In this document: positions 1 through 42,256 of the stretch, piece by piece | Layout of the letters: every line of letters begins with the position of its first letter | How positions within the stretch are numbered: position 1 is the stretch's first letter | IMG/VR virus record: IMGVR_UViG_3300046739_000063 | Coordinates: 1-42,256 of that record | DNA from: a virus | Taxonomy: Duplodnaviria > Caudoviricetes | Strand: one strand, 5' to 3' | DNA length: 42,256 bases | Made by a program: the position numbers and the translations under genes | Notes under the pieces: model-generated | Databases searched by the model: none | The model's input: the letters and a program-made list of their open reading frames with translations, nothing else | Told to the model about the DNA's origin: nothing

Positions 1-127
1 GCTGCGGCTTTGGCGTCTCGGTGCCGGGCGGTCCAGTGCTTGCGATAAAGCTGGTTGGGCGCGGGGGGCACCCAATCCAGCCACAGGACGATAGTTGTAC
101 TCATTTTGGTTTGTGTCCTGAATCAGC
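1..127. repeat. Terminal direct repeat, copy 1 (circular assembly overlap)
   Basis: Identical to 42130-42256. A minus-strand ORF reads through the junction without a stop. Confidence 0.97.
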
Positions 128-168
128 TTCTTCAGCTTTGCAGACAGTTCGTTAGTGTGGATTCCCAT
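1..168 (-). CDS. 5' part of RusA-like nuclease gene spanning the circular junction
   Basis: ATG at 168 after GAGGAGG and the stop of 172..366. Reads MGIHTNELSAKLKKLIQDTNQ... in frame with ORF 41926..42213; about 123 aa in total. Confidence 0.75.
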   Translation of the reverse strand, partial: MGIHTNELSAKLKKLIQDTNQNEYNYRPVAGLGAPRAQPALSQALDRPAPRRQSRS

Positions 169-171
169 GGC

Positions 172-366
172 TCATTTCTTCCTCCTCGCCGCCTTCTTTC
201 GATTGGCAGTCCGCAACTCGGTTTCGACTACATCCAGAGCGGCTGAATAGCAATATCCGCCGAGATCACATTCATCCTCGTCGCGTAATTGAATCCGACG
301 CGCCGTGCCTTGTGGAGACGTAAATAGTTCATTTACAATCCTGACTGCGAGCTGGGAGGGTTTCAT
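172..366 (-). CDS. Hypothetical protein (64 aa)
   Basis: ATGA overlap with upstream gene; GAGGAGG RBS. Confidence 0.7.
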   Translation of the reverse strand: MKPSQLAVRIVNELFTSPQGTARRIQLRDEDECDLGGYCYSAALDVVETELRTANRKKAARRKK

Positions 367-391
367 AATGATTTCCTCCTCGCCGCCTTCT
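179..391. repeat. 19-bp direct repeat TTCCTCCTCGCCGCCTTCT at 179-197 and 373-391
   Basis: Exact copies near the 3' ends of two adjacent genes; encodes KAARRK and contains the RBS of the next gene. Confidence 0.9.
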
Positions 392-539
392 GGCGGGCTT
401 TCCAGCCTTTAGCTATGAATCCCTTGTCGTAAGGATTCACAGTGATTAGAGAATCCTGCAATGTGCTATCCTTGCTGCGAATCCACCCATGGGCAAACGC
501 ATCAGCCTGAGCCAGCTTCATCTTGCTTAGATCAGTCAT
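363..539 (-). CDS. Hypothetical protein (58 aa, MTDLSKMK...)
   Basis: ATGA-coupled at both ends. Confidence 0.65.
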   Translation of the reverse strand: MTDLSKMKLAQADAFAHGWIRSKDSTLQDSLITVNPYDKGFIAKGWKARQKAARRKSL

Positions 540-727
540 ACTTTGGTCGGTTTCCAGAAATCCACGCACCATGTCTCTGTGTGTTTCAGTCCATGCCGTT
601 TAACACGAATATGGCGTCCATCCAAGATGCTCGTTACGAAGCCGCGCCTGCGATTGAGCCTGCCTTGCAGGAGTTGCGCCAAGGCTTCATTGGACATTTC
701 CACAACATCTCCAACTTTGAATTTCAT
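536..727 (-). CDS. Small KOW/SH3-like protein (63 aa)
   Basis: MKFKVGDVVE...GFVTSI pattern; ATG at 727 directly after the upstream stop. Confidence 0.6.
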   Translation of the reverse strand: MKFKVGDVVEMSNEALAQLLQGRLNRRRGFVTSILDGRHIRVKRHGLKHTETWCVDFWKPTKV

Positions 728-728
728 C

Positions 729-1454
729 TCAAATATCCAGTATTGCGGGTTGTTTGGTTCGGACACTGGCCTTGACGATCTTCTCAGCCCTGACTCCGGG
801 TATCTTGGTGGTTCCTGAGTTGAGCAGGCTCTTGATCTGGCTGACGAGCGGTTCCAGTTTGACGCAGTAGGTGTATGCCCGATACAAGGCATGAACATCA
901 CTCACGATTATGTCCCAGTCCTCGCTGATGACCTGACCATCTACCCTGGCCGGCGCCGCGACCGGGATGGCCTCGTCCTTGGCCCGGTTGTTGAAGTCCT
1001 CAGCGATGGCATCCAATTCTTCATGTGATGTGGCCTTGGTTTCTGCCGCGGCCCGTTCCCGCTCCAGCCTGGTCAACCTGTCATTCTCGGCCTGCTCGGC
1101 CGCGCGCGCTTTCTTGGCCTCGAGCTGCTGAAAGTCTGCTATCAGGTTTGAGATGCGCGATAATTCCTTCTCCAACGGCTCGCGGTATGTCCGGGCCATC
1201 TTGTCTATGTCTACCTTTTCCTTGATCTGTTTGCGGCATGTCTCGACCAGCTTCAACGTGCTGGCGAGCTTGGCCTGGACTGCCACGGCCTGCTTCTGGT
1301 CGTCTGCATCGGCTACAGCCAAGACGTTGGCTGATATTTCCAGCAGCATGGACCGGAGTTGGGGTGCGTGCTCGGTCAGGGCCAGGGTTTGGCCGGACAG
1401 AACCATCAGCTCGGTGGAGGATGGTTCGGGTTCGAATAGAGATTTAATGTTCAT
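729..1454 (-). CDS. Coiled-coil recombination-module protein (Gam/gp157-like)
   Basis: Long helical region, C-terminal KIPGVR motif typical of this class, near the SSB-like gene. Confidence 0.55.
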   Translation of the reverse strand: MNIKSLFEPEPSSTELMVLSGQTLALTEHAPQLRSMLLEISANVLAVADADDQKQAVAVQAKLASTLKLVETCRKQIKEKVDIDKMARTYREPLEKELSRISNLIADFQQLEAKKARAAEQAENDRLTRLERERAAAETKATSHEELDAIAEDFNNRAKDEAIPVAAPARVDGQVISEDWDIIVSDVHALYRAYTYCVKLEPLVSQIKSLLNSGTTKIPGVRAEKIVKASVRTKQPAILDI

Positions 1455-1818
1455 GATACTGGACCTCGGGCAAACGATCTTTCATGGTTTGAATGATTCG
1501 CTCCATTTCGTTCTGGTAAAATTGGTCGAACGTGGCGCTGGTTTGGCCCTGACTTTGTTCCCATTTCCAGACTGCATAATGAACCCCCCGAAGTCTTTGG
1601 CTTGGGGTCTTGTGTTCCAAGTCGCCCTTGACCGTGATGAGTTCTTCGGGTGCATCGTCAACGGGCTGGATCAGGAGCCTGACATTCTTGTGGTCCAGTT
1701 CCATAAGCGCCACCTTTTCAGGCACCGAAAGTTCAGGTGTGCTGGCCCTGAACCCGATTGAGCCATCTGCCCGGCTGGTGAAGCCGGACAGAATGGAGGG
1801 CATGGTTATGGCCTTCAC
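1444..1818 (-). CDS. Phage hypothetical protein with TPSQRLR motif (possibly NinB/DUF1367-like)
   Basis: KTPSQRLRGVHY motif; tightly packed operon. Confidence 0.5.
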   Translation of the reverse strand: MKAITMPSILSGFTSRADGSIGFRASTPELSVPEKVALMELDHKNVRLLIQPVDDAPEELITVKGDLEHKTPSQRLRGVHYAVWKWEQSQGQTSATFDQFYQNEMERIIQTMKDRLPEVQYHEH

Positions 1819-1824
1819 GATGCC

Positions 1825-2268
1825 TCAAAACGGGACATCATCAGGAGGTTCGGGGTCCAGCTCTGCTGGATCGGGTTCCTGTTGTCGAGCTGGTGCAGGA
1901 TTGGCCTTTGCTGGCGCTGGCTTCGTTTGGGCGGCGGGTTTGGGCTGGTTCCGGGGTGCCCGGACCCTGATTCCGCCCACAAGCTTCCCGCCGAAGCTTA
2001 CGTTGGGCTCGTCATAGATCACGATTTTCTGGCCGATCCAGTCATCCGATTCCTCGCTCTTGAAGATTTGGGCACAAATCTGGCCGTTGGTGCTGTTCAG
2101 GACCATGGGCTTCTCGCATTCATCGAAGCTCATGCACCAGCGAAGCTCCTCGGGTGCGCCCTGTTTGGCCACGTTCTCCTGGTGTATGTCTTTGATCGTA
2201 ACCAACAACCCACGCCCAGCATCAGCCCGGGTTAGGAAGTTGGATTGTTTCAGTTGGGATACATTCAT
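1825..2268 (-). CDS. Putative single-stranded DNA-binding protein
   Basis: OB-fold-like core (KPMVLNSTN, WIGQKIVIY), Pro/Ala linker, acidic tail DDVPF. Confidence 0.75.
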   Translation of the reverse strand: MNVSQLKQSNFLTRADAGRGLLVTIKDIHQENVAKQGAPEELRWCMSFDECEKPMVLNSTNGQICAQIFKSEESDDWIGQKIVIYDEPNVSFGGKLVGGIRVRAPRNQPKPAAQTKPAPAKANPAPARQQEPDPAELDPEPPDDVPF

Positions 2269-2318
2269 CTACTTACCTTTCTTTGTTCGTGTTCCCGGGT
2301 TGTTATTGGACCGGAAAT

Positions 2319-2478
2319 TGGTGAGCGCGGGGACGGTTCTTACGGTTCCGCCCGGTCTGTCCAATGAATCCTGCGGGGCAATTACTCCCGCCCGTATTCA
2401 TTAAGGGCCACCCGAGTCTATCACCCGCCGTTGTCGGTCGAAACCGACAAGTTGGTTCCCGCCTAGGCGCCGCGCTCA
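2319..2478 (-). ncRNA. Structured tRNA-like RNA ending in ACCA
   Basis: Closing stem UGAGCGCGG/CCGCGCUCA followed by CCA; internal hairpins UUGUCGGU-UUCG-ACCGACAA, AAUGAAU..AUUCAUU and GGGCGG/CCGUCC; intergenic. Confidence 0.7.
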
Positions 2479-2482
2479 TAAA

Positions 2483-2719
2483 TTACTTAAATCGTCTCTG
2501 GGCCAGCTCCGCCTTGCGTTCCGCCAGCGCCTCATCATGGCTCTGCTCAATATCGGCCTTGTCATACGCAGCCAAGAACTGTTCCTCGGCCTCAAGCATC
2601 GTCTCGCCCTGGCCCTGGGCTTGGTTCGCGCAGGAGACGGTGCCGCAGCGGACCATGTAGGTGTTCTGATCCATTTGATACCAGGACCAGACGGGGCGGG
2701 AGCAGGTTGGACAAGTCAT
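2483..2719 (-). CDS. Zn-ribbon protein (Lar-like)
   Basis: CPTC...CGTVSC cysteine pairs. Confidence 0.55.
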   Translation of the reverse strand: MTCPTCSRPVWSWYQMDQNTYMVRCGTVSCANQAQGQGETMLEAEEQFLAAYDKADIEQSHDEALAERKAELAQRRFK

Positions 2720-2997
2720 AGACTTTTCAATATCCGAATGGCCTTGCCAGCGGTAACTGTCGTTCTGTTTTTTCCCTTCACCCTATTCCAAAACCGATCA
2801 TGGAATGGGAATGGTTGCCCCGGAATGCCCGTCATCGTCCCGCCAATGCCAACGACATGTTTCGACTTCCTGTGTTTGAATCTGTGGAATTGAGTAAACA
2901 GGCACCCGCATTCGGATAAGTTAAACCAGCTAAAGTCCTTAGTGGCTTTGAATCGTTTCAACCAGACAATAACTTGCTTGGGGGTGTATGGTTTCAT
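2716..2997 (-). CDS. Hypothetical protein (93 aa, MKPYTPKQ...)
   Basis: ATG at 2997 overlapping the upstream stop; GAGG RBS. Confidence 0.65.
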   Translation of the reverse strand: MKPYTPKQVIVWLKRFKATKDFSWFNLSECGCLFTQFHRFKHRKSKHVVGIGGTMTGIPGQPFPFHDRFWNRVKGKNRTTVTAGKAIRILKSL

Positions 2998-3227
2998 TTC
3001 CCCCTCACTTTCTTTAGCGCAGCGCGGACGCGGGCCATGGCGTTCTTGTTCCATGATGTAAGCCCTCGTTCAAGCTGGCTCATGTAAGCCGGGGACCAGC
3101 CGCAGGCTTTGGCCAATGCACGCAGTTTAATGTCGCACCGCTCACGTTCCTGCCTGACCAGCTTTCCGGTCACACGATGGTTTATCTTTTCCACTTCATC
3201 AATGTAGGTTGAAAGGATCAAACTCAT
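2994..3227 (-). CDS. XRE-family (Cro-like) HTH regulator
   Basis: LRALAKACGWSPAYMSQLERG matches the HTH_3 pattern; no S24 domain. Confidence 0.85.
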   Translation of the reverse strand: MSLILSTYIDEVEKINHRVTGKLVRQERERCDIKLRALAKACGWSPAYMSQLERGLTSWNKNAMARVRAALKKVRGK

Positions 3228-3235
3228 GTGAATGA

Positions 3236-3264
3236 TGTTTACTTGATAAGGTTGCAGCCGTCAA
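3236..3264 (-). promoter_or_regulatory. Putative promoter TTGACG-N17-TAAACA
   Basis: Intergenic, AT-rich upstream tract, 8 nt before the HTH ATG. Confidence 0.5.
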
Positions 3265-3314
3265 GGATTTATTTCCAACAATCTGCGAAGGCGGTTATGC
3301 CTGGCATTGTGGCG

Positions 3315-3551
3315 TCATTGGTCCAGCCTTTGAATCGCCCTCTCGATCAAGCGCCAGGCGAGTTGGTTGAAATCCCTTTCGATAAGCAACTGTTTGGATT
3401 CCATCTGCTCAAGCGTTTTACCTAATGCCTGCTTGCAATTCAATAAGGCTCGCGCCCTCTCCAAATCCTCGCGGATCGCCTTGCGCCGGGCGATGATGGC
3501 GCGGGTTAGGTCAGTGATCTCCTCTTGGCCTGCGTTGGGTGGGGTGGTCAT
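3315..3551 (-). CDS. Hypothetical coiled-coil protein (78 aa)
   Basis: GGAGG RBS; starts 4 nt after the MTase stop. Confidence 0.65.
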   Translation of the reverse strand: MTTPPNAGQEEITDLTRAIIARRKAIREDLERARALLNCKQALGKTLEQMESKQLLIERDFNQLAWRLIERAIQRLDQ

Positions 3552-3555
3552 GGGG

Positions 3556-4986
3556 TTATAGCCTCCCTATCGGCGCGTAAAGGTCTTTGATTCTGCAAAT
3601 ATCACCCTTGTAAGCAACGATGATCTTTTGTTCTCGTTTGGGGAACTTGCGATAGTTCAGAGTCTTCTTGGCGTGGGCCAGCCGAGTGAATTCACATTCG
3701 AGGTAGGTAATCTTATTATAAACCGAAAGGCCATGCTCTTTGAAGAAAAGTTCCGTTTCGGCCTCGGAACAGTAATATGCCCCGTCTTTGTCCCGGCTGT
3801 CGCCAGTCATCACCACGAAGAAGCAATTATCATTCAGCCGATCAATGGCGATTTTGTATCCAGCGAAAAGCGCAGCACTGAACTTGTCGTAAGTGCTGAA
3901 AGTGTTCAGTTCTCCGGGGGGAGGGTTTCCGTCGTAATCAAGATATTCCTCGACCTTGTAATAAGGCGGGCAGGTGAACACCAGATCGAATCTTCCTTCC
4001 GGCTCATAGGTGGAGCTGTCGCTCTGTATCCAAGTGGAATCAAAGTCGCTGCAGAGCTTGTTATTTGCATCGCACTGGTTCTGCCTCAATTCGCTGGCCA
4101 CGTATTCATAGCCATACGATCCAGCGACAAATCCAAACTGAACACCTCCGCCGAATGGATTGTAAATTCTCCGTCCGCGTTCTGGAATGAAGAATCGCAA
4201 CACCACTTCACAAGCGACAGGATCAAGAACGGAAGCATTCCCGTTGTGCGCTTTTGTCTTGGCCTCAACCTCGCCAGCATCATTTATAAATCGCTTGGTG
4301 TTTACGATGTTGGAGTAGCCATTCTCCCCCTGCCAGCAACCGTCTCGCGTGGCATATGTCGGATTCTTGATGCCTTTCTTTTCGCCAACAGCTTCGATCT
4401 TCTCATTCCACTCCCGCTTCAACCGCAGCCAATCTCCTTTGGTTGTGTTCCAGACGTTTGTCATTGTGATATGCGCCAGAAGTTTCATCCGCACGGCGGA
4501 CAAGTCGCCCAGGACCATGTAATGAAACCCGGACATTTTCAGATAGGTGACAAATCCAAGGCTCTCGAATAATTCCGGGGTCTCGAATTTGCTCTTCGGG
4601 TCGGTGGTGATGATTGCTGGGTAGCCCTCCGTGTTATGTTCAACCACAGCCTCAACCATCTGTCTGTAAAGTGCGGGCGTGAAGTGCTGCGGTGAGATCA
4701 CCGATTGCAACAAGCAAAACTCTTTAACGACATGATTCTTCTGGAATGTCATAAAGCCAGCGAATTGACCGTCCACTTTTAACACTACGGCGGAATGAAT
4801 CTGCATGTTCTTGCGAGCGGCTCGCATCGCAATGCCGTCCTCGATTGCGAGCTTGGCTATCTGATTTTCAAATCCAGATCCGATCACACTCGGCACGCAG
4901 AGAAATTCCGCCTGCGTCTTAATCAGGTCTAGCTGTTCGCGGGTCTTAGAGCGCGAGTGTTTTTTGTCTGGCGTTTCTATTTTCAT
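3556..4986 (-). CDS. GNAT-like domain fused to amino (N4C/N6A) DNA methyltransferase
   Basis: Motif I YNPFGGG and motif IV FTCPPYY. N-terminal VVLKVDGQFAGFM...LFESLGF follows the GNAT pattern. Confidence 0.8.
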   Translation of the reverse strand: MKIETPDKKHSRSKTREQLDLIKTQAEFLCVPSVIGSGFENQIAKLAIEDGIAMRAARKNMQIHSAVVLKVDGQFAGFMTFQKNHVVKEFCLLQSVISPQHFTPALYRQMVEAVVEHNTEGYPAIITTDPKSKFETPELFESLGFVTYLKMSGFHYMVLGDLSAVRMKLLAHITMTNVWNTTKGDWLRLKREWNEKIEAVGEKKGIKNPTYATRDGCWQGENGYSNIVNTKRFINDAGEVEAKTKAHNGNASVLDPVACEVVLRFFIPERGRRIYNPFGGGVQFGFVAGSYGYEYVASELRQNQCDANNKLCSDFDSTWIQSDSSTYEPEGRFDLVFTCPPYYKVEEYLDYDGNPPPGELNTFSTYDKFSAALFAGYKIAIDRLNDNCFFVVMTGDSRDKDGAYYCSEAETELFFKEHGLSVYNKITYLECEFTRLAHAKKTLNYRKFPKREQKIIVAYKGDICRIKDLYAPIGRL

Positions 4987-5821
4987 ATGTGGGCTTGTTC
5001 GGGTTGGTTAATGCAGGAGAGCCATTGTGACTTCCTGCGATTGCGTTTTGACCCACCAAAGTCACCCCGCAAACGTCCGGGCAATGAGAGCAATGGCCAA
5101 GGTAGGTAGAATTGTTTGAGAGCGAAACCGCTCTGACAGACTCCAAATCTTTAACCGCCGTCAGTTTGATTATGCCGCCGACTACCAGGGAATGATTCTT
5201 TGGGACGCGCAAGGGATTATCAATGGTCGGGTGCAATCGGAATAACTCGTCCTGAACCGCAGCCATCCGTGCGCCGTCTGGATTAGCCCGAATGAAATCA
5301 CAGGAAACAATCCGCGCAATGCTGTCACCCCCAGAGAGTTTAAATCGGTAGAACTCACGCTTTCGATAGGCAAGCTCGGCGGCCGTGTCCAGTGCGGAAA
5401 TGGAAGTGTTCAGAACCGTTCGGCAGGCAACGAGCCTTTTAACCTGCGCGTCACTTAGCCGCATCCAGTGTTTTGTAATTACAACTGGTCGGGCGAAATC
5501 TGCGAGCCATTCGATTGTATCAACGGTTTCCTCCCAGTCGTGGCAAGGATCGCCCATTGTTCCGACCCGGAAGAAACCATGCGGAGAATTGGCAACCGCT
5601 CTCTCAATTGCCCTGGCTTGCGTCTTTGAGTGAACCTTGCGCGTGACTGCGACGGTAAAATCTATGCCACGAAATTTGGCTATGTTAGCCGCGTAGCATC
5701 CATCGTAACAGCCAGCAGCGGGCCGCGCTGCCATGCCAGCGGTGCAACCTTTGACCGTATCAACATCAAAAACACCTTTGGAATTAAGCGTTGCGGTCAA
5801 GACGTTTGAGAATTGGCGCAT
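4946..5821 (-). CDS. Radical SAM protein, SPL-like, with atypical CX11CX3C motif
   Basis: VKGC-X11-CYDGCYA, RVGTMGDP, VITK, SISALD; C-terminal CSHCPDVC. Confidence 0.75.
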   Translation of the reverse strand: MRQFSNVLTATLNSKGVFDVDTVKGCTAGMAARPAAGCYDGCYAANIAKFRGIDFTVAVTRKVHSKTQARAIERAVANSPHGFFRVGTMGDPCHDWEETVDTIEWLADFARPVVITKHWMRLSDAQVKRLVACRTVLNTSISALDTAAELAYRKREFYRFKLSGGDSIARIVSCDFIRANPDGARMAAVQDELFRLHPTIDNPLRVPKNHSLVVGGIIKLTAVKDLESVRAVSLSNNSTYLGHCSHCPDVCGVTLVGQNAIAGSHNGSPALTNPNKPTYENRNARQKTLAL

Positions 5822-5979
5822 GGGTTCACCTCAACGAGAACAACTCTCGGGTTTTTGTAGATCAACGAAATCTTCTGGCGATAATGGCCGGCCCGAATAT
5901 GGCGCCACACGGTTCTGGTGGATCGCGAGCACCTAACGGATTCTTCGTGCAGAAATTGTTTTAGTGGGATGGGTTTCAT
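5797..5979 (-). CDS. Small Xis/AlpA-like HTH protein
   Basis: SRSTRTVWRHIRAG pattern. Confidence 0.55.
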   Translation of the reverse strand: MKPIPLKQFLHEESVRCSRSTRTVWRHIRAGHYRQKISLIYKNPRVVLVEVNPCANSQTS

Positions 5980-6674
5980 TGTGAGTTGTAGTCAGGGACA
6001 TCAGCGAGCGAGACATGGCGGGCATTGCGAAGGAACCGGCTGGCTATGCGGCGCTCAAACTTGGATTCCCATGATTCAGGCGGGACATTGGTTGTGATGA
6101 CTGTCCACTTGGCAACCCGCCGCTCGAGGATCAGATACAGCTTTTCCATTCCTGCCCTGCTCGGATCGTGTTCGGCGCCGATGTCATCAATCACCAGCAG
6201 CGAAACCGGCATCATTTCCTGAACCAGATACCAGTTGCCCTCTTTGAACCTGTCAACGGTGGTGGGCCAATGGACGAACATGGTGTCTGCCAGCCTCATT
6301 TCGCCATCGTCACTGATTACGAGGGGAATCCTCATGGCCAGCCTGGATGCCCAGTTGTGGATCGCCTTGGCGGAATGGCTCTTCCCGGTGCCGTTCTCGC
6401 CTGAGATGATCATCCGGTAGCCGCTACTCGGCCGCTTTGCGTAGTTCGCGCAGAAGCTCCAGACCTCGTTCTGTAGCCGGGCCAAGAGCGGGTGGTGGGG
6501 GTTCAACCTTAGCCACTTGTCCAACCAGGCTTGCTTCTGACTCTTTTGCTTGTCGGTCAATGAGTCGTCTGGCGGCGGCTCCATAATCCGTCGGGCCGAT
6601 GGTAATTCCAACGTTTCTAGGATTTGGCTGATTGGCTTTGTTCGATCCGGTTCCGGTGTATTTTCCGTTAGCAT
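5976..6674 (-). CDS. DnaC/IstB-like helicase loader ATPase
   Basis: Walker A GENGTGKS, Walker B LLVIDDIG, TVITTN, RIASR. Start uncertain (6674 or 6584). Confidence 0.9.
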   Translation of the reverse strand: MLTENTPEPDRTKPISQILETLELPSARRIMEPPPDDSLTDKQKSQKQAWLDKWLRLNPHHPLLARLQNEVWSFCANYAKRPSSGYRMIISGENGTGKSHSAKAIHNWASRLAMRIPLVISDDGEMRLADTMFVHWPTTVDRFKEGNWYLVQEMMPVSLLVIDDIGAEHDPSRAGMEKLYLILERRVAKWTVITTNVPPESWESKFERRIASRFLRNARHVSLADVPDYNSQ

Positions 6675-7281
6675 AGTTCCTTTTCCAGTTGCGTGCAGCA
6701 GCCTCAAAGCTGCGCATCGGGTTTCTGCCTACTTTCCAACCGTTTGACTCGTAGAAATCAAAAAACTTCTCGGCCTCCTCCTGGGGCAAACCAGCTTTGA
6801 CGAACCAGAGGCGCACTTGTTCGGCTGTCGGCTTCTCAAACGCCTTTTTAGTCTCTGCCCGAATGGGCACACTCTTAGGCGAGGGCGAGGGCGAGGGCGA
6901 GGGCGAGGGCGAGGGAGGCGAACATTTGTTAACATTTGTTAACATTTGTTCGGGAGCGGCTGGATATTTACTGACTGTCCTTGCATGTTCTTTCCATTTA
7001 AGCACTTGCAAGTATTTGGTTCCGTCCACCTCATAAAGCACGATCTCTCTTTTGCTAACAAGTGTTTGCAAGGCGATAACAATTGTTTGCACGGGTATCT
7101 CATTGCCATCTGGATCGCCTAAAGGGAAAGCCTCACTCCTGACCAACATCGGCTCGGCTTCGAGTCTGCCGTAATCATCCACCAAGGTTAGCAGGCGGAT
7201 AAATAGGCTCTGGCTTAGATAGTCGCAGCGATTGAATCGGAGGCTCGTACGGACGCCTGGCCTGAGAAAGCGTTGGGGCAT
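6424..7281 (-). CDS. Replication initiator (replisome organiser, O-like)
   Basis: N-terminal MPQRFLRP...VDDYGR, SP linker, C-terminal KFFDFYESNGWKVGRNPMRSFEAAARNW; precedes the loader; contains iterons. Confidence 0.88.
   Translation of the reverse strand: MPQRFLRPGVRTSLRFNRCDYLSQSLFIRLLTLVDDYGRLEAEPMLVRSEAFPLGDPDGNEIPVQTIVIALQTLVSKREIVLYEVDGTKYLQVLKWKEHARTVSKYPAAPEQMLTNVNKCSPPSPSPSPSPSPSPKSVPIRAETKKAFEKPTAEQVRLWFVKAGLPQEEAEKFFDFYESNGWKVGRNPMRSFEAAARNWKRNYANGKYTGTGSNKANQPNPRNVGITIGPTDYGAAARRLIDRQAKESEASLVGQVAKVEPPPPALGPATERGLELLRELRKAAE
6878..6915. repeat. (GAGGGC)n tandem repeat encoding a Ser-Pro linker
   Basis: About 6 hexamer units. Confidence 0.9.
6921..7087. promoter_or_regulatory. 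Probable origin iterons AACA-NN-TGTT
   Basis: AACATTTGTT x3 in tandem (6921-6950), AACAAGTGTT 7057-7066, AACAATTGTT 7078-7087, all inside the initiator gene. Confidence 0.7.
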
Positions 7282-7306
7282 GGTCGCCAATCGAAAAGCT
7301 CTGCAT

Positions 7307-7432
7307 CGCTGCCGTGGCAGGGTCGTGAAACAAACCAGCCTTGGCGGCAAGTCCTGTTCACGGCAACGAAGCGGAAATTTCCACTGATTTGTTTCACGGC
7401 CCCAATTACTCACACCCTTCCAGCCAACGCAA
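7307..7432 (-). promoter_or_regulatory. Putative promoter and structured leader of the initiator gene
   Basis: TTGCGT-N17-GTAATT; 19-bp stem 7320-7338/7384-7402 crossed by 10-bp stem 7307-7316/7359-7368. Confidence 0.55.
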
Positions 7433-7451
7433 GAGAAAAATCATTCACGGC

Positions 7452-7685
7452 TTATAAACGTCGTTGGATTGCCGCCTCGATCAAGTCCTCATCTTCTGGA
7501 CGGGGCTTTAGGCCAAGGCCGACGCTTTTACCGTAAGTCGTTGGCCCTGTCGTTCCGCCCGCATTCAGGTTGACTTGTCCGGCGCTTACGACTTTGTGGC
7601 CAGCACCAACTTGATCGTGCTTCAGCAACTCATCGAAGATCACCGCGACCTCGATACCTTCACTGTCAATGATGATGTATTTCAT
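7452..7685 (-). CDS. Phage hypothetical protein (77 aa)
   Basis: MKYIII...VVSAG...YGKSVGLGLKPRPED; resembles a common small phage family. Confidence 0.75.
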   Translation of the reverse strand: MKYIIIDSEGIEVAVIFDELLKHDQVGAGHKVVSAGQVNLNAGGTTGPTTYGKSVGLGLKPRPEDEDLIEAAIQRRL

Positions 7686-7759
7686 ATAAACTCAATCCCG
7701 GAGCCAAGGTTATCGCGGACACGCGCCGGGTCGCGTGGAAATGGACGCCACTGGCCCAC

Positions 7760-8071
7760 TCATGGCTTGGGGTTGGCCTTTCTTTGGAGCCGATCAATCT
7801 CAGCGGCTATCAACGCCCCGGCCTTGACTAAATCACGGACTGGGCTTTGTGGTTTCCACCATTCATCTTCCCAAGGCCATTCCTCGGGTGGGTTCTCGGT
7901 TTGATATGCTTCCGATTCCGTCCAGTGTCGGGCGATGTAATGGCCGACATAAGATTGGGCGGCGCGGGCCAGCTCTCTTGATTGGTGCTCGTCATCATGT
8001 TCAACGGTCCAGCCTTCCTTGGCTATTTGGCGCTTCCGCTCATGGGCTATCATTTCAATTCCAGTTGTCAT
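7760..8071 (-). CDS. Conserved phage protein (ERxRQ...HDD...WPW...DLVKAGALIAAEIDRL family)
   Basis: Recognisable widespread phage motif; function uncertain. Confidence 0.85.
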   Translation of the reverse strand: MTTGIEMIAHERKRQIAKEGWTVEHDDEHQSRELARAAQSYVGHYIARHWTESEAYQTENPPEEWPWEDEWWKPQSPVRDLVKAGALIAAEIDRLQRKANPKP

Positions 8072-8103
8072 ATTTCATCTCTTAAACGGGTTCCTGGGTT
8101 TGG

Positions 8104-8481
8104 TCATCTGGATACGCTTATTTCCGCATCGGGATAAGCCTTGCACGCTTCAAGGTAACGCTCGACCCAAGGCACGAAATGCTTGTATAATCCCCAACCG
8201 TTCTTGGCGTTGAATAGCTCGAAGTGACCCGGCCTGGCTTTGAGATCAGCCAACCCCTTGGTCAATGGCTCAATCAGTTGTCCTGCCTTGGTGGCACCGA
8301 TGGCTTCTGGATGCCAGCAGGCATCATAAACGCCAGCAGCCTCAGCCATCCGGTTTAGGTTGTGGGTTATGTTAGCCTCGAAAAAGGTTTCGCGGTGCTT
8401 TCGTTTGTGGACATGGCCGCATTCAGAGCAGGCACAATCCACTTCCTCGGCAGGGCCGTTTAGCCAAACGTCTAAGCTCAT
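8104..8481 (-). CDS. Conserved phage hypothetical protein (NITHNL...NGWG family)
   Basis: Recognisable motifs; GGAGG RBS. Confidence 0.85.
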   Translation of the reverse strand: MSLDVWLNGPAEEVDCACSECGHVHKRKHRETFFEANITHNLNRMAEAAGVYDACWHPEAIGATKAGQLIEPLTKGLADLKARPGHFELFNAKNGWGLYKHFVPWVERYLEACKAYPDAEISVSR

Positions 8482-8493
8482 TTGGCCTCCTTC

Positions 8494-8685
8494 TTAAACG
8501 GGTTCCTGGGTTTGAGCATCGCCTTTTTCCAGAGCGGCTTTAGCGCGTTTGATTTGATGCCATGGCGCGGAAATATCCGCCTTGGCTACGATCTCTTCCA
8601 GTGCGGCACGGTAAATGTCCCGTTCCTCAGCCACGCATTGCGGGCATTCGGGCGGGGAAGTCCAGTTGTGCTTGCAGCGATTCAT
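8494..8685 (-). CDS. Hypothetical protein (63 aa, MNRCKH...CPQC)
   Basis: GGAGG RBS before ATG 8685. Confidence 0.65.
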   Translation of the reverse strand: MNRCKHNWTSPPECPQCVAEERDIYRAALEEIVAKADISAPWHQIKRAKAALEKGDAQTQEPV

Positions 8686-8792
8686 GGTTTCCTCCAAGGG
8701 TTCCTGGGTTTGAGCACTGGCGCGAAACAGATCACGAACGCGGCCACAATGGACAGGCCGAGCAAGAAGCAGCAAAAGCAGATTAGGAGCAT
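8682..8792 (-). CDS. 36-aa single-TM microprotein MLLICFCCFLLGLSIVAAFVICFAPVLKPRNPWRKP
   Basis: Hydrophobic helix plus basic tail; stop overlaps the next ATG; not in the ORF track. Confidence 0.5.
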   Translation of the reverse strand: MLLICFCCFLLGLSIVAAFVICFAPVLKPRNPWRKP

Positions 8793-8971
8793 GGGTTTTC
8801 CTTTTTGATAATCGCTTTGAGTTCATCGGCCCATCGCTTGTGCTTGCGTTCGTGTTCGGTTGTCAGTGGCGGGCCAAGACTGCATTCAATGCGCCTGATT
8901 CGCTCCTTCCTGAACGCTCTGCATTTAAGCATGTGATAATCCATAATTTCGGTGAGGGTTTGGCAGTTCAT
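8783..8971 (-). CDS. Hypothetical protein (62 aa)
   Basis: ATGA coupling to the upstream gene. Confidence 0.6.
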   Translation of the reverse strand: MNCQTLTEIMDYHMLKCRAFRKERIRRIECSLGPPLTTEHERKHKRWADELKAIIKKENPCS

Positions 8972-9192
8972 ACCGGCAACCTCCTATCCTGCCTCTTTCG
9001 CCAGTCCCGGATATGCGCCTGCAACTCGGGGCTGATGTTCGGGTCTGGCTCGGGGGTGATGGTGGCTTTTGTCAGGACTTGGCGGGCCAGTATAACTTCT
9101 CCGTTCCAAGAGTCACGCCGCTTATCTGTCAACACTAAGGCTATGGAGATCGCCTCGTTTATCCTGTTCCATTCAGTTTGTGTGCAGGTCAT
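8968..9192 (-). CDS. Hypothetical protein (74 aa, MTCTQTEW...)
   Basis: GAGGT RBS; first substantial gene of the leftward arm. Confidence 0.6.
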   Translation of the reverse strand: MTCTQTEWNRINEAISIALVLTDKRRDSWNGEVILARQVLTKATITPEPDPNISPELQAHIRDWRKRQDRRLPV

Positions 9193-9340
9193 GTTACCTC
9201 TGAATCCCGCGCGCTCGCCGTGTTCAGACGCAACCCAGGCCGGGCAGCCACGACGAGGCACGCGGGAAAACTTTGGTTTGAAGTTGTGTTCGTCTGACTG
9301 AACATGCCCACACGATAAACCAAGCGCGGATTACACGCAA
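9189..9340 (-). promoter_or_regulatory. Leftward promoter TTGCGT-N17-TATCGT with structured leader and 38-aa leader ORF (9305-9189)
   Basis: -35 at 9335-9340, -10 at 9312-9317, ATG 6 nt later; stems 9205-9222/9249-9267 and 9221-9230/9291-9304. Confidence 0.6.
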
Positions 9341-9367
9341 GAGGGTTTGTTTGTAATCGGTTCGTTC

Positions 9368-9396
9368 TTGACAAGGCCCGTATTTATGCCGCCAAT
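9368..9396 (+). promoter_or_regulatory. Putative rightward (late) promoter TTGACA-N17-GCCAAT
   Basis: Perfect -35, weak -10, 5 nt before ATG 9402; lies at the strand switch. Confidence 0.4.
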
Positions 9397-9401
9397 AAGC
9401 C

Positions 9402-10703
9402 ATGGCCGACGAGTCGCTAGACATCCAAATAAAGCTGCTGGCAGACACTTACGGGGCTGAGAAGGTCCAGAGCGCGCTCAAGCAGATCAAAGGCGAAACC
9501 GAGGGGTTGACCATCAAACACCAGGAACTGCGCGCCGCGGTGCGCGGGTTGCATACAGAGTTTCCTGAACTGGCCAGGATCGCGCATCTGGCGTTGCATC
9601 CAATCGGGCTGGCCGTCGCTGCCATTGGTGGATCGTTCGCGGTCTGGAAGATGCGAACGGAAGAGCTGCAGGCCACATTCGCTAATCTCGCCTTGCCAGA
9701 CATAAAGGCGCTAGATGTCGGGCACATCAACGCAGTTACTGAGGCATGGGGCAAATATAACAAGGCATTAGGGACGGCGATTGAGAACGCGCATTCTGTC
9801 GAAAAGGATACAGAGAAAGCTCTGAAGAGCATCGAAACCAGAATCGAAGCCACCAATAAACTGATTGAGGCATTCGCCGGAAAGAAACAAGCAGGCGCAT
9901 CAGGAATCCTTGAAAAGCTCGGCATCTCGGAACAGGAGACGATTGACAAGAGCATCATAGACAAGAGAGCCGACAACCTGAAGCTGGGCGAGAAGGAACG
10001 GGAGATTGCGAACCTGGGAATCGAATCAGTGAACAAGCGCCGAGAGGGTGCGAAGATAAGGGTTGCCAGCGCGGAGGATGATGCAAAAACTACAGAAGCC
10101 CTCAAAGCCGCAGCCGAGATAGCCAAAAAAGACATTGATGAACGCAAGCAGAAGATAGGCGTTCTGCGCGCGCGTCAAGCTGGTGAAACACTAACGCCAG
10201 CCGAACACTTGCAGATCGTGAAATTGTTGGGCCTTGGCCAAGGTGCTGATGCCATCCCTGGAGCTATCGCAGACATCCAGGGCGGCATACCCGCGGCACA
10301 AGCCACGGTTGATCTTTACAATTCCAGATTGAGAGGCGCTGCAGGTAGAGATGCTCAACGCGCCACACGGGACCGTTTATTTTCCGAATCTGCTGCGGCC
10401 GGAGCAAAGGCAGAGGAGCTAAATGCCGGGATGCCAGCCGACTACAGACAGGCCCGAGACAGGCAAGGGCTTGGTTCGATTCTGGATGTGCTGAAGCGGC
10501 AGACCGAAACCCTGAAAGCCCTGCATGAAGCGCATGACCAAACCGACAAGGCCAGCAAGGAAATCGCTGATGCCATCAAGAGCAAGCAGACTGTTCAGGC
10601 ATCCATGATCAAAGCCCTGAAAGACTCTGAGGCTATTGAAACCGCCCTCGTTGAGCACCAGAAACGGCTTGAGATGAACCTTAAAGCCCTTGCTGCCCAC
10701 TAA
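9402..10703 (+). CDS. Putative tape measure protein (433 aa)
   Basis: N-terminal LDIQIKLLAD, one hydrophobic patch, Ala/Lys/Glu-rich helical body; precedes the hub-like gene. Confidence 0.6.
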   Translation: MADESLDIQIKLLADTYGAEKVQSALKQIKGETEGLTIKHQELRAAVRGLHTEFPELARIAHLALHPIGLAVAAIGGSFAVWKMRTEELQATFANLALPDIKALDVGHINAVTEAWGKYNKALGTAIENAHSVEKDTEKALKSIETRIEATNKLIEAFAGKKQAGASGILEKLGISEQETIDKSIIDKRADNLKLGEKEREIANLGIESVNKRREGAKIRVASAEDDAKTTEALKAAAEIAKKDIDERKQKIGVLRARQAGETLTPAEHLQIVKLLGLGQGADAIPGAIADIQGGIPAAQATVDLYNSRLRGAAGRDAQRATRDRLFSESAAAGAKAEELNAGMPADYRQARDRQGLGSILDVLKRQTETLKALHEAHDQTDKASKEIADAIKSKQTVQASMIKALKDSEAIETALVEHQKRLEMNLKALAAH

Positions 10704-12694
10704 TGCCCGACTGGACCCTCACCGCCGGCACGACGACCAAGACCCTCGCCGCCTGGGGGTTCAAAGGCGACTCGCTGACCCTTGAGCGCATCAGTCAAGC
10801 CCCCGACGTTTGCACCGTGACCAAGCCGGGGCCGATGGATGCCACCCTGCTCTTCGCGTTCGGGTCCATCGTTAAGATCCAACGCCCGGACGGCACGATC
10901 TGGTTCCAGGGCCGAGCAACTCTGCCTGTTCGTCAAGGGAGCGGGGATAATGAATCAGTTGCATACCGTTTCGAGGGGCCGTGGTTCGATCTGGACAACA
11001 TCATATTCGAGCAGACTTGGCAGCAGTTTAATGGCTACACCACACCGGGCGATCCAAGCACCCCGCCGACGTTCATCAGCAAGTTTGCCAGCGAGGTGTT
11101 TCTTGGATTCCAGGCGGATGGCACACGCATCAATACCGGCCAACAGATCACGCAGGCGCTGACCTGGGCTGTTGGCGCCGGGGCGAACCTCCAGATCGGC
11201 ACGATCACGCCAGCTACAAACTTCGCCTATTACAACGTGCGCGACATGACTTGCGGTGAGGTGATCCGCCAGATGTTGCGCTGGACACCGGACACGATTA
11301 CCTGGTTCGACTACAGCACAACACCTCCGACATTCTACGCCAAGCGCCTGGCCGATCTGACGGCAACGACGGTGACGCTGGGCACTGACAAAATCAAAGC
11401 CTTGTCATTGCGCCCTCGTCCTGACCTTGTGCTCGATGCCTGCGTGATCCGCTACAAGATACCCAACAGCGTAAACGGGATTGTGTTCATAGCCATTCAG
11501 ACCGACACTTACCCGGTTGGCGCCACGGAGCAGCACATTTTTAACAGCATCAACACCATTGAGCTTTTTGGATTCCGCAAGACCGTGGTGAGTGCGACGA
11601 TCAAGACGAACACGATATTTGCCAATGCGGTGGCATCGGCTGACCGGGTGACATGGTGGGAGAACAAAATCCCATGGCTCAAAGACCCGCACATTGTCCA
11701 ATCCAGCATCCAAATCACCTTCAATAGCGCCATTGAAACCATCATTGATCCTGTAACCGGGGCATCGAATGACGTTGCGGTGGATATGACGCAGTATCCC
11801 AATGAGCTGATTGACGGCCAGATCGCCACTTGGATGACGGGGTTCCATCAGAAGGAAGTGAAGCTCTCCGCTACGCTGACCTACGCGCGCACGACGGACA
11901 CTTCTGGTGCGATACCCATTCAAGGCGCGAACGGAGTTCCCATCACTTGCACAGTGAAGGGCACCAATGCCACCTCGGGCACTTATACCGCTATCCAGAG
12001 CTTCGAGGAGGGCGACCCGGTGCCGTCCGGGCTTGCTCAGGACATTTACACCTCACGCGCTACGCTGCAGCATGAGGGAGAAATTGAGCTTGTGGGTTCG
12101 GAGATACCTGCGGGGTTCGCCATGGGCCAGAAGATCAGCCTAAATGGCCTGGCCTCCTCGTTCGGATCCATGATGGTGCAGCAGATCACCGAGGAACCGT
12201 TCGCTGGACGAATAACCCTGCGCGTGGGGCCGCCGCGGCAGATCGGCATTCAAGACCTTATTGAGCTGATGCGCGCCAACCGTTACCGGATCATCTACAA
12301 CCTGCCCATCCAGCAGCAGGGAAGCCCCGAGGCGAGCGGCAATGTCCCGCTGGGCAGCAACATGCCCAAACAGGATTCGGTTGCCGACTCCACGCCAAGC
12401 AGTGCGTTCGGGGTCAGCAAGGACCAGGGCGGCGGAACGACTGCGGTTGTTGTTAAGGATGCCATTGGACCCGCTGCCAATCCTGGGCCACAAGTGAGGA
12501 TCGTTTATTATGATTCGGCTGGCGCAAAGGTCACGACTCAACCGAGTGCCACCATGAACGTGTCCGATCTTGTCGCCCTTGGACTGGTGAACCATGACGC
12601 GAAGTTCGTACTACTGAAGTTCAAAGACCCAAACAACTCCTGCGCTCCGATGAAGATGGCGGTGATGGGCACAACGCCCGAGCCTGATGTATGA
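10703..12694 (+). CDS. Putative tail hub/tip protein (663 aa)
   Basis: Beta-rich, IWFQGR, TCGEVIRQMLR, C-terminal VQQITE...ITLRVGP pattern of Tal/hub proteins. Confidence 0.6.
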   Translation: MPDWTLTAGTTTKTLAAWGFKGDSLTLERISQAPDVCTVTKPGPMDATLLFAFGSIVKIQRPDGTIWFQGRATLPVRQGSGDNESVAYRFEGPWFDLDNIIFEQTWQQFNGYTTPGDPSTPPTFISKFASEVFLGFQADGTRINTGQQITQALTWAVGAGANLQIGTITPATNFAYYNVRDMTCGEVIRQMLRWTPDTITWFDYSTTPPTFYAKRLADLTATTVTLGTDKIKALSLRPRPDLVLDACVIRYKIPNSVNGIVFIAIQTDTYPVGATEQHIFNSINTIELFGFRKTVVSATIKTNTIFANAVASADRVTWWENKIPWLKDPHIVQSSIQITFNSAIETIIDPVTGASNDVAVDMTQYPNELIDGQIATWMTGFHQKEVKLSATLTYARTTDTSGAIPIQGANGVPITCTVKGTNATSGTYTAIQSFEEGDPVPSGLAQDIYTSRATLQHEGEIELVGSEIPAGFAMGQKISLNGLASSFGSMMVQQITEEPFAGRITLRVGPPRQIGIQDLIELMRANRYRIIYNLPIQQQGSPEASGNVPLGSNMPKQDSVADSTPSSAFGVSKDQGGGTTAVVVKDAIGPAANPGPQVRIVYYDSAGAKVTTQPSATMNVSDLVALGLVNHDAKFVLLKFKDPNNSCAPMKMAVMGTTPEPDV

Positions 12695-13989
12695 GCCAGA
12701 ACGCAGACTTCTGCTGCGATTGCGGCGGGCCAGGCTGCAACAATGCCCGGTTCCTGGTGGAGTTCATGGGCGTTGGCCAGTGCGGCGGATTCCAAGACCT
12801 GCTTTGCTTCGATGATTGCGGGTTCGAGTTGGGAACTCCGAACGGGTTCTGTCCTGCCAGTTCGGCCTGTGATCATGTCGCCGCCTCATTTTATTCCGGC
12901 TTCAAGCTGCGCGTGGAATATGGCACATTCGATCCAGGCACCGGGCCAACATACGCTTGGACTGAGGTTAGGGCGACCTGTGACACGACCATTGGTGAGC
13001 CGGAACATATCGAGGTTGAGCAGGGCACCGGCACACACTCGGACGGGATTGTGTTTCAATGGACCCGCAACGCAGATGGATCAGTCAGTCAGAGCGGCGG
13101 CGTGGGCGCGATTGCTCTTGCGGTATCCAACACCAATGTTGCAAGCCACACCAGCACGCATTATCTGCGAACAGACGCGACTATGCCGCCTGATTCTCAT
13201 TACAAAACCGAGGTCACACTTGATGGAGCTGTTGCTGTTGGGGCGTGTATTACGGATGCGAAAACATTCTGCGATTCAGTCAGCATCTCAGGCAACGCCA
13301 CGGTCACAATCTGGGATGGCTCCACGGTTCAAACCAATGTCCCGGCCAGCCCGTTAAGGATTCGCAAGTTCTACGCGCGCAGGCCGGGAGGATTCACTGT
13401 CATCAACGGAATCAATGGCACAACCTATACTGATGGCGTCGGAAATGCGCTTGGTGTCCCAGACGGTCCATTCGTGAATGCAGCCACCTCGCCAGAATGC
13501 CGTTACGTTGCTGGACAAGGCAACATCGGTGCTCATGACCCAAACACATTCCCGATTGACATAGAGGACAACGGCAGCGGCCTGCCCTTGTTCCAATCCA
13601 TCTGCAATCCAGTCTATCTTAACACCATAAACGTAGCCGCAGCGACACAGACCAAGCTCGCATTCATCATGCCGAGGTGGTGCATTGAGAAGGTTCAGGC
13701 GCAGATCATAAAATGCGATGGCAGCAACACGCTGATGGATTGGACAACAGTTCCAACTGATCAATGCCAGATCGGTGCTGCGGCCGGTAGAATAGCCCAT
13801 TGCCACTCCGAGCCTGATGGCAACAATCAAATCGGCACAATAACCAATGTTGATGGTTGCCAATCCGGCGGATGCACAGGCATTATCTGGCTGTTCACTT
13901 ATCACGACATGCAAACCTTCGGCTGGATGGAGCTTGACGAAACAACTTGTGGCGATTGCACTGTGATCTGTAATAACCTGGCGCCATGA
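12691..13989 (+). CDS. Cys-rich putative virion protein (432 aa)
   Basis: About 23 Cys, starts CCDC, coupled to the hub gene. Confidence 0.65.
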   Translation: MSQNADFCCDCGGPGCNNARFLVEFMGVGQCGGFQDLLCFDDCGFELGTPNGFCPASSACDHVAASFYSGFKLRVEYGTFDPGTGPTYAWTEVRATCDTTIGEPEHIEVEQGTGTHSDGIVFQWTRNADGSVSQSGGVGAIALAVSNTNVASHTSTHYLRTDATMPPDSHYKTEVTLDGAVAVGACITDAKTFCDSVSISGNATVTIWDGSTVQTNVPASPLRIRKFYARRPGGFTVINGINGTTYTDGVGNALGVPDGPFVNAATSPECRYVAGQGNIGAHDPNTFPIDIEDNGSGLPLFQSICNPVYLNTINVAAATQTKLAFIMPRWCIEKVQAQIIKCDGSNTLMDWTTVPTDQCQIGAAAGRIAHCHSEPDGNNQIGTITNVDGCQSGGCTGIIWLFTYHDMQTFGWMELDETTCGDCTVICNNLAP

Positions 13990-14276
13990 GAATCCCGTTG
14001 AGCCACATCGTCTATCGCGCACAGAGCCGACCACCTGGCTATCTTGAGGACATGAAAGCGCATGGCGTGGTCAGCGGTGAGGATCTGGTCATGGACGATG
14101 ACATTTACTCCCTGCTCAAATACAAATACCGCAAAGGGCTGGGTGATGTGGTCGAGGCCACGGCCAAGCCGTTCGCCAAGCTGTTCAACATGGATTGCCT
14201 CGATGCCGATACAAAATTGAAGCCCGATTCTAATTGCGCCAAGCGCAGGGATGCACTAAATAAACTTATCAGATGA
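13986..14276 (+). CDS. GLGD...C..RR..LN motif protein (96 aa)
   Basis: KGLGDVVE...CAKRRDALN; ATGA coupling. Confidence 0.7.
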   Translation: MRIPLSHIVYRAQSRPPGYLEDMKAHGVVSGEDLVMDDDIYSLLKYKYRKGLGDVVEATAKPFAKLFNMDCLDADTKLKPDSNCAKRRDALNKLIR

Positions 14277-14500
14277 AACAGGCCACCCGTTTAACGCCCG
14301 TTGCAGCACCGCCACAACCCGGCCCGCCCCTGACCGAGAGTTGTTCCAACTGCAAATGTTTCATGGCTGATCAGACCTGCCATCGCGGCCCGCCCTGCAC
14401 AGATTTCCAGTTCTATCGTTCGCTCGGGTTCTGGCCGACTGTCACTGAATCGCAATGGTGCGCTGAATGGAAACCCCGTAAACCCGTAAATGGAGTATGA
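14273..14500 (+). CDS. Small 4-Cys metal-binding protein
   Basis: CSNC...CHRGPP...WP...WCAEW. Confidence 0.7.
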   Translation: MKQATRLTPVAAPPQPGPPLTESCSNCKCFMADQTCHRGPPCTDFQFYRSLGFWPTVTESQWCAEWKPRKPVNGV

Positions 14501-14907
14501 CAAACCTCCTGATCCTCACCCTGCAACTGATCCACACAAACATATTCCCCATCGGCTGCAAGTATGGTGATGGCGGAACACCCGCGGCTTATTGCTGGAA
14601 TGTGGAATTGACCTACACCATACCAACCAATCTCACGCCCTCGGTCTGGGTTGTGGAATCCACCGACACACCTGAAGGTGTCACAATCATTGAAGAGCCA
14701 CCCTGGGGCACGCTCTACATTGGCCAGCCGTGGCAGGAGATAAACACATCAACGAACGTGACCTTCTGGCAATATCCAAACCTTGACCTTGGCCATTTCA
14801 CGAACACATGGACAGGCACGGTCCAAACCAATCGCATCCGGTTCCCGGTGCCGGATGGGTATGCCGATGGCAAGGGCTATTATTACCGGATGAAACGAGT
14901 TAGGTGA
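14497..14907 (+). CDS. TN-rich hypothetical protein ending YYYRMKRVR
   Basis: Coupled ORF; hydrophobic start; VVESTD...W...YYR pattern. Confidence 0.65.
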   Translation: MTNLLILTLQLIHTNIFPIGCKYGDGGTPAAYCWNVELTYTIPTNLTPSVWVVESTDTPEGVTIIEEPPWGTLYIGQPWQEINTSTNVTFWQYPNLDLGHFTNTWTGTVQTNRIRFPVPDGYADGKGYYYRMKRVR

Positions 14908-14908
14908 T

Positions 14909-15379
14909 GTGGGTAAGCATGATTCCAAGAACACACGCCCAGGCAAGCTCACTGGTATCAAACCCACCGCTGCCGAACATGAGAGGCGTGTGCAGATCGT
15001 GTGTGACTTGATCGGTCAAGGCAGAAAGAAACATGAGATAATCCATGAACTCTGCACCGAGTTTGGCGTTCATTGGCGCACATCAGAAAATTACCTTGTT
15101 CGCGCCAGAGAAGTGATTATCAAGGCCATGGGCCGGAGCAAGCCAGAACTGAGAGCCGAGGCCGTCCTGTTCAATGAGCAGATCATTAGAAGCCCAGATA
15201 CCAGCACTAAAGAGAAACAGGACAGTTCCAAACAACTCTGCGAACTGCTCGGCCTCTACGCCCCGCGCACAGTTGAGGTTGATGCTACGGTATCAAGCGA
15301 GATCACCGTCATCCATTCACCGATTGATGTTGAGGAAGTGATTGAGCCGATTGCGATAACGAACGGGAATGGCCACTAA
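14909..15379 (+). CDS. terS: Terminase small subunit (putative)
   Basis: HTH (EFGVHWRTSENY), LLGLYAP motif, overlaps the TerL start. Confidence 0.75.
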   Translation: MGKHDSKNTRPGKLTGIKPTAAEHERRVQIVCDLIGQGRKKHEIIHELCTEFGVHWRTSENYLVRAREVIIKAMGRSKPELRAEAVLFNEQIIRSPDTSTKEKQDSSKQLCELLGLYAPRTVEVDATVSSEITVIHSPIDVEEVIEPIAITNGNGH

Positions 15380-16688
15380 ACATTTCTACCTGCCCGACTT
15401 CCGCGGTGGTCCGCGCGACCTGCTCACATCGCATGAGCATGAGGTGATCTGTGTTGGGCCAAGCGACACCGGCAAGACCTGGGCTGCTTGCGTCAAATCG
15501 TTCATGCTCTGCACGGACAAGAAACGGCCTGGAGTCAAAGGCGCGATGATGCGCAAGACATTCCACAGCATCTTCGATTCTGTTGTCCGCACATTCGACA
15601 AGATCACAGCCGGAATGCCGATACGCCGTTACGGTGGCCAGCTTTATCGTGATCGTTACGTGTTCCCGAACAAGAGCGAGATCGTCTGCATCGGTCTGGA
15701 CAAGCCCGACAAGCTGCTATCGAGCGAATGGGATTTCATTCAGGTATGCCAAACTGAGGAACTGCTCGAAGCAGACTGGGAAATGATCGCCTCACGTTGT
15801 ACCGGGCGCGGCGCTGTCGTGGCATTCCCGCAGATCTTCGGTGACTGCAACCCAGGCTCAAGCCGACACTGGATCAGGCAACGGGCTGAGAAGGGCGCGC
15901 TGCGGCTTATCAACGCTTATCACAAAGACAACCTGGCACTGTATGACAAGGCTGGGAACATCACCGAGGAAGGCAAGCGCCGGATTGGGTTTCTAGAATC
16001 AACGCTGACAGGACTGCGCCGACAACGATTGCTCCTGGGCAAATGGGCTACGGCCGAGGGTGCAGTGTTTGACACATTTGATCCTGAGAATGTGCATGTG
16101 TGTGTCAGGTCCGAGTCTGAGATGAAAACCTGGCACCTGTGCATGGACGAAGGTTTCACAAACCCAGCCGTGATACTGCTCTGCGGTGATGACAGCGACG
16201 GCCGGCGCCATGTGTTCCGCGAGTATTACCAGCGTGGCGCACTCCAGGCTGATGTGATCCAGGCAGCGGTGAAACTGTTCAAGGATTTCCAATGCTACAT
16301 GATCGCAGTGGACGCGGCCGCAGCTGGTCTGATTGCTGGCTTGAACGGGTGTGGAGTCAATGCGGTTGGTGGAAAGGGCCGGATCATTGATGGAATCTAT
16401 GCGCTGCAGAACCGGCTTCTGGTCTGTCGTGATGGCAGGCCCAGGCTTACCATTGATCCGAGCTGCAAAGAGACGATCAATGAGTTTGAGAGTCATGTAT
16501 GGCAACCTGACAAGCCCAAGGATGTGCCGATAGATCGGGACAATCACAGCATCGCAGCCCTGCGCTATCTTGAAGATGTGCTGGCTGTGCCCACGGGCGC
16601 TGTGGACTCAGCAGACAACCTTTACACAGGCGAAAGCGAGTTTGCTGGTGAAGAGATCGAGTTTGGTCAACGATTGGAGCTGAGATGA
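15369..16688 (+). CDS. terL: Terminase large subunit
   Basis: Walker A GPSDTGKT, coupling motif GDCNP, GKWATAEGAVF, nuclease MDEGFTNP, C-terminal NHSIAALRY. Confidence 0.95.
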   Translation: MATKHFYLPDFRGGPRDLLTSHEHEVICVGPSDTGKTWAACVKSFMLCTDKKRPGVKGAMMRKTFHSIFDSVVRTFDKITAGMPIRRYGGQLYRDRYVFPNKSEIVCIGLDKPDKLLSSEWDFIQVCQTEELLEADWEMIASRCTGRGAVVAFPQIFGDCNPGSSRHWIRQRAEKGALRLINAYHKDNLALYDKAGNITEEGKRRIGFLESTLTGLRRQRLLLGKWATAEGAVFDTFDPENVHVCVRSESEMKTWHLCMDEGFTNPAVILLCGDDSDGRRHVFREYYQRGALQADVIQAAVKLFKDFQCYMIAVDAAAAGLIAGLNGCGVNAVGGKGRIIDGIYALQNRLLVCRDGRPRLTIDPSCKETINEFESHVWQPDKPKDVPIDRDNHSIAALRYLEDVLAVPTGAVDSADNLYTGESEFAGEEIEFGQRLELR

Positions 16689-16795
16689 TAGAAGAGAAAC
16701 CGATAATAAACACTGTTGACATCGGACAGGACAGGCTTCTGGATGTAGCTAATATTATCGCGCTAGCCAGACGCGACCTAAAGAAACCCAAATGA
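16685..16795 (+). CDS. 36-aa ORF MIEEKPIIN...
   Basis: ATGA-coupled at both ends. Confidence 0.45.
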   Translation: MIEEKPIINTVDIGQDRLLDVANIIALARRDLKKPK

Positions 16796-17043
16796 ACCTG
16801 CAACTATTAACCCACGAACCCGCACCAACACCCTGGATACCCAATGGCCGAACCATGGCTGGCCGCAGAGAGATCAAGGCCCAGGTCGAGAGATGGTTTA
16901 AGATCGGATTGATCAGGCCAGCCAGGCCAGCGCCACCCATCAGGCGGGTGTTGGGCAAATACGATCTGAACGGCCTTTGTTGTAAACAAAGTTACACAAT
17001 CTGCAGCGCACCTATTCCATCCAAAGCCCCGCCTGTGGTATAG
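16792..17043 (+). CDS. Hypothetical protein (83 aa)
   Basis: Fills the terL-portal gap; coupled start. Confidence 0.45.
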   Translation: MNLQLLTHEPAPTPWIPNGRTMAGRREIKAQVERWFKIGLIRPARPAPPIRRVLGKYDLNGLCCKQSYTICSAPIPSKAPPVV

Positions 17044-17052
17044 CCGTGCCAG

Positions 17053-18744
17053 ATGCGGCTGTTTGGCTATGATCTTCGCAACCCTTTTCTAAGGGCCAGA
17101 AGCCCCAATCTTCCCCCGCGCGGCTCTGACCAGCAGTTAGCCGACATCCTCCCTCCGTTCGGCACAAACCCGCCTCAAGGCCCAATCCACACCGCCAGTT
17201 ATGAGATGGGCGATAGGCTCATCCATAACGATCCGCGCGAGCTTTGGTATCTGGCCCTGCCATCCAAGCTTACACCGCAACAGGTTACGAACATCCTGCG
17301 CGCGGCCCTGGGTGGCGACGTCTGGCAGCAATGGCAGCTCCTGAGCCTGATGATGGACACATGGCCAATGCTCAGGAAGTGTGCGTTTGAGGTGTTGAGT
17401 GCAGTATCCACCTCTAAATACATCGTTCGTCCTTATTGCGAACCTGGAGAAGATCCAACCGATACGGCTCTTGAAAAGGCCGATCTGGTGCAAAGGGCTG
17501 TCGCCGGCATGGCCCCTAACCCATTCAATGATGAAACCGGATTCTCCGGAATGGTATTCGACCTGTGCGATGCGATGCTCAACGGGTTGGCCATGACGGA
17601 ACTGATGTGGCAGGAGGTCCAGGGCGAGTTGATGCCGCGCGCGAGTGCCTGGGTGCATCCCCGGCATTTCACATTCGGCAATGATGGAGTGCTGAACATC
17701 TTCGACGAGACATACCACAGGCTGAACTTTCAACTGGCTCAGAACCCCGGCCAGATGCCTGACCCGAACAAGTTCTTATGCGCCCAGTTTAAGAGCCGGA
17801 GCGGATCAAGCCTTGGCAACGGCCTGATGCGGCCGCTGGCCTGGTATTGGTCTGCCATCGTGTTCAATCGGGAATGGATGCTCGAAGTGGCCCAGAAATA
17901 CGGGTCCATGTTCCTGGACATGACATACAAACCCGGCACACCACAGGCCGAGGTGGATAAAATGAACAGTTTCCTGAACAAAGCGGCTATCAGAGGCTGG
18001 ATGACGCATGTGGAGGGATCGGTCATCAATGTTACTCCTGCTGCCGCTATGGGGCCGGACAATCCCCAGGTCCACATCATCAAAGCCGCCGATGAAGCCT
18101 GCCAACTGCTGTTGCTGGGCCAGACCGCTACGACCAGCCCGACACCGGGCAAGTTGGGCAATGACCAAAGCCACATGGAGGTCAAGCGCGAGCATATCGA
18201 GAGGATTGCTAAATGGATTTCACCGTCAGTGCTCACCAATCAGTTCAGCCGTGCCATCGTGCGCGTTAATTACTTCGGAACTCAGAACCCATTCGCTGTA
18301 GTCACCGAGATACCATCTGTAGACGCCGACTTCACCGAGGCAACAGACCCGCTCACAGAAGCGCAGCGCGACCAGATATTCCTTACTGCCGAGGTGCCAT
18401 TGGGCGAGGAAGAGTTTTACAAGCGGCACAACCTTGCCATGCCTGAGCCTGATGACCGCGTGATCGTGGGTGGCAAGGTCGGGACCATGGACGAGATCAA
18501 GCAGGAAGCTGCTGATGCACTTGCCGCACAACAGCAGCCCAAACTCGATGCGAACGGCAAGCCAATGACACAGCCCCAGGACGATCCGTTGCGTAAAGCC
18601 GTGGCCAAAGCCAGCACTGAGGATGTGCAGGAGCTGCATCGGCTCATTGTGGCCGCCAAACAGGCCAAGCACATGAACGGCGAACTTGAGGCAGTCGAAA
18701 TCAAGATCAAACAGATTAAGAAAGGCGCTTATGCCAGATCCTGA
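17053..18744 (+). CDS. Portal protein, Mu gp29/DUF935-like
   Basis: DAMLNGLAMTELMW, GNGLMRPLAWYW, WMLEVAQKYG, LLLGQTATT...GKLG. Confidence 0.92.
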   Translation: MRLFGYDLRNPFLRARSPNLPPRGSDQQLADILPPFGTNPPQGPIHTASYEMGDRLIHNDPRELWYLALPSKLTPQQVTNILRAALGGDVWQQWQLLSLMMDTWPMLRKCAFEVLSAVSTSKYIVRPYCEPGEDPTDTALEKADLVQRAVAGMAPNPFNDETGFSGMVFDLCDAMLNGLAMTELMWQEVQGELMPRASAWVHPRHFTFGNDGVLNIFDETYHRLNFQLAQNPGQMPDPNKFLCAQFKSRSGSSLGNGLMRPLAWYWSAIVFNREWMLEVAQKYGSMFLDMTYKPGTPQAEVDKMNSFLNKAAIRGWMTHVEGSVINVTPAAAMGPDNPQVHIIKAADEACQLLLLGQTATTSPTPGKLGNDQSHMEVKREHIERIAKWISPSVLTNQFSRAIVRVNYFGTQNPFAVVTEIPSVDADFTEATDPLTEAQRDQIFLTAEVPLGEEEFYKRHNLAMPEPDDRVIVGGKVGTMDEIKQEAADALAAQQQPKLDANGKPMTQPQDDPLRKAVAKASTEDVQELHRLIVAAKQAKHMNGELEAVEIKIKQIKKGAYARS

Positions 18745-21466
18745 ACCTATTCAAGCCAAGGGCACCGCACCCGGCGCCAAGAAGGCCAACGCCACGCGCA
18801 AGACCGCAGCGGCTGATTCATCCAGCACCGACGCCCACGAGGCCAGCGCAAAGGCACACGACACCGATGCGCCCGACGATCACAAGGCCGCGGCTGATGC
18901 CCACCAGAAGGCTTACGACAAGCACGAAACGGCCTACAAAGCCAACGCCAAGGCCGGTAATGACGATGCCATGGATCATCACATGGCAGCCATGAGCGGT
19001 CACAAGGCCATGGTTGGGGTGCATTCTGATGGGGATGATGACGATGATGACGCCAAGGCCAAGGGCGGGGCAACCAATGGCATTGTCCATTGCGAGGGTT
19101 CCTCAGCCACATTCGAGGAAACACCCACAGGCGAGCTTCAATGGATGCCAGGCGGTGTAACCACGGTTACGGCCAATTACGATGGCAAGCCCATCCAATT
19201 GACCGTCCAATGCACGCAGGACAGCGCCAGGACCGTCGCTGACTCGTTCGAGAGGTGTATCAAGGCCAGCCCGCGCCGGCCTCCATACGGCTGCGTGGAG
19301 CACAGGGAAGAGGAAGCAGCATTCCATCCCAAAGGCTTTACATGGAAGGATCAGCCTGAGCCTGGAATCTATTGTTCAGCCGAATGGACCACTCTGGGCC
19401 TGCGTAATGTCCGGGGAAAGATTCACACCAGCTTTTCACCCAGTTTCGCCACAGACGCCGAATACACCAAGGGCAGTCTGCGTGATGGTGTCCTGACATT
19501 TCCCGATGGTGTGAAAGGCAGCGAAAGTAATCCTGCCAACATCACCGGGGTTAGCCATAAGTCGGTTGGTAGCTTAACCAACTGGCCGGCATTCAAGAAC
19601 ATTTTGCCCGTCCGGGCGAAACAGGCCGAACCGCAGCCTGAAACAACAAACGCGGGTCAAATCACAGGTCTAAAAATGAGAGTCAAACTACTCAAGGCCC
19701 GCGGATCAAACACTGCGGGGACATACCTCGAACTGGAAGATAACGACGCCGTTAAGGCTGTCGCTTCAGGCGAGGCCATGCCGGAACATGCGGCTCAGGC
19801 TATTGAAGCCAGGGACGCCGAACTAGTCACAATCAAAGCCAAACAAACCGAGTCCGACAAGAGCCGGATCGTCGAGGCGATTGACCGCGGCGTGAAGCGC
19901 GGCGCATTGCTGCCCAAGGGCACGGATGCCAAGAGCCAGGAAACGATCAAGGCCACCCAGTTTGACAGGCTGCTCAAGGGCGCCGATGTCAACCTGCTCA
20001 TTGAGATGCTGGACAACATGCCGCAGGTCACAAATCCTGAAGGGCTGACCGGGCGCCGGATTCAGGCAGAGAATGGGAGTGTTGATAAGCACGTATTCGG
20101 CGGTGAACCGACCGCTGCTGAGGTGGTCGAGAAGATCATCAGCGCGTCAGGTAAGGACAGGATTGGATCAGCAATCGGAGCATGTCACCGCCCGTTATCG
20201 CTTCAACAGGGCGGGTCGAGCCTGAGCGATATACAAGCCGCCGCCGCTGAATCCTTGGATAATGCCAGACTGCTAAAAGCCCATGTGCTCGATGCTTACA
20301 ACAAGCAGGGCGACTGGGCATTGCGCCAGATGGTTCGCGCCATCAGCGATGTAACCGACCCCAATACTCAGGTTGGCACGCTGTCCAGCACGCTCGTTCT
20401 GATGAGGAACCTTGGCTACCTGAAGAACAAGCTAAACTTCATGCCTTACATCAGCACCGACCTGCGGGCCGAACCGGCGAGGTATGGCCAGTCTGTTCTG
20501 ACTCGTTACATTACGCCGCCCAATGTGCTAACCTACGTGCCCGGCACTGGTTACACCTCGGATGCGACTGCGATCAGCAATTACATCGCCAACCTCGGCA
20601 CGAACAAGGCCAACATTGGAACCTCGGTTTCAGGTGTGGCTGCTGATGTGGCCGGAACTCACACACTCAGCGCCCCAAGCACAACGGATGTGCCTGTCAT
20701 CATCAACAACCATACGGGTGTTGAGATCAGGTTCCCGACGAGCACAATCGGAGCAACTGTCCGTAACCTGTTCGCGGAACAGCAGGGCGCACAGATGTAT
20801 TCACTGGCCGAGTTCATCAACAAGGTATTCCTGGCAACGGTATTCAGCGCCACCTGGAACGGTATCAGTGCCACGGCGCTTCCGCTGGGCGGTAACACGT
20901 TCGGACTGTCTGGTGTGGTGAAGATCAAGAACAAGTTCTCGATCAACAAGATGCCTGACACCGGGCGCTTCGCGGTCTTGCACTCGGTCTATCACGACAA
21001 CATTCTGACTGATGCCAGCCTGCTCACTGCCAAGGCAATCCTGGCCGTGAATGGTGGCGAGAGCGACTTCGAGACCGGCGAACTTCCGACGTTGTTCGGG
21101 ATCAAGGTTCTGGAAAGCCAGCTCGCGGCATACAAATCGGCTGGATCAGTGGCTGCGGCCTTTACCGGGCTGGTGACGCCTACCGATCCGACGACCATTG
21201 CTGCTGTTGCTCCTGACGGCATCGGGTTTGCGGGTAACTCAGCCTCGGCCCTGTTCGTGGCTCGTTTGCCGCAGGATTATACCACGGTCCTTCCCAACAT
21301 CCCGGCCACAGCAGCAATCGAGATCGTGACCGAACCGGACAGCGGGTTGTCTCTCCTGTTCACCAAGTACGTGGATCATTCGCTGGCCGAAGTGAAGGCG
21401 CGCTGCGCCATCATGTTTGGTTTCGCGCAAGGCGATCCTCGGCAGGGTTTCGTTCTGACACCATAA
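18731..21466 (+). CDS. Fused Mu I-like prohead protease, scaffold and major capsid protein (911 aa)
   Basis: Protease motifs AEWTTLG, SFSPSF, SLTNWPAF; helical middle region; C-terminal P22-coat-like domain (STDLRAEPARYGQSV, MPDTGRFAVL, PTLFGIKVLES). Confidence 0.88.
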   Translation: MPDPEPIQAKGTAPGAKKANATRKTAAADSSSTDAHEASAKAHDTDAPDDHKAAADAHQKAYDKHETAYKANAKAGNDDAMDHHMAAMSGHKAMVGVHSDGDDDDDDAKAKGGATNGIVHCEGSSATFEETPTGELQWMPGGVTTVTANYDGKPIQLTVQCTQDSARTVADSFERCIKASPRRPPYGCVEHREEEAAFHPKGFTWKDQPEPGIYCSAEWTTLGLRNVRGKIHTSFSPSFATDAEYTKGSLRDGVLTFPDGVKGSESNPANITGVSHKSVGSLTNWPAFKNILPVRAKQAEPQPETTNAGQITGLKMRVKLLKARGSNTAGTYLELEDNDAVKAVASGEAMPEHAAQAIEARDAELVTIKAKQTESDKSRIVEAIDRGVKRGALLPKGTDAKSQETIKATQFDRLLKGADVNLLIEMLDNMPQVTNPEGLTGRRIQAENGSVDKHVFGGEPTAAEVVEKIISASGKDRIGSAIGACHRPLSLQQGGSSLSDIQAAAAESLDNARLLKAHVLDAYNKQGDWALRQMVRAISDVTDPNTQVGTLSSTLVLMRNLGYLKNKLNFMPYISTDLRAEPARYGQSVLTRYITPPNVLTYVPGTGYTSDATAISNYIANLGTNKANIGTSVSGVAADVAGTHTLSAPSTTDVPVIINNHTGVEIRFPTSTIGATVRNLFAEQQGAQMYSLAEFINKVFLATVFSATWNGISATALPLGGNTFGLSGVVKIKNKFSINKMPDTGRFAVLHSVYHDNILTDASLLTAKAILAVNGGESDFETGELPTLFGIKVLESQLAAYKSAGSVAAAFTGLVTPTDPTTIAAVAPDGIGFAGNSASALFVARLPQDYTTVLPNIPATAAIEIVTEPDSGLSLLFTKYVDHSLAEVKARCAIMFGFAQGDPRQGFVLTP

Positions 21467-21502
21467 CCAGTCCCAAACACAATCAACAGAAAGATCAATA
21501 CA

Positions 21503-22012
21503 ATGAAAAAGAATCTGTTCACAGTTCTCGGGTTGCTTGGGGCTGCCACGGGTGTAGCATACCTGCTGGCGTTCCTGTCATCCTCGATGCACGCTCAACC
21601 CGCCCCCGGAGGCGGGATCATCGGCACACCATCCACTCTCATTCTGAGTGGGTCTGGAAACTGGACCAACCGCATTGCGGCGTCCACCTCTGTTACCAAC
21701 ACGGTGAGATACGACACTGGAAACGCCCTAAATGTCTATGTGCAATGGGCGCTACAGGCCACCACGGTAGGGCCGACCAATTGCACATTGGAAATCCGGC
21801 GCAGCGTGGACGGCGTATATGCAAACGCTGAGCTCTGTTGCCTGCTCACGAACACGACCAGCGCAACGGCACTGACCACGACATACGTTTACACGAACCT
21901 AAACGGGAATGTGACGGTGGGGGGCGCCAAGTATCTGTTCTTCAACATCATGAGCAACGCCACGGCTGGCGGGTTCCTGACGAACTATTCCGTTACAGTC
22001 AATTCCAAATAA
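21503..22012 (+). CDS. Signal-peptide-bearing beta-rich protein in the capsid-decoration position
   Basis: MKK plus hydrophobic stretch plus MHA-Q; directly after the capsid gene; 6 TN dipeptides. Confidence 0.75.
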   Translation: MKKNLFTVLGLLGAATGVAYLLAFLSSSMHAQPAPGGGIIGTPSTLILSGSGNWTNRIAASTSVTNTVRYDTGNALNVYVQWALQATTVGPTNCTLEIRRSVDGVYANAELCCLLTNTTSATALTTTYVYTNLNGNVTVGGAKYLFFNIMSNATAGGFLTNYSVTVNSK

Positions 22013-22026
22013 CTTCTCTCGGGCAC

Positions 22027-22069
22027 GCCGCGCGTTGGGGTTATACGGGTTCTCCGACGCGCGGCTCTT
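22027..22069 (+). terminator. GC-rich hairpin after the capsid genes
   Basis: 14-bp stem 22027-22040/22052-22065; short TCTT tail, so possibly a stabilising hairpin. Confidence 0.5.
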
Positions 22070-22074
22070 AGACT

Positions 22075-22602
22075 ATGCCAAATCCAGGGCAACCGTGGGT
22101 GGTAGTGACAGCCGATAGCATACAGACTTGGCTATCAGCCACGCCTGTCAACGCGGCTAACGAGACAGACCCATCCGGCCTGAACAGGTTGGAACAGGTC
22201 TTGATTGATGTGGTTGAGCGGATCAGGGGCACGATCCTGACCGCCGGCCGCATCCCATTGAGCCTGACACAAGGTCCGGTATCCCAGGACTCGAAGTTCA
22301 ATGTCAAGTCTGTGCCACCTGAAGGCAGGCAACACACCAAGGTATTGACCGCGGCAAGTGCTGTGGCAGCCATACCTACGCTGTGGGCATTCTGCGAGTC
22401 CGATGTATTCAAGCGCCAACTGGATGCGGCTGAGAAGTGGATTACGGACGTCCAGGAGGGCGCCTCAGTCACGTTGCCAGTTGATCCTGACCCAGACACA
22501 ACCCCGAGCGGCACTGAATGGGGAGATTATAGCGGTCAGGAGGTTAACGGGGTTGGCGGCTTGATAGACATGAGCACGGACCAGGCGATACCGGCCACAT
22601 GA
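22075..22602 (+). CDS. Head-tail adaptor, Mu gp36/DUF1320-like
   Basis: VVERIRGTI...VPPE...AAEKWITDVQEG; position after the capsid genes. Confidence 0.7.
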   Translation: MPNPGQPWVVVTADSIQTWLSATPVNAANETDPSGLNRLEQVLIDVVERIRGTILTAGRIPLSLTQGPVSQDSKFNVKSVPPEGRQHTKVLTAASAVAAIPTLWAFCESDVFKRQLDAAEKWITDVQEGASVTLPVDPDPDTTPSGTEWGDYSGQEVNGVGGLIDMSTDQAIPAT

Positions 22603-23759
22603 AGCCAGACATGGACATCACAATCGAAGATCAGGCTCAGGACGTCCTGGGCCGGATCCAGCGCATTGTTGATGAGGAATTGATCGTCCGCGCGGTCAAC
22701 CAGTTCCCGGCCAAGCCTGACACCCGGAACATTGCCCATGCCAAACGGGTCATCCTGCGACATGCCCAGCTTCAGAGCGTTGGCAACTGGATTCAAAGCC
22801 GGGTGGATAGGCGCCTGTCCAAACTTGAGGATGAACTTGTCAGCGAAACACGGAGCATTGACCCGACTGAGGATGAGGCCAGAACCGAACGGCTACTTGC
22901 GGTGGCAGACAAGAGCATCCATGCGGCGTTCGATGACATTCGTAAGCAGGTTGAGAAAGATGCCATCGGCGCGGCCGAGATCGTGGCCGAACGCGCAGCC
23001 AAGAACCTGAAGGATCATCACGGCATCAAGGCTGAGGCTCCAGAGCTTGACCATTTCAGCGATGTGCCGGTCCTGGGCCTGACGCTGCAGGAACACCTCT
23101 CAAAGCTGGCCGACGATGCTCTGGTTAGGTTCACGGCCGCTATTCGTGCCGGGGTCCAAGCTGGTGACACCCTGGCCCAACTCGTTGCGCGGATAGAAGG
23201 CAATGGCCAGTCTGTGACCGCCAGCGAGCCAGTCAAGGCCGATGACGCCACATCATTTCTGATCCGATTGCGCCTCATGGATGCCAGCGAGATGAGCGTC
23301 AACAAGGTCATCCAGGCCGCTCTGACCATGTTCGCTAACAATGCCGAGCAAGAGGTTCTGGAAGGATCAGACGAGGAGGATGAAGATGGCGAAGAAGTCA
23401 ACATGGGCTGGCAATGGATGGCGATTCTGGATCAGGCCACATGCCCACAATGCGAGTTCTACGATGGCAACCGATGGGATTCGGAGTTTGAGCCGGTGGA
23501 TGATGCGCCGGAGTTTCCTGATGAACCGCCGCTTCACTTCAACTGCCGTTGCAGTCTTGTCCCTTCCAACCTCGACGATGACCCCGAGAAAACACCCGAC
23601 TTCGAGCATGTCCTTAATGGTTACACGCGCAAAGAAAAGCTCGAAGCGTTTGGTGAACAGGCATACACCGCATTTCAAAGAGGGGATATAACAGCGAATC
23701 AGCTTATAGGGCAGAGAACAAACCTATTGAGTCTGAAAGCGTTCGGGGAGGCCGAATGA
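22599..23759 (+). CDS. Minor head protein, Mu gpF/SPP1 gp7 family
   Basis: WMAILDQATCPQC...PPLHFNCRCSLVP. Confidence 0.9.
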   Translation: MKPDMDITIEDQAQDVLGRIQRIVDEELIVRAVNQFPAKPDTRNIAHAKRVILRHAQLQSVGNWIQSRVDRRLSKLEDELVSETRSIDPTEDEARTERLLAVADKSIHAAFDDIRKQVEKDAIGAAEIVAERAAKNLKDHHGIKAEAPELDHFSDVPVLGLTLQEHLSKLADDALVRFTAAIRAGVQAGDTLAQLVARIEGNGQSVTASEPVKADDATSFLIRLRLMDASEMSVNKVIQAALTMFANNAEQEVLEGSDEEDEDGEEVNMGWQWMAILDQATCPQCEFYDGNRWDSEFEPVDDAPEFPDEPPLHFNCRCSLVPSNLDDDPEKTPDFEHVLNGYTRKEKLEAFGEQAYTAFQRGDITANQLIGQRTNLLSLKAFGEAE

Positions 23760-23836
23760 TTGCTCTTGGAATATTCATCGTGCTGGCTTTCTTCGCCGGG
23801 CTATGGGTTGGCACCCAAATGAAAGGGAAACCATAA
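23756..23836 (+). CDS. 26-aa single-TM microprotein MIALGIFIVLAFFAGLWVGTQMKGKP
   Basis: ATGA-coupled upstream and TAATG-coupled downstream. Confidence 0.55.
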   Translation: MIALGIFIVLAFFAGLWVGTQMKGKP

Positions 23837-24456
23837 TGGGACCGGACATGGAAATAAACGTCCTGAGAGACACAGCCACGGCTGCGGTTTCCGATCTGCG
23901 TCACAAGATCACATCGGAGCAACTCAAAAAACGTGTTGGCAATGATTGCGTGGAGCTAACCCAAGAACATCTCAAGGCACTTGACCCAAATAAAAACAAC
24001 TGGCCGACAACTGGCTTTTATGCCGGGGCAGCGGACGGAACAGATTTTGATATTCTGGACGACGGCATCCTGATCTACGTTGACAACAAGAACGCAAAAG
24101 GAGCCATGCGGCAGCGGTTCCATGGCGGCACGATCAACAAGCGGGACAAGATGCTGACCATACCCGCGCGCGCGGAGTTCTACGGCATGAAAGCCACGGA
24201 CTTTACCAACCTGCGCCTGGCCATATTCGGCAGGGGGGTTCTGGCCCTGGTCATTGGCGAGGGAGGCACAGGTAAGGTTAATTTCAGGACTGGAAAAGAA
24301 AGGGCCGTGGCAGGCGCAAGCTCTCGACAGGCATCAATGGTCGCATTCTGGCTGCGCGACTCGGTTCATCAAGACCCTGACCCTGACGTTATTCCAACCA
24401 GATCGCAATATGTTGGCACTGCCATTGACTCGATTATGGAGCTTATAAAAGAATAG
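23836..24456 (+). CDS. Virion morphogenesis protein (Mu gpG-like)
   Basis: RQRFHGGTINKRDKMLTIP motif; position in the neck module. Confidence 0.65.
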   Translation: MGPDMEINVLRDTATAAVSDLRHKITSEQLKKRVGNDCVELTQEHLKALDPNKNNWPTTGFYAGAADGTDFDILDDGILIYVDNKNAKGAMRQRFHGGTINKRDKMLTIPARAEFYGMKATDFTNLRLAIFGRGVLALVIGEGGTGKVNFRTGKERAVAGASSRQASMVAFWLRDSVHQDPDPDVIPTRSQYVGTAIDSIMELIKE

Positions 24457-24462
24457 AAGTGA

Positions 24463-25143
24463 ATGCTCGACCTCGTTCAAGCTCAAAAAGACCTGACCGC
24501 CCTCGGCGCATCGTCGGATCAGCTCATCTCGGTGGGCGTGGTGTCCTATCGCCAGCTTCGGATAGACAACGAGACGGATACACGCAAGGTGCTGACCAGC
24601 GCACGCAATGGCCGAACCGGAGCAGGGCTGATCGTCTGTATGCCAGAGGCTTCACAGAAGGAGAAGAACATCACCGGCCCGGTGCTGGACTGGGTATTCC
24701 CTTTGGTCTGCATGGAGCAGCCTTTCATCAACATGGATAAGGTTAACGGCACATTAATTCCATGCGAGGAACTGGCTCAACGGGTCATGGACATCTATCA
24801 CCTGTTCGCGGACGAACTGTATGGCCAGTTTTACATTGGGGAAAAGGCTGTGCAGGAAGAGAAGAACCTTACCAGCGTGTTCCCGGGCTGTATCGGGCTG
24901 CGGGTCAATCTGTATCTCAAGGGCAGAAGCCAGCAGATCCTGAGACTTGCGCCCACGATATTTTCCTATGACCGATTGACTGGCATCCTGACTCTTTCAT
25001 GTGCCACACCGGGCGCGACAATCAAATACACTTTGGATGGGAGCTTCCCAGCGGCCGACATAGCCAACAACCCATCTTCATTCCATTACACCGGGCCTTT
25101 CTATGTGGACCCAGGAATAACCGTGAGGGCCGCTGCATGGTAG
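24463..25143 (+). CDS. Putative tail completion protein with C-terminal chitobiase/FN3-associated domain
   Basis: LTLSCATPGATIKYTLDGS...YTGPF...TVRAAAW; domain appears cut by the TAG. Confidence 0.7.
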   Translation: MLDLVQAQKDLTALGASSDQLISVGVVSYRQLRIDNETDTRKVLTSARNGRTGAGLIVCMPEASQKEKNITGPVLDWVFPLVCMEQPFINMDKVNGTLIPCEELAQRVMDIYHLFADELYGQFYIGEKAVQEEKNLTSVFPGCIGLRVNLYLKGRSQQILRLAPTIFSYDRLTGILTLSCATPGATIKYTLDGSFPAADIANNPSSFHYTGPFYVDPGITVRAAAW

Positions 25144-25673
25144 GCATGAACAATTCTCCGGTGCGATATTTCGTTACGCCAAGCCTTGCACAGGTGCTTT
25201 CGGGAACATCCAACCCGAACACGGTCAACGGTGATCCGACGATAGGGGCCGGTTCATGGCAGGAGATTTTCGGAGTCAATCTCCCCGCAGCAGCGGAGAG
25301 TTATTATCTGGACATCACCTCATCTGGTTACATTGACCCTCCAACGAATAGCATCTGGAACACGGTATTGACTTGGACTTTCCCGCCGTCAGTCGTCAGC
25401 GAAAACGTTCCCGGAGGTTCAACACTGAATGGAGATGTCGGCATTGTGGGATTGTTCATTCAGCGTTCCGCAAACGCAACCAATATGCCGAACCCAGCCG
25501 AGAACATATACGCCACGACGAATACCGCACCCGCTGCCGATCCAAACTGGACTACGATTTCAACGTACACCGGAGCTGGCGGGAATTTCCTTCCTACCAC
25601 ATACACAGATACAGCAGTCCCTAATCCGTGCTTCTCGTATCGAGTAATCCTGATCATGGAGCTTGTGCCCTGA
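25137..25673 (+). CDS. FN3-like virion protein, possibly a frameshifted continuation of the previous gene
   Basis: LTWT...FIQRS...WTTI...YTDT...SYRV; begins GMNNSPV. Confidence 0.6.
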   Translation: MVGMNNSPVRYFVTPSLAQVLSGTSNPNTVNGDPTIGAGSWQEIFGVNLPAAAESYYLDITSSGYIDPPTNSIWNTVLTWTFPPSVVSENVPGGSTLNGDVGIVGLFIQRSANATNMPNPAENIYATTNTAPAADPNWTTISTYTGAGGNFLPTTYTDTAVPNPCFSYRVILIMELVP

Positions 25674-25674
25674 T

Positions 25675-27681
25675 ATGCCTGGACCTGGACCAAAAGGCGA
25701 ACTCGATTGGAACGTGGCCTCTTGCACAAGGAACTACGTTCTGCGCGCGGCGTTCACCAACCCGAGCCTGGTTCATTTAACATGGGATATTCCGGCAGGG
25801 ATTGATTACTACTGGTTTTACCAGACAAGCGATCTAGCTGCTGGATTCGGTAATCCGGTTAAAGTGTTAAGCAGTGACCCCGTTGACCCTGCCGGCCCAT
25901 TCGCATTTAAGGATGTGCAGGTAGGAAACCAAAACACACCCTTCCCAATTTATTGGCGCGTGGTCGGCGTGCTCGGGAACGGCCTGAGAGTTCCTTACAA
26001 CGACTTGGCAATATTAGATTTCACAGATGCGAGACTGACCGGGGCTATAACGTCTCCCGCAAACAATGCAACCGTCGCCGGAACGATCCACATGGCAGCC
26101 GAGGTGTTCGATGGCGTAGCGCTTCAATCCGCGAGATTCATCATTTCCAACTTGGGCGGATATATTTATCTGCCGCTCATTCCGGTGACGGGCACCTCTG
26201 CAATCATAACCCAGGATTATGATTCAACAGCGCTTCCGATTTCCAATGGCAACCAACTGATGTTTGCCCAGGTGTTCAACCAGGCTGGGGCATTCAAATA
26301 CAGTGCTGGTATATCTATCAAAGTGGATAACGCCGTCACAGATCCTGGCAACCTTCTCAATCTCAAGACGGCAGGCCATAGCCCGCTGACTGGATTCTGC
26401 AAACTGGTAGACGTAAAGATTGACAGCCAGGGTCGAGTGAATGTGGTAGGGGTGTTCTCGGGAACGGTTAGCTTCTATGGAACATCAATTACATCTTTTG
26501 CAGACGGGTTGAACATCGTAGTTGCTCAGTTGGCATCCGATCTTCAATCAGCCAACTGGGTCCATCATTATGGCGGGAAATACGCTTGTCTAGCATCCTC
26601 GTTGTCCGTTGATTCCTCGGATAACATCATCGTCACCGGGCAGAACACCGGCACGACTAATTTCGGAGGTTCTGATATCGTGAGCGGTGGTGGGGTTGAT
26701 AATCCAGACCCATTCCTTGTGAAGTTCAATAGCTCCGGGACGCATGTTTGGTCAAAGGGATTCGGTGGTTCGCACGGAAACTATGCCTCTGCGATATGGA
26801 TGGACTCATCCGACAACATATACGTCGCGGGCAACTTCAACTTCCAAGCTGACTTCGGAGGTGGAGTAAGGACAGGACCACCGACGCTTTCAATGTTTAT
26901 TGCTAAGTTCCTCGGCACGGATGGTTCCTGGGTATGGGACAGGTTCAACGGTGTTGGTTCATCATATAATTCCGCGACAGAAATAACAGGAGACGCATCT
27001 AACCTGTTCGTCTCTGGATTTACCACAGGGAATGTGGACCTCGGCAACGGCCTGGTTACTCCCTCTGGTAACGAGATGGGATTCGCAGCCAGCTACAAGC
27101 AACTGGACGGTTCTTATATATGGGCTAGCGTTCACCAAGCACCGGGATCGAACATAGAGGCTACTTCAATCTGCCTGGATGGATCAAATGTTTGGGTTGC
27201 CGGAACATGCACTCAGACGTTCACCCTAAACGGAATCACGTTCACAGCAACCCTGTCCGGGGCGATGTATCTGGTGAAGCTCAATGGAACCACTGGAATA
27301 GCTTCAGCCGGAATATCGCACGGAGGCTCAAGTTCAATCGGAGGGTATGTTAAAGCGTTCTGTGTTCGCGCCGACTCCAACGGCAATTTAGTGCTTTGCG
27401 GAGGCGTAACCGGAGAAGTGGACTTCGGAGATGGAAACGTAACGGCCGGAACGGGAGGTCTATTCATAGTCAAATACTCCCCCACATTGCTGGTGATGTG
27501 GTATGACCGGACGTCTGGGACCGGGGGAGTTAGCGCCCTCCTGCAACGCCTCGCTATAAATGCGACTCGCCAGATCTTTGCGGCCGGAGGACACACAGGC
27601 GATCTCACCATCGGGCCGACAACCATTTCCTCAGCCAGCAACCAAACTAACGATGGGGCGATCATGAAATTTACACCGTGA
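25675..27681 (+). CDS. Ig-like plus SBBP beta-propeller repeat protein (putative adhesin/receptor binder)
   Basis: ITSPANNATVAGTI (Big domain); repeated VDSSDNIIVTG, DSSDNIYVAG, FLVKFNSSGTHVWSK. Confidence 0.8.
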   Translation: MPGPGPKGELDWNVASCTRNYVLRAAFTNPSLVHLTWDIPAGIDYYWFYQTSDLAAGFGNPVKVLSSDPVDPAGPFAFKDVQVGNQNTPFPIYWRVVGVLGNGLRVPYNDLAILDFTDARLTGAITSPANNATVAGTIHMAAEVFDGVALQSARFIISNLGGYIYLPLIPVTGTSAIITQDYDSTALPISNGNQLMFAQVFNQAGAFKYSAGISIKVDNAVTDPGNLLNLKTAGHSPLTGFCKLVDVKIDSQGRVNVVGVFSGTVSFYGTSITSFADGLNIVVAQLASDLQSANWVHHYGGKYACLASSLSVDSSDNIIVTGQNTGTTNFGGSDIVSGGGVDNPDPFLVKFNSSGTHVWSKGFGGSHGNYASAIWMDSSDNIYVAGNFNFQADFGGGVRTGPPTLSMFIAKFLGTDGSWVWDRFNGVGSSYNSATEITGDASNLFVSGFTTGNVDLGNGLVTPSGNEMGFAASYKQLDGSYIWASVHQAPGSNIEATSICLDGSNVWVAGTCTQTFTLNGITFTATLSGAMYLVKLNGTTGIASAGISHGGSSSIGGYVKAFCVRADSNGNLVLCGGVTGEVDFGDGNVTAGTGGLFIVKYSPTLLVMWYDRTSGTGGVSALLQRLAINATRQIFAAGGHTGDLTIGPTTISSASNQTNDGAIMKFTP

Positions 27682-27701
27682 TAACAACGAAAGAATAAAT
27701 T

Positions 27702-28679
27702 ATGGCAACAATCTACGCAGGACCAGGCAAGGTTTACATGGTGACACCTGGCGTGTCACTTCAGGCCGAGGGCGTCGAGGGCAAGATAGTTCTGAGCCTG
27801 AACGAGACAACGGCAGACTATGCCGCAGGGCAATGGGGTCACATCGGGGAACAGCCAACGGACCAGATCGTTGACCTGACATTCAAGCCGTTTGACCAAT
27901 GGATTCTGTTGCCTGCCCTGTTCCCGGCATATCTGGGTTGCGATACCTCGGCCATTGCAGGAGGCGCCGCGGCCGCGCTCAAGGTCGGCACAAGGCCACA
28001 TGCTGCCACGGTAGCAACAGGAACCCATTGCAAGGTCTGGACCTGGGACGGGCGGCTGTATGACATCGTGCGCGCGGCGATTGTGGGCATTCCAAGCCTT
28101 CACCTTGGCACGGCTCGGGCCTTGTTCGGGGATGCTAAGATTGTTGGATTGCCTGACCTGTCCGTTGCCATGGGATCATCTGGCTATCTCATAACGGCCA
28201 ATGCCATTACTGAGAGCGGTGGAACTGACCCTGACATCTCATTCTCCATGGCCAGCTTCGTGCGCGAGGCATGGACCGGAGCATGGGGCGCTGTAACAGG
28301 GTTCACCGCTATTCAGGCTGAGGAGGAATGGACGATTGAGACAACTGCCCAGTTCTCCCCGCTCAAGGTCCAGGGCAGAACGCTGTCCATGCAGTTCGAC
28401 AGCATCAAGTTTATGGCCAAATGCCGGCCGTTCGGCCCGACACATACTCAGATCGTGGGTGCGGTGGGCGCCCATTTGCAGGGTCAACGGCTTGGGGCGC
28501 ATGATCTGGTTCTGACGTCCAGCGCCAGTGCCAAGACCATCACCCTGTATAACTCTGAGATCAAAGGGGCTGGATTCGACTTTGGCGGAACTGTCCTGGG
28601 CACGGGCGAGATCGGGTTTGTGCAGGAAATGCAATTCAGCGCCGGAGCACCAACCAAATTGATCCAGTTCAGCGCATAG
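27702..28679 (+). CDS. Putative major tail tube protein
   Basis: MATIYAGPGKVY start, beta-rich, 325 aa, position in the tail module. Confidence 0.6.
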   Translation: MATIYAGPGKVYMVTPGVSLQAEGVEGKIVLSLNETTADYAAGQWGHIGEQPTDQIVDLTFKPFDQWILLPALFPAYLGCDTSAIAGGAAAALKVGTRPHAATVATGTHCKVWTWDGRLYDIVRAAIVGIPSLHLGTARALFGDAKIVGLPDLSVAMGSSGYLITANAITESGGTDPDISFSMASFVREAWTGAWGAVTGFTAIQAEEEWTIETTAQFSPLKVQGRTLSMQFDSIKFMAKCRPFGPTHTQIVGAVGAHLQGQRLGAHDLVLTSSASAKTITLYNSEIKGAGFDFGGTVLGTGEIGFVQEMQFSAGAPTKLIQFSA

Positions 28680-28687
28680 AGCCGTGA

Positions 28688-29125
28688 ATGAAGATAAACT
28701 ACAAGCTGGTATCGGGTGGGGGTTATCTGCCCTTGGCGGACGATACCTCGCTATCCACTGTGACGCCTCCGGCCAACAAGGGCCAGGCGATCAACATGGA
28801 TTTCAAGCCATCGTTCAAGCCGGCTGTGCAGCAAGATATGCTATTCCGCAGCCAAGCCGCGTTCAGGGTGAACCGGGGCAACATCGTTCTGAGCATACCA
28901 TTAACGGTAACGGTGGAGTACTCGACTCTTGCGAGCGCGCTGGCCTCTATCCGGGCCTTCGCTGGGCTGCTGGATCAAGTAATGCATCTGCAAGTCATTC
29001 AGGACACCGAGACACAGTACTACCCAAACGCGCTCTTGCAGGCTTACGACGCCGAGCCTTCGGGAGCATCCATAGTCCACAGGTTTCTTTTCGCCAGCGA
29101 TAACGTGACTGACACCGCCGTCTAA
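28688..29125 (+). CDS. Putative tail protein (distal-tail-like)
   Basis: Beta-rich 145 aa; TAATG coupling. Confidence 0.5.
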   Translation: MKINYKLVSGGGYLPLADDTSLSTVTPPANKGQAINMDFKPSFKPAVQQDMLFRSQAAFRVNRGNIVLSIPLTVTVEYSTLASALASIRAFAGLLDQVMHLQVIQDTETQYYPNALLQAYDAEPSGASIVHRFLFASDNVTDTAV

Positions 29126-29763
29126 TGCCAACCCCACTTGCTGCAACGCGAATAAGGTTTTCGAGCGATCAGGTGTTGAATCGCGACAACGCCCTCACGC
29201 TCACGGACAAGATCACCGGATTGCAAATCCAGATGTGGCAGTCCGAAGATTCTCAGATCGAGACGAGCCTGTTCTCGAACGGCACCTTCATTGACAGTTA
29301 CGCGAACATTACCAGCATAACACTGCAATTCAAAGACCCCGGAAACCTGCTCGGTTCGCCTCTATTCAGCAAGACGATCACGATTGCCGGCGGTGCTCCT
29401 GCTTACGATGCAACCTGCACGCTGACCGATTGGAATGCTGGCACAAAACAAACCTTTGCCTTCGCGCTTGCTGCGGCTGACACAAACATTGCGCTAGATG
29501 GACGGCCTTCCAGAACCCTGCAGCTTGATATGTGGGTGACAAGCACGACATCTCAACGGATCATGGTCTGCTCTGGAATCCTAACCTTAGTTGATAGCGG
29601 CTATGGGGACATCGGCTCCATCGTGATCGTGGCGCCAGGCGCACGTATGAAGTCCAATCTCCTGCAGGTGATCAATTCTGATAACTCTCTTTACTACAAT
29701 GTGCGGCTCAGGAACGTGAGCGGTGTTCCAACGCTGACAACTGATGGGGCAGGTGAAGCATGA
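29125..29763 (+). CDS. Putative baseplate/fibre-attachment protein (BppU-like)
   Basis: ITLQFKD...FAFALAAADTN...GILTL pattern; precedes the fibre genes. Confidence 0.55.
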   Translation: MPTPLAATRIRFSSDQVLNRDNALTLTDKITGLQIQMWQSEDSQIETSLFSNGTFIDSYANITSITLQFKDPGNLLGSPLFSKTITIAGGAPAYDATCTLTDWNAGTKQTFAFALAAADTNIALDGRPSRTLQLDMWVTSTTSQRIMVCSGILTLVDSGYGDIGSIVIVAPGARMKSNLLQVINSDNSLYYNVRLRNVSGVPTLTTDGAGEA

Positions 29764-31154
29764 GAAAGCAAACGATACTCAACGCCCTGCTGCTGCTATT
29801 CGTGGCAGCGTGCATCGTCATCAAGGTTAGGGGCGGAACACCTATCGCGGGCAGTCCTCATGTGGGTGTTATCACCGACACCAACGGAAACCTTTTTGAC
29901 TCGGCCAGCAACCTATTCGCATCTAATCTGGCATTCCTTCAGCCGTTCGAGTTCCCTTTTGCCAGCAACATTGTTCATGGTGGCATCATACCCCCGGCGA
30001 GCGCCGGAAACCTCACGAACCATGTGGACGTTCAGGCCACCGCCCTGGCAACCGGTCAGGTGCTCCAATGGAATGGCGCGTTCTGGACCAACCTGCTCTT
30101 CCCGATCACCGCAGGCATCACCAACGGCTTTATACCAGCCGTCAACCTCAATGGTCCGGTATGGTCAACGAACGGGTTCAATACAACTAACCTGAACGGG
30201 TTCGCGGCCTACGATTCCACGGCGACAAACTTCTGGCGGCTGCGCGCCAACCCGAACATGGCCACGAATGTCAACTGGATGGGGCCAACCAATGTCGGGA
30301 CAGGGCTATTGTATGGCACCAATGAACTGGCCGGATCTGCAACCAATGTTCTGTTGCGCCAGATAGCCAATGGCACAGCTAATCAGGTGCTCTCTATGGT
30401 GGGCGGGATACCGACCTGGGCGAGCGCCGGCGCGTTGGGTGCAGGCCCGTTCACGAACCTCACGATCTGGAGCCATCCGACTTACTTCATGCGAACCAAC
30501 GGCCAGGTTCCCCCTGTCCTGATTGTGAGCAACACCGCCACAGCCTCCACGCTGCTCACCATTGACGGCACAGGCGATCTTTATGCAAGGAACGTGTATG
30601 CTACCCAGTTGAATGTCGGCGCGAACCTCCTGGGCACTCTGGGAGACATCTACGCCACAAACCATATCGTTGCTTACACAACCGGGATTGGGTTCGTCGG
30701 GGATGGATCCGGCCTGACCAATCTCGGCAATGGGGCATTCAACGGTCAGGTGTTGACCAACCATTTCACCGGGGCAAGCCTGACCAATACAGTCCATGCT
30801 GGCAGCAACATATTCTCATTGATCTCCTTCGCGCGCAGGAACATCACGACGATAGCCAACGGTTTCAATGCCGACATCAATCTAGGAACAAACGTATTCG
30901 TCAAGTTTAGTGGCGCTTCAGCAGCATTCACAAACTGCGGGTTTGTCGCAGGTTCAAGTGGAGAGTTCCATATTCTCGTGAATATGAGCACGTTCGACAT
31001 GGATCTGGCTAACGAAAGCGGTGTGGAATCCACCGCGGCCAACCGGATCACATGCCTGACCGGGGCCGACAAGAAGGTAACTGGTAACTCCGCTGTGATG
31101 ATCATTTACGACGATGCGACCTCGCGCTGGATACCTCTCACGTTCACACAATGA
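29760..31154 (+). CDS. Tail-fibre-like protein with N-terminal signal peptide/anchor
   Basis: GQVLQWNGAFWTN, GTANQVLSMVGGIPTW, FVGDGSGLTNL fibre motifs; MRK plus hydrophobic N-terminus. Confidence 0.8.
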   Translation: MRKQTILNALLLLFVAACIVIKVRGGTPIAGSPHVGVITDTNGNLFDSASNLFASNLAFLQPFEFPFASNIVHGGIIPPASAGNLTNHVDVQATALATGQVLQWNGAFWTNLLFPITAGITNGFIPAVNLNGPVWSTNGFNTTNLNGFAAYDSTATNFWRLRANPNMATNVNWMGPTNVGTGLLYGTNELAGSATNVLLRQIANGTANQVLSMVGGIPTWASAGALGAGPFTNLTIWSHPTYFMRTNGQVPPVLIVSNTATASTLLTIDGTGDLYARNVYATQLNVGANLLGTLGDIYATNHIVAYTTGIGFVGDGSGLTNLGNGAFNGQVLTNHFTGASLTNTVHAGSNIFSLISFARRNITTIANGFNADINLGTNVFVKFSGASAAFTNCGFVAGSSGEFHILVNMSTFDMDLANESGVESTAANRITCLTGADKKVTGNSAVMIIYDDATSRWIPLTFTQ

Positions 31155-34100
31155 AAAGATTACTCGCTTTCCTATGTTGCCTCCTGGTTCTGCGCGCGCA
31201 GGCCGTCAATGTGCTGGTCAATGTTCGAGATGTGGTGAGCGGCACTGTGAACCATCGCCCGGTGACTATCACCCTGACCAAGCCAGCCGGCCCAGTCGTC
31301 CTGGGTTCATGGGTGATCGCTGGAGACTCAGCAACGCAGCTCACGGACACCAACGGCATCGCGGTGTTTACCAATATCCTGACCGTGGGCCAGTATCGGC
31401 TGGACATAGCCGGCAATCCATCTCGCAGCTTCCCATTCTCGGTATCGGCGACCACGCCAACGAATGGAACTTACAATGTCATTCAACTCCTGGGCACGAA
31501 CGTGGCGCCTGAGATGTTTTATGATACAGGACAGATTGATGCGTTGTTGTCGGGGATAACCGGAGGCGCTGCAACGAACGTCACCGTCCAGCCGGCTGAT
31601 GGATCAATCACAGTGTCAACCAACTCATCGAGCAATTGGTCTTTGGCCATGGCAGCCGCGCAGAGAAACTTCTGGTTGAGCAATAGTCATAACTTCATCC
31701 TGTCGGATACGGCGGGAATCCTCTATGGCAACGGGGCAGGGTTATCGAATGTTCCACCTATAGGCAGCGTGACGAACGTATTCGTTCACCCTCTTGATGT
31801 TACGGTCAAGGTTGTGACGAACACACCATCTGATTTCTCTGTGGCCACGACCAATATATCCCCCGTATATCGCCTTTTCACCAATGGCGTGTTGGTCGGC
31901 CCGAAGGGCGTCATCAGCACGGCGGGGACGGTGACGGCGGGCATTCAAGAGGCAATCAACGACATGCCTCTGGCCGCGAACTCCACGCCAGCCAGCAAGT
32001 TCACCGTGCCGGGTGGTGGCCGGATCGAACTGCAACCGGGGAAATACGTTTGCACTGGGCAGATACTCATTCCCAGCTACACCAACCGCCCGTTTAACCT
32101 GAAGATTGAAGGTGTCGGATTGCCGCAGGTGATCTACAACGGACCAGGTGGGTCTAACTTCGTCATCACCACGGAATACAGTGGTGGCACTCTTTACAAC
32201 GGGCTTCGACTGGAGGTGGAAGGCATCTCATGGCTGATGATTCCAAACACGACAAACATGCTCTTCAAAATCGGAGCGTGGCAGGATGTTCGATTCCGAA
32301 ACAACACCTTTGCTTGGAACATGGGCTTGACTAACGAGCAGGCTGGTACGAGTGGGGGATACACCTACAACTACGAACTAAAGCAGCCGGTCCAGCCGGG
32401 GGTTGTGGGAGTATGGTTGGAGCCATCCTCGAGCGTATGGTCGGAGTTCACTGGAAACACGTTCTTTGGTTTGGCTTGCGGCATTGCCCATAGTGGAAAT
32501 CGAGGAATCATCAGCGGTAACAATTTCGGAAATGTGGGGTCATTCTTCACTAATTCGGCTTACACCTATACTACACTATGGACGAACGCGGATTATGCAG
32601 GGAGTCTGGACGTATCAAGTTTAATGGGGTTGGGTCCGGCTATAGTCTATCAGACGTTCGATTCATCAGACCTGGTTGTGATCAACAACAGCTTCCTGAA
32701 ATGCGGGGCAGGGGTAATAAACTACGGAGGCTCTATCACTGTGCAAAATGACTTTTACTTCGGTGGCAATTACAAGATAGTAAACTATTCAACAGGAGGG
32801 CACTGTGCCGTCAACCATTCTCAAGGCGGATACCAAGAAGCGGACCACGGAGATGCGATCATACACGATAGTGGTCTAACCCCTTGGTTCGTATTCAGTC
32901 CACAAACAAGCACTACGACAACCGCACCATTCACCATAGTTTCCAATAGCGTACTTGGTCTGACCGTCTGGGGAAACCTAAACGCCTCGAACAATCTAGC
33001 CGTTAATGGCACCGTCACCATCAAAGGCGGATCTCCCAGCGTAAACAGGGTGCTAACATCCGACGCGACTGGAATAGCAAGCTGGCAAGACCCAGTAACG
33101 GGGACGGGGGGCACTGTGTCCAACTTCAACGCGCAAGCCCTGGTGTTCACAAACAGCTTCTCGGTGAGTAACGCGAACTTCGCCGCAGGGTCCAAGCTCG
33201 ACACGAACGGAAACATAAGCGCGAGCGGCGTCCTGAACGTGGGCGGTAAGAGCTATCTGACCAACTCACAGAGCACGATCAGCAACTCAGCGAGTATATT
33301 CGCAGGAAACCTGTTCGAGTTCTGGGATCCGAGCTTTCAAGACTGGATGAAGATTATTCCAGGCACGACGACACTTACCATAACCAGCCCAGATGGCCCC
33401 GTCACACTCAGCGCCGGTCAATTCAACGGGTCCGGTGCTGGACTGAATCTTAACACGGTGCCTGTTGGGGCTTTATCCATCAACGCCAACAACGCCTATT
33501 TCTTTACGAATAATGTGGCCGTATCTAATGCGCTGAACAATGTCGGGGTGGCGATTGGAACCAATGGCACAGTACAAGCCAGCGGCGCCGTGAGTGCGTC
33601 AACCTTCAACGGCTCTGGCGCTGGCCTCAACGCCGATACAATCAAATTCACCAGCATGTTGCAGGACGTATTCGGCCTTCTCACGAACAACTTCGGTGTG
33701 AGCAACGCGACGTATGTGGCCGGGGTGCAGCTTGGGACCAACGGCAACGTGAGCGCGAGCGGGACGGTGAGTGCGCCAACGGTGTCCTTGAGTGGTGCAG
33801 GCCCCGGCAACATCACCGGCGCGGGTATCAGCGTTACCAACTCCGTGAGCACAACGACGGCGATTGAGGCCGTGCTTGGCACTAACCATACCATAGCGGT
33901 CTTTAGTCCTGGCGCTGGCCTGGCTGTGGGCACTAATGATGTCAACACACCTCCGGGCATGGTCGAGACAACGAACGGGTTCAATGCGCTGCCGGGGGCG
34001 GTGTTCTCGGGCAATGCTTCGGGCATAACCAACTTTCCACTAATGTCACCGAGCGGGTTTGCTTTGCCGTGGAGGCCCGGTGCGCGTTGGTTGATTCAGG

Positions 34101-34747
34101 AGGATATTGATAATGGAGTGGTTGCCACTATCCCGCCGAACTTAAACCCCGCAAATTCAGGCGGGCAGGTCGCTGGAATATCAGACATAGACAGCAACCA
34201 CATCGGTTTGATCAGCTTAAATTGTATAACCAACGCTGGATCATATTCTGAAGTGTCCGGTAGGGCGGATTCAGTGATCTTCTCAACCGCCGATTGGTAT
34301 TTTGAATGTGCCTTCCGGTTTACCAACGTGGATTCGCCAACCTTGGCGCTGAGTAATGGTTGGTTCAAGGTCGGGTTTGTCGAGGGCCGGATTGACATTG
34401 CCTCGCAGAGTGCTGGGGCATGGGCGCAACTTCTAAACACGACGAATAACTGGGCTTTCGTCACGGCGCAGGCAAGCACGCGCACGACTAACATCACCAC
34501 GACGGCAGGTTGGACGGCCAACTGGCAAACGATTGGGATTTATTCGCCCTACCCAAATACGAGTGCTACTCTCTACATCAACGGAGTCAACACGGTCACT
34601 CTTTCATCGAACCTGCCACAAGGCAAGACTCAACCAAGCACGCCGAGGATAGGTGCAGGAGCAAGTGCGGCGGGTCTTGGATTCTCAACATTCGGGGTGA
34701 ACGTGGATTATATGTGGGTGGGTATATCTCCGCACAGTTGGCCATGA
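31151..34747 (+). CDS. Tail fibre/spike with beta-helix depolymerase-like and C-terminal lectin-like domains, plus signal peptide
   Basis: MKRLLAFLCCLLVLRAQA; GIQEAIND...GGGRIELQPGKY; VLTSDATGIASWQ; repeated GNGAGL/FNGSGAGL. Confidence 0.82.
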   Translation: MKRLLAFLCCLLVLRAQAVNVLVNVRDVVSGTVNHRPVTITLTKPAGPVVLGSWVIAGDSATQLTDTNGIAVFTNILTVGQYRLDIAGNPSRSFPFSVSATTPTNGTYNVIQLLGTNVAPEMFYDTGQIDALLSGITGGAATNVTVQPADGSITVSTNSSSNWSLAMAAAQRNFWLSNSHNFILSDTAGILYGNGAGLSNVPPIGSVTNVFVHPLDVTVKVVTNTPSDFSVATTNISPVYRLFTNGVLVGPKGVISTAGTVTAGIQEAINDMPLAANSTPASKFTVPGGGRIELQPGKYVCTGQILIPSYTNRPFNLKIEGVGLPQVIYNGPGGSNFVITTEYSGGTLYNGLRLEVEGISWLMIPNTTNMLFKIGAWQDVRFRNNTFAWNMGLTNEQAGTSGGYTYNYELKQPVQPGVVGVWLEPSSSVWSEFTGNTFFGLACGIAHSGNRGIISGNNFGNVGSFFTNSAYTYTTLWTNADYAGSLDVSSLMGLGPAIVYQTFDSSDLVVINNSFLKCGAGVINYGGSITVQNDFYFGGNYKIVNYSTGGHCAVNHSQGGYQEADHGDAIIHDSGLTPWFVFSPQTSTTTTAPFTIVSNSVLGLTVWGNLNASNNLAVNGTVTIKGGSPSVNRVLTSDATGIASWQDPVTGTGGTVSNFNAQALVFTNSFSVSNANFAAGSKLDTNGNISASGVLNVGGKSYLTNSQSTISNSASIFAGNLFEFWDPSFQDWMKIIPGTTTLTITSPDGPVTLSAGQFNGSGAGLNLNTVPVGALSINANNAYFFTNNVAVSNALNNVGVAIGTNGTVQASGAVSASTFNGSGAGLNADTIKFTSMLQDVFGLLTNNFGVSNATYVAGVQLGTNGNVSASGTVSAPTVSLSGAGPGNITGAGISVTNSVSTTTAIEAVLGTNHTIAVFSPGAGLAVGTNDVNTPPGMVETTNGFNALPGAVFSGNASGITNFPLMSPSGFALPWRPGARWLIQEDIDNGVVATIPPNLNPANSGGQVAGISDIDSNHIGLISLNCITNAGSYSEVSGRADSVIFSTADWYFECAFRFTNVDSPTLALSNGWFKVGFVEGRIDIASQSAGAWAQLLNTTNNWAFVTAQASTRTTNITTTAGWTANWQTIGIYSPYPNTSATLYINGVNTVTLSSNLPQGKTQPSTPRIGAGASAAGLGFSTFGVNVDYMWVGISPHSWP

Positions 34748-36042
34748 GGATCATCGCTCTATTGTTAATCAGTCTGTCTGCACACGCGGCGTCCACCAGC
34801 TACTTCATCGCCAACGCTGGCAACGACGCGAATAACGGCACGACGACTGGCACGCCGTGGAAATCGTTTGCCCATGTAACTAATGGATCGGTGAATTTCG
34901 TTTCGGGCGACACGGTATTTCTGAATCGTGGCGACACATGGGCGGAGCAGTTCACAATGCCGACGAATGGGTTGATTGTGGATGCCTACGGTTCTGGAAC
35001 TGCACCAACGATTGATGGCAACCCCGGTGCAAAGATACGCTTTGGTGTTCTGTGTAGTTTGGTGAGCAACACAGTGACGAGGAATCTCATTATCAAAAAC
35101 ATCGGCGGTTACGCGGGACCGAATGATACGGGGGCATGTTGGCAGACCGATGGCTATTCAAATCGAGTTGAGAACTGCACGATGGATCATCATTTGAGCG
35201 ACGATGGAATAGCGGCCAATGATGGCGGGACCGGCGCGGTGTCGAATTGCATCATAATCAATATGTTCGATCAGGCTTTCACAATGCACTCAAGCGCAGC
35301 AGCCACGACTCTCATTGTGCAAAGCTGCCTCATCAGTAATTGCAACGAGGCATTCACGCACTCAGGGGGAAATCTGTTTCAGACGGTCAATGACTGCGTG
35401 ATTCTGGATAATGTGCTTGGGGATAATGTGCTTGGTGCGGCAAACTGCTACTCGGTGTTCAACCGTTGCTGGTTCAAGGGAAAGGTTAGTTCGTCGCAAT
35501 ATAAGTTCTCGGAGACTATCTCGAACACGGTCTTTAATTATTGTCTTTTTGACGCCTCTTTGAACACTAGCCAGTCCTCTCCGCAAATCACGGTTAGTAG
35601 CGGTCCTCTGGTGATGAACAACTGCGTTCTCTACGGTGGCCCGAATCAGGTTGGGGCGATCACGATTAACGCTGGCGCTACGTTGGCAATGACCAACTGC
35701 ATAATCTTCGATTGGTGGCGGATGGCGTTCATAACCGATCCGGGGACTCTCACGTTGGATCACTGCATCACAAACTCAATCGTGACCGGAACGCAGACGG
35801 TAGTTGTCAATCAGGTCAGCACTTCGGACCCGAAGTTCGCCAGCGCGTCCAGCAAGAACTTTCATATTCTGCCCACATCTCCCGCGCTCAAGACTGGACT
35901 AAACCTTGGCCTCACGCTCGACCTTGAAGATGTGGCCGTGGGCAATCCTCCTAACGTGGGAGTATATGAAACGATCCTGCCTGCGTTTACGTGGACGGGA
36001 AATATCAATGTCAGCGGTAACGTAACATTCAAAGGACAATGA
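34744..36042 (+). CDS. Secreted right-handed beta-helix (pectate-lyase-like) protein (432 aa)
   Basis: MRIIALLLISLSAHA; YFIANAGNDANNG..PWKS; GDTVFLNRGDTW; NC ladder; C-terminal DPKF..NFHI..SPA..VGVYE. Confidence 0.85.
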   Translation: MRIIALLLISLSAHAASTSYFIANAGNDANNGTTTGTPWKSFAHVTNGSVNFVSGDTVFLNRGDTWAEQFTMPTNGLIVDAYGSGTAPTIDGNPGAKIRFGVLCSLVSNTVTRNLIIKNIGGYAGPNDTGACWQTDGYSNRVENCTMDHHLSDDGIAANDGGTGAVSNCIIINMFDQAFTMHSSAAATTLIVQSCLISNCNEAFTHSGGNLFQTVNDCVILDNVLGDNVLGAANCYSVFNRCWFKGKVSSSQYKFSETISNTVFNYCLFDASLNTSQSSPQITVSSGPLVMNNCVLYGGPNQVGAITINAGATLAMTNCIIFDWWRMAFITDPGTLTLDHCITNSIVTGTQTVVVNQVSTSDPKFASASSKNFHILPTSPALKTGLNLGLTLDLEDVAVGNPPNVGVYETILPAFTWTGNINVSGNVTFKGQ

Positions 36043-36482
36043 CCATGACCAAACTCCTCACCCTCCTGTTGCTCTGCGTCGGCCTGACTCAAGCTCATGC
36101 CACGTTCTGTATCACTAACCTAACCCTCACTTACGTTGGCCCGGTTGGTGGCAAAATCTGTGTCGTGGGCCAGCCAGCCTGTACCAACGGGATGCTCTCG
36201 GTATCGTATGGGACCGCGTGTAACGACAATCCCATGAACAGCTTTGCCGTGTTCACGGTGGACATCTCAGGGATCAGCGGGGACACATGCCATTATACCG
36301 GGACTGTCGCCACCTTGAACATCGGTTGCGCCAACGAGATTCCGGGTCACAAGGACATTACTATGTTCGGCAGTTGTGAGGCCACGTTTTATGTCATCGC
36401 AACGTGCGATCATCCGACGCACAAATGCAGCGTGGATGTGTGCCCGTTGCAGAGCGATTGTAATTGCACTGGTGGTTACTAA
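36039..36482 (+). CDS. Secreted Cys-rich protein
   Basis: Signal peptide ending AHA; 12 Cys in the mature part. Confidence 0.75.
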   Translation: MTMTKLLTLLLLCVGLTQAHATFCITNLTLTYVGPVGGKICVVGQPACTNGMLSVSYGTACNDNPMNSFAVFTVDISGISGDTCHYTGTVATLNIGCANEIPGHKDITMFGSCEATFYVIATCDHPTHKCSVDVCPLQSDCNCTGGY

Positions 36483-36626
36483 ATGAAACCCCGCCCCAAC
36501 CTGCTTTGCATCTGCGCGATGATTGTCGCGCTGGTGGCGGTTCTGGTGGTTCCTTATTATGCGTCCGGTTGTTGCTTCTCGGTGTTCAGGACCAGGCCAT
36601 CTGTGATGTTGTTTGAGGTCAAATGA
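36483..36626 (+). CDS. 47-aa membrane/lipoprotein-like ORF MKPRPNLLCICAMIVALVAVLVVPYYASGCC...
   Basis: Exactly fills the gap; ATGA-coupled to the next gene. Confidence 0.5.
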   Translation: MKPRPNLLCICAMIVALVAVLVVPYYASGCCFSVFRTRPSVMLFEVK

Positions 36627-37087
36627 GAATTATACTCGCCATACTGCTCTGCGCCTCAACCGTTCTGGCTGCCGATAATGTCACGCTCAAACAGGTGCCG
36701 ACCAAGCCGTTGCCTCCCAGGTTTTCCTGCTGCACAAATATCATTATCTCGGGCCTGCTCAATCCTCCGGTGCAATACGTGTTCGCGTATCCAGCCAACT
36801 GTCAGTATTACACGAATGGAGTCAACTGGCGGGTGGCGCCGTGTTCCCTATCTGCTGCCTGCACGAATCTCAGCGCAAACTCGATCACTGTCAGCAACGG
36901 CCCGGTCGGTGGAATCGTTGGAATCGTAACGATTCAGTGCATCACCGGGGCCATCTACCCGACGAACTTGGTCTTGAATGCGGGCTGCACCGGGGCGACA
37001 TTCTATTGGGGTTTCGGCTGCCTCTCAGGCTGCTCGAATTGCGCCCCGTTTGTGTGCCGAATAAACGACATATCAGCAGGAAACTAA
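36623..37087 (+). CDS. Secreted Cys-rich protein
   Basis: Signal peptide ending VLA; 11 Cys in the mature part. Confidence 0.75.
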   Translation: MRIILAILLCASTVLAADNVTLKQVPTKPLPPRFSCCTNIIISGLLNPPVQYVFAYPANCQYYTNGVNWRVAPCSLSAACTNLSANSITVSNGPVGGIVGIVTIQCITGAIYPTNLVLNAGCTGATFYWGFGCLSGCSNCAPFVCRINDISAGN

Positions 37088-37091
37088 AATC

Positions 37092-37343
37092 ATGTCCGAA
37101 GAAAAGAAGCCTAGTTTTACGTTCAGCCGGACGATCTCGCTGGATGGCGTCTCAATCATCGTCGCGTGCGTCCTTTCCTCGCTATGGTTCGGCTCGGTGA
37201 AAGAGCAGTTGCGCGAGCATTCAGAGCACATCGCCAGGCAGGATCAAACCTTGCTCACGATGAGCCAGACCGTGCAGTTGCTCTCCGAGAACGTCAAGGT
37301 GCTGACAACCCTCGTCAATGAGCGGACCCTGCATAAGCCTTGA
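37092..37343 (+). CDS. Single-TM plus coiled-coil protein (holin/antiholin-like)
   Basis: One TM then heptad repeats; lysis-module position. Confidence 0.6.
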   Translation: MSEEKKPSFTFSRTISLDGVSIIVACVLSSLWFGSVKEQLREHSEHIARQDQTLLTMSQTVQLLSENVKVLTTLVNERTLHKP

Positions 37344-37454
37344 ACACTAGCGCCTCATGGCCTCGGCCTCATCGCCCCTGTGGGGGGATATGCAGCGAAC
37401 CGCGGCCCGTGGCCTAATGCCACAAGTGAGGCGTGATTTGAAACCAAAAACATT

Positions 37455-37607
37455 ATGAGCACAATCGCACTTGCACTATTCTTCATCCTGTTCGCCGTAT
37501 CGAACCTGCTCGAAACCAAACTACCGGGCTGGACCCTTGGCGTGGCGGCTATTGGCGTGGTTGTATGCCTCATCATCGGCGGTGGGTGGCGCAAAAAAAC
37601 ACCGTGA
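37455..37607 (+). CDS. 50-aa two-TM protein MSTIALALFF...GWRKKTP
   Basis: Two hydrophobic helices and a basic tail; GTGA-coupled to the next gene. Confidence 0.65.
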   Translation: MSTIALALFFILFAVSNLLETKLPGWTLGVAAIGVVVCLIIGGGWRKKTP

Positions 37608-37816
37608 AAGAGTTCCTCAAACACATAGAACCCCGCATCCTGTTCGGGTTCCTGATTCTCGTCGTGCTTGCCGGATTGGCTATCATGATCGCGTTCGGCA
37701 CCGTGAAGCAGGAGTCCAGCTACGGCCTTGAGATCGTGCTTGGGAGTCTGAGCACGCTGGCCGGGGCATTTGCTCAATGGGCGTTCAGCACGCCGAAGGA
37801 CAAGCCGAATGCTTAA
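37604..37816 (+). CDS. Two-TM holin-like protein (70 aa)
   Basis: GTG start at 37604; two TMs; charged tail. Confidence 0.65.
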   Translation: MKEFLKHIEPRILFGFLILVVLAGLAIMIAFGTVKQESSYGLEIVLGSLSTLAGAFAQWAFSTPKDKPNA

Positions 37817-38141
37817 ATTCGTTTCAGGCTACCTGGCAACAGTCCCGTCCGCTTTTCTGGAAGGGCTGCTCTATGTCCTGATTGCACTATTCGGATTCTG
37901 GCAAACCTTGTTCGGCTCGGATGAGGCGGCGAAGTTCTTTAGCCCGACACTGCTCTGGTGGGTCAAGGCGTTCGTCGGCAGTGGTTCCGCTGTATTTATC
38001 GCTATCAAGATGTTTCGATCCACCAGCTTTGCGGATCATCAGAAACAAAAGACCGGGGACAGCCAAATCTGGAAGAAAGAACCCTTGACGCCATCGGCCA
38101 ATCCGGCTAAACCAGAAACAAGCGAAACCAAAACACCATGA
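37809..38141 (+). CDS. Two-TM holin-like protein (110 aa)
   Basis: Two hydrophobic segments, hydrophilic C-tail. Confidence 0.65.
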   Translation: MLKFVSGYLATVPSAFLEGLLYVLIALFGFWQTLFGSDEAAKFFSPTLLWWVKAFVGSGSAVFIAIKMFRSTSFADHQKQKTGDSQIWKKEPLTPSANPAKPETSETKTP

Positions 38142-38476
38142 AAAGATACCTCTCAGTAGTCCTCCTCGGCCTCGCGCTAGTCGGCTGCAAGACAACTGGC
38201 GGCTGGCAAACCGTCTCGGGCAAGTTTCTGTCCACAACCGCCGTTGCCGTGGACAGTTCCATGCAGGCATACGCCACCTGGGCCGTGATGAACCATCTCG
38301 GCACAAACGATCTGGCCAAGGTCCGCACGGTCTATGCGGATTACCAGATTACGATGATGGTAGCTACCAACGCCTATGTCCTGGCGGTTAAAGCTGGGGA
38401 TCTATCTCTTTTCACCGGGCCGAGCAACAATCTGTTTAACGCAAAGTCAGCCGTCACGTCTGTAACCGCACACTAA
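38138..38476 (+). CDS. Lipoprotein
   Basis: MKRYLSVVLLGLALVG-C lipobox. Confidence 0.8.
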   Translation: MKRYLSVVLLGLALVGCKTTGGWQTVSGKFLSTTAVAVDSSMQAYATWAVMNHLGTNDLAKVRTVYADYQITMMVATNAYVLAVKAGDLSLFTGPSNNLFNAKSAVTSVTAH

Positions 38477-38478
38477 TT

Positions 38479-38670
38479 ATGAGCGCCGCCGTCATTGCCC
38501 AACTCCTCATCGCTTTCGGACCTCCCGCGATTCAAATGATCCAGCAGCTTGTCGCGCTCTGGAACAAACCCGCGTTGACGCCTGATGAAGTCATGGCGTT
38601 TTGCGCCTCGTCACAAAAGAGCTTCGACGATTACATGAAGCAGGCGCAGTCCAAAATTGGAACTCCGTGA
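38479..38670 (+). CDS. Small amphipathic protein (63 aa)
   Basis: Directly follows the lipoprotein gene. Confidence 0.7.
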   Translation: MSAAVIAQLLIAFGPPAIQMIQQLVALWNKPALTPDEVMAFCASSQKSFDDYMKQAQSKIGTP

Positions 38671-38812
38671 GCACTGAACATGACTTTTTGAGCACATCGG
38701 CCAAGTCAGAATTCGCTTGGCCAATCCGTTCAATGACCATGAAATCCCGCGTTAGTGGCCAGCCTTCAGGTTGCAAGCCTGACTCAGATGGTGCGGAAAT
38801 GGTGTGTGCTCA

Positions 38813-38989
38813 ATGACAACGGAAGCCTTGCTTGCGTTGCAACTCCTGACCCGCCAAATGGAGTCGTTGCAGGTCCGTCTCAACGACGCGATTGTTAAGG
38901 GCCAGTTCGACGCGGCCATTGAATACGCCAACCAGATCACGGCTGATGCGAGGATGATCGTGGAGAAGATTAGCGAGGGGATGAAGTGA
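38813..38989 (+). CDS. Hypothetical helical protein (58 aa)
   Basis: Coupled starts and stops. Confidence 0.6.
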   Translation: MTTEALLALQLLTRQMESLQVRLNDAIVKGQFDAAIEYANQITADARMIVEKISEGMK

Positions 38990-39282
38990 GCGTTGAGATC
39001 AGAGCACAGATCATTTGCGACGGTTGTGGGGCTAAGATCGAAGGGCCAGTCCAACGCAGGACAAGCAAGGGTGACAAGAGCTATTGGGCCTGCAAATTGA
39101 TGATAAAACGAGAGGGCTGGATCACCCTCGGACGATATGGAAGCTCTCGGCACTATTGCAAACTCTGTTCTGACAGTGGAACAATCACCAGCGCACCGTT
39201 GACCTTGAAAGACGATAGTGTGAAGGAGTATTTCAAGGCCAAGTATGGCGACAAGGTTCAATTCCTTGGATTTGTGAAATGA
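38986..39282 (+). CDS. Zn-finger protein
   Basis: CDGC...GW...HYCKLC. Confidence 0.7.
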   Translation: MSVEIRAQIICDGCGAKIEGPVQRRTSKGDKSYWACKLMIKREGWITLGRYGSSRHYCKLCSDSGTITSAPLTLKDDSVKEYFKAKYGDKVQFLGFVK

Positions 39283-39497
39283 ACCCGGCTGACTACCAAT
39301 CCATCTCCGAATCCCTGACCGCCCTTGAACTGACCGTGACGCACGCTCGCCATGCCCATGTCGCGTGCAGGTTCGATCTGGAACTGTCGCAGCTCAAACA
39401 GGCGTGGAGCCAGGCAGCGGACCTGCACCGCAACATTACTCAGGCCATGCTTGCGCCGGTCACGCACGGCTCTCAACCGAGGCCGGATACGCTGTGA
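39279..39497 (+). CDS. Hypothetical protein (72 aa)
   Basis: ATGA/GTGA coupling on both sides. Confidence 0.6.
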   Translation: MNPADYQSISESLTALELTVTHARHAHVACRFDLELSQLKQAWSQAADLHRNITQAMLAPVTHGSQPRPDTL

Positions 39498-40300
39498 AGC
39501 AGCTTGTCAATTACTCTGGCGGGTTGTGCTCGTTCTGGGCGGGGAAAAGGATGGTGGACGAACACGGTCCAGAGAATGTGGTGTTAATATTTGCTGATAC
39601 GCTGATTGAGAGCAAAGGCTTGTATGTGCGGAACGAGGAAGTCAGCAAATATCTCGGCATCCCAATCATCCGCATATCCAAAGAGCTGACACCTTGGCAA
39701 CTGTTCCGGCGTGAGGGGTTGATTGGAAATGATCATTTCCCGATCTGTTCAACGAAGCTAAAGAGGGAACCGCTCAACGAATGGATGGAGTCTCATTATG
39801 AGATGGACGAGAATCAGCACAATTATCTTTACGAACCAGCAACCGTAATCCTCGGGTTTGATTATTCCGAGTATCATCGGGTCGTGGACTTCCATAACCA
39901 GCATCCTAACTGGAGAGTCAGGGCACCAATGACAGAGGGGCCGCTGTGGGACAAGTGCAAGATGGAATCCGAGGCTCGTAAATTGGGATTCACAATCTCC
40001 GAGGCTTACGAGCAAGGATACCCGCACGACAACTGCGGCAAGCGATGCGTGAAAGCTGGCATCTCACATTGGGTCCATCTGCACAACACTGACCTGCCTG
40101 CTTTCATGGAATGGGAGAACGAGGAGGTTGCCACGCAAAAAGATTTCAGGCTGCGTGGAATTAGCAACTGGCAATTCACGATTCTCAAAGACCGTCGTGG
40201 AGGCGAGACCAAACCATTATTGTTGCGTGATCTTCGGATCAGAATAGAATCTGGCGAACAGTTCCCGAAGTATGCCTGGGGCGGCTGCGGCTGCCACTAA
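39494..40300 (+). CDS. PAPS-reductase-like adenine nucleotide alpha-hydrolase (268 aa)
   Basis: PP-loop-like NYSGGLCS, IFADT, CSTKLKREP, HDNCGKRCVKAG, C-terminal GGCGC; GTG start at 39494. Confidence 0.8.
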   Translation: MKQLVNYSGGLCSFWAGKRMVDEHGPENVVLIFADTLIESKGLYVRNEEVSKYLGIPIIRISKELTPWQLFRREGLIGNDHFPICSTKLKREPLNEWMESHYEMDENQHNYLYEPATVILGFDYSEYHRVVDFHNQHPNWRVRAPMTEGPLWDKCKMESEARKLGFTISEAYEQGYPHDNCGKRCVKAGISHWVHLHNTDLPAFMEWENEEVATQKDFRLRGISNWQFTILKDRRGGETKPLLLRDLRIRIESGEQFPKYAWGGCGCH

Positions 40301-40326
40301 CGCTGTAAACTCAAACAAACAAAACT

Positions 40327-40572
40327 ATGGCAAAACCTATTGTAACCGTTCCCGCTCAAGTTGAGTGGGTCAACTACGCCGCTGGCGAGATTCAGCAGCG
40401 GTTCTTTTGGACCTCTCCAAGTGGAGGGAGTTATCTGTTGGAAACCAGCACCGATCTCGTTACTTGGACGCAGGCTGGCACTTGGAACCCCGGCTCGGCT
40501 GGGGCTGGTTATTCCATCAATGTGAATGAGGGCGATCCCATCCTGGCATATCGCATGACCAAGACGGGGTGA
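40327..40572 (+). CDS. Stand-alone domain resembling the C-terminus of Verrucomicrobiota exported proteins
   Basis: WTS...YLLETSTDLVTW...AYR. Confidence 0.65.
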   Translation: MAKPIVTVPAQVEWVNYAAGEIQQRFFWTSPSGGSYLLETSTDLVTWTQAGTWNPGSAGAGYSINVNEGDPILAYRMTKTG

Positions 40573-40730
40573 AGGCCTGCGACAAAGCCAGTCTCCTCAC
40601 ATCCATAGCAGCGGCGTCATACTGTTACCGCTCCAGCCGTCGCAAACACGACTGGAGCCTTTATTCATGGGCCAAAAGACGATTATGCGAATTGCGAAAA
40701 CAGTTGCGGGACTTGGAGCGTTGCTCCTGA
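40569..40730 (+). CDS. Possible 53-aa basic ORF
   Basis: GTGA-coupled open frame; weak support. Confidence 0.3.
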   Translation: MKACDKASLLTSIAAASYCYRSSRRKHDWSLYSWAKRRLCELRKQLRDLERCS

Positions 40731-41161
40731 CAGCGTGGCAGGTCCATGGCCAGGCAGCGGCCGCGGTTATCACTGGCTTTGCCTACTCGCCCACGACAGG
40801 CATTTACACCAACGAGACGGGGACGCATGAGGTTCCCGGGCCTGCGATAGTATGGACGAATGGTGTTGTTCCAGGGGCTTACTTCAGAACAAATCTTGCG
40901 GCACTCACTCCTCCACCGCCGCCCGAATCAGCCCCGACCAGCCTCAAGGTCTGGCGTGTCAAATGCCCTTACTGCTCCACAGCATTCAACACAGGCGCCG
41001 TGTTTGACCGGGTGAGTGGTGGAACATCCAACCCAGACGGCAGCACGACTGAGCATCACTCCATGAGATGCAACTGCTCCAATCTGGATTGCGCCAAGCA
41101 GATCAACTGGATGAGGGATGTGATCGTTCCAAAGGTCGTTGCGGTGCCGATCAACCCCTGA
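40685..41161 (+). CDS. Signal-peptide protein with C-terminal Zn-ribbon-like cysteines
   Basis: MRIAK plus hydrophobic stretch plus VHG-Q; CPYC...CNCSNLDC; start may be 40667. Confidence 0.65.
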   Translation: MRIAKTVAGLGALLLTAWQVHGQAAAAVITGFAYSPTTGIYTNETGTHEVPGPAIVWTNGVVPGAYFRTNLAALTPPPPPESAPTSLKVWRVKCPYCSTAFNTGAVFDRVSGGTSNPDGSTTEHHSMRCNCSNLDCAKQINWMRDVIVPKVVAVPINP

Positions 41162-41777
41162 CCCTGCAAACCCACATTCCGCGCAGGCAATGCGGGATCT
41201 GCCAGTTCTCAAGGATCAGTTCATGTTTCCAGCCCAGCTCGTCCAAGGTGCCTTCAAGTGATGCCTTGGACGGATGATCCACGACCTCGACCATGCCTGA
41301 GCAGTTGGTGTTGAGCCGGCCAGTTTCGATTGACATACCCGGCTTCTCCCAGAGCATAGAATCGAGGATGACCGTCTCGGCGTTGGACTGGTTCACGATC
41401 CGTTCAAGGTGCGCCCAGCCGTTGTGCAGGTGATAGATCAGGCCAAGGCAGGAGACGACTTCGTGGGGGCCATCCGGTGTGAACTCGCGAATGTCTGCCG
41501 TTATCCAAGAGATTCGTTGTCCTTCTGGCAATTTGCTCAATTCCCAGATGGCAAAATCATAGAAACACTCCCTCGGCTCAACCGCCGTAACATGGGCCGC
41601 TCCATACGCTGAATAGACCAGTGGAAAGTGCCCCGCGTTACTGCCCAAGTCCAGAACCCGTTTACCAGCGAACAGGCTGGACACTTTCATCAACGCCTCG
41701 GTCATTGGCCCAAGCCGATTGTTCTCGTCCTGGCCGATGCCTTTGAAACAGATCAGGGATTGTTTGGGTGGGGTCAT
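41151..41777 (-). CDS. Class I SAM-dependent methyltransferase
   Basis: GKRVLDLGSNAG, VTAVE, VVSCLGLIYHL. Confidence 0.85.
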   Translation of the reverse strand: MTPPKQSLICFKGIGQDENNRLGPMTEALMKVSSLFAGKRVLDLGSNAGHFPLVYSAYGAAHVTAVEPRECFYDFAIWELSKLPEGQRISWITADIREFTPDGPHEVVSCLGLIYHLHNGWAHLERIVNQSNAETVILDSMLWEKPGMSIETGRLNTNCSGMVEVVDHPSKASLEGTLDELGWKHELILENWQIPHCLRGMWVCRVRG

Positions 41778-41929
41778 TCCCTCTCCTTCAATTTATTTTC
41801 GAGTTCGTCAAAGCGGCGGTCAATGCGTGAGTTTATGGACCAGTATAAAATGACAAACGCAATCAGTGTGATGGCTTCCGAGATGTCAACTTCCCGACCG
41901 ACACTGTTAATGAGTTCGTATTCACTCAT
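41774..41929 (-). CDS. 51-aa single-TM protein MSEYELIN...
   Basis: ATGA-coupled at both ends; one TM plus charged tail. Confidence 0.6.
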   Translation of the reverse strand: MSEYELINSVGREVDISEAITLIAFVILYWSINSRIDRRFDELENKLKERE

Positions 41930-42256
41930 AATGTTGTGTGAATTAGCACAATCACGCCTTGGCTGGCGCTGGTTTTGATCTGTTCATACTGCCACTCAAT
42001 CCTTGGGTCTGCGTCGTCAACGCCGAGGTGTCGTGCGATGGCGTCTCTGGCTGGCTTGAGGCTAAAGACGTTGTTATCCGAGTCAAGAAGGCGTCGTCGC
42101 ATGGCGATAAAGATGACTCGAACGCTTTGGCTGCGGCTTTGGCGTCTCGGTGCCGGGCGGTCCAGTGCTTGCGATAAAGCTGGTTGGGCGCGGGGGGCAC
42201 CCAATCCAGCCACAGGACGATAGTTGTACTCATTTTGGTTTGTGTCCTGAATCAGC
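41926..42256 (-). CDS. RusA-like Holliday-junction resolvase, catalytic frame (starts at 168 across the junction)
   Basis: RRRLLDSDN...KPARDAI...GVDD acidic triad pattern of RusA-like nucleases. Confidence 0.75.
   Translation of the reverse strand, partial: LIQDTNQNEYNYRPVAGLGAPRAQPALSQALDRPAPRRQSRSQSVRVIFIAMRRRLLDSDNNVFSLKPARDAIARHLGVDDADPRIEWQYEQIKTSASQGVIVLIHTTL
41952..42233 (-). CDS. Nested out-of-frame ORF with RusA-type N-terminus
   Basis: IVLWLDWVPPAPNQLYRKHW resembles the PPSxN..HW start of RusA-like proteins. Confidence 0.5.
   Translation of the reverse strand: MSTTIVLWLDWVPPAPNQLYRKHWTARHRDAKAAAKAFESSLSPCDDAFLTRITTSLASSQPETPSHDTSALTTQTQGLSGSMNRSKPAPAKA
42130..42256. repeat. Terminal direct repeat, copy 2
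   Basis: Identical to 1-127. Confidence 0.97.

What the first reader, a model, noticed from the sequence alone, without database searches (positions are those of the whole stretch)
3556..5821. Radical SAM plus GNAT-methyltransferase fusion: candidate DNA hypermodification cassette
Seen: an SPL-like radical SAM gene with non-canonical CX11CX3C and a second C-terminal CxxCxxxC overlaps by 41 bp a gene fusing a GNAT-like domain to an amino-MTase (NPFGGG, CPPY). The pair sits just downstream of the replication genes. Known: Mu Mom is a GNAT-fold DNA modifier, and amino-MTases make m6A or m4C. Inference: a multi-step base modification for anti-restriction that I cannot match to a described pathway.
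Basis: partly seen in the sequence, partly recalled or inferred. Interest (0 to 1): 0.8.

Follow-up and report, generated by a model that had tools for sequence, protein, structure and literature searches.

The report
Phage aminoalkyl DNA-modification enzyme trio
Two overlapping phage genes encode a radical-SAM-fold, a GNAT-fold and a methyltransferase-fold domain that travel together in many uncultured phages; gene context in the methyltransferase's sister family suggests that it likely attaches SAM's amino-acid arm rather than a methyl group to a DNA base, which the other two domains would then remodel into an undescribed modified base.

Summary
Observation confirmed. ORF-A (4946-5821, -) has a spore-photoproduct-lyase-like radical SAM fold. 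ORF-B (3556-4986, -) is GNAT fold plus Trm11-like amino-methyltransferase fold. They co-occur in 75 of 80 viral loci chosen by ORF-B (46 fused) and in 80 of 80 chosen by a second ORF-A clade. Both proteins carry sliding-clamp-type motifs. The scan met this trio before on two other genomes.

New here: the nearest relatives of the 'methylase' domain split by one motif-I residue. The Asp form lies beside SAM decarboxylase in 78 of 80 loci; the Gly form in 0 of 80, but 17 of 80 have a PLP enzyme homologous to M6 gp52, a base-amino-acid decarboxylase. That Asp sits where spermidine synthase has its dcSAM-selecting Asp. The family therefore likely transfers the amino(carboxy)propyl arm. ORF-B has Gly and neither partner, so aminocarboxypropyl transfer, then acylation, then radical remodelling is inferred (about 0.45). 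A methyl-first or Elp3-like route is the main rival (0.25). The GNAT lacks the CoA loop (0 of 136) and has no sequence link to Mom. Palindrome avoidance persists, which argues against blanket anti-restriction. Not found in the papers searched; Iyer 2013 could not be read.

The parts
4946..5821 (-). ORF-A, 291 aa, SPL-like radical SAM-fold protein
   Evidence: profile match to a canonical CX3CX2C phage SPL-like family, HHalign 96.7%, E 4.4e-10
5696..5746 (-). C26-X11-C38-X3-C42 triad, predicted [4Fe-4S]-SAM site; aligns with the canonical triad (spacings from 3/2 to 11/3 occur within the family)
5069..5092 (-). C244-X2-C247-X3-C251, predicted second metal or Fe-S site
   Evidence: 147-148 of 148; invariant in 41 divergent sequences
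4949..4966 (-). ORF-A tail QKTLAL, clamp-binding-type motif (degenerate in this copy)
   Evidence: 98 of 117 homologue tails carry such a motif vs shuffle mean 7.0, max 17
3556..4986 (-). ORF-B, 476 aa, GNAT-fold plus amino-methyltransferase-fold protein
4921..4935 (-). QLDLI (residues 18-22), clamp-binding-type motif before the GNAT domain
   Evidence: 58 of 120 vs shuffle mean 3.6, max 11, and 3 of 2160 other windows; 43 of 52 in the second clade vs shuffle 3.2
4504..4914 (-). GNAT-fold domain (25-161), invariant RAARKNMQ and EFCLLQS, no R/QxxGxG/A loop
3559..4482 (-). Class I SAM-dependent amino-transferase domain (169-476), sister to phage ParB-'methylases' (phrog_498, E 1.9e-34)
4132..4161 (-). 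Motif I NPFGGGVQFG; Gly at the position that is Asp in the SAM-decarboxylase-linked relatives
3961..3972 (-). Motif IV CPPY
5976..7413 (-). Context: replication initiator (6424-7413) and DnaC-like loader (5976-6707) upstream on the same strand

Best explanation
ORF-A and ORF-B form a conserved, often fused three-domain phage cassette that likely rides on the host sliding clamp and likely builds a hypermodified base on newly copied DNA: the methyltransferase-fold domain would transfer SAM's 3-amino-3-carboxypropyl (acp) arm to an exocyclic amine, the GNAT-fold domain would acylate the arm's free amine, and the radical SAM domain would remodel the product. Shown by sequence, fold and context: the three folds, their tight linkage, the clamp-type motifs, and the motif-I/partner split in the sister family. 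Inferred: DNA as substrate; N4-cytosine as the likeliest acceptor (from the SPPY-like CPPY; N6-adenine is possible); acp rather than methyl transfer in this clade; the order of steps. Open: the acyl donor (the CoA loop is missing, so aminoacyl-tRNA or a non-canonical acyl-CoA site are both possible) and the radical step (H abstraction followed by decarboxylation, rearrangement as by M6 gp53, or ring closure). I put any beyond-methyl DNA modification at about 0.75 and this acp-first route at about 0.45.
For: Linkage: 28 of the top 120 ORF-B homologues are 696-771 aa fusions matching both ORFs. Of 80 viral loci chosen by ORF-B, the radical SAM gene is fused in 46, upstream in 19, downstream in 10 and absent in 5; 59 of 61 groups at 90% identity have it. 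80 of 80 loci chosen by a 32-39% identical ORF-A clade have GNAT-MTase upstream, 23 of 23 groups at 70%. No other modification enzyme recurs among the neighbours. DNA and replisome link: clamp-type motifs on both proteins in both clades (consensus QLDLF quoted in 10.1101/2025.01.04.631326, passages read). The sister family shows little or no such motif at its termini and mostly carries a longer N-terminus, ParB in the cases scanned. Aminoalkyl chemistry: sister enzymes with DxFAG-D-[ST]VFG have SAM decarboxylase within the locus, nearly always the next gene, in 78 of 80 loci (both misses end at the contig edge; 36 of 36 groups at 70%), against 0 of 80 for DPFAG-G-SVRG (Pfam PF02675 confirmed on 8 of 8 tested). 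Spermidine synthase D103 lies in IGGG-D-GG, binds the dcSAM amine and is assumed to repel the SAM carboxyl (PMC3725402, passages read). The Gly form has a PALP enzyme in 17 of 80 loci and a GNAT-like/2OG-oxygenase gene in 6 of 80. That PALP profile matches M6 gp52 at E 2.5e-18, which decarboxylates base-amino-acid conjugates and needs a free primary amine (PMC8989533, passages read). ORF-B's clade is the sister group of this family and shares SVLDPV, ExRxxQ, CPPY, RD and RKxxKxxQ with it. Precedent for a GNAT acylating an amine on a modified DNA base: PaMx11 gp48.
Against: ORF-B's own clade has neither SAM decarboxylase nor PALP (0 of 80; none in the window), and is only 25-34% identical to the sister family. 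62 of 80 Gly-type sister loci have no tailoring partner detected, which fits plain methylation. In plants, losing the same Asp (D103I) turned spermidine synthase into a methyltransferase, not an acp transferase. The Asp/SAM-decarboxylase link may have a single origin, and the root position is weak (support 0.63). The GNAT lacks the CoA loop (0 of 136). More distant ORF-A relatives occur without GNAT-MTase (0 of 7), and a related canonical SPL-like family mostly stands alone (27 of 28), so the radical SAM may act independently. One genome (L027/L028) has ORF-B without a radical SAM gene within about 6 kb. ORF-A shows no profile match to M6 gp53. The closest solved folds of the transferase domain are RNA m2G methylases.
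Confidence: 0.45

Rival explanations
1. Methyl-first or Elp3-like hypermodification: the C-terminal domain is a true N4/N6 methylase, and the radical SAM plus GNAT add a carboxymethyl or acyl-derived group, either to the new methyl or to C5 of the same pyrimidine.
For: Radical SAM plus GNAT is the Elp3 architecture (described in PMC7261163, passages read). Gly at the discriminating position is compatible with SAM as a methyl donor. There is no decarboxylase partner in this clade.
Against: The GNAT is fused to the transferase in every intact locus examined, whereas the radical SAM is often a separate gene and changes side. The CoA loop is missing. The sister family couples to aminoalkyl-processing enzymes.
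Confidence: 0.25
2. Plain m4C/m6A methylase travelling with independent replisome passengers: an SPL-like repair or stand-alone radical enzyme and a protein acetylase or a non-catalytic GNAT.
For: Related SPL-like enzymes stand alone in 27 of 28 loci and 7 of 7 far relatives lack GNAT-MTase. Each protein has its own clamp motif. L027/L028 lacks the radical SAM gene.
Against: Linkage survives fusion, fission and gene-order inversion. In 3 loci a different SPL-like family fills the same slot. The GNAT face is nearly invariant.
Confidence: 0.12
3. The substrate is not DNA but tRNA or rRNA, a protein or a small molecule (for example acp-type RNA chemistry or a polyamine-like product).
For: The top structural matches are Trm11, TrmN and Trm14 RNA methylases and protein N-acetyltransferases. 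SAM decarboxylase normally serves polyamine synthesis (established knowledge).
Against: Clamp-type motifs, position among replication genes, ParB fusions and terminase adjacency of the sister family, an SPL-like partner, and the xPPY motif.
Confidence: 0.1
4. The radical SAM domain itself makes the acp radical by non-canonical SAM cleavage (Dph2/ArsL-like; recalled) and adds it to a base carbon, the GNAT caps the amine, and the methylase methylates separately.
For: Non-canonical Cys spacing and a second invariant Cys triad; a GNAT would have an amine substrate.
Against: The triad aligns with a canonical CX3CX2C, and the spacing varies continuously within the family. The fold is an ordinary SPL-like barrel.
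Confidence: 0.08

Closest known systems
Phage M6 / PaMx11 / ViI thymidine hypermodification (PMC8989533; passages read)
   Same: Post-replicative base decoration sculpted by an SPL-like radical SAM (gp53), a PLP decarboxylase (gp52) or a GNAT acting on a primary amine (gp48). The gp52 family recurs beside the sister transferases.
   Different: No 5-hmdU kinase, aGPT-Pplase or thymidylate synthase homologue was identified beside the cassette (neighbour clusters). The installing enzyme here is an amino-methyltransferase fold. ORF-A does not match gp53 by profile.
Phage ParB-fused / orphan amino-methylases (PF01555, phrog_498; ParB-terminase loci mentioned in PMC4738411, passages read)
   Same: Same domain family, motif I before motif IV, [CS]PPY.
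   Different: Long-branch separate clade. ParB is replaced by GNAT plus a clamp motif. It sits mostly among replication and recombination genes. Methyl transfer is questioned here for the whole family.
Elp3 (radical SAM + GNAT, tRNA U34 carboxymethylation; as described in PMC7261163)
   Same: Radical SAM and GNAT in one polypeptide in the fused forms.
   Different: SPL-like rather than Elp3-like barrel, third transferase domain, no CoA loop, clamp motifs.
Phage Mu Mom (PMC7261163; passages read)
   Same: GNAT fold in a phage DNA-modification setting.
   Different: No profile similarity (HHalign probability 0.05%). Mom acts as a single phage protein.
Spore photoproduct lyase
   Same: Best structural match (Z 11.6).
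   Different: 14% identity; no hit to TIGR04070 or any Pfam/NCBIfam radical SAM model at threshold; expanded Cys loop; extra C-terminal triad.
Spermidine synthase and the wybutosine acp transferase TYW2 (TYW2 recalled, not from a call)
   Same: Class I methyltransferase folds repurposed to hand over the aminopropyl or acp arm. The motif-I Asp matches in the SAM-decarboxylase-linked relatives.
   Different: Acceptors are polyamines or tRNA. No DNA acceptor was found in the papers searched.

Membership tests
Radical SAM superfamily | Partial TIM-barrel core | tested here: met
   Model pLDDT 94.3; first 33 rows of the VIA search are radical SAM enzymes by title or recall, best Z 11.6, rmsd 4.2, 224 aligned
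Radical SAM superfamily | Three cluster Cys after the first strand | tested here: met
   C26/C38/C42 in 147-148 of 148; align with canonical CX3CX2C
Radical SAM superfamily | [4Fe-4S] binding and reductive SAM cleavage to 5'-dA | not testable with these tools
   Needs reconstitution
Spore photoproduct lyase (TIGR04070) | Family HMM above cut-off and canonical CX3CX2C | tested here: not met
   No hit at E<=1; spacing is CX11CX3C
M6 gp53-type glycyl-thymine isomerase | Sequence relation to gp53 and linkage to aGPT-Pplase2 and 5-hmdU kinase | tested here: not met
   No hit of gp53 to ORF-A profiles; no such partner among recurrent neighbours
GNAT acetyltransferases | GNAT fold | tested here: met
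   Residues 25-161, Z 15.4, rmsd 2.3-2.4, 131 aligned
GNAT acetyltransferases | R/Q-x-x-G-x-G/A CoA pyrophosphate loop (motif recalled) | tested here: not met
   0 of 136 distinct sequences; an invariant Tyr107 follows a variable loop
Mom family | Sequence or profile similarity to Mu Mom | tested here: not met
   No hmmsearch hit; HHalign 0.05%
Elp3 | Elp3-type radical SAM with a CoA-binding KAT domain acting on tRNA | tested here: inconclusive
   Elp3 is not among the listed fold matches, which does not exclude it; CoA loop absent; substrate untested
N4/N6 DNA amino-methyltransferases (PF01555) | Class I fold with motif I and (D/N/S)PPY-type motif IV | tested here: met
   Fold; NPFGGG and CPPY conserved; Pfam score itself below cut-off (E 0.052)
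N4/N6 DNA amino-methyltransferases (PF01555) | Transfers the methyl group to give m4C or m6A | tested here: inconclusive
   Only indirect: partner survey of the sister family points to aminoalkyl transfer; ORF-B's own clade has no diagnostic partner
dcSAM-dependent aminopropyltransferases | Asp in the motif-I glycine loop and a dcSAM supply | tested here: not met
   ORF-B has Gly (146 of 156 distinct transferase hits read NPFGGGVQ[MFL]G) and no SAM decarboxylase; met only by the Asp-type relatives
Beta-clamp partners | QL[SD]LF-type linear motif at a terminus or linker | tested here: met
   Enriched far above shuffles in both proteins and both clades; binding itself untested

The most novel reading that the evidence does not exclude
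A large family of phage 'orphan DNA methylases' (phrog_498 / PF01555-like; about 2100 plus about 300 IMG/VR stretches estimated from the two motif scans, plus this clade) are not methylases. They are SAM- or dcSAM-dependent aminoalkyl transferases that put a 3-aminopropyl or 3-amino-3-carboxypropyl handle on a DNA base. Interchangeable tailoring modules then diversify it: SAM decarboxylase, PLP decarboxylase, GNAT plus 2OG oxygenase, or, as here, GNAT plus radical SAM on the replication clamp. This would be a new entry route to DNA hypermodification, a DNA counterpart of wybutosine-type side-chain chemistry.
Probability: 0.5. Interest if true: 0.92.

Novelty: new variant of a known kind. Interest (0 to 1): 0.8.

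Why it matters
Known phage hypermodifications start from a pre-modified nucleotide (5-hmdU, 5-hmC, 7-deazaguanine) or from Mom. A methylase fold that hands over SAM's amino-acid arm directly to DNA would be a new starting chemistry. It would re-annotate thousands of phage 'methylase' genes and give a one- or two-gene test in E. coli with exact mass predictions: +101 Da for acp, +57 Da for aminopropyl, +14 Da for methyl (masses from established chemistry). It would also add a second radical SAM family acting on DNA bases and a possible enzymatic amine-handle tool for DNA labelling.

Tried and rejected
Sequence searches gave nothing significant for ORF-A in Pfam, PHROGs, NCBIfam or PDB sequences or in cultured phages. 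I first suspected DUF5131; only marginal hits appeared (E 0.12 in 1 of 122 members; E 0.009 for P0271), so it is not filed there. Predicted complex of ORF-A with ORF-B: no verdict. No RNA holder was listed; all 24 DNA holders may be the source sample, so they are not used. Promoter and terminator scan: within or near shuffle expectation. No 4-mer bias is shared by cassette-bearing loci, so no target motif could be inferred. Elp3 and Mom structures were not among the listed fold matches. The counts (first part; parsing error; contaminated seeds) are invalid and were replaced. One search stopped with an error after printing the tree. Trees used subsets: 93 sequences, which left out PALP-inserted and truncated transferases and the SAM-decarboxylase-linked phages; 77, about every third Asp-type and every second Gly-type locus plus 5 cultured phages and 9 ORF-B-clade sequences. 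Each motif scan returned 120 loci, of which only the 80 with flanks were counted. One search counts the radical SAM in 74 rather than 75 of 80 ORF-B loci because of a stricter E-value. Two of those 80 loci are identical to the window. Literature: ten full-text searches found no paper describing this trio or aminoalkyl transfer by phage methylase folds. Iyer et al. 2013 (PMC3763556), the likeliest prior mention, is not held. No supplements were read, and those of PMC4738411 and PMC8989533 may list such neighbourhoods.
Full report
Observation. The window is a 42,256-base phage record with direct terminal repeats, with terminase, portal and head genes. On the minus strand, a replication initiator (6424-7413) and a DnaC-like loader (5976-6707) are followed, after a 60-aa ORF, by ORF-A (4946-5821, 291 aa) and ORF-B (3556-4986, 476 aa), which overlap by 41 nt. 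ORF-A has no significant library hit. ORF-B's C-terminal part matches phrog_498 and phrog_12517 (E 1.9e-34 and 6.1e-38).

Folds. The ORF-A model (pLDDT 94.3) is a radical SAM barrel, best matched by spore photoproduct lyase (Z 11.6, rmsd 4.2, 224 aligned; Foldseek found nothing at E<=0.001 but ranked radical SAM enzymes first). The odd Cys spacing is a loop expansion. Among 41 divergent relatives the spacing runs from 3/2 to 11/3, and the triad aligns with the canonical CX3CX2C of a phage SPL-like family (HHalign 96.7%). All six Cys are kept in 147-148 of 148 close homologues. The ORF-B model (pLDDT 83.1) has a GNAT fold at 25-161 (Z 15.4) and a Trm11/TrmN/Trm14-like class I fold at 169-460 (Z 17.5). 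The GNAT face is nearly invariant (RAARKNMQ, EFCLLQS, Y107), but the usual CoA pyrophosphate loop (motif recalled) is absent from all 136 distinct sequences. There is no profile link to Mu Mom.

Linkage. Homologue searches gave 512 ORF-A and 2328 ORF-B relatives. Of the top 120 ORF-B hits, 28 are three-domain fusions. Of the best 80 of 261 viral loci found with ORF-B, the radical SAM is fused in 46, upstream in 19, downstream in 10 and missing in 5. Three of those five begin at a contig edge, and two are one genome that really lacks it nearby; 59 of 61 groups at 90% identity have it. Three of the ten downstream cases carry a different, canonical SPL-like family in the same slot. From the other side, the best 80 of 195 loci of a second ORF-A clade all have GNAT-MTase upstream (23 of 23 groups at 70%). 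All 8 loci in prokaryote assemblies are fused or linked, one of them frameshifted; those with a named taxon are Bacteroidales, Smithella, Desulfobacterales, Chloroflexi, Phycisphaerae, Spirochaetes and a deltaproteobacterium. Recurrent neighbours are generic replication, recombination and packaging genes, so the trio is self-contained. Against obligate linkage: 7 of 7 more distant ORF-A relatives lack GNAT-MTase, and the canonical SPL-like family stands alone in 27 of 28 loci.

Where it acts. A Qxx[LM][FLWIY]-type motif precedes the GNAT in 58 of 120 homologues (shuffle mean 3.6, max 11; 3 of 2160 other windows) and ends ORF-A in 98 of 117 (shuffle 7.0, max 17). In the second clade the counts are 43 of 52 and 60 of 62 (shuffle 3.2 and 13.0). 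The window's copies are QLDLI and QKTLAL. The bacterial consensus QLDLF is quoted in 10.1101/2025.01.04.631326 (passages). This points to DNA at the replication fork. Binding is untested.

What the 'methylase' transfers. ORF-B's transferase domain is a long-branch sister of the phage ParB-'methylase' family (25-34% identity). In cultured phages that family lies beside SAM decarboxylase (ZRG1, P2559S) or a PALP-fold PLP enzyme (Vincenzo, Pam4, Mae-JY30, R6L, ZS04). The two SAM-decarboxylase-linked enzymes read FAG-D-TVFG in motif I where the others read FAG-G-SVRG. I tested this prospectively with two motif scans of IMG/VR (80 loci with flanks counted from each 120). Asp type: SAM decarboxylase in 78 of 80 (the two misses end at the contig edge), PALP in 0. 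Gly type: SAM decarboxylase in 0 of 80, PALP in 17, a GNAT-like/2OG-oxygenase gene in 6 (5 of them with PALP), nothing detected in 62 (domain identities). The Asp occupies the position of spermidine synthase D103 (IGGG-D-GG), which binds the dcSAM amine and is assumed to repel the SAM carboxyl (PMC3725402, passages). The PALP profile matches M6 gp52 (E 2.5e-18; lead from e1-3266698 and e1-4035729). M6 gp52 decarboxylates amino acids attached to DNA bases and needs a free primary amine (PMC8989533, passages). Decarboxylating SAM before transfer and decarboxylating the adduct after transfer are two routes to the same aminopropyl base, and the two partners never co-occurred. That is my basis for reading the family as aminopropyl/acp transferases. 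It is inference from context, not an assay.

Carrying this to ORF-B. ORF-B has Gly at the key position and neither partner, so its donor would be intact SAM and its first product an acp-base with a free alpha-amine. That supplies what a GNAT needs (precedent PaMx11 gp48) and a side chain for a radical enzyme. The GNAT plus radical SAM pair would parallel the GNAT-like plus 2OG-oxygenase pair of the sister family. With ORF-B as outgroup, the Asp type falls basal and the Gly type nested, and ORF-B's consensus shares SVLDPV and FG with the Asp type; root support is only 0.63. Cautions: 62 of 80 Gly-type loci have no partner; D103I converts spermidine synthase into a methyltransferase; and the Asp/decarboxylase link may be one evolutionary event. 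I therefore give acp-first 0.45, methyl-first or Elp3-like 0.25, plain methylase with passengers 0.12, non-DNA substrate 0.10 and radical acp transfer 0.08.

Purpose. Anti-restriction is plausible but unsupported here. The window avoids GTAC (O/E 0.21) and CTAG (0.43). Loci of the second clade avoid GATC, GGCC and CCGG (0.33, 0.32, 0.45), while those of the first clade show only mild avoidance (0.78 or above). Host and history confound this, but blanket protection looks unlikely; a sequence-limited mark is more likely.

Novelty. Ten full-text searches found no description of the trio or of aminoalkyl transfer by these folds. I saw passages only of PMC8989533, PMC7261163, PMC4738411, PMC3725402 and 10.1101/2025.01.04.631326, and no supplements. 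Iyer et al. 2013 was not available and may mention such neighbourhoods. The scan noted the same trio on two other genomes and the PLP and oxygenase modules on three more; the Asp/SAM-decarboxylase split did not appear in the notes I saw. TYW2, Dph2, ArsL and the GNAT loop consensus are recalled, not from calls. Verdict: a real, widespread, apparently undescribed phage DNA-modification cassette, a new variant within phage hypermodification, with a directly testable and possibly new entry chemistry. Interest 0.8.

Noticed in passing
L231-L310, L017, L019: Asp-type ParB-'methylases' with SAM decarboxylase in the locus, nearly always the next gene, in 78 of 80 loci. A likely DNA aminopropyltransferase system in its own right, with cultured phages available; about 300 IMG/VR stretches estimated.
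   Followed up: yes
L281:1089-2114 and four similar loci: SAM synthetase gene near the Asp-type transferase and SAM decarboxylase.
   Followed up: partly
L139, L145, L152, L161, L187, L190; P0391: Gly-type transferase with a GNAT-like plus 2OG-oxygenase gene, usually with PALP; fused in L152 and P0391.
   Followed up: partly
L270:3665-4531: Canonical SPL-like radical SAM next to an Asp-type transferase and SAM decarboxylase; same family as the one replacing ORF-A in L060, L094 and L102. The family mostly stands alone elsewhere.
   Followed up: partly
L464:4134-7361 (P0250): An ORF-A relative between a ParB-like gene and a PAPS-reductase-like plus ParB-like pair near terminase (read from translations; the IbrAB-like label is recalled), so this radical SAM family may serve a second modification system.
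   Followed up: no
P0312: Distant ORF-A relative fused to an ATP-dependent DNA ligase domain.
   Followed up: no
window 39365-40300 (+): PAPS-reductase-family gene (phrog_424, E 7e-24) ending in GGCGCH, about 5.5 kb from the cassette around the circle; not a recurrent neighbour.
   Followed up: no
window 41151-41777 (-): A separate class I methyltransferase (Methyltransf_23/_9).
   Followed up: no
window 7760-8071 (-): Small conserved phage domain (phrog_6628 and others, unknown function); resembles nucleotide pyrophosphohydrolase-type domains from recall.
   Followed up: no
whole window: GTAC strongly depleted (26 vs 125 expected, both strands) and CTAG depleted (36 vs 84); 127-nt terminal repeat.
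   Followed up: partly
L110; L014; L004; L063: Copies of the cassette that appear frameshifted or fragmented; decay or assembly error not distinguished.
   Followed up: no
L018:5818-6333 (phiCTP1 gp52): Short gene after a transferase with Glu at the motif-I position; looks PALP-like by eye but did not match the PALP profile (E 2.7).
   Followed up: partly
L049, L060, L063, L088, L092, L096, L101, L102: Small gene of about 90 aa (MazG-like by recall) right beside the cassette in 8 loci.
   Followed up: no

Follow-up and report, generated by a model that had tools for sequence, protein, structure and literature searches.

Conserved leaders on fibre-position and post-capsid proteins suggest protein export by a tailed phage

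Five consecutive genes at the fibre position of a tailed-phage genome, and a sixth gene that follows its capsid gene, encode proteins with Sec-type leaders, and their sequences make export of these leader-bearing proteins very likely. In the mechanism that we propose, and regard as probable on the present evidence, the fibre-position proteins and the post-capsid protein would be exported through Sec, have their leaders cleaved and fold in the periplasm. Disulfides may form there in the Cys-rich members, a host enzyme would probably modify the exported proteins at Thr-Asn sites, and the exported parts would attach to completed particles once the inner membrane is breached at lysis. Actual export and cleavage, glycosylation at Thr-Asn and docking at lysis are steps that we infer. 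The accepted view places tailed-phage assembly in the cytoplasm; if the parts for host recognition were exported, a second assembly compartment would be involved, these parts would gain disulfides and host envelope modifications, and the failure of some fibres expressed in the cytoplasm would be explained. In T4 and lambda, fibres and decoration proteins join the particle last, so that their supply from another compartment is feasible. The genes that bear on this proposal, named by their first nucleotide, are as follows.

21503..22012, plus strand: post-capsid gene with Sec leader (heuristic) and jelly-roll (model)
27702..28679, plus strand: leaderless conserved gene with 197 homologues, probable tail tube by position, without a strong family match
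28688..29125, plus strand: leaderless conserved small gene with homologues, probable distal tail protein judging from size and position
29125..29763, plus strand: leaderless 212-aa protein without a family match
29760..31154, plus strand: leader-bearing fibre-like protein, 464 aa, with a C-terminal domain in common with a leaderless tail fibre
31151..34747, plus strand: leader-bearing tail or neck fibre, 1198 aa, with leader (residues 1-18), predicted anchor domain (about 19-140) and variable body
34744..36042, plus strand: leader-bearing predicted right-handed beta-helix (Atlas model), 432 aa, 13 Cys
36039..36482, plus strand: leader-bearing small protein, 147 aa, 12 Cys in the mature part
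36623..37087, plus strand: leader-bearing small protein, 154 aa, 11 Cys in the mature part
37092..38670, plus strand: lysis-like block with a weak holin match (37092; PHROGs), two membrane proteins and a lipoprotein (38138; lipobox)

The window, that is, the whole stretch of 42,256 nt that was analysed, comprises an entire record and carries a 127-nt terminal repeat at its ends; it is therefore a complete circular phage genome, and is of siphovirus type. A terminase, a Mu-like portal, a capsid gene and a head morphogenesis gene were detected with Pfam and PHROGs, and no sheath gene was recognised in the genome with the same collections. Repeats in the window were either internal to the fibres or due to chance, and promoter and terminator scans of the window returned chance-level results only. 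Relatives were gathered with 27702 as the marker, their loci being collected from an alignment of 69 of its 197 homologues. This yielded 17 viral, 8 genome and 54 metagenome loci, many of them redundant near-duplicates, so that counts across relatives are not independent. The titles of the 8 genome records name Verrucomicrobia or Pedosphaera in four cases, 'uncultured bacterium' in two and Acidobacteriota in two, a mixture that makes a Verrucomicrobiota host probable, not certain. Some relatives are prophages within host contigs.

The preliminary description had attributed leaders to the five fibre-position genes (29760, 31151, 34744, 36039 and 36623) and peptidase-like sites to four of them, and both observations were confirmed. 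The genes exist at the starts listed above, each protein begins with one or more basic residues, a hydrophobic core and a small-residue site, and the sites read AQA in 31151, AHA in 34744 and 36039, and VLA in 36623. In 29760 the site follows V-R-G, with a lipobox-like V-A-A-C as the alternative. The starts of 29760, 31151, 34744 and 36039 are fixed by an ATGA overlap with the preceding stop, and a GAGG was found upstream of the 36623 start; a longer TTG start at 34510 for 34744 was rejected, as it would overlap 31151 by more than 200 nt. Leaders were scored with an n/h/c heuristic standing in for SignalP, which in E. coli flagged 10/12 exported, 0/26 cytoplasmic and 1/4 membrane proteins, with compartment labels taken from product names. 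In the window, 8 of the 37 plus-strand genes at 9.4-41.2 kb were flagged, namely the five together with 21503, 38138 and 40667.

No significant family was found in Pfam, PHROGs or NCBIfam for the five proteins or for 29125, and the 'baseplate-like' label once given to 29125 was unsupported by searches of Pfam, PHROGs, NCBIfam and PDB sequences. The fibre motifs quoted alongside that label were located at residues 99 and 314 of 29760 and at residue 634 of 31151; they are not phage-specific, many of the matches through the third motif being signal-peptide proteins that are not phage-like in look. Leaderless receptor-binding candidates (25675 and 12691) are also encoded in the window. Paired cysteines were discarded as a general argument: mature counts are even in just 3 of the five genes, and are odd in 34744, 36623 and 21503.

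Export is strongly supported by the conservation of the leaders and the cleavage site in homologues, together with the lack of leaders in core families. Of the proposal in the preliminary description that the five are exported fibres, the export reading stood on this evidence, and a fibre role for all five did not. Homologues without leaders had been named beforehand as one of the findings that would speak against export. When 31151 was searched against 1.84 billion representatives, 213 matches were obtained, and 65 of the 150 listed had their best stretch in the N-terminal domain; among these listed matches, a hydrophobic leader was present in 58/65. The remaining seven comprised three truncated sequences, two with visible leaders just below the cut-off and two (P0140 and P0163) that start at the domain without a leader. 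For 29760, 15/16 homologues started with a leader, as judged by eye. In the 47 of 50 aligned 31151 homologues with enough upstream sequence, the -1 residue was A/G/S in 42 and the -3 residue A/V/L/C/S in 40.

Across relatives, the strict test found leaders in 0/360 pooled core structural proteins from fifteen families versus 42/78 appendage-family proteins. Two capsid families, with 5/13 and 1/5 members flagged, were kept out of the core pool; since some major capsid proteins of relatives trip the heuristic (6/18 together), a leader-like start by itself can mislead. Leaders were present in 0/58 members of the 27702 family and 0/45 of the 28688 family, the profile of which had no significant PDB or PHROG match. 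When the starts of 14 genes were checked, the leader lay 25-85 residues from the called start in 13, some of which have a nearer start codon and others a long basic n-region.

Virion membership is likely for 31151. Among 48,161 solved chains, the top three matches to the structure model of its residues 19-150 (pLDDT 78) were virion fibre or collar anchors: 8keg_a, the cyanophage A-1(L) neck fibre (Z 10.6, rmsd 5.6, 113 aligned); 9e7m_Ta, lambda Stf residues 1-94 (Z 9.6, rmsd 2.7, 89 aligned); and 7kjk, the XM1 neck protein (Z 8.9). These ranked ahead of pilin and transthyretin domains, the next matches being a Bacillus surface protein (Z 8.4), a Bxb1 tail-tip chain (Z 8.3) and a pilin-type domain (Z 8.2). 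The anchor has the common prealbumin-like fold, and the fibre matches exceed pilin domains (Z 8.2-8.4) by only about 1-2 in Z; thus, the structural match is support for fibre identity, not proof. In BFVD, 23 matches to the anchor model reached E 0.001, the named ones being mostly tail fibres. The anchor had no Pfam or PHROG match and nothing significant in a PDB sequence search, a sequence-profile comparison with lambda Stf gave an hhalign probability of 1% (against one single sequence), and tblastn of the anchor and middle region against 50,697 phage records returned no match.

Stf (9e7m chain Ta) and the neck or collar fibres of A-1(L) (8keg), XM1 (7kjk) and DEV (9cod) likewise combine a prealbumin-like anchor, predicted in the present case, with a variable body, and among 31151 homologues the anchor is kept while the fibre body varies. 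Whereas Stf starts at the domain and is leaderless, 31151 has a cleavable-type leader first, and the two share no sequence-level match. The predicted cleavage site lies immediately ahead of the anchor's first strand, at the position that Met1 occupies in lambda Stf; as modelled, mature 31151 would begin with its fibre anchor at that same point. A broader anchor profile matched 9/401 genomes of the host class, near-fully in four: two prophages, one locus in which a fibre gene adjoins a phage connector gene, and a contig of 1.7 kb. In the remaining five genomes the matches were weak, covering about 40-60 positions and lying for the most part in very large proteins; they were discounted as noise from a generic fold or from composition (G170 was inspected), and the anchor was nearly confined to phage contexts across the 401 genomes.

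Fibre identity is supported more weakly for 29760 than for 31151. Its C-terminal domain has a weak match (tblastn E 7e-4) in UOF81314, a phage protein that is annotated as a tail fibre and lacks a leader, and virion membership of 29760 is plausible. Leaderless 29125, which had no relative in the fetched loci, is a possible candidate for a cytoplasmic adaptor of an exported fibre.

Virion proteins of filamentous phages M13/fd (pIII and pVIII), including the receptor-binding one, have signal peptides and periplasmic disulfides and are added outside the cytoplasm; inovirus particles are put together as they are extruded through the membrane, their coat proteins being anchored there. M13 pIII is the functional precedent for leader-bearing receptor-binding virion proteins. 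Unlike those of M13/fd, the parts described here seem to be soluble, and the phage that encodes them is a tailed dsDNA phage that has a terminase, a Mu-like portal and a capsid. In Cellulophaga phage phi18:3 (NC_021794), the consecutive genes gp085-gp087 have clear leaders and are structural or tail genes by the RefSeq note 'experimental MS/MS proteomics', and the nine other MS-noted proteins examined are leaderless. phi18:3 has a Bacteroidota host and belongs to a different phage family, its MS/MS data are known from the record annotation alone, and at most gp086 has an excess of the Thr-Asn pairs considered below (11 versus 5.8). For P8625, a siphovirus of a Verrucomicrobia host, its authors report a signal peptide in 0/52 proteins (PMC4642752), so that the leader trait is not phylum-wide. 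Literature searches, the scope of which lay outside subscription journals and bioRxiv supplements, returned no paper on exported tailed-phage fibres or on a Thr-Asn motif.

The earlier view that all five proteins are fibres or spikes applied to 31151, by its anchor fold, and more weakly to 29760, by its tip domain. It did not extend to 34744, which resembles bacterial secreted beta-helix proteins and has no recognisable virion anchor, or to 36039 and 36623, for which Pfam, PHROGs and NCBIfam gave no family and the fetched loci no relative. The Atlas model of 34744 (pTM 0.83) matched bacterial beta-helix clusters (TM 0.74-0.82), aligning from its first residues and with bacterial clusters alone; the protein had no PHROG match, and a weak PelN match lay far below the cut-off. 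From this model, 34744 likely binds or cuts polysaccharide. These three proteins may either form add-on tips or be let out at lysis in soluble form.

The nearness of 34744 to bacterial beta-helix clusters would also fit a reading in which the proteins are exported and never bound to the virion, serving the infected or lysogenic cell as adhesins, decoys or depolymerases that derive from fibres. Secreted fibre-like proteins are known in cells: the MATs of Bdellovibrio (PMC10769870) are bacterial surface proteins with a signal peptide, a conserved beta-rich N-domain of about 130 aa and a mosaic phage-like fibre. 31151 has the same layout of a leader and then a beta-rich N-domain, a likeness to the MATs by layout alone. 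Such a cellular role would also be consistent with the relatives that are prophages in host contigs and with G050, in which a fibre-plus-connector relic lies among host genes. Unlike those of the MATs, the genes studied here lie in the phage tail operon of a whole phage genome, and no S74 chaperone domain was found in them with Pfam. Within that operon they are translationally coupled, beside the positionally labelled tube and distal-tail genes, and their counterparts fill the fibre slot: the first gene of at least 250 aa after the 28688 homologue was leader-bearing in 36/41 rows, the other five being tape-measure or hub genes. In several relatives, leader-bearing genes alone occupy the space between the distal-tail-like and tape-measure genes. 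A virion-type anchor is kept while the body varies, and no membrane or surface anchor is visible at the C-termini of the leader-bearing proteins. Against these observations, an exclusively non-virion role for the set is unlikely; for some of 34744, 36039 and 36623, by contrast, export without virion binding is likely.

Thr before Asn was enriched 3.09-fold in 100 leader-bearing phage proteins. The preliminary description had passed over this motif, which is common to the exported phage set and to exported host proteins. In relatives, observed/expected counts of Thr-Asn were 1104/342 in appendage families and 245/313 in core families; in the window, six exported candidates had 66 versus 26.8 expected, and 15 core genes had 25 versus 21.5. 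By gene, the counts were 19 versus 5.8 in 29760, 31 versus 12 in 31151 and 4 versus 1.0 in 36623, with 34744 as an exception that is not enriched (4 versus 4.5); leaderless 29125 had 1 versus 1.2 and the leaderless fibre UOF81314 had 3 versus 3.0. A host sample of about 740 kb of DNA from three MAGs, with self-called gene starts, gave 173/82 for leader-bearing (68 proteins), 169/164 for cytoplasmic (243) and 277/144 for membrane or unclear proteins (114). A per-protein rank test on the host proteins with an expectation of at least 1 (28 versus 23 proteins) was not significant (p 0.17). Exported E. coli controls had 10 versus 20.9 expected, 57 proteins sharing the mid-fibre motif alone had 302 versus 277, and the capsid proteins of relatives with hydrophobic N-termini had no excess (18/16).

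The Thr-Asn excess tracks lineage and compartment, not fold, which suggests a modification in the host envelope with Thr-Asn as its putative motif; that the modification is glycosylation is a guess. The N-x-S/T sequon of PglB/STT3 was rejected as the motif, there being no S/T excess at +2 of Asn. STT3 was found in 0/5 prophage-bearing MAGs and above the cut-off in 5/151 host-order genomes, which are incomplete. No modifying enzyme for Thr-Asn was identified among the host-order genomes scanned, and PMT-like genes, present in 87/101 host-order genomes, were uninformative as a candidate, with 6/14 controls also positive. The excess, being common to these phage proteins and exported host proteins, points to a so far uncharacterised modification of proteins in a bacterial group that is widespread; it could also aid the host assignment of uncultured phages.

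These counts bear on a further reading, in which the leaders, cleaved slowly or not at all, tether the fibres to the inner membrane, assembly takes place on its cytoplasmic side and the Thr-Asn pairs reflect a preference for structural turns. The hydrophobic N-termini of the relatives' capsid proteins, without a Thr-Asn excess, would fit such tethers, as would some post-capsid genes of relatives in which a soluble domain precedes the hydrophobic stretch. By the established positive-inside rule, however, the basic n-regions predict an N-in, C-out orientation, and the peptidase-type site is conserved. The Thr-Asn excess, for its part, goes with export in host proteins that are unrelated, and neither comparable beta-rich proteins from other sources nor UOF81314 have it. 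We consider tethering very improbable. A wider form of the export proposal is advanced tentatively, at somewhat less than an even chance: a two-compartment phage, whose bare head and tail would be cytoplasmic and whose fibres and capsid coat protein would undergo secretion and glycosylation, the latter by an undescribed Thr-Asn system of the host, before they are fitted at lysis. If this were true, the virus would leave clad in host-made sugars, like the enveloped viruses of eukaryotes, and the phage proteins would bring to light a motif for protein modification that is new for bacteria.

A lysis-like block follows the leader-bearing genes. 37092 has a weak holin match (phrog_4237, E 0.0075), and 38138 has a lipobox and is spanin-like by position. 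Of the roughly 60 ORFs that were scanned with Pfam, PHROGs and NCBIfam, none was recognised as an endolysin, as might be expected if whole particles crossed the inner membrane before or without classical lysis, matured in the periplasm and gathered the exported parts there. Such a crossing is hardly credible, given that the holin-like and spanin-like block is present, that an unrecognised lysin is the simpler explanation and that translocation machinery is not evident.

The post-capsid gene 21503 is a candidate for an exported capsid decoration or cement protein, and its virion membership is plausible. Its model (pLDDT 67) gave jelly-roll matches at Z 8.3-8.6, among which the BPP-1 cement protein (3j4u chain H, Z 8.3) tied with carbohydrate-binding modules. 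Like 21503, the BPP-1 protein is a small jelly-roll whose gene adjoins the capsid gene; the leader is 21503's own difference. By our own reading, a like gene follows the capsid gene in 31/42 rows of relatives; in seven of the remaining 11 the preceding gene is a protease or scaffold gene instead of the capsid gene, two rows go directly to the connector and two have another small gene. A word search for relatives of 21503 returned itself alone, and relatives were recognised by position and alignment. In this divergent family, T128-N129 are the sole columns with at least 90% conservation, in an alignment whose aligner can favour lining up Thr-Asn pairs. The leader on 21503 had been overlooked in the preliminary description.

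Proteins without a leader (a Sec-type signal peptide, as called by an n/h/c heuristic) were encoded at the following positions of the window:

12691-13989, 432-aa protein with 23 Cys, in the slot after the hub-like gene
25675-27681, 668-aa protein with an Ig-like domain and repeats, weak match to Big_7

The 668-aa protein is a candidate for an appendage made in the cytoplasm. Its gene forms an insertion ahead of the tube-like gene, and no relatives of the protein were found in the fetched loci. Clusters of Cys were observed at the N-terminus of the 432-aa protein and at the start of the same-slot genes of several relatives. The tape-measure-like and hub-like genes (9402-13989) precede the terminase gene. 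On the circular map, they are set apart from the tube and fibre genes by the early region.

A fibre gene combining a leader with the predicted N-terminal anchor domain was also detected in a host-side genome:

L137:8371-9970 (contig C55 of G050), adjoining leader-plus-anchor fibre gene and phage head-tail connector gene

The pairing with a connector gene hints at attachment of this fibre at the neck. Host genes and no other phage genes surround the pair, which is a two-gene relic.

The major capsid proteins of several relatives begin with one or two hydrophobic stretches:

L008:4857, L009:3888, L014:5068, L018:5541, L020:5758, L021:5397, L027:5614, L056:5007, hydrophobic-start major capsid proteins

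This start is possibly a membrane tether that is lost in head maturation. The excess of Thr-Asn pairs over expectation was absent from these proteins (18 observed vs 16 expected in the larger of the families).

In some relatives, a soluble domain of ~60-110 aa precedes the leader and jelly-roll of the post-capsid gene:

L007:6333, L008:6482, L013:6086, L014:6713, L056:6526, L061:7008, L022:7705, L051:7667, L052:5563, post-capsid genes with the preceding domain

Given this arrangement, one such gene may yield two products, one exported and the other cytoplasmic and tethered to the membrane.

No endolysin or integrase was recognised among the ~60 ORFs scanned in window 1-42256. Despite the lack of a recognised endolysin, a holin-like and spanin-like block was nonetheless present. 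A possible DNA modification set was formed by:

3556-5821, DNA methyltransferase-like gene and partner gene
39365-40300, PAPS-reductase-like gene
41151-41777, methyltransferase

A prophage of the phage family is also present in G005 (loci L025, L105, L106 and L124), a MAG whose title reads Acidobacteriota. The leader-bearing proteins of this MAG (n=6) displayed the same Thr-Asn excess (29 vs 9), which would reflect either mis-binning or a motif that is more widely distributed. Some Thr-Asn excess was also observed in two further small proteins with hydrophobic N-termini, encoded in the window outside the tail operon:

40667-41161, small protein
14497-14907, small protein
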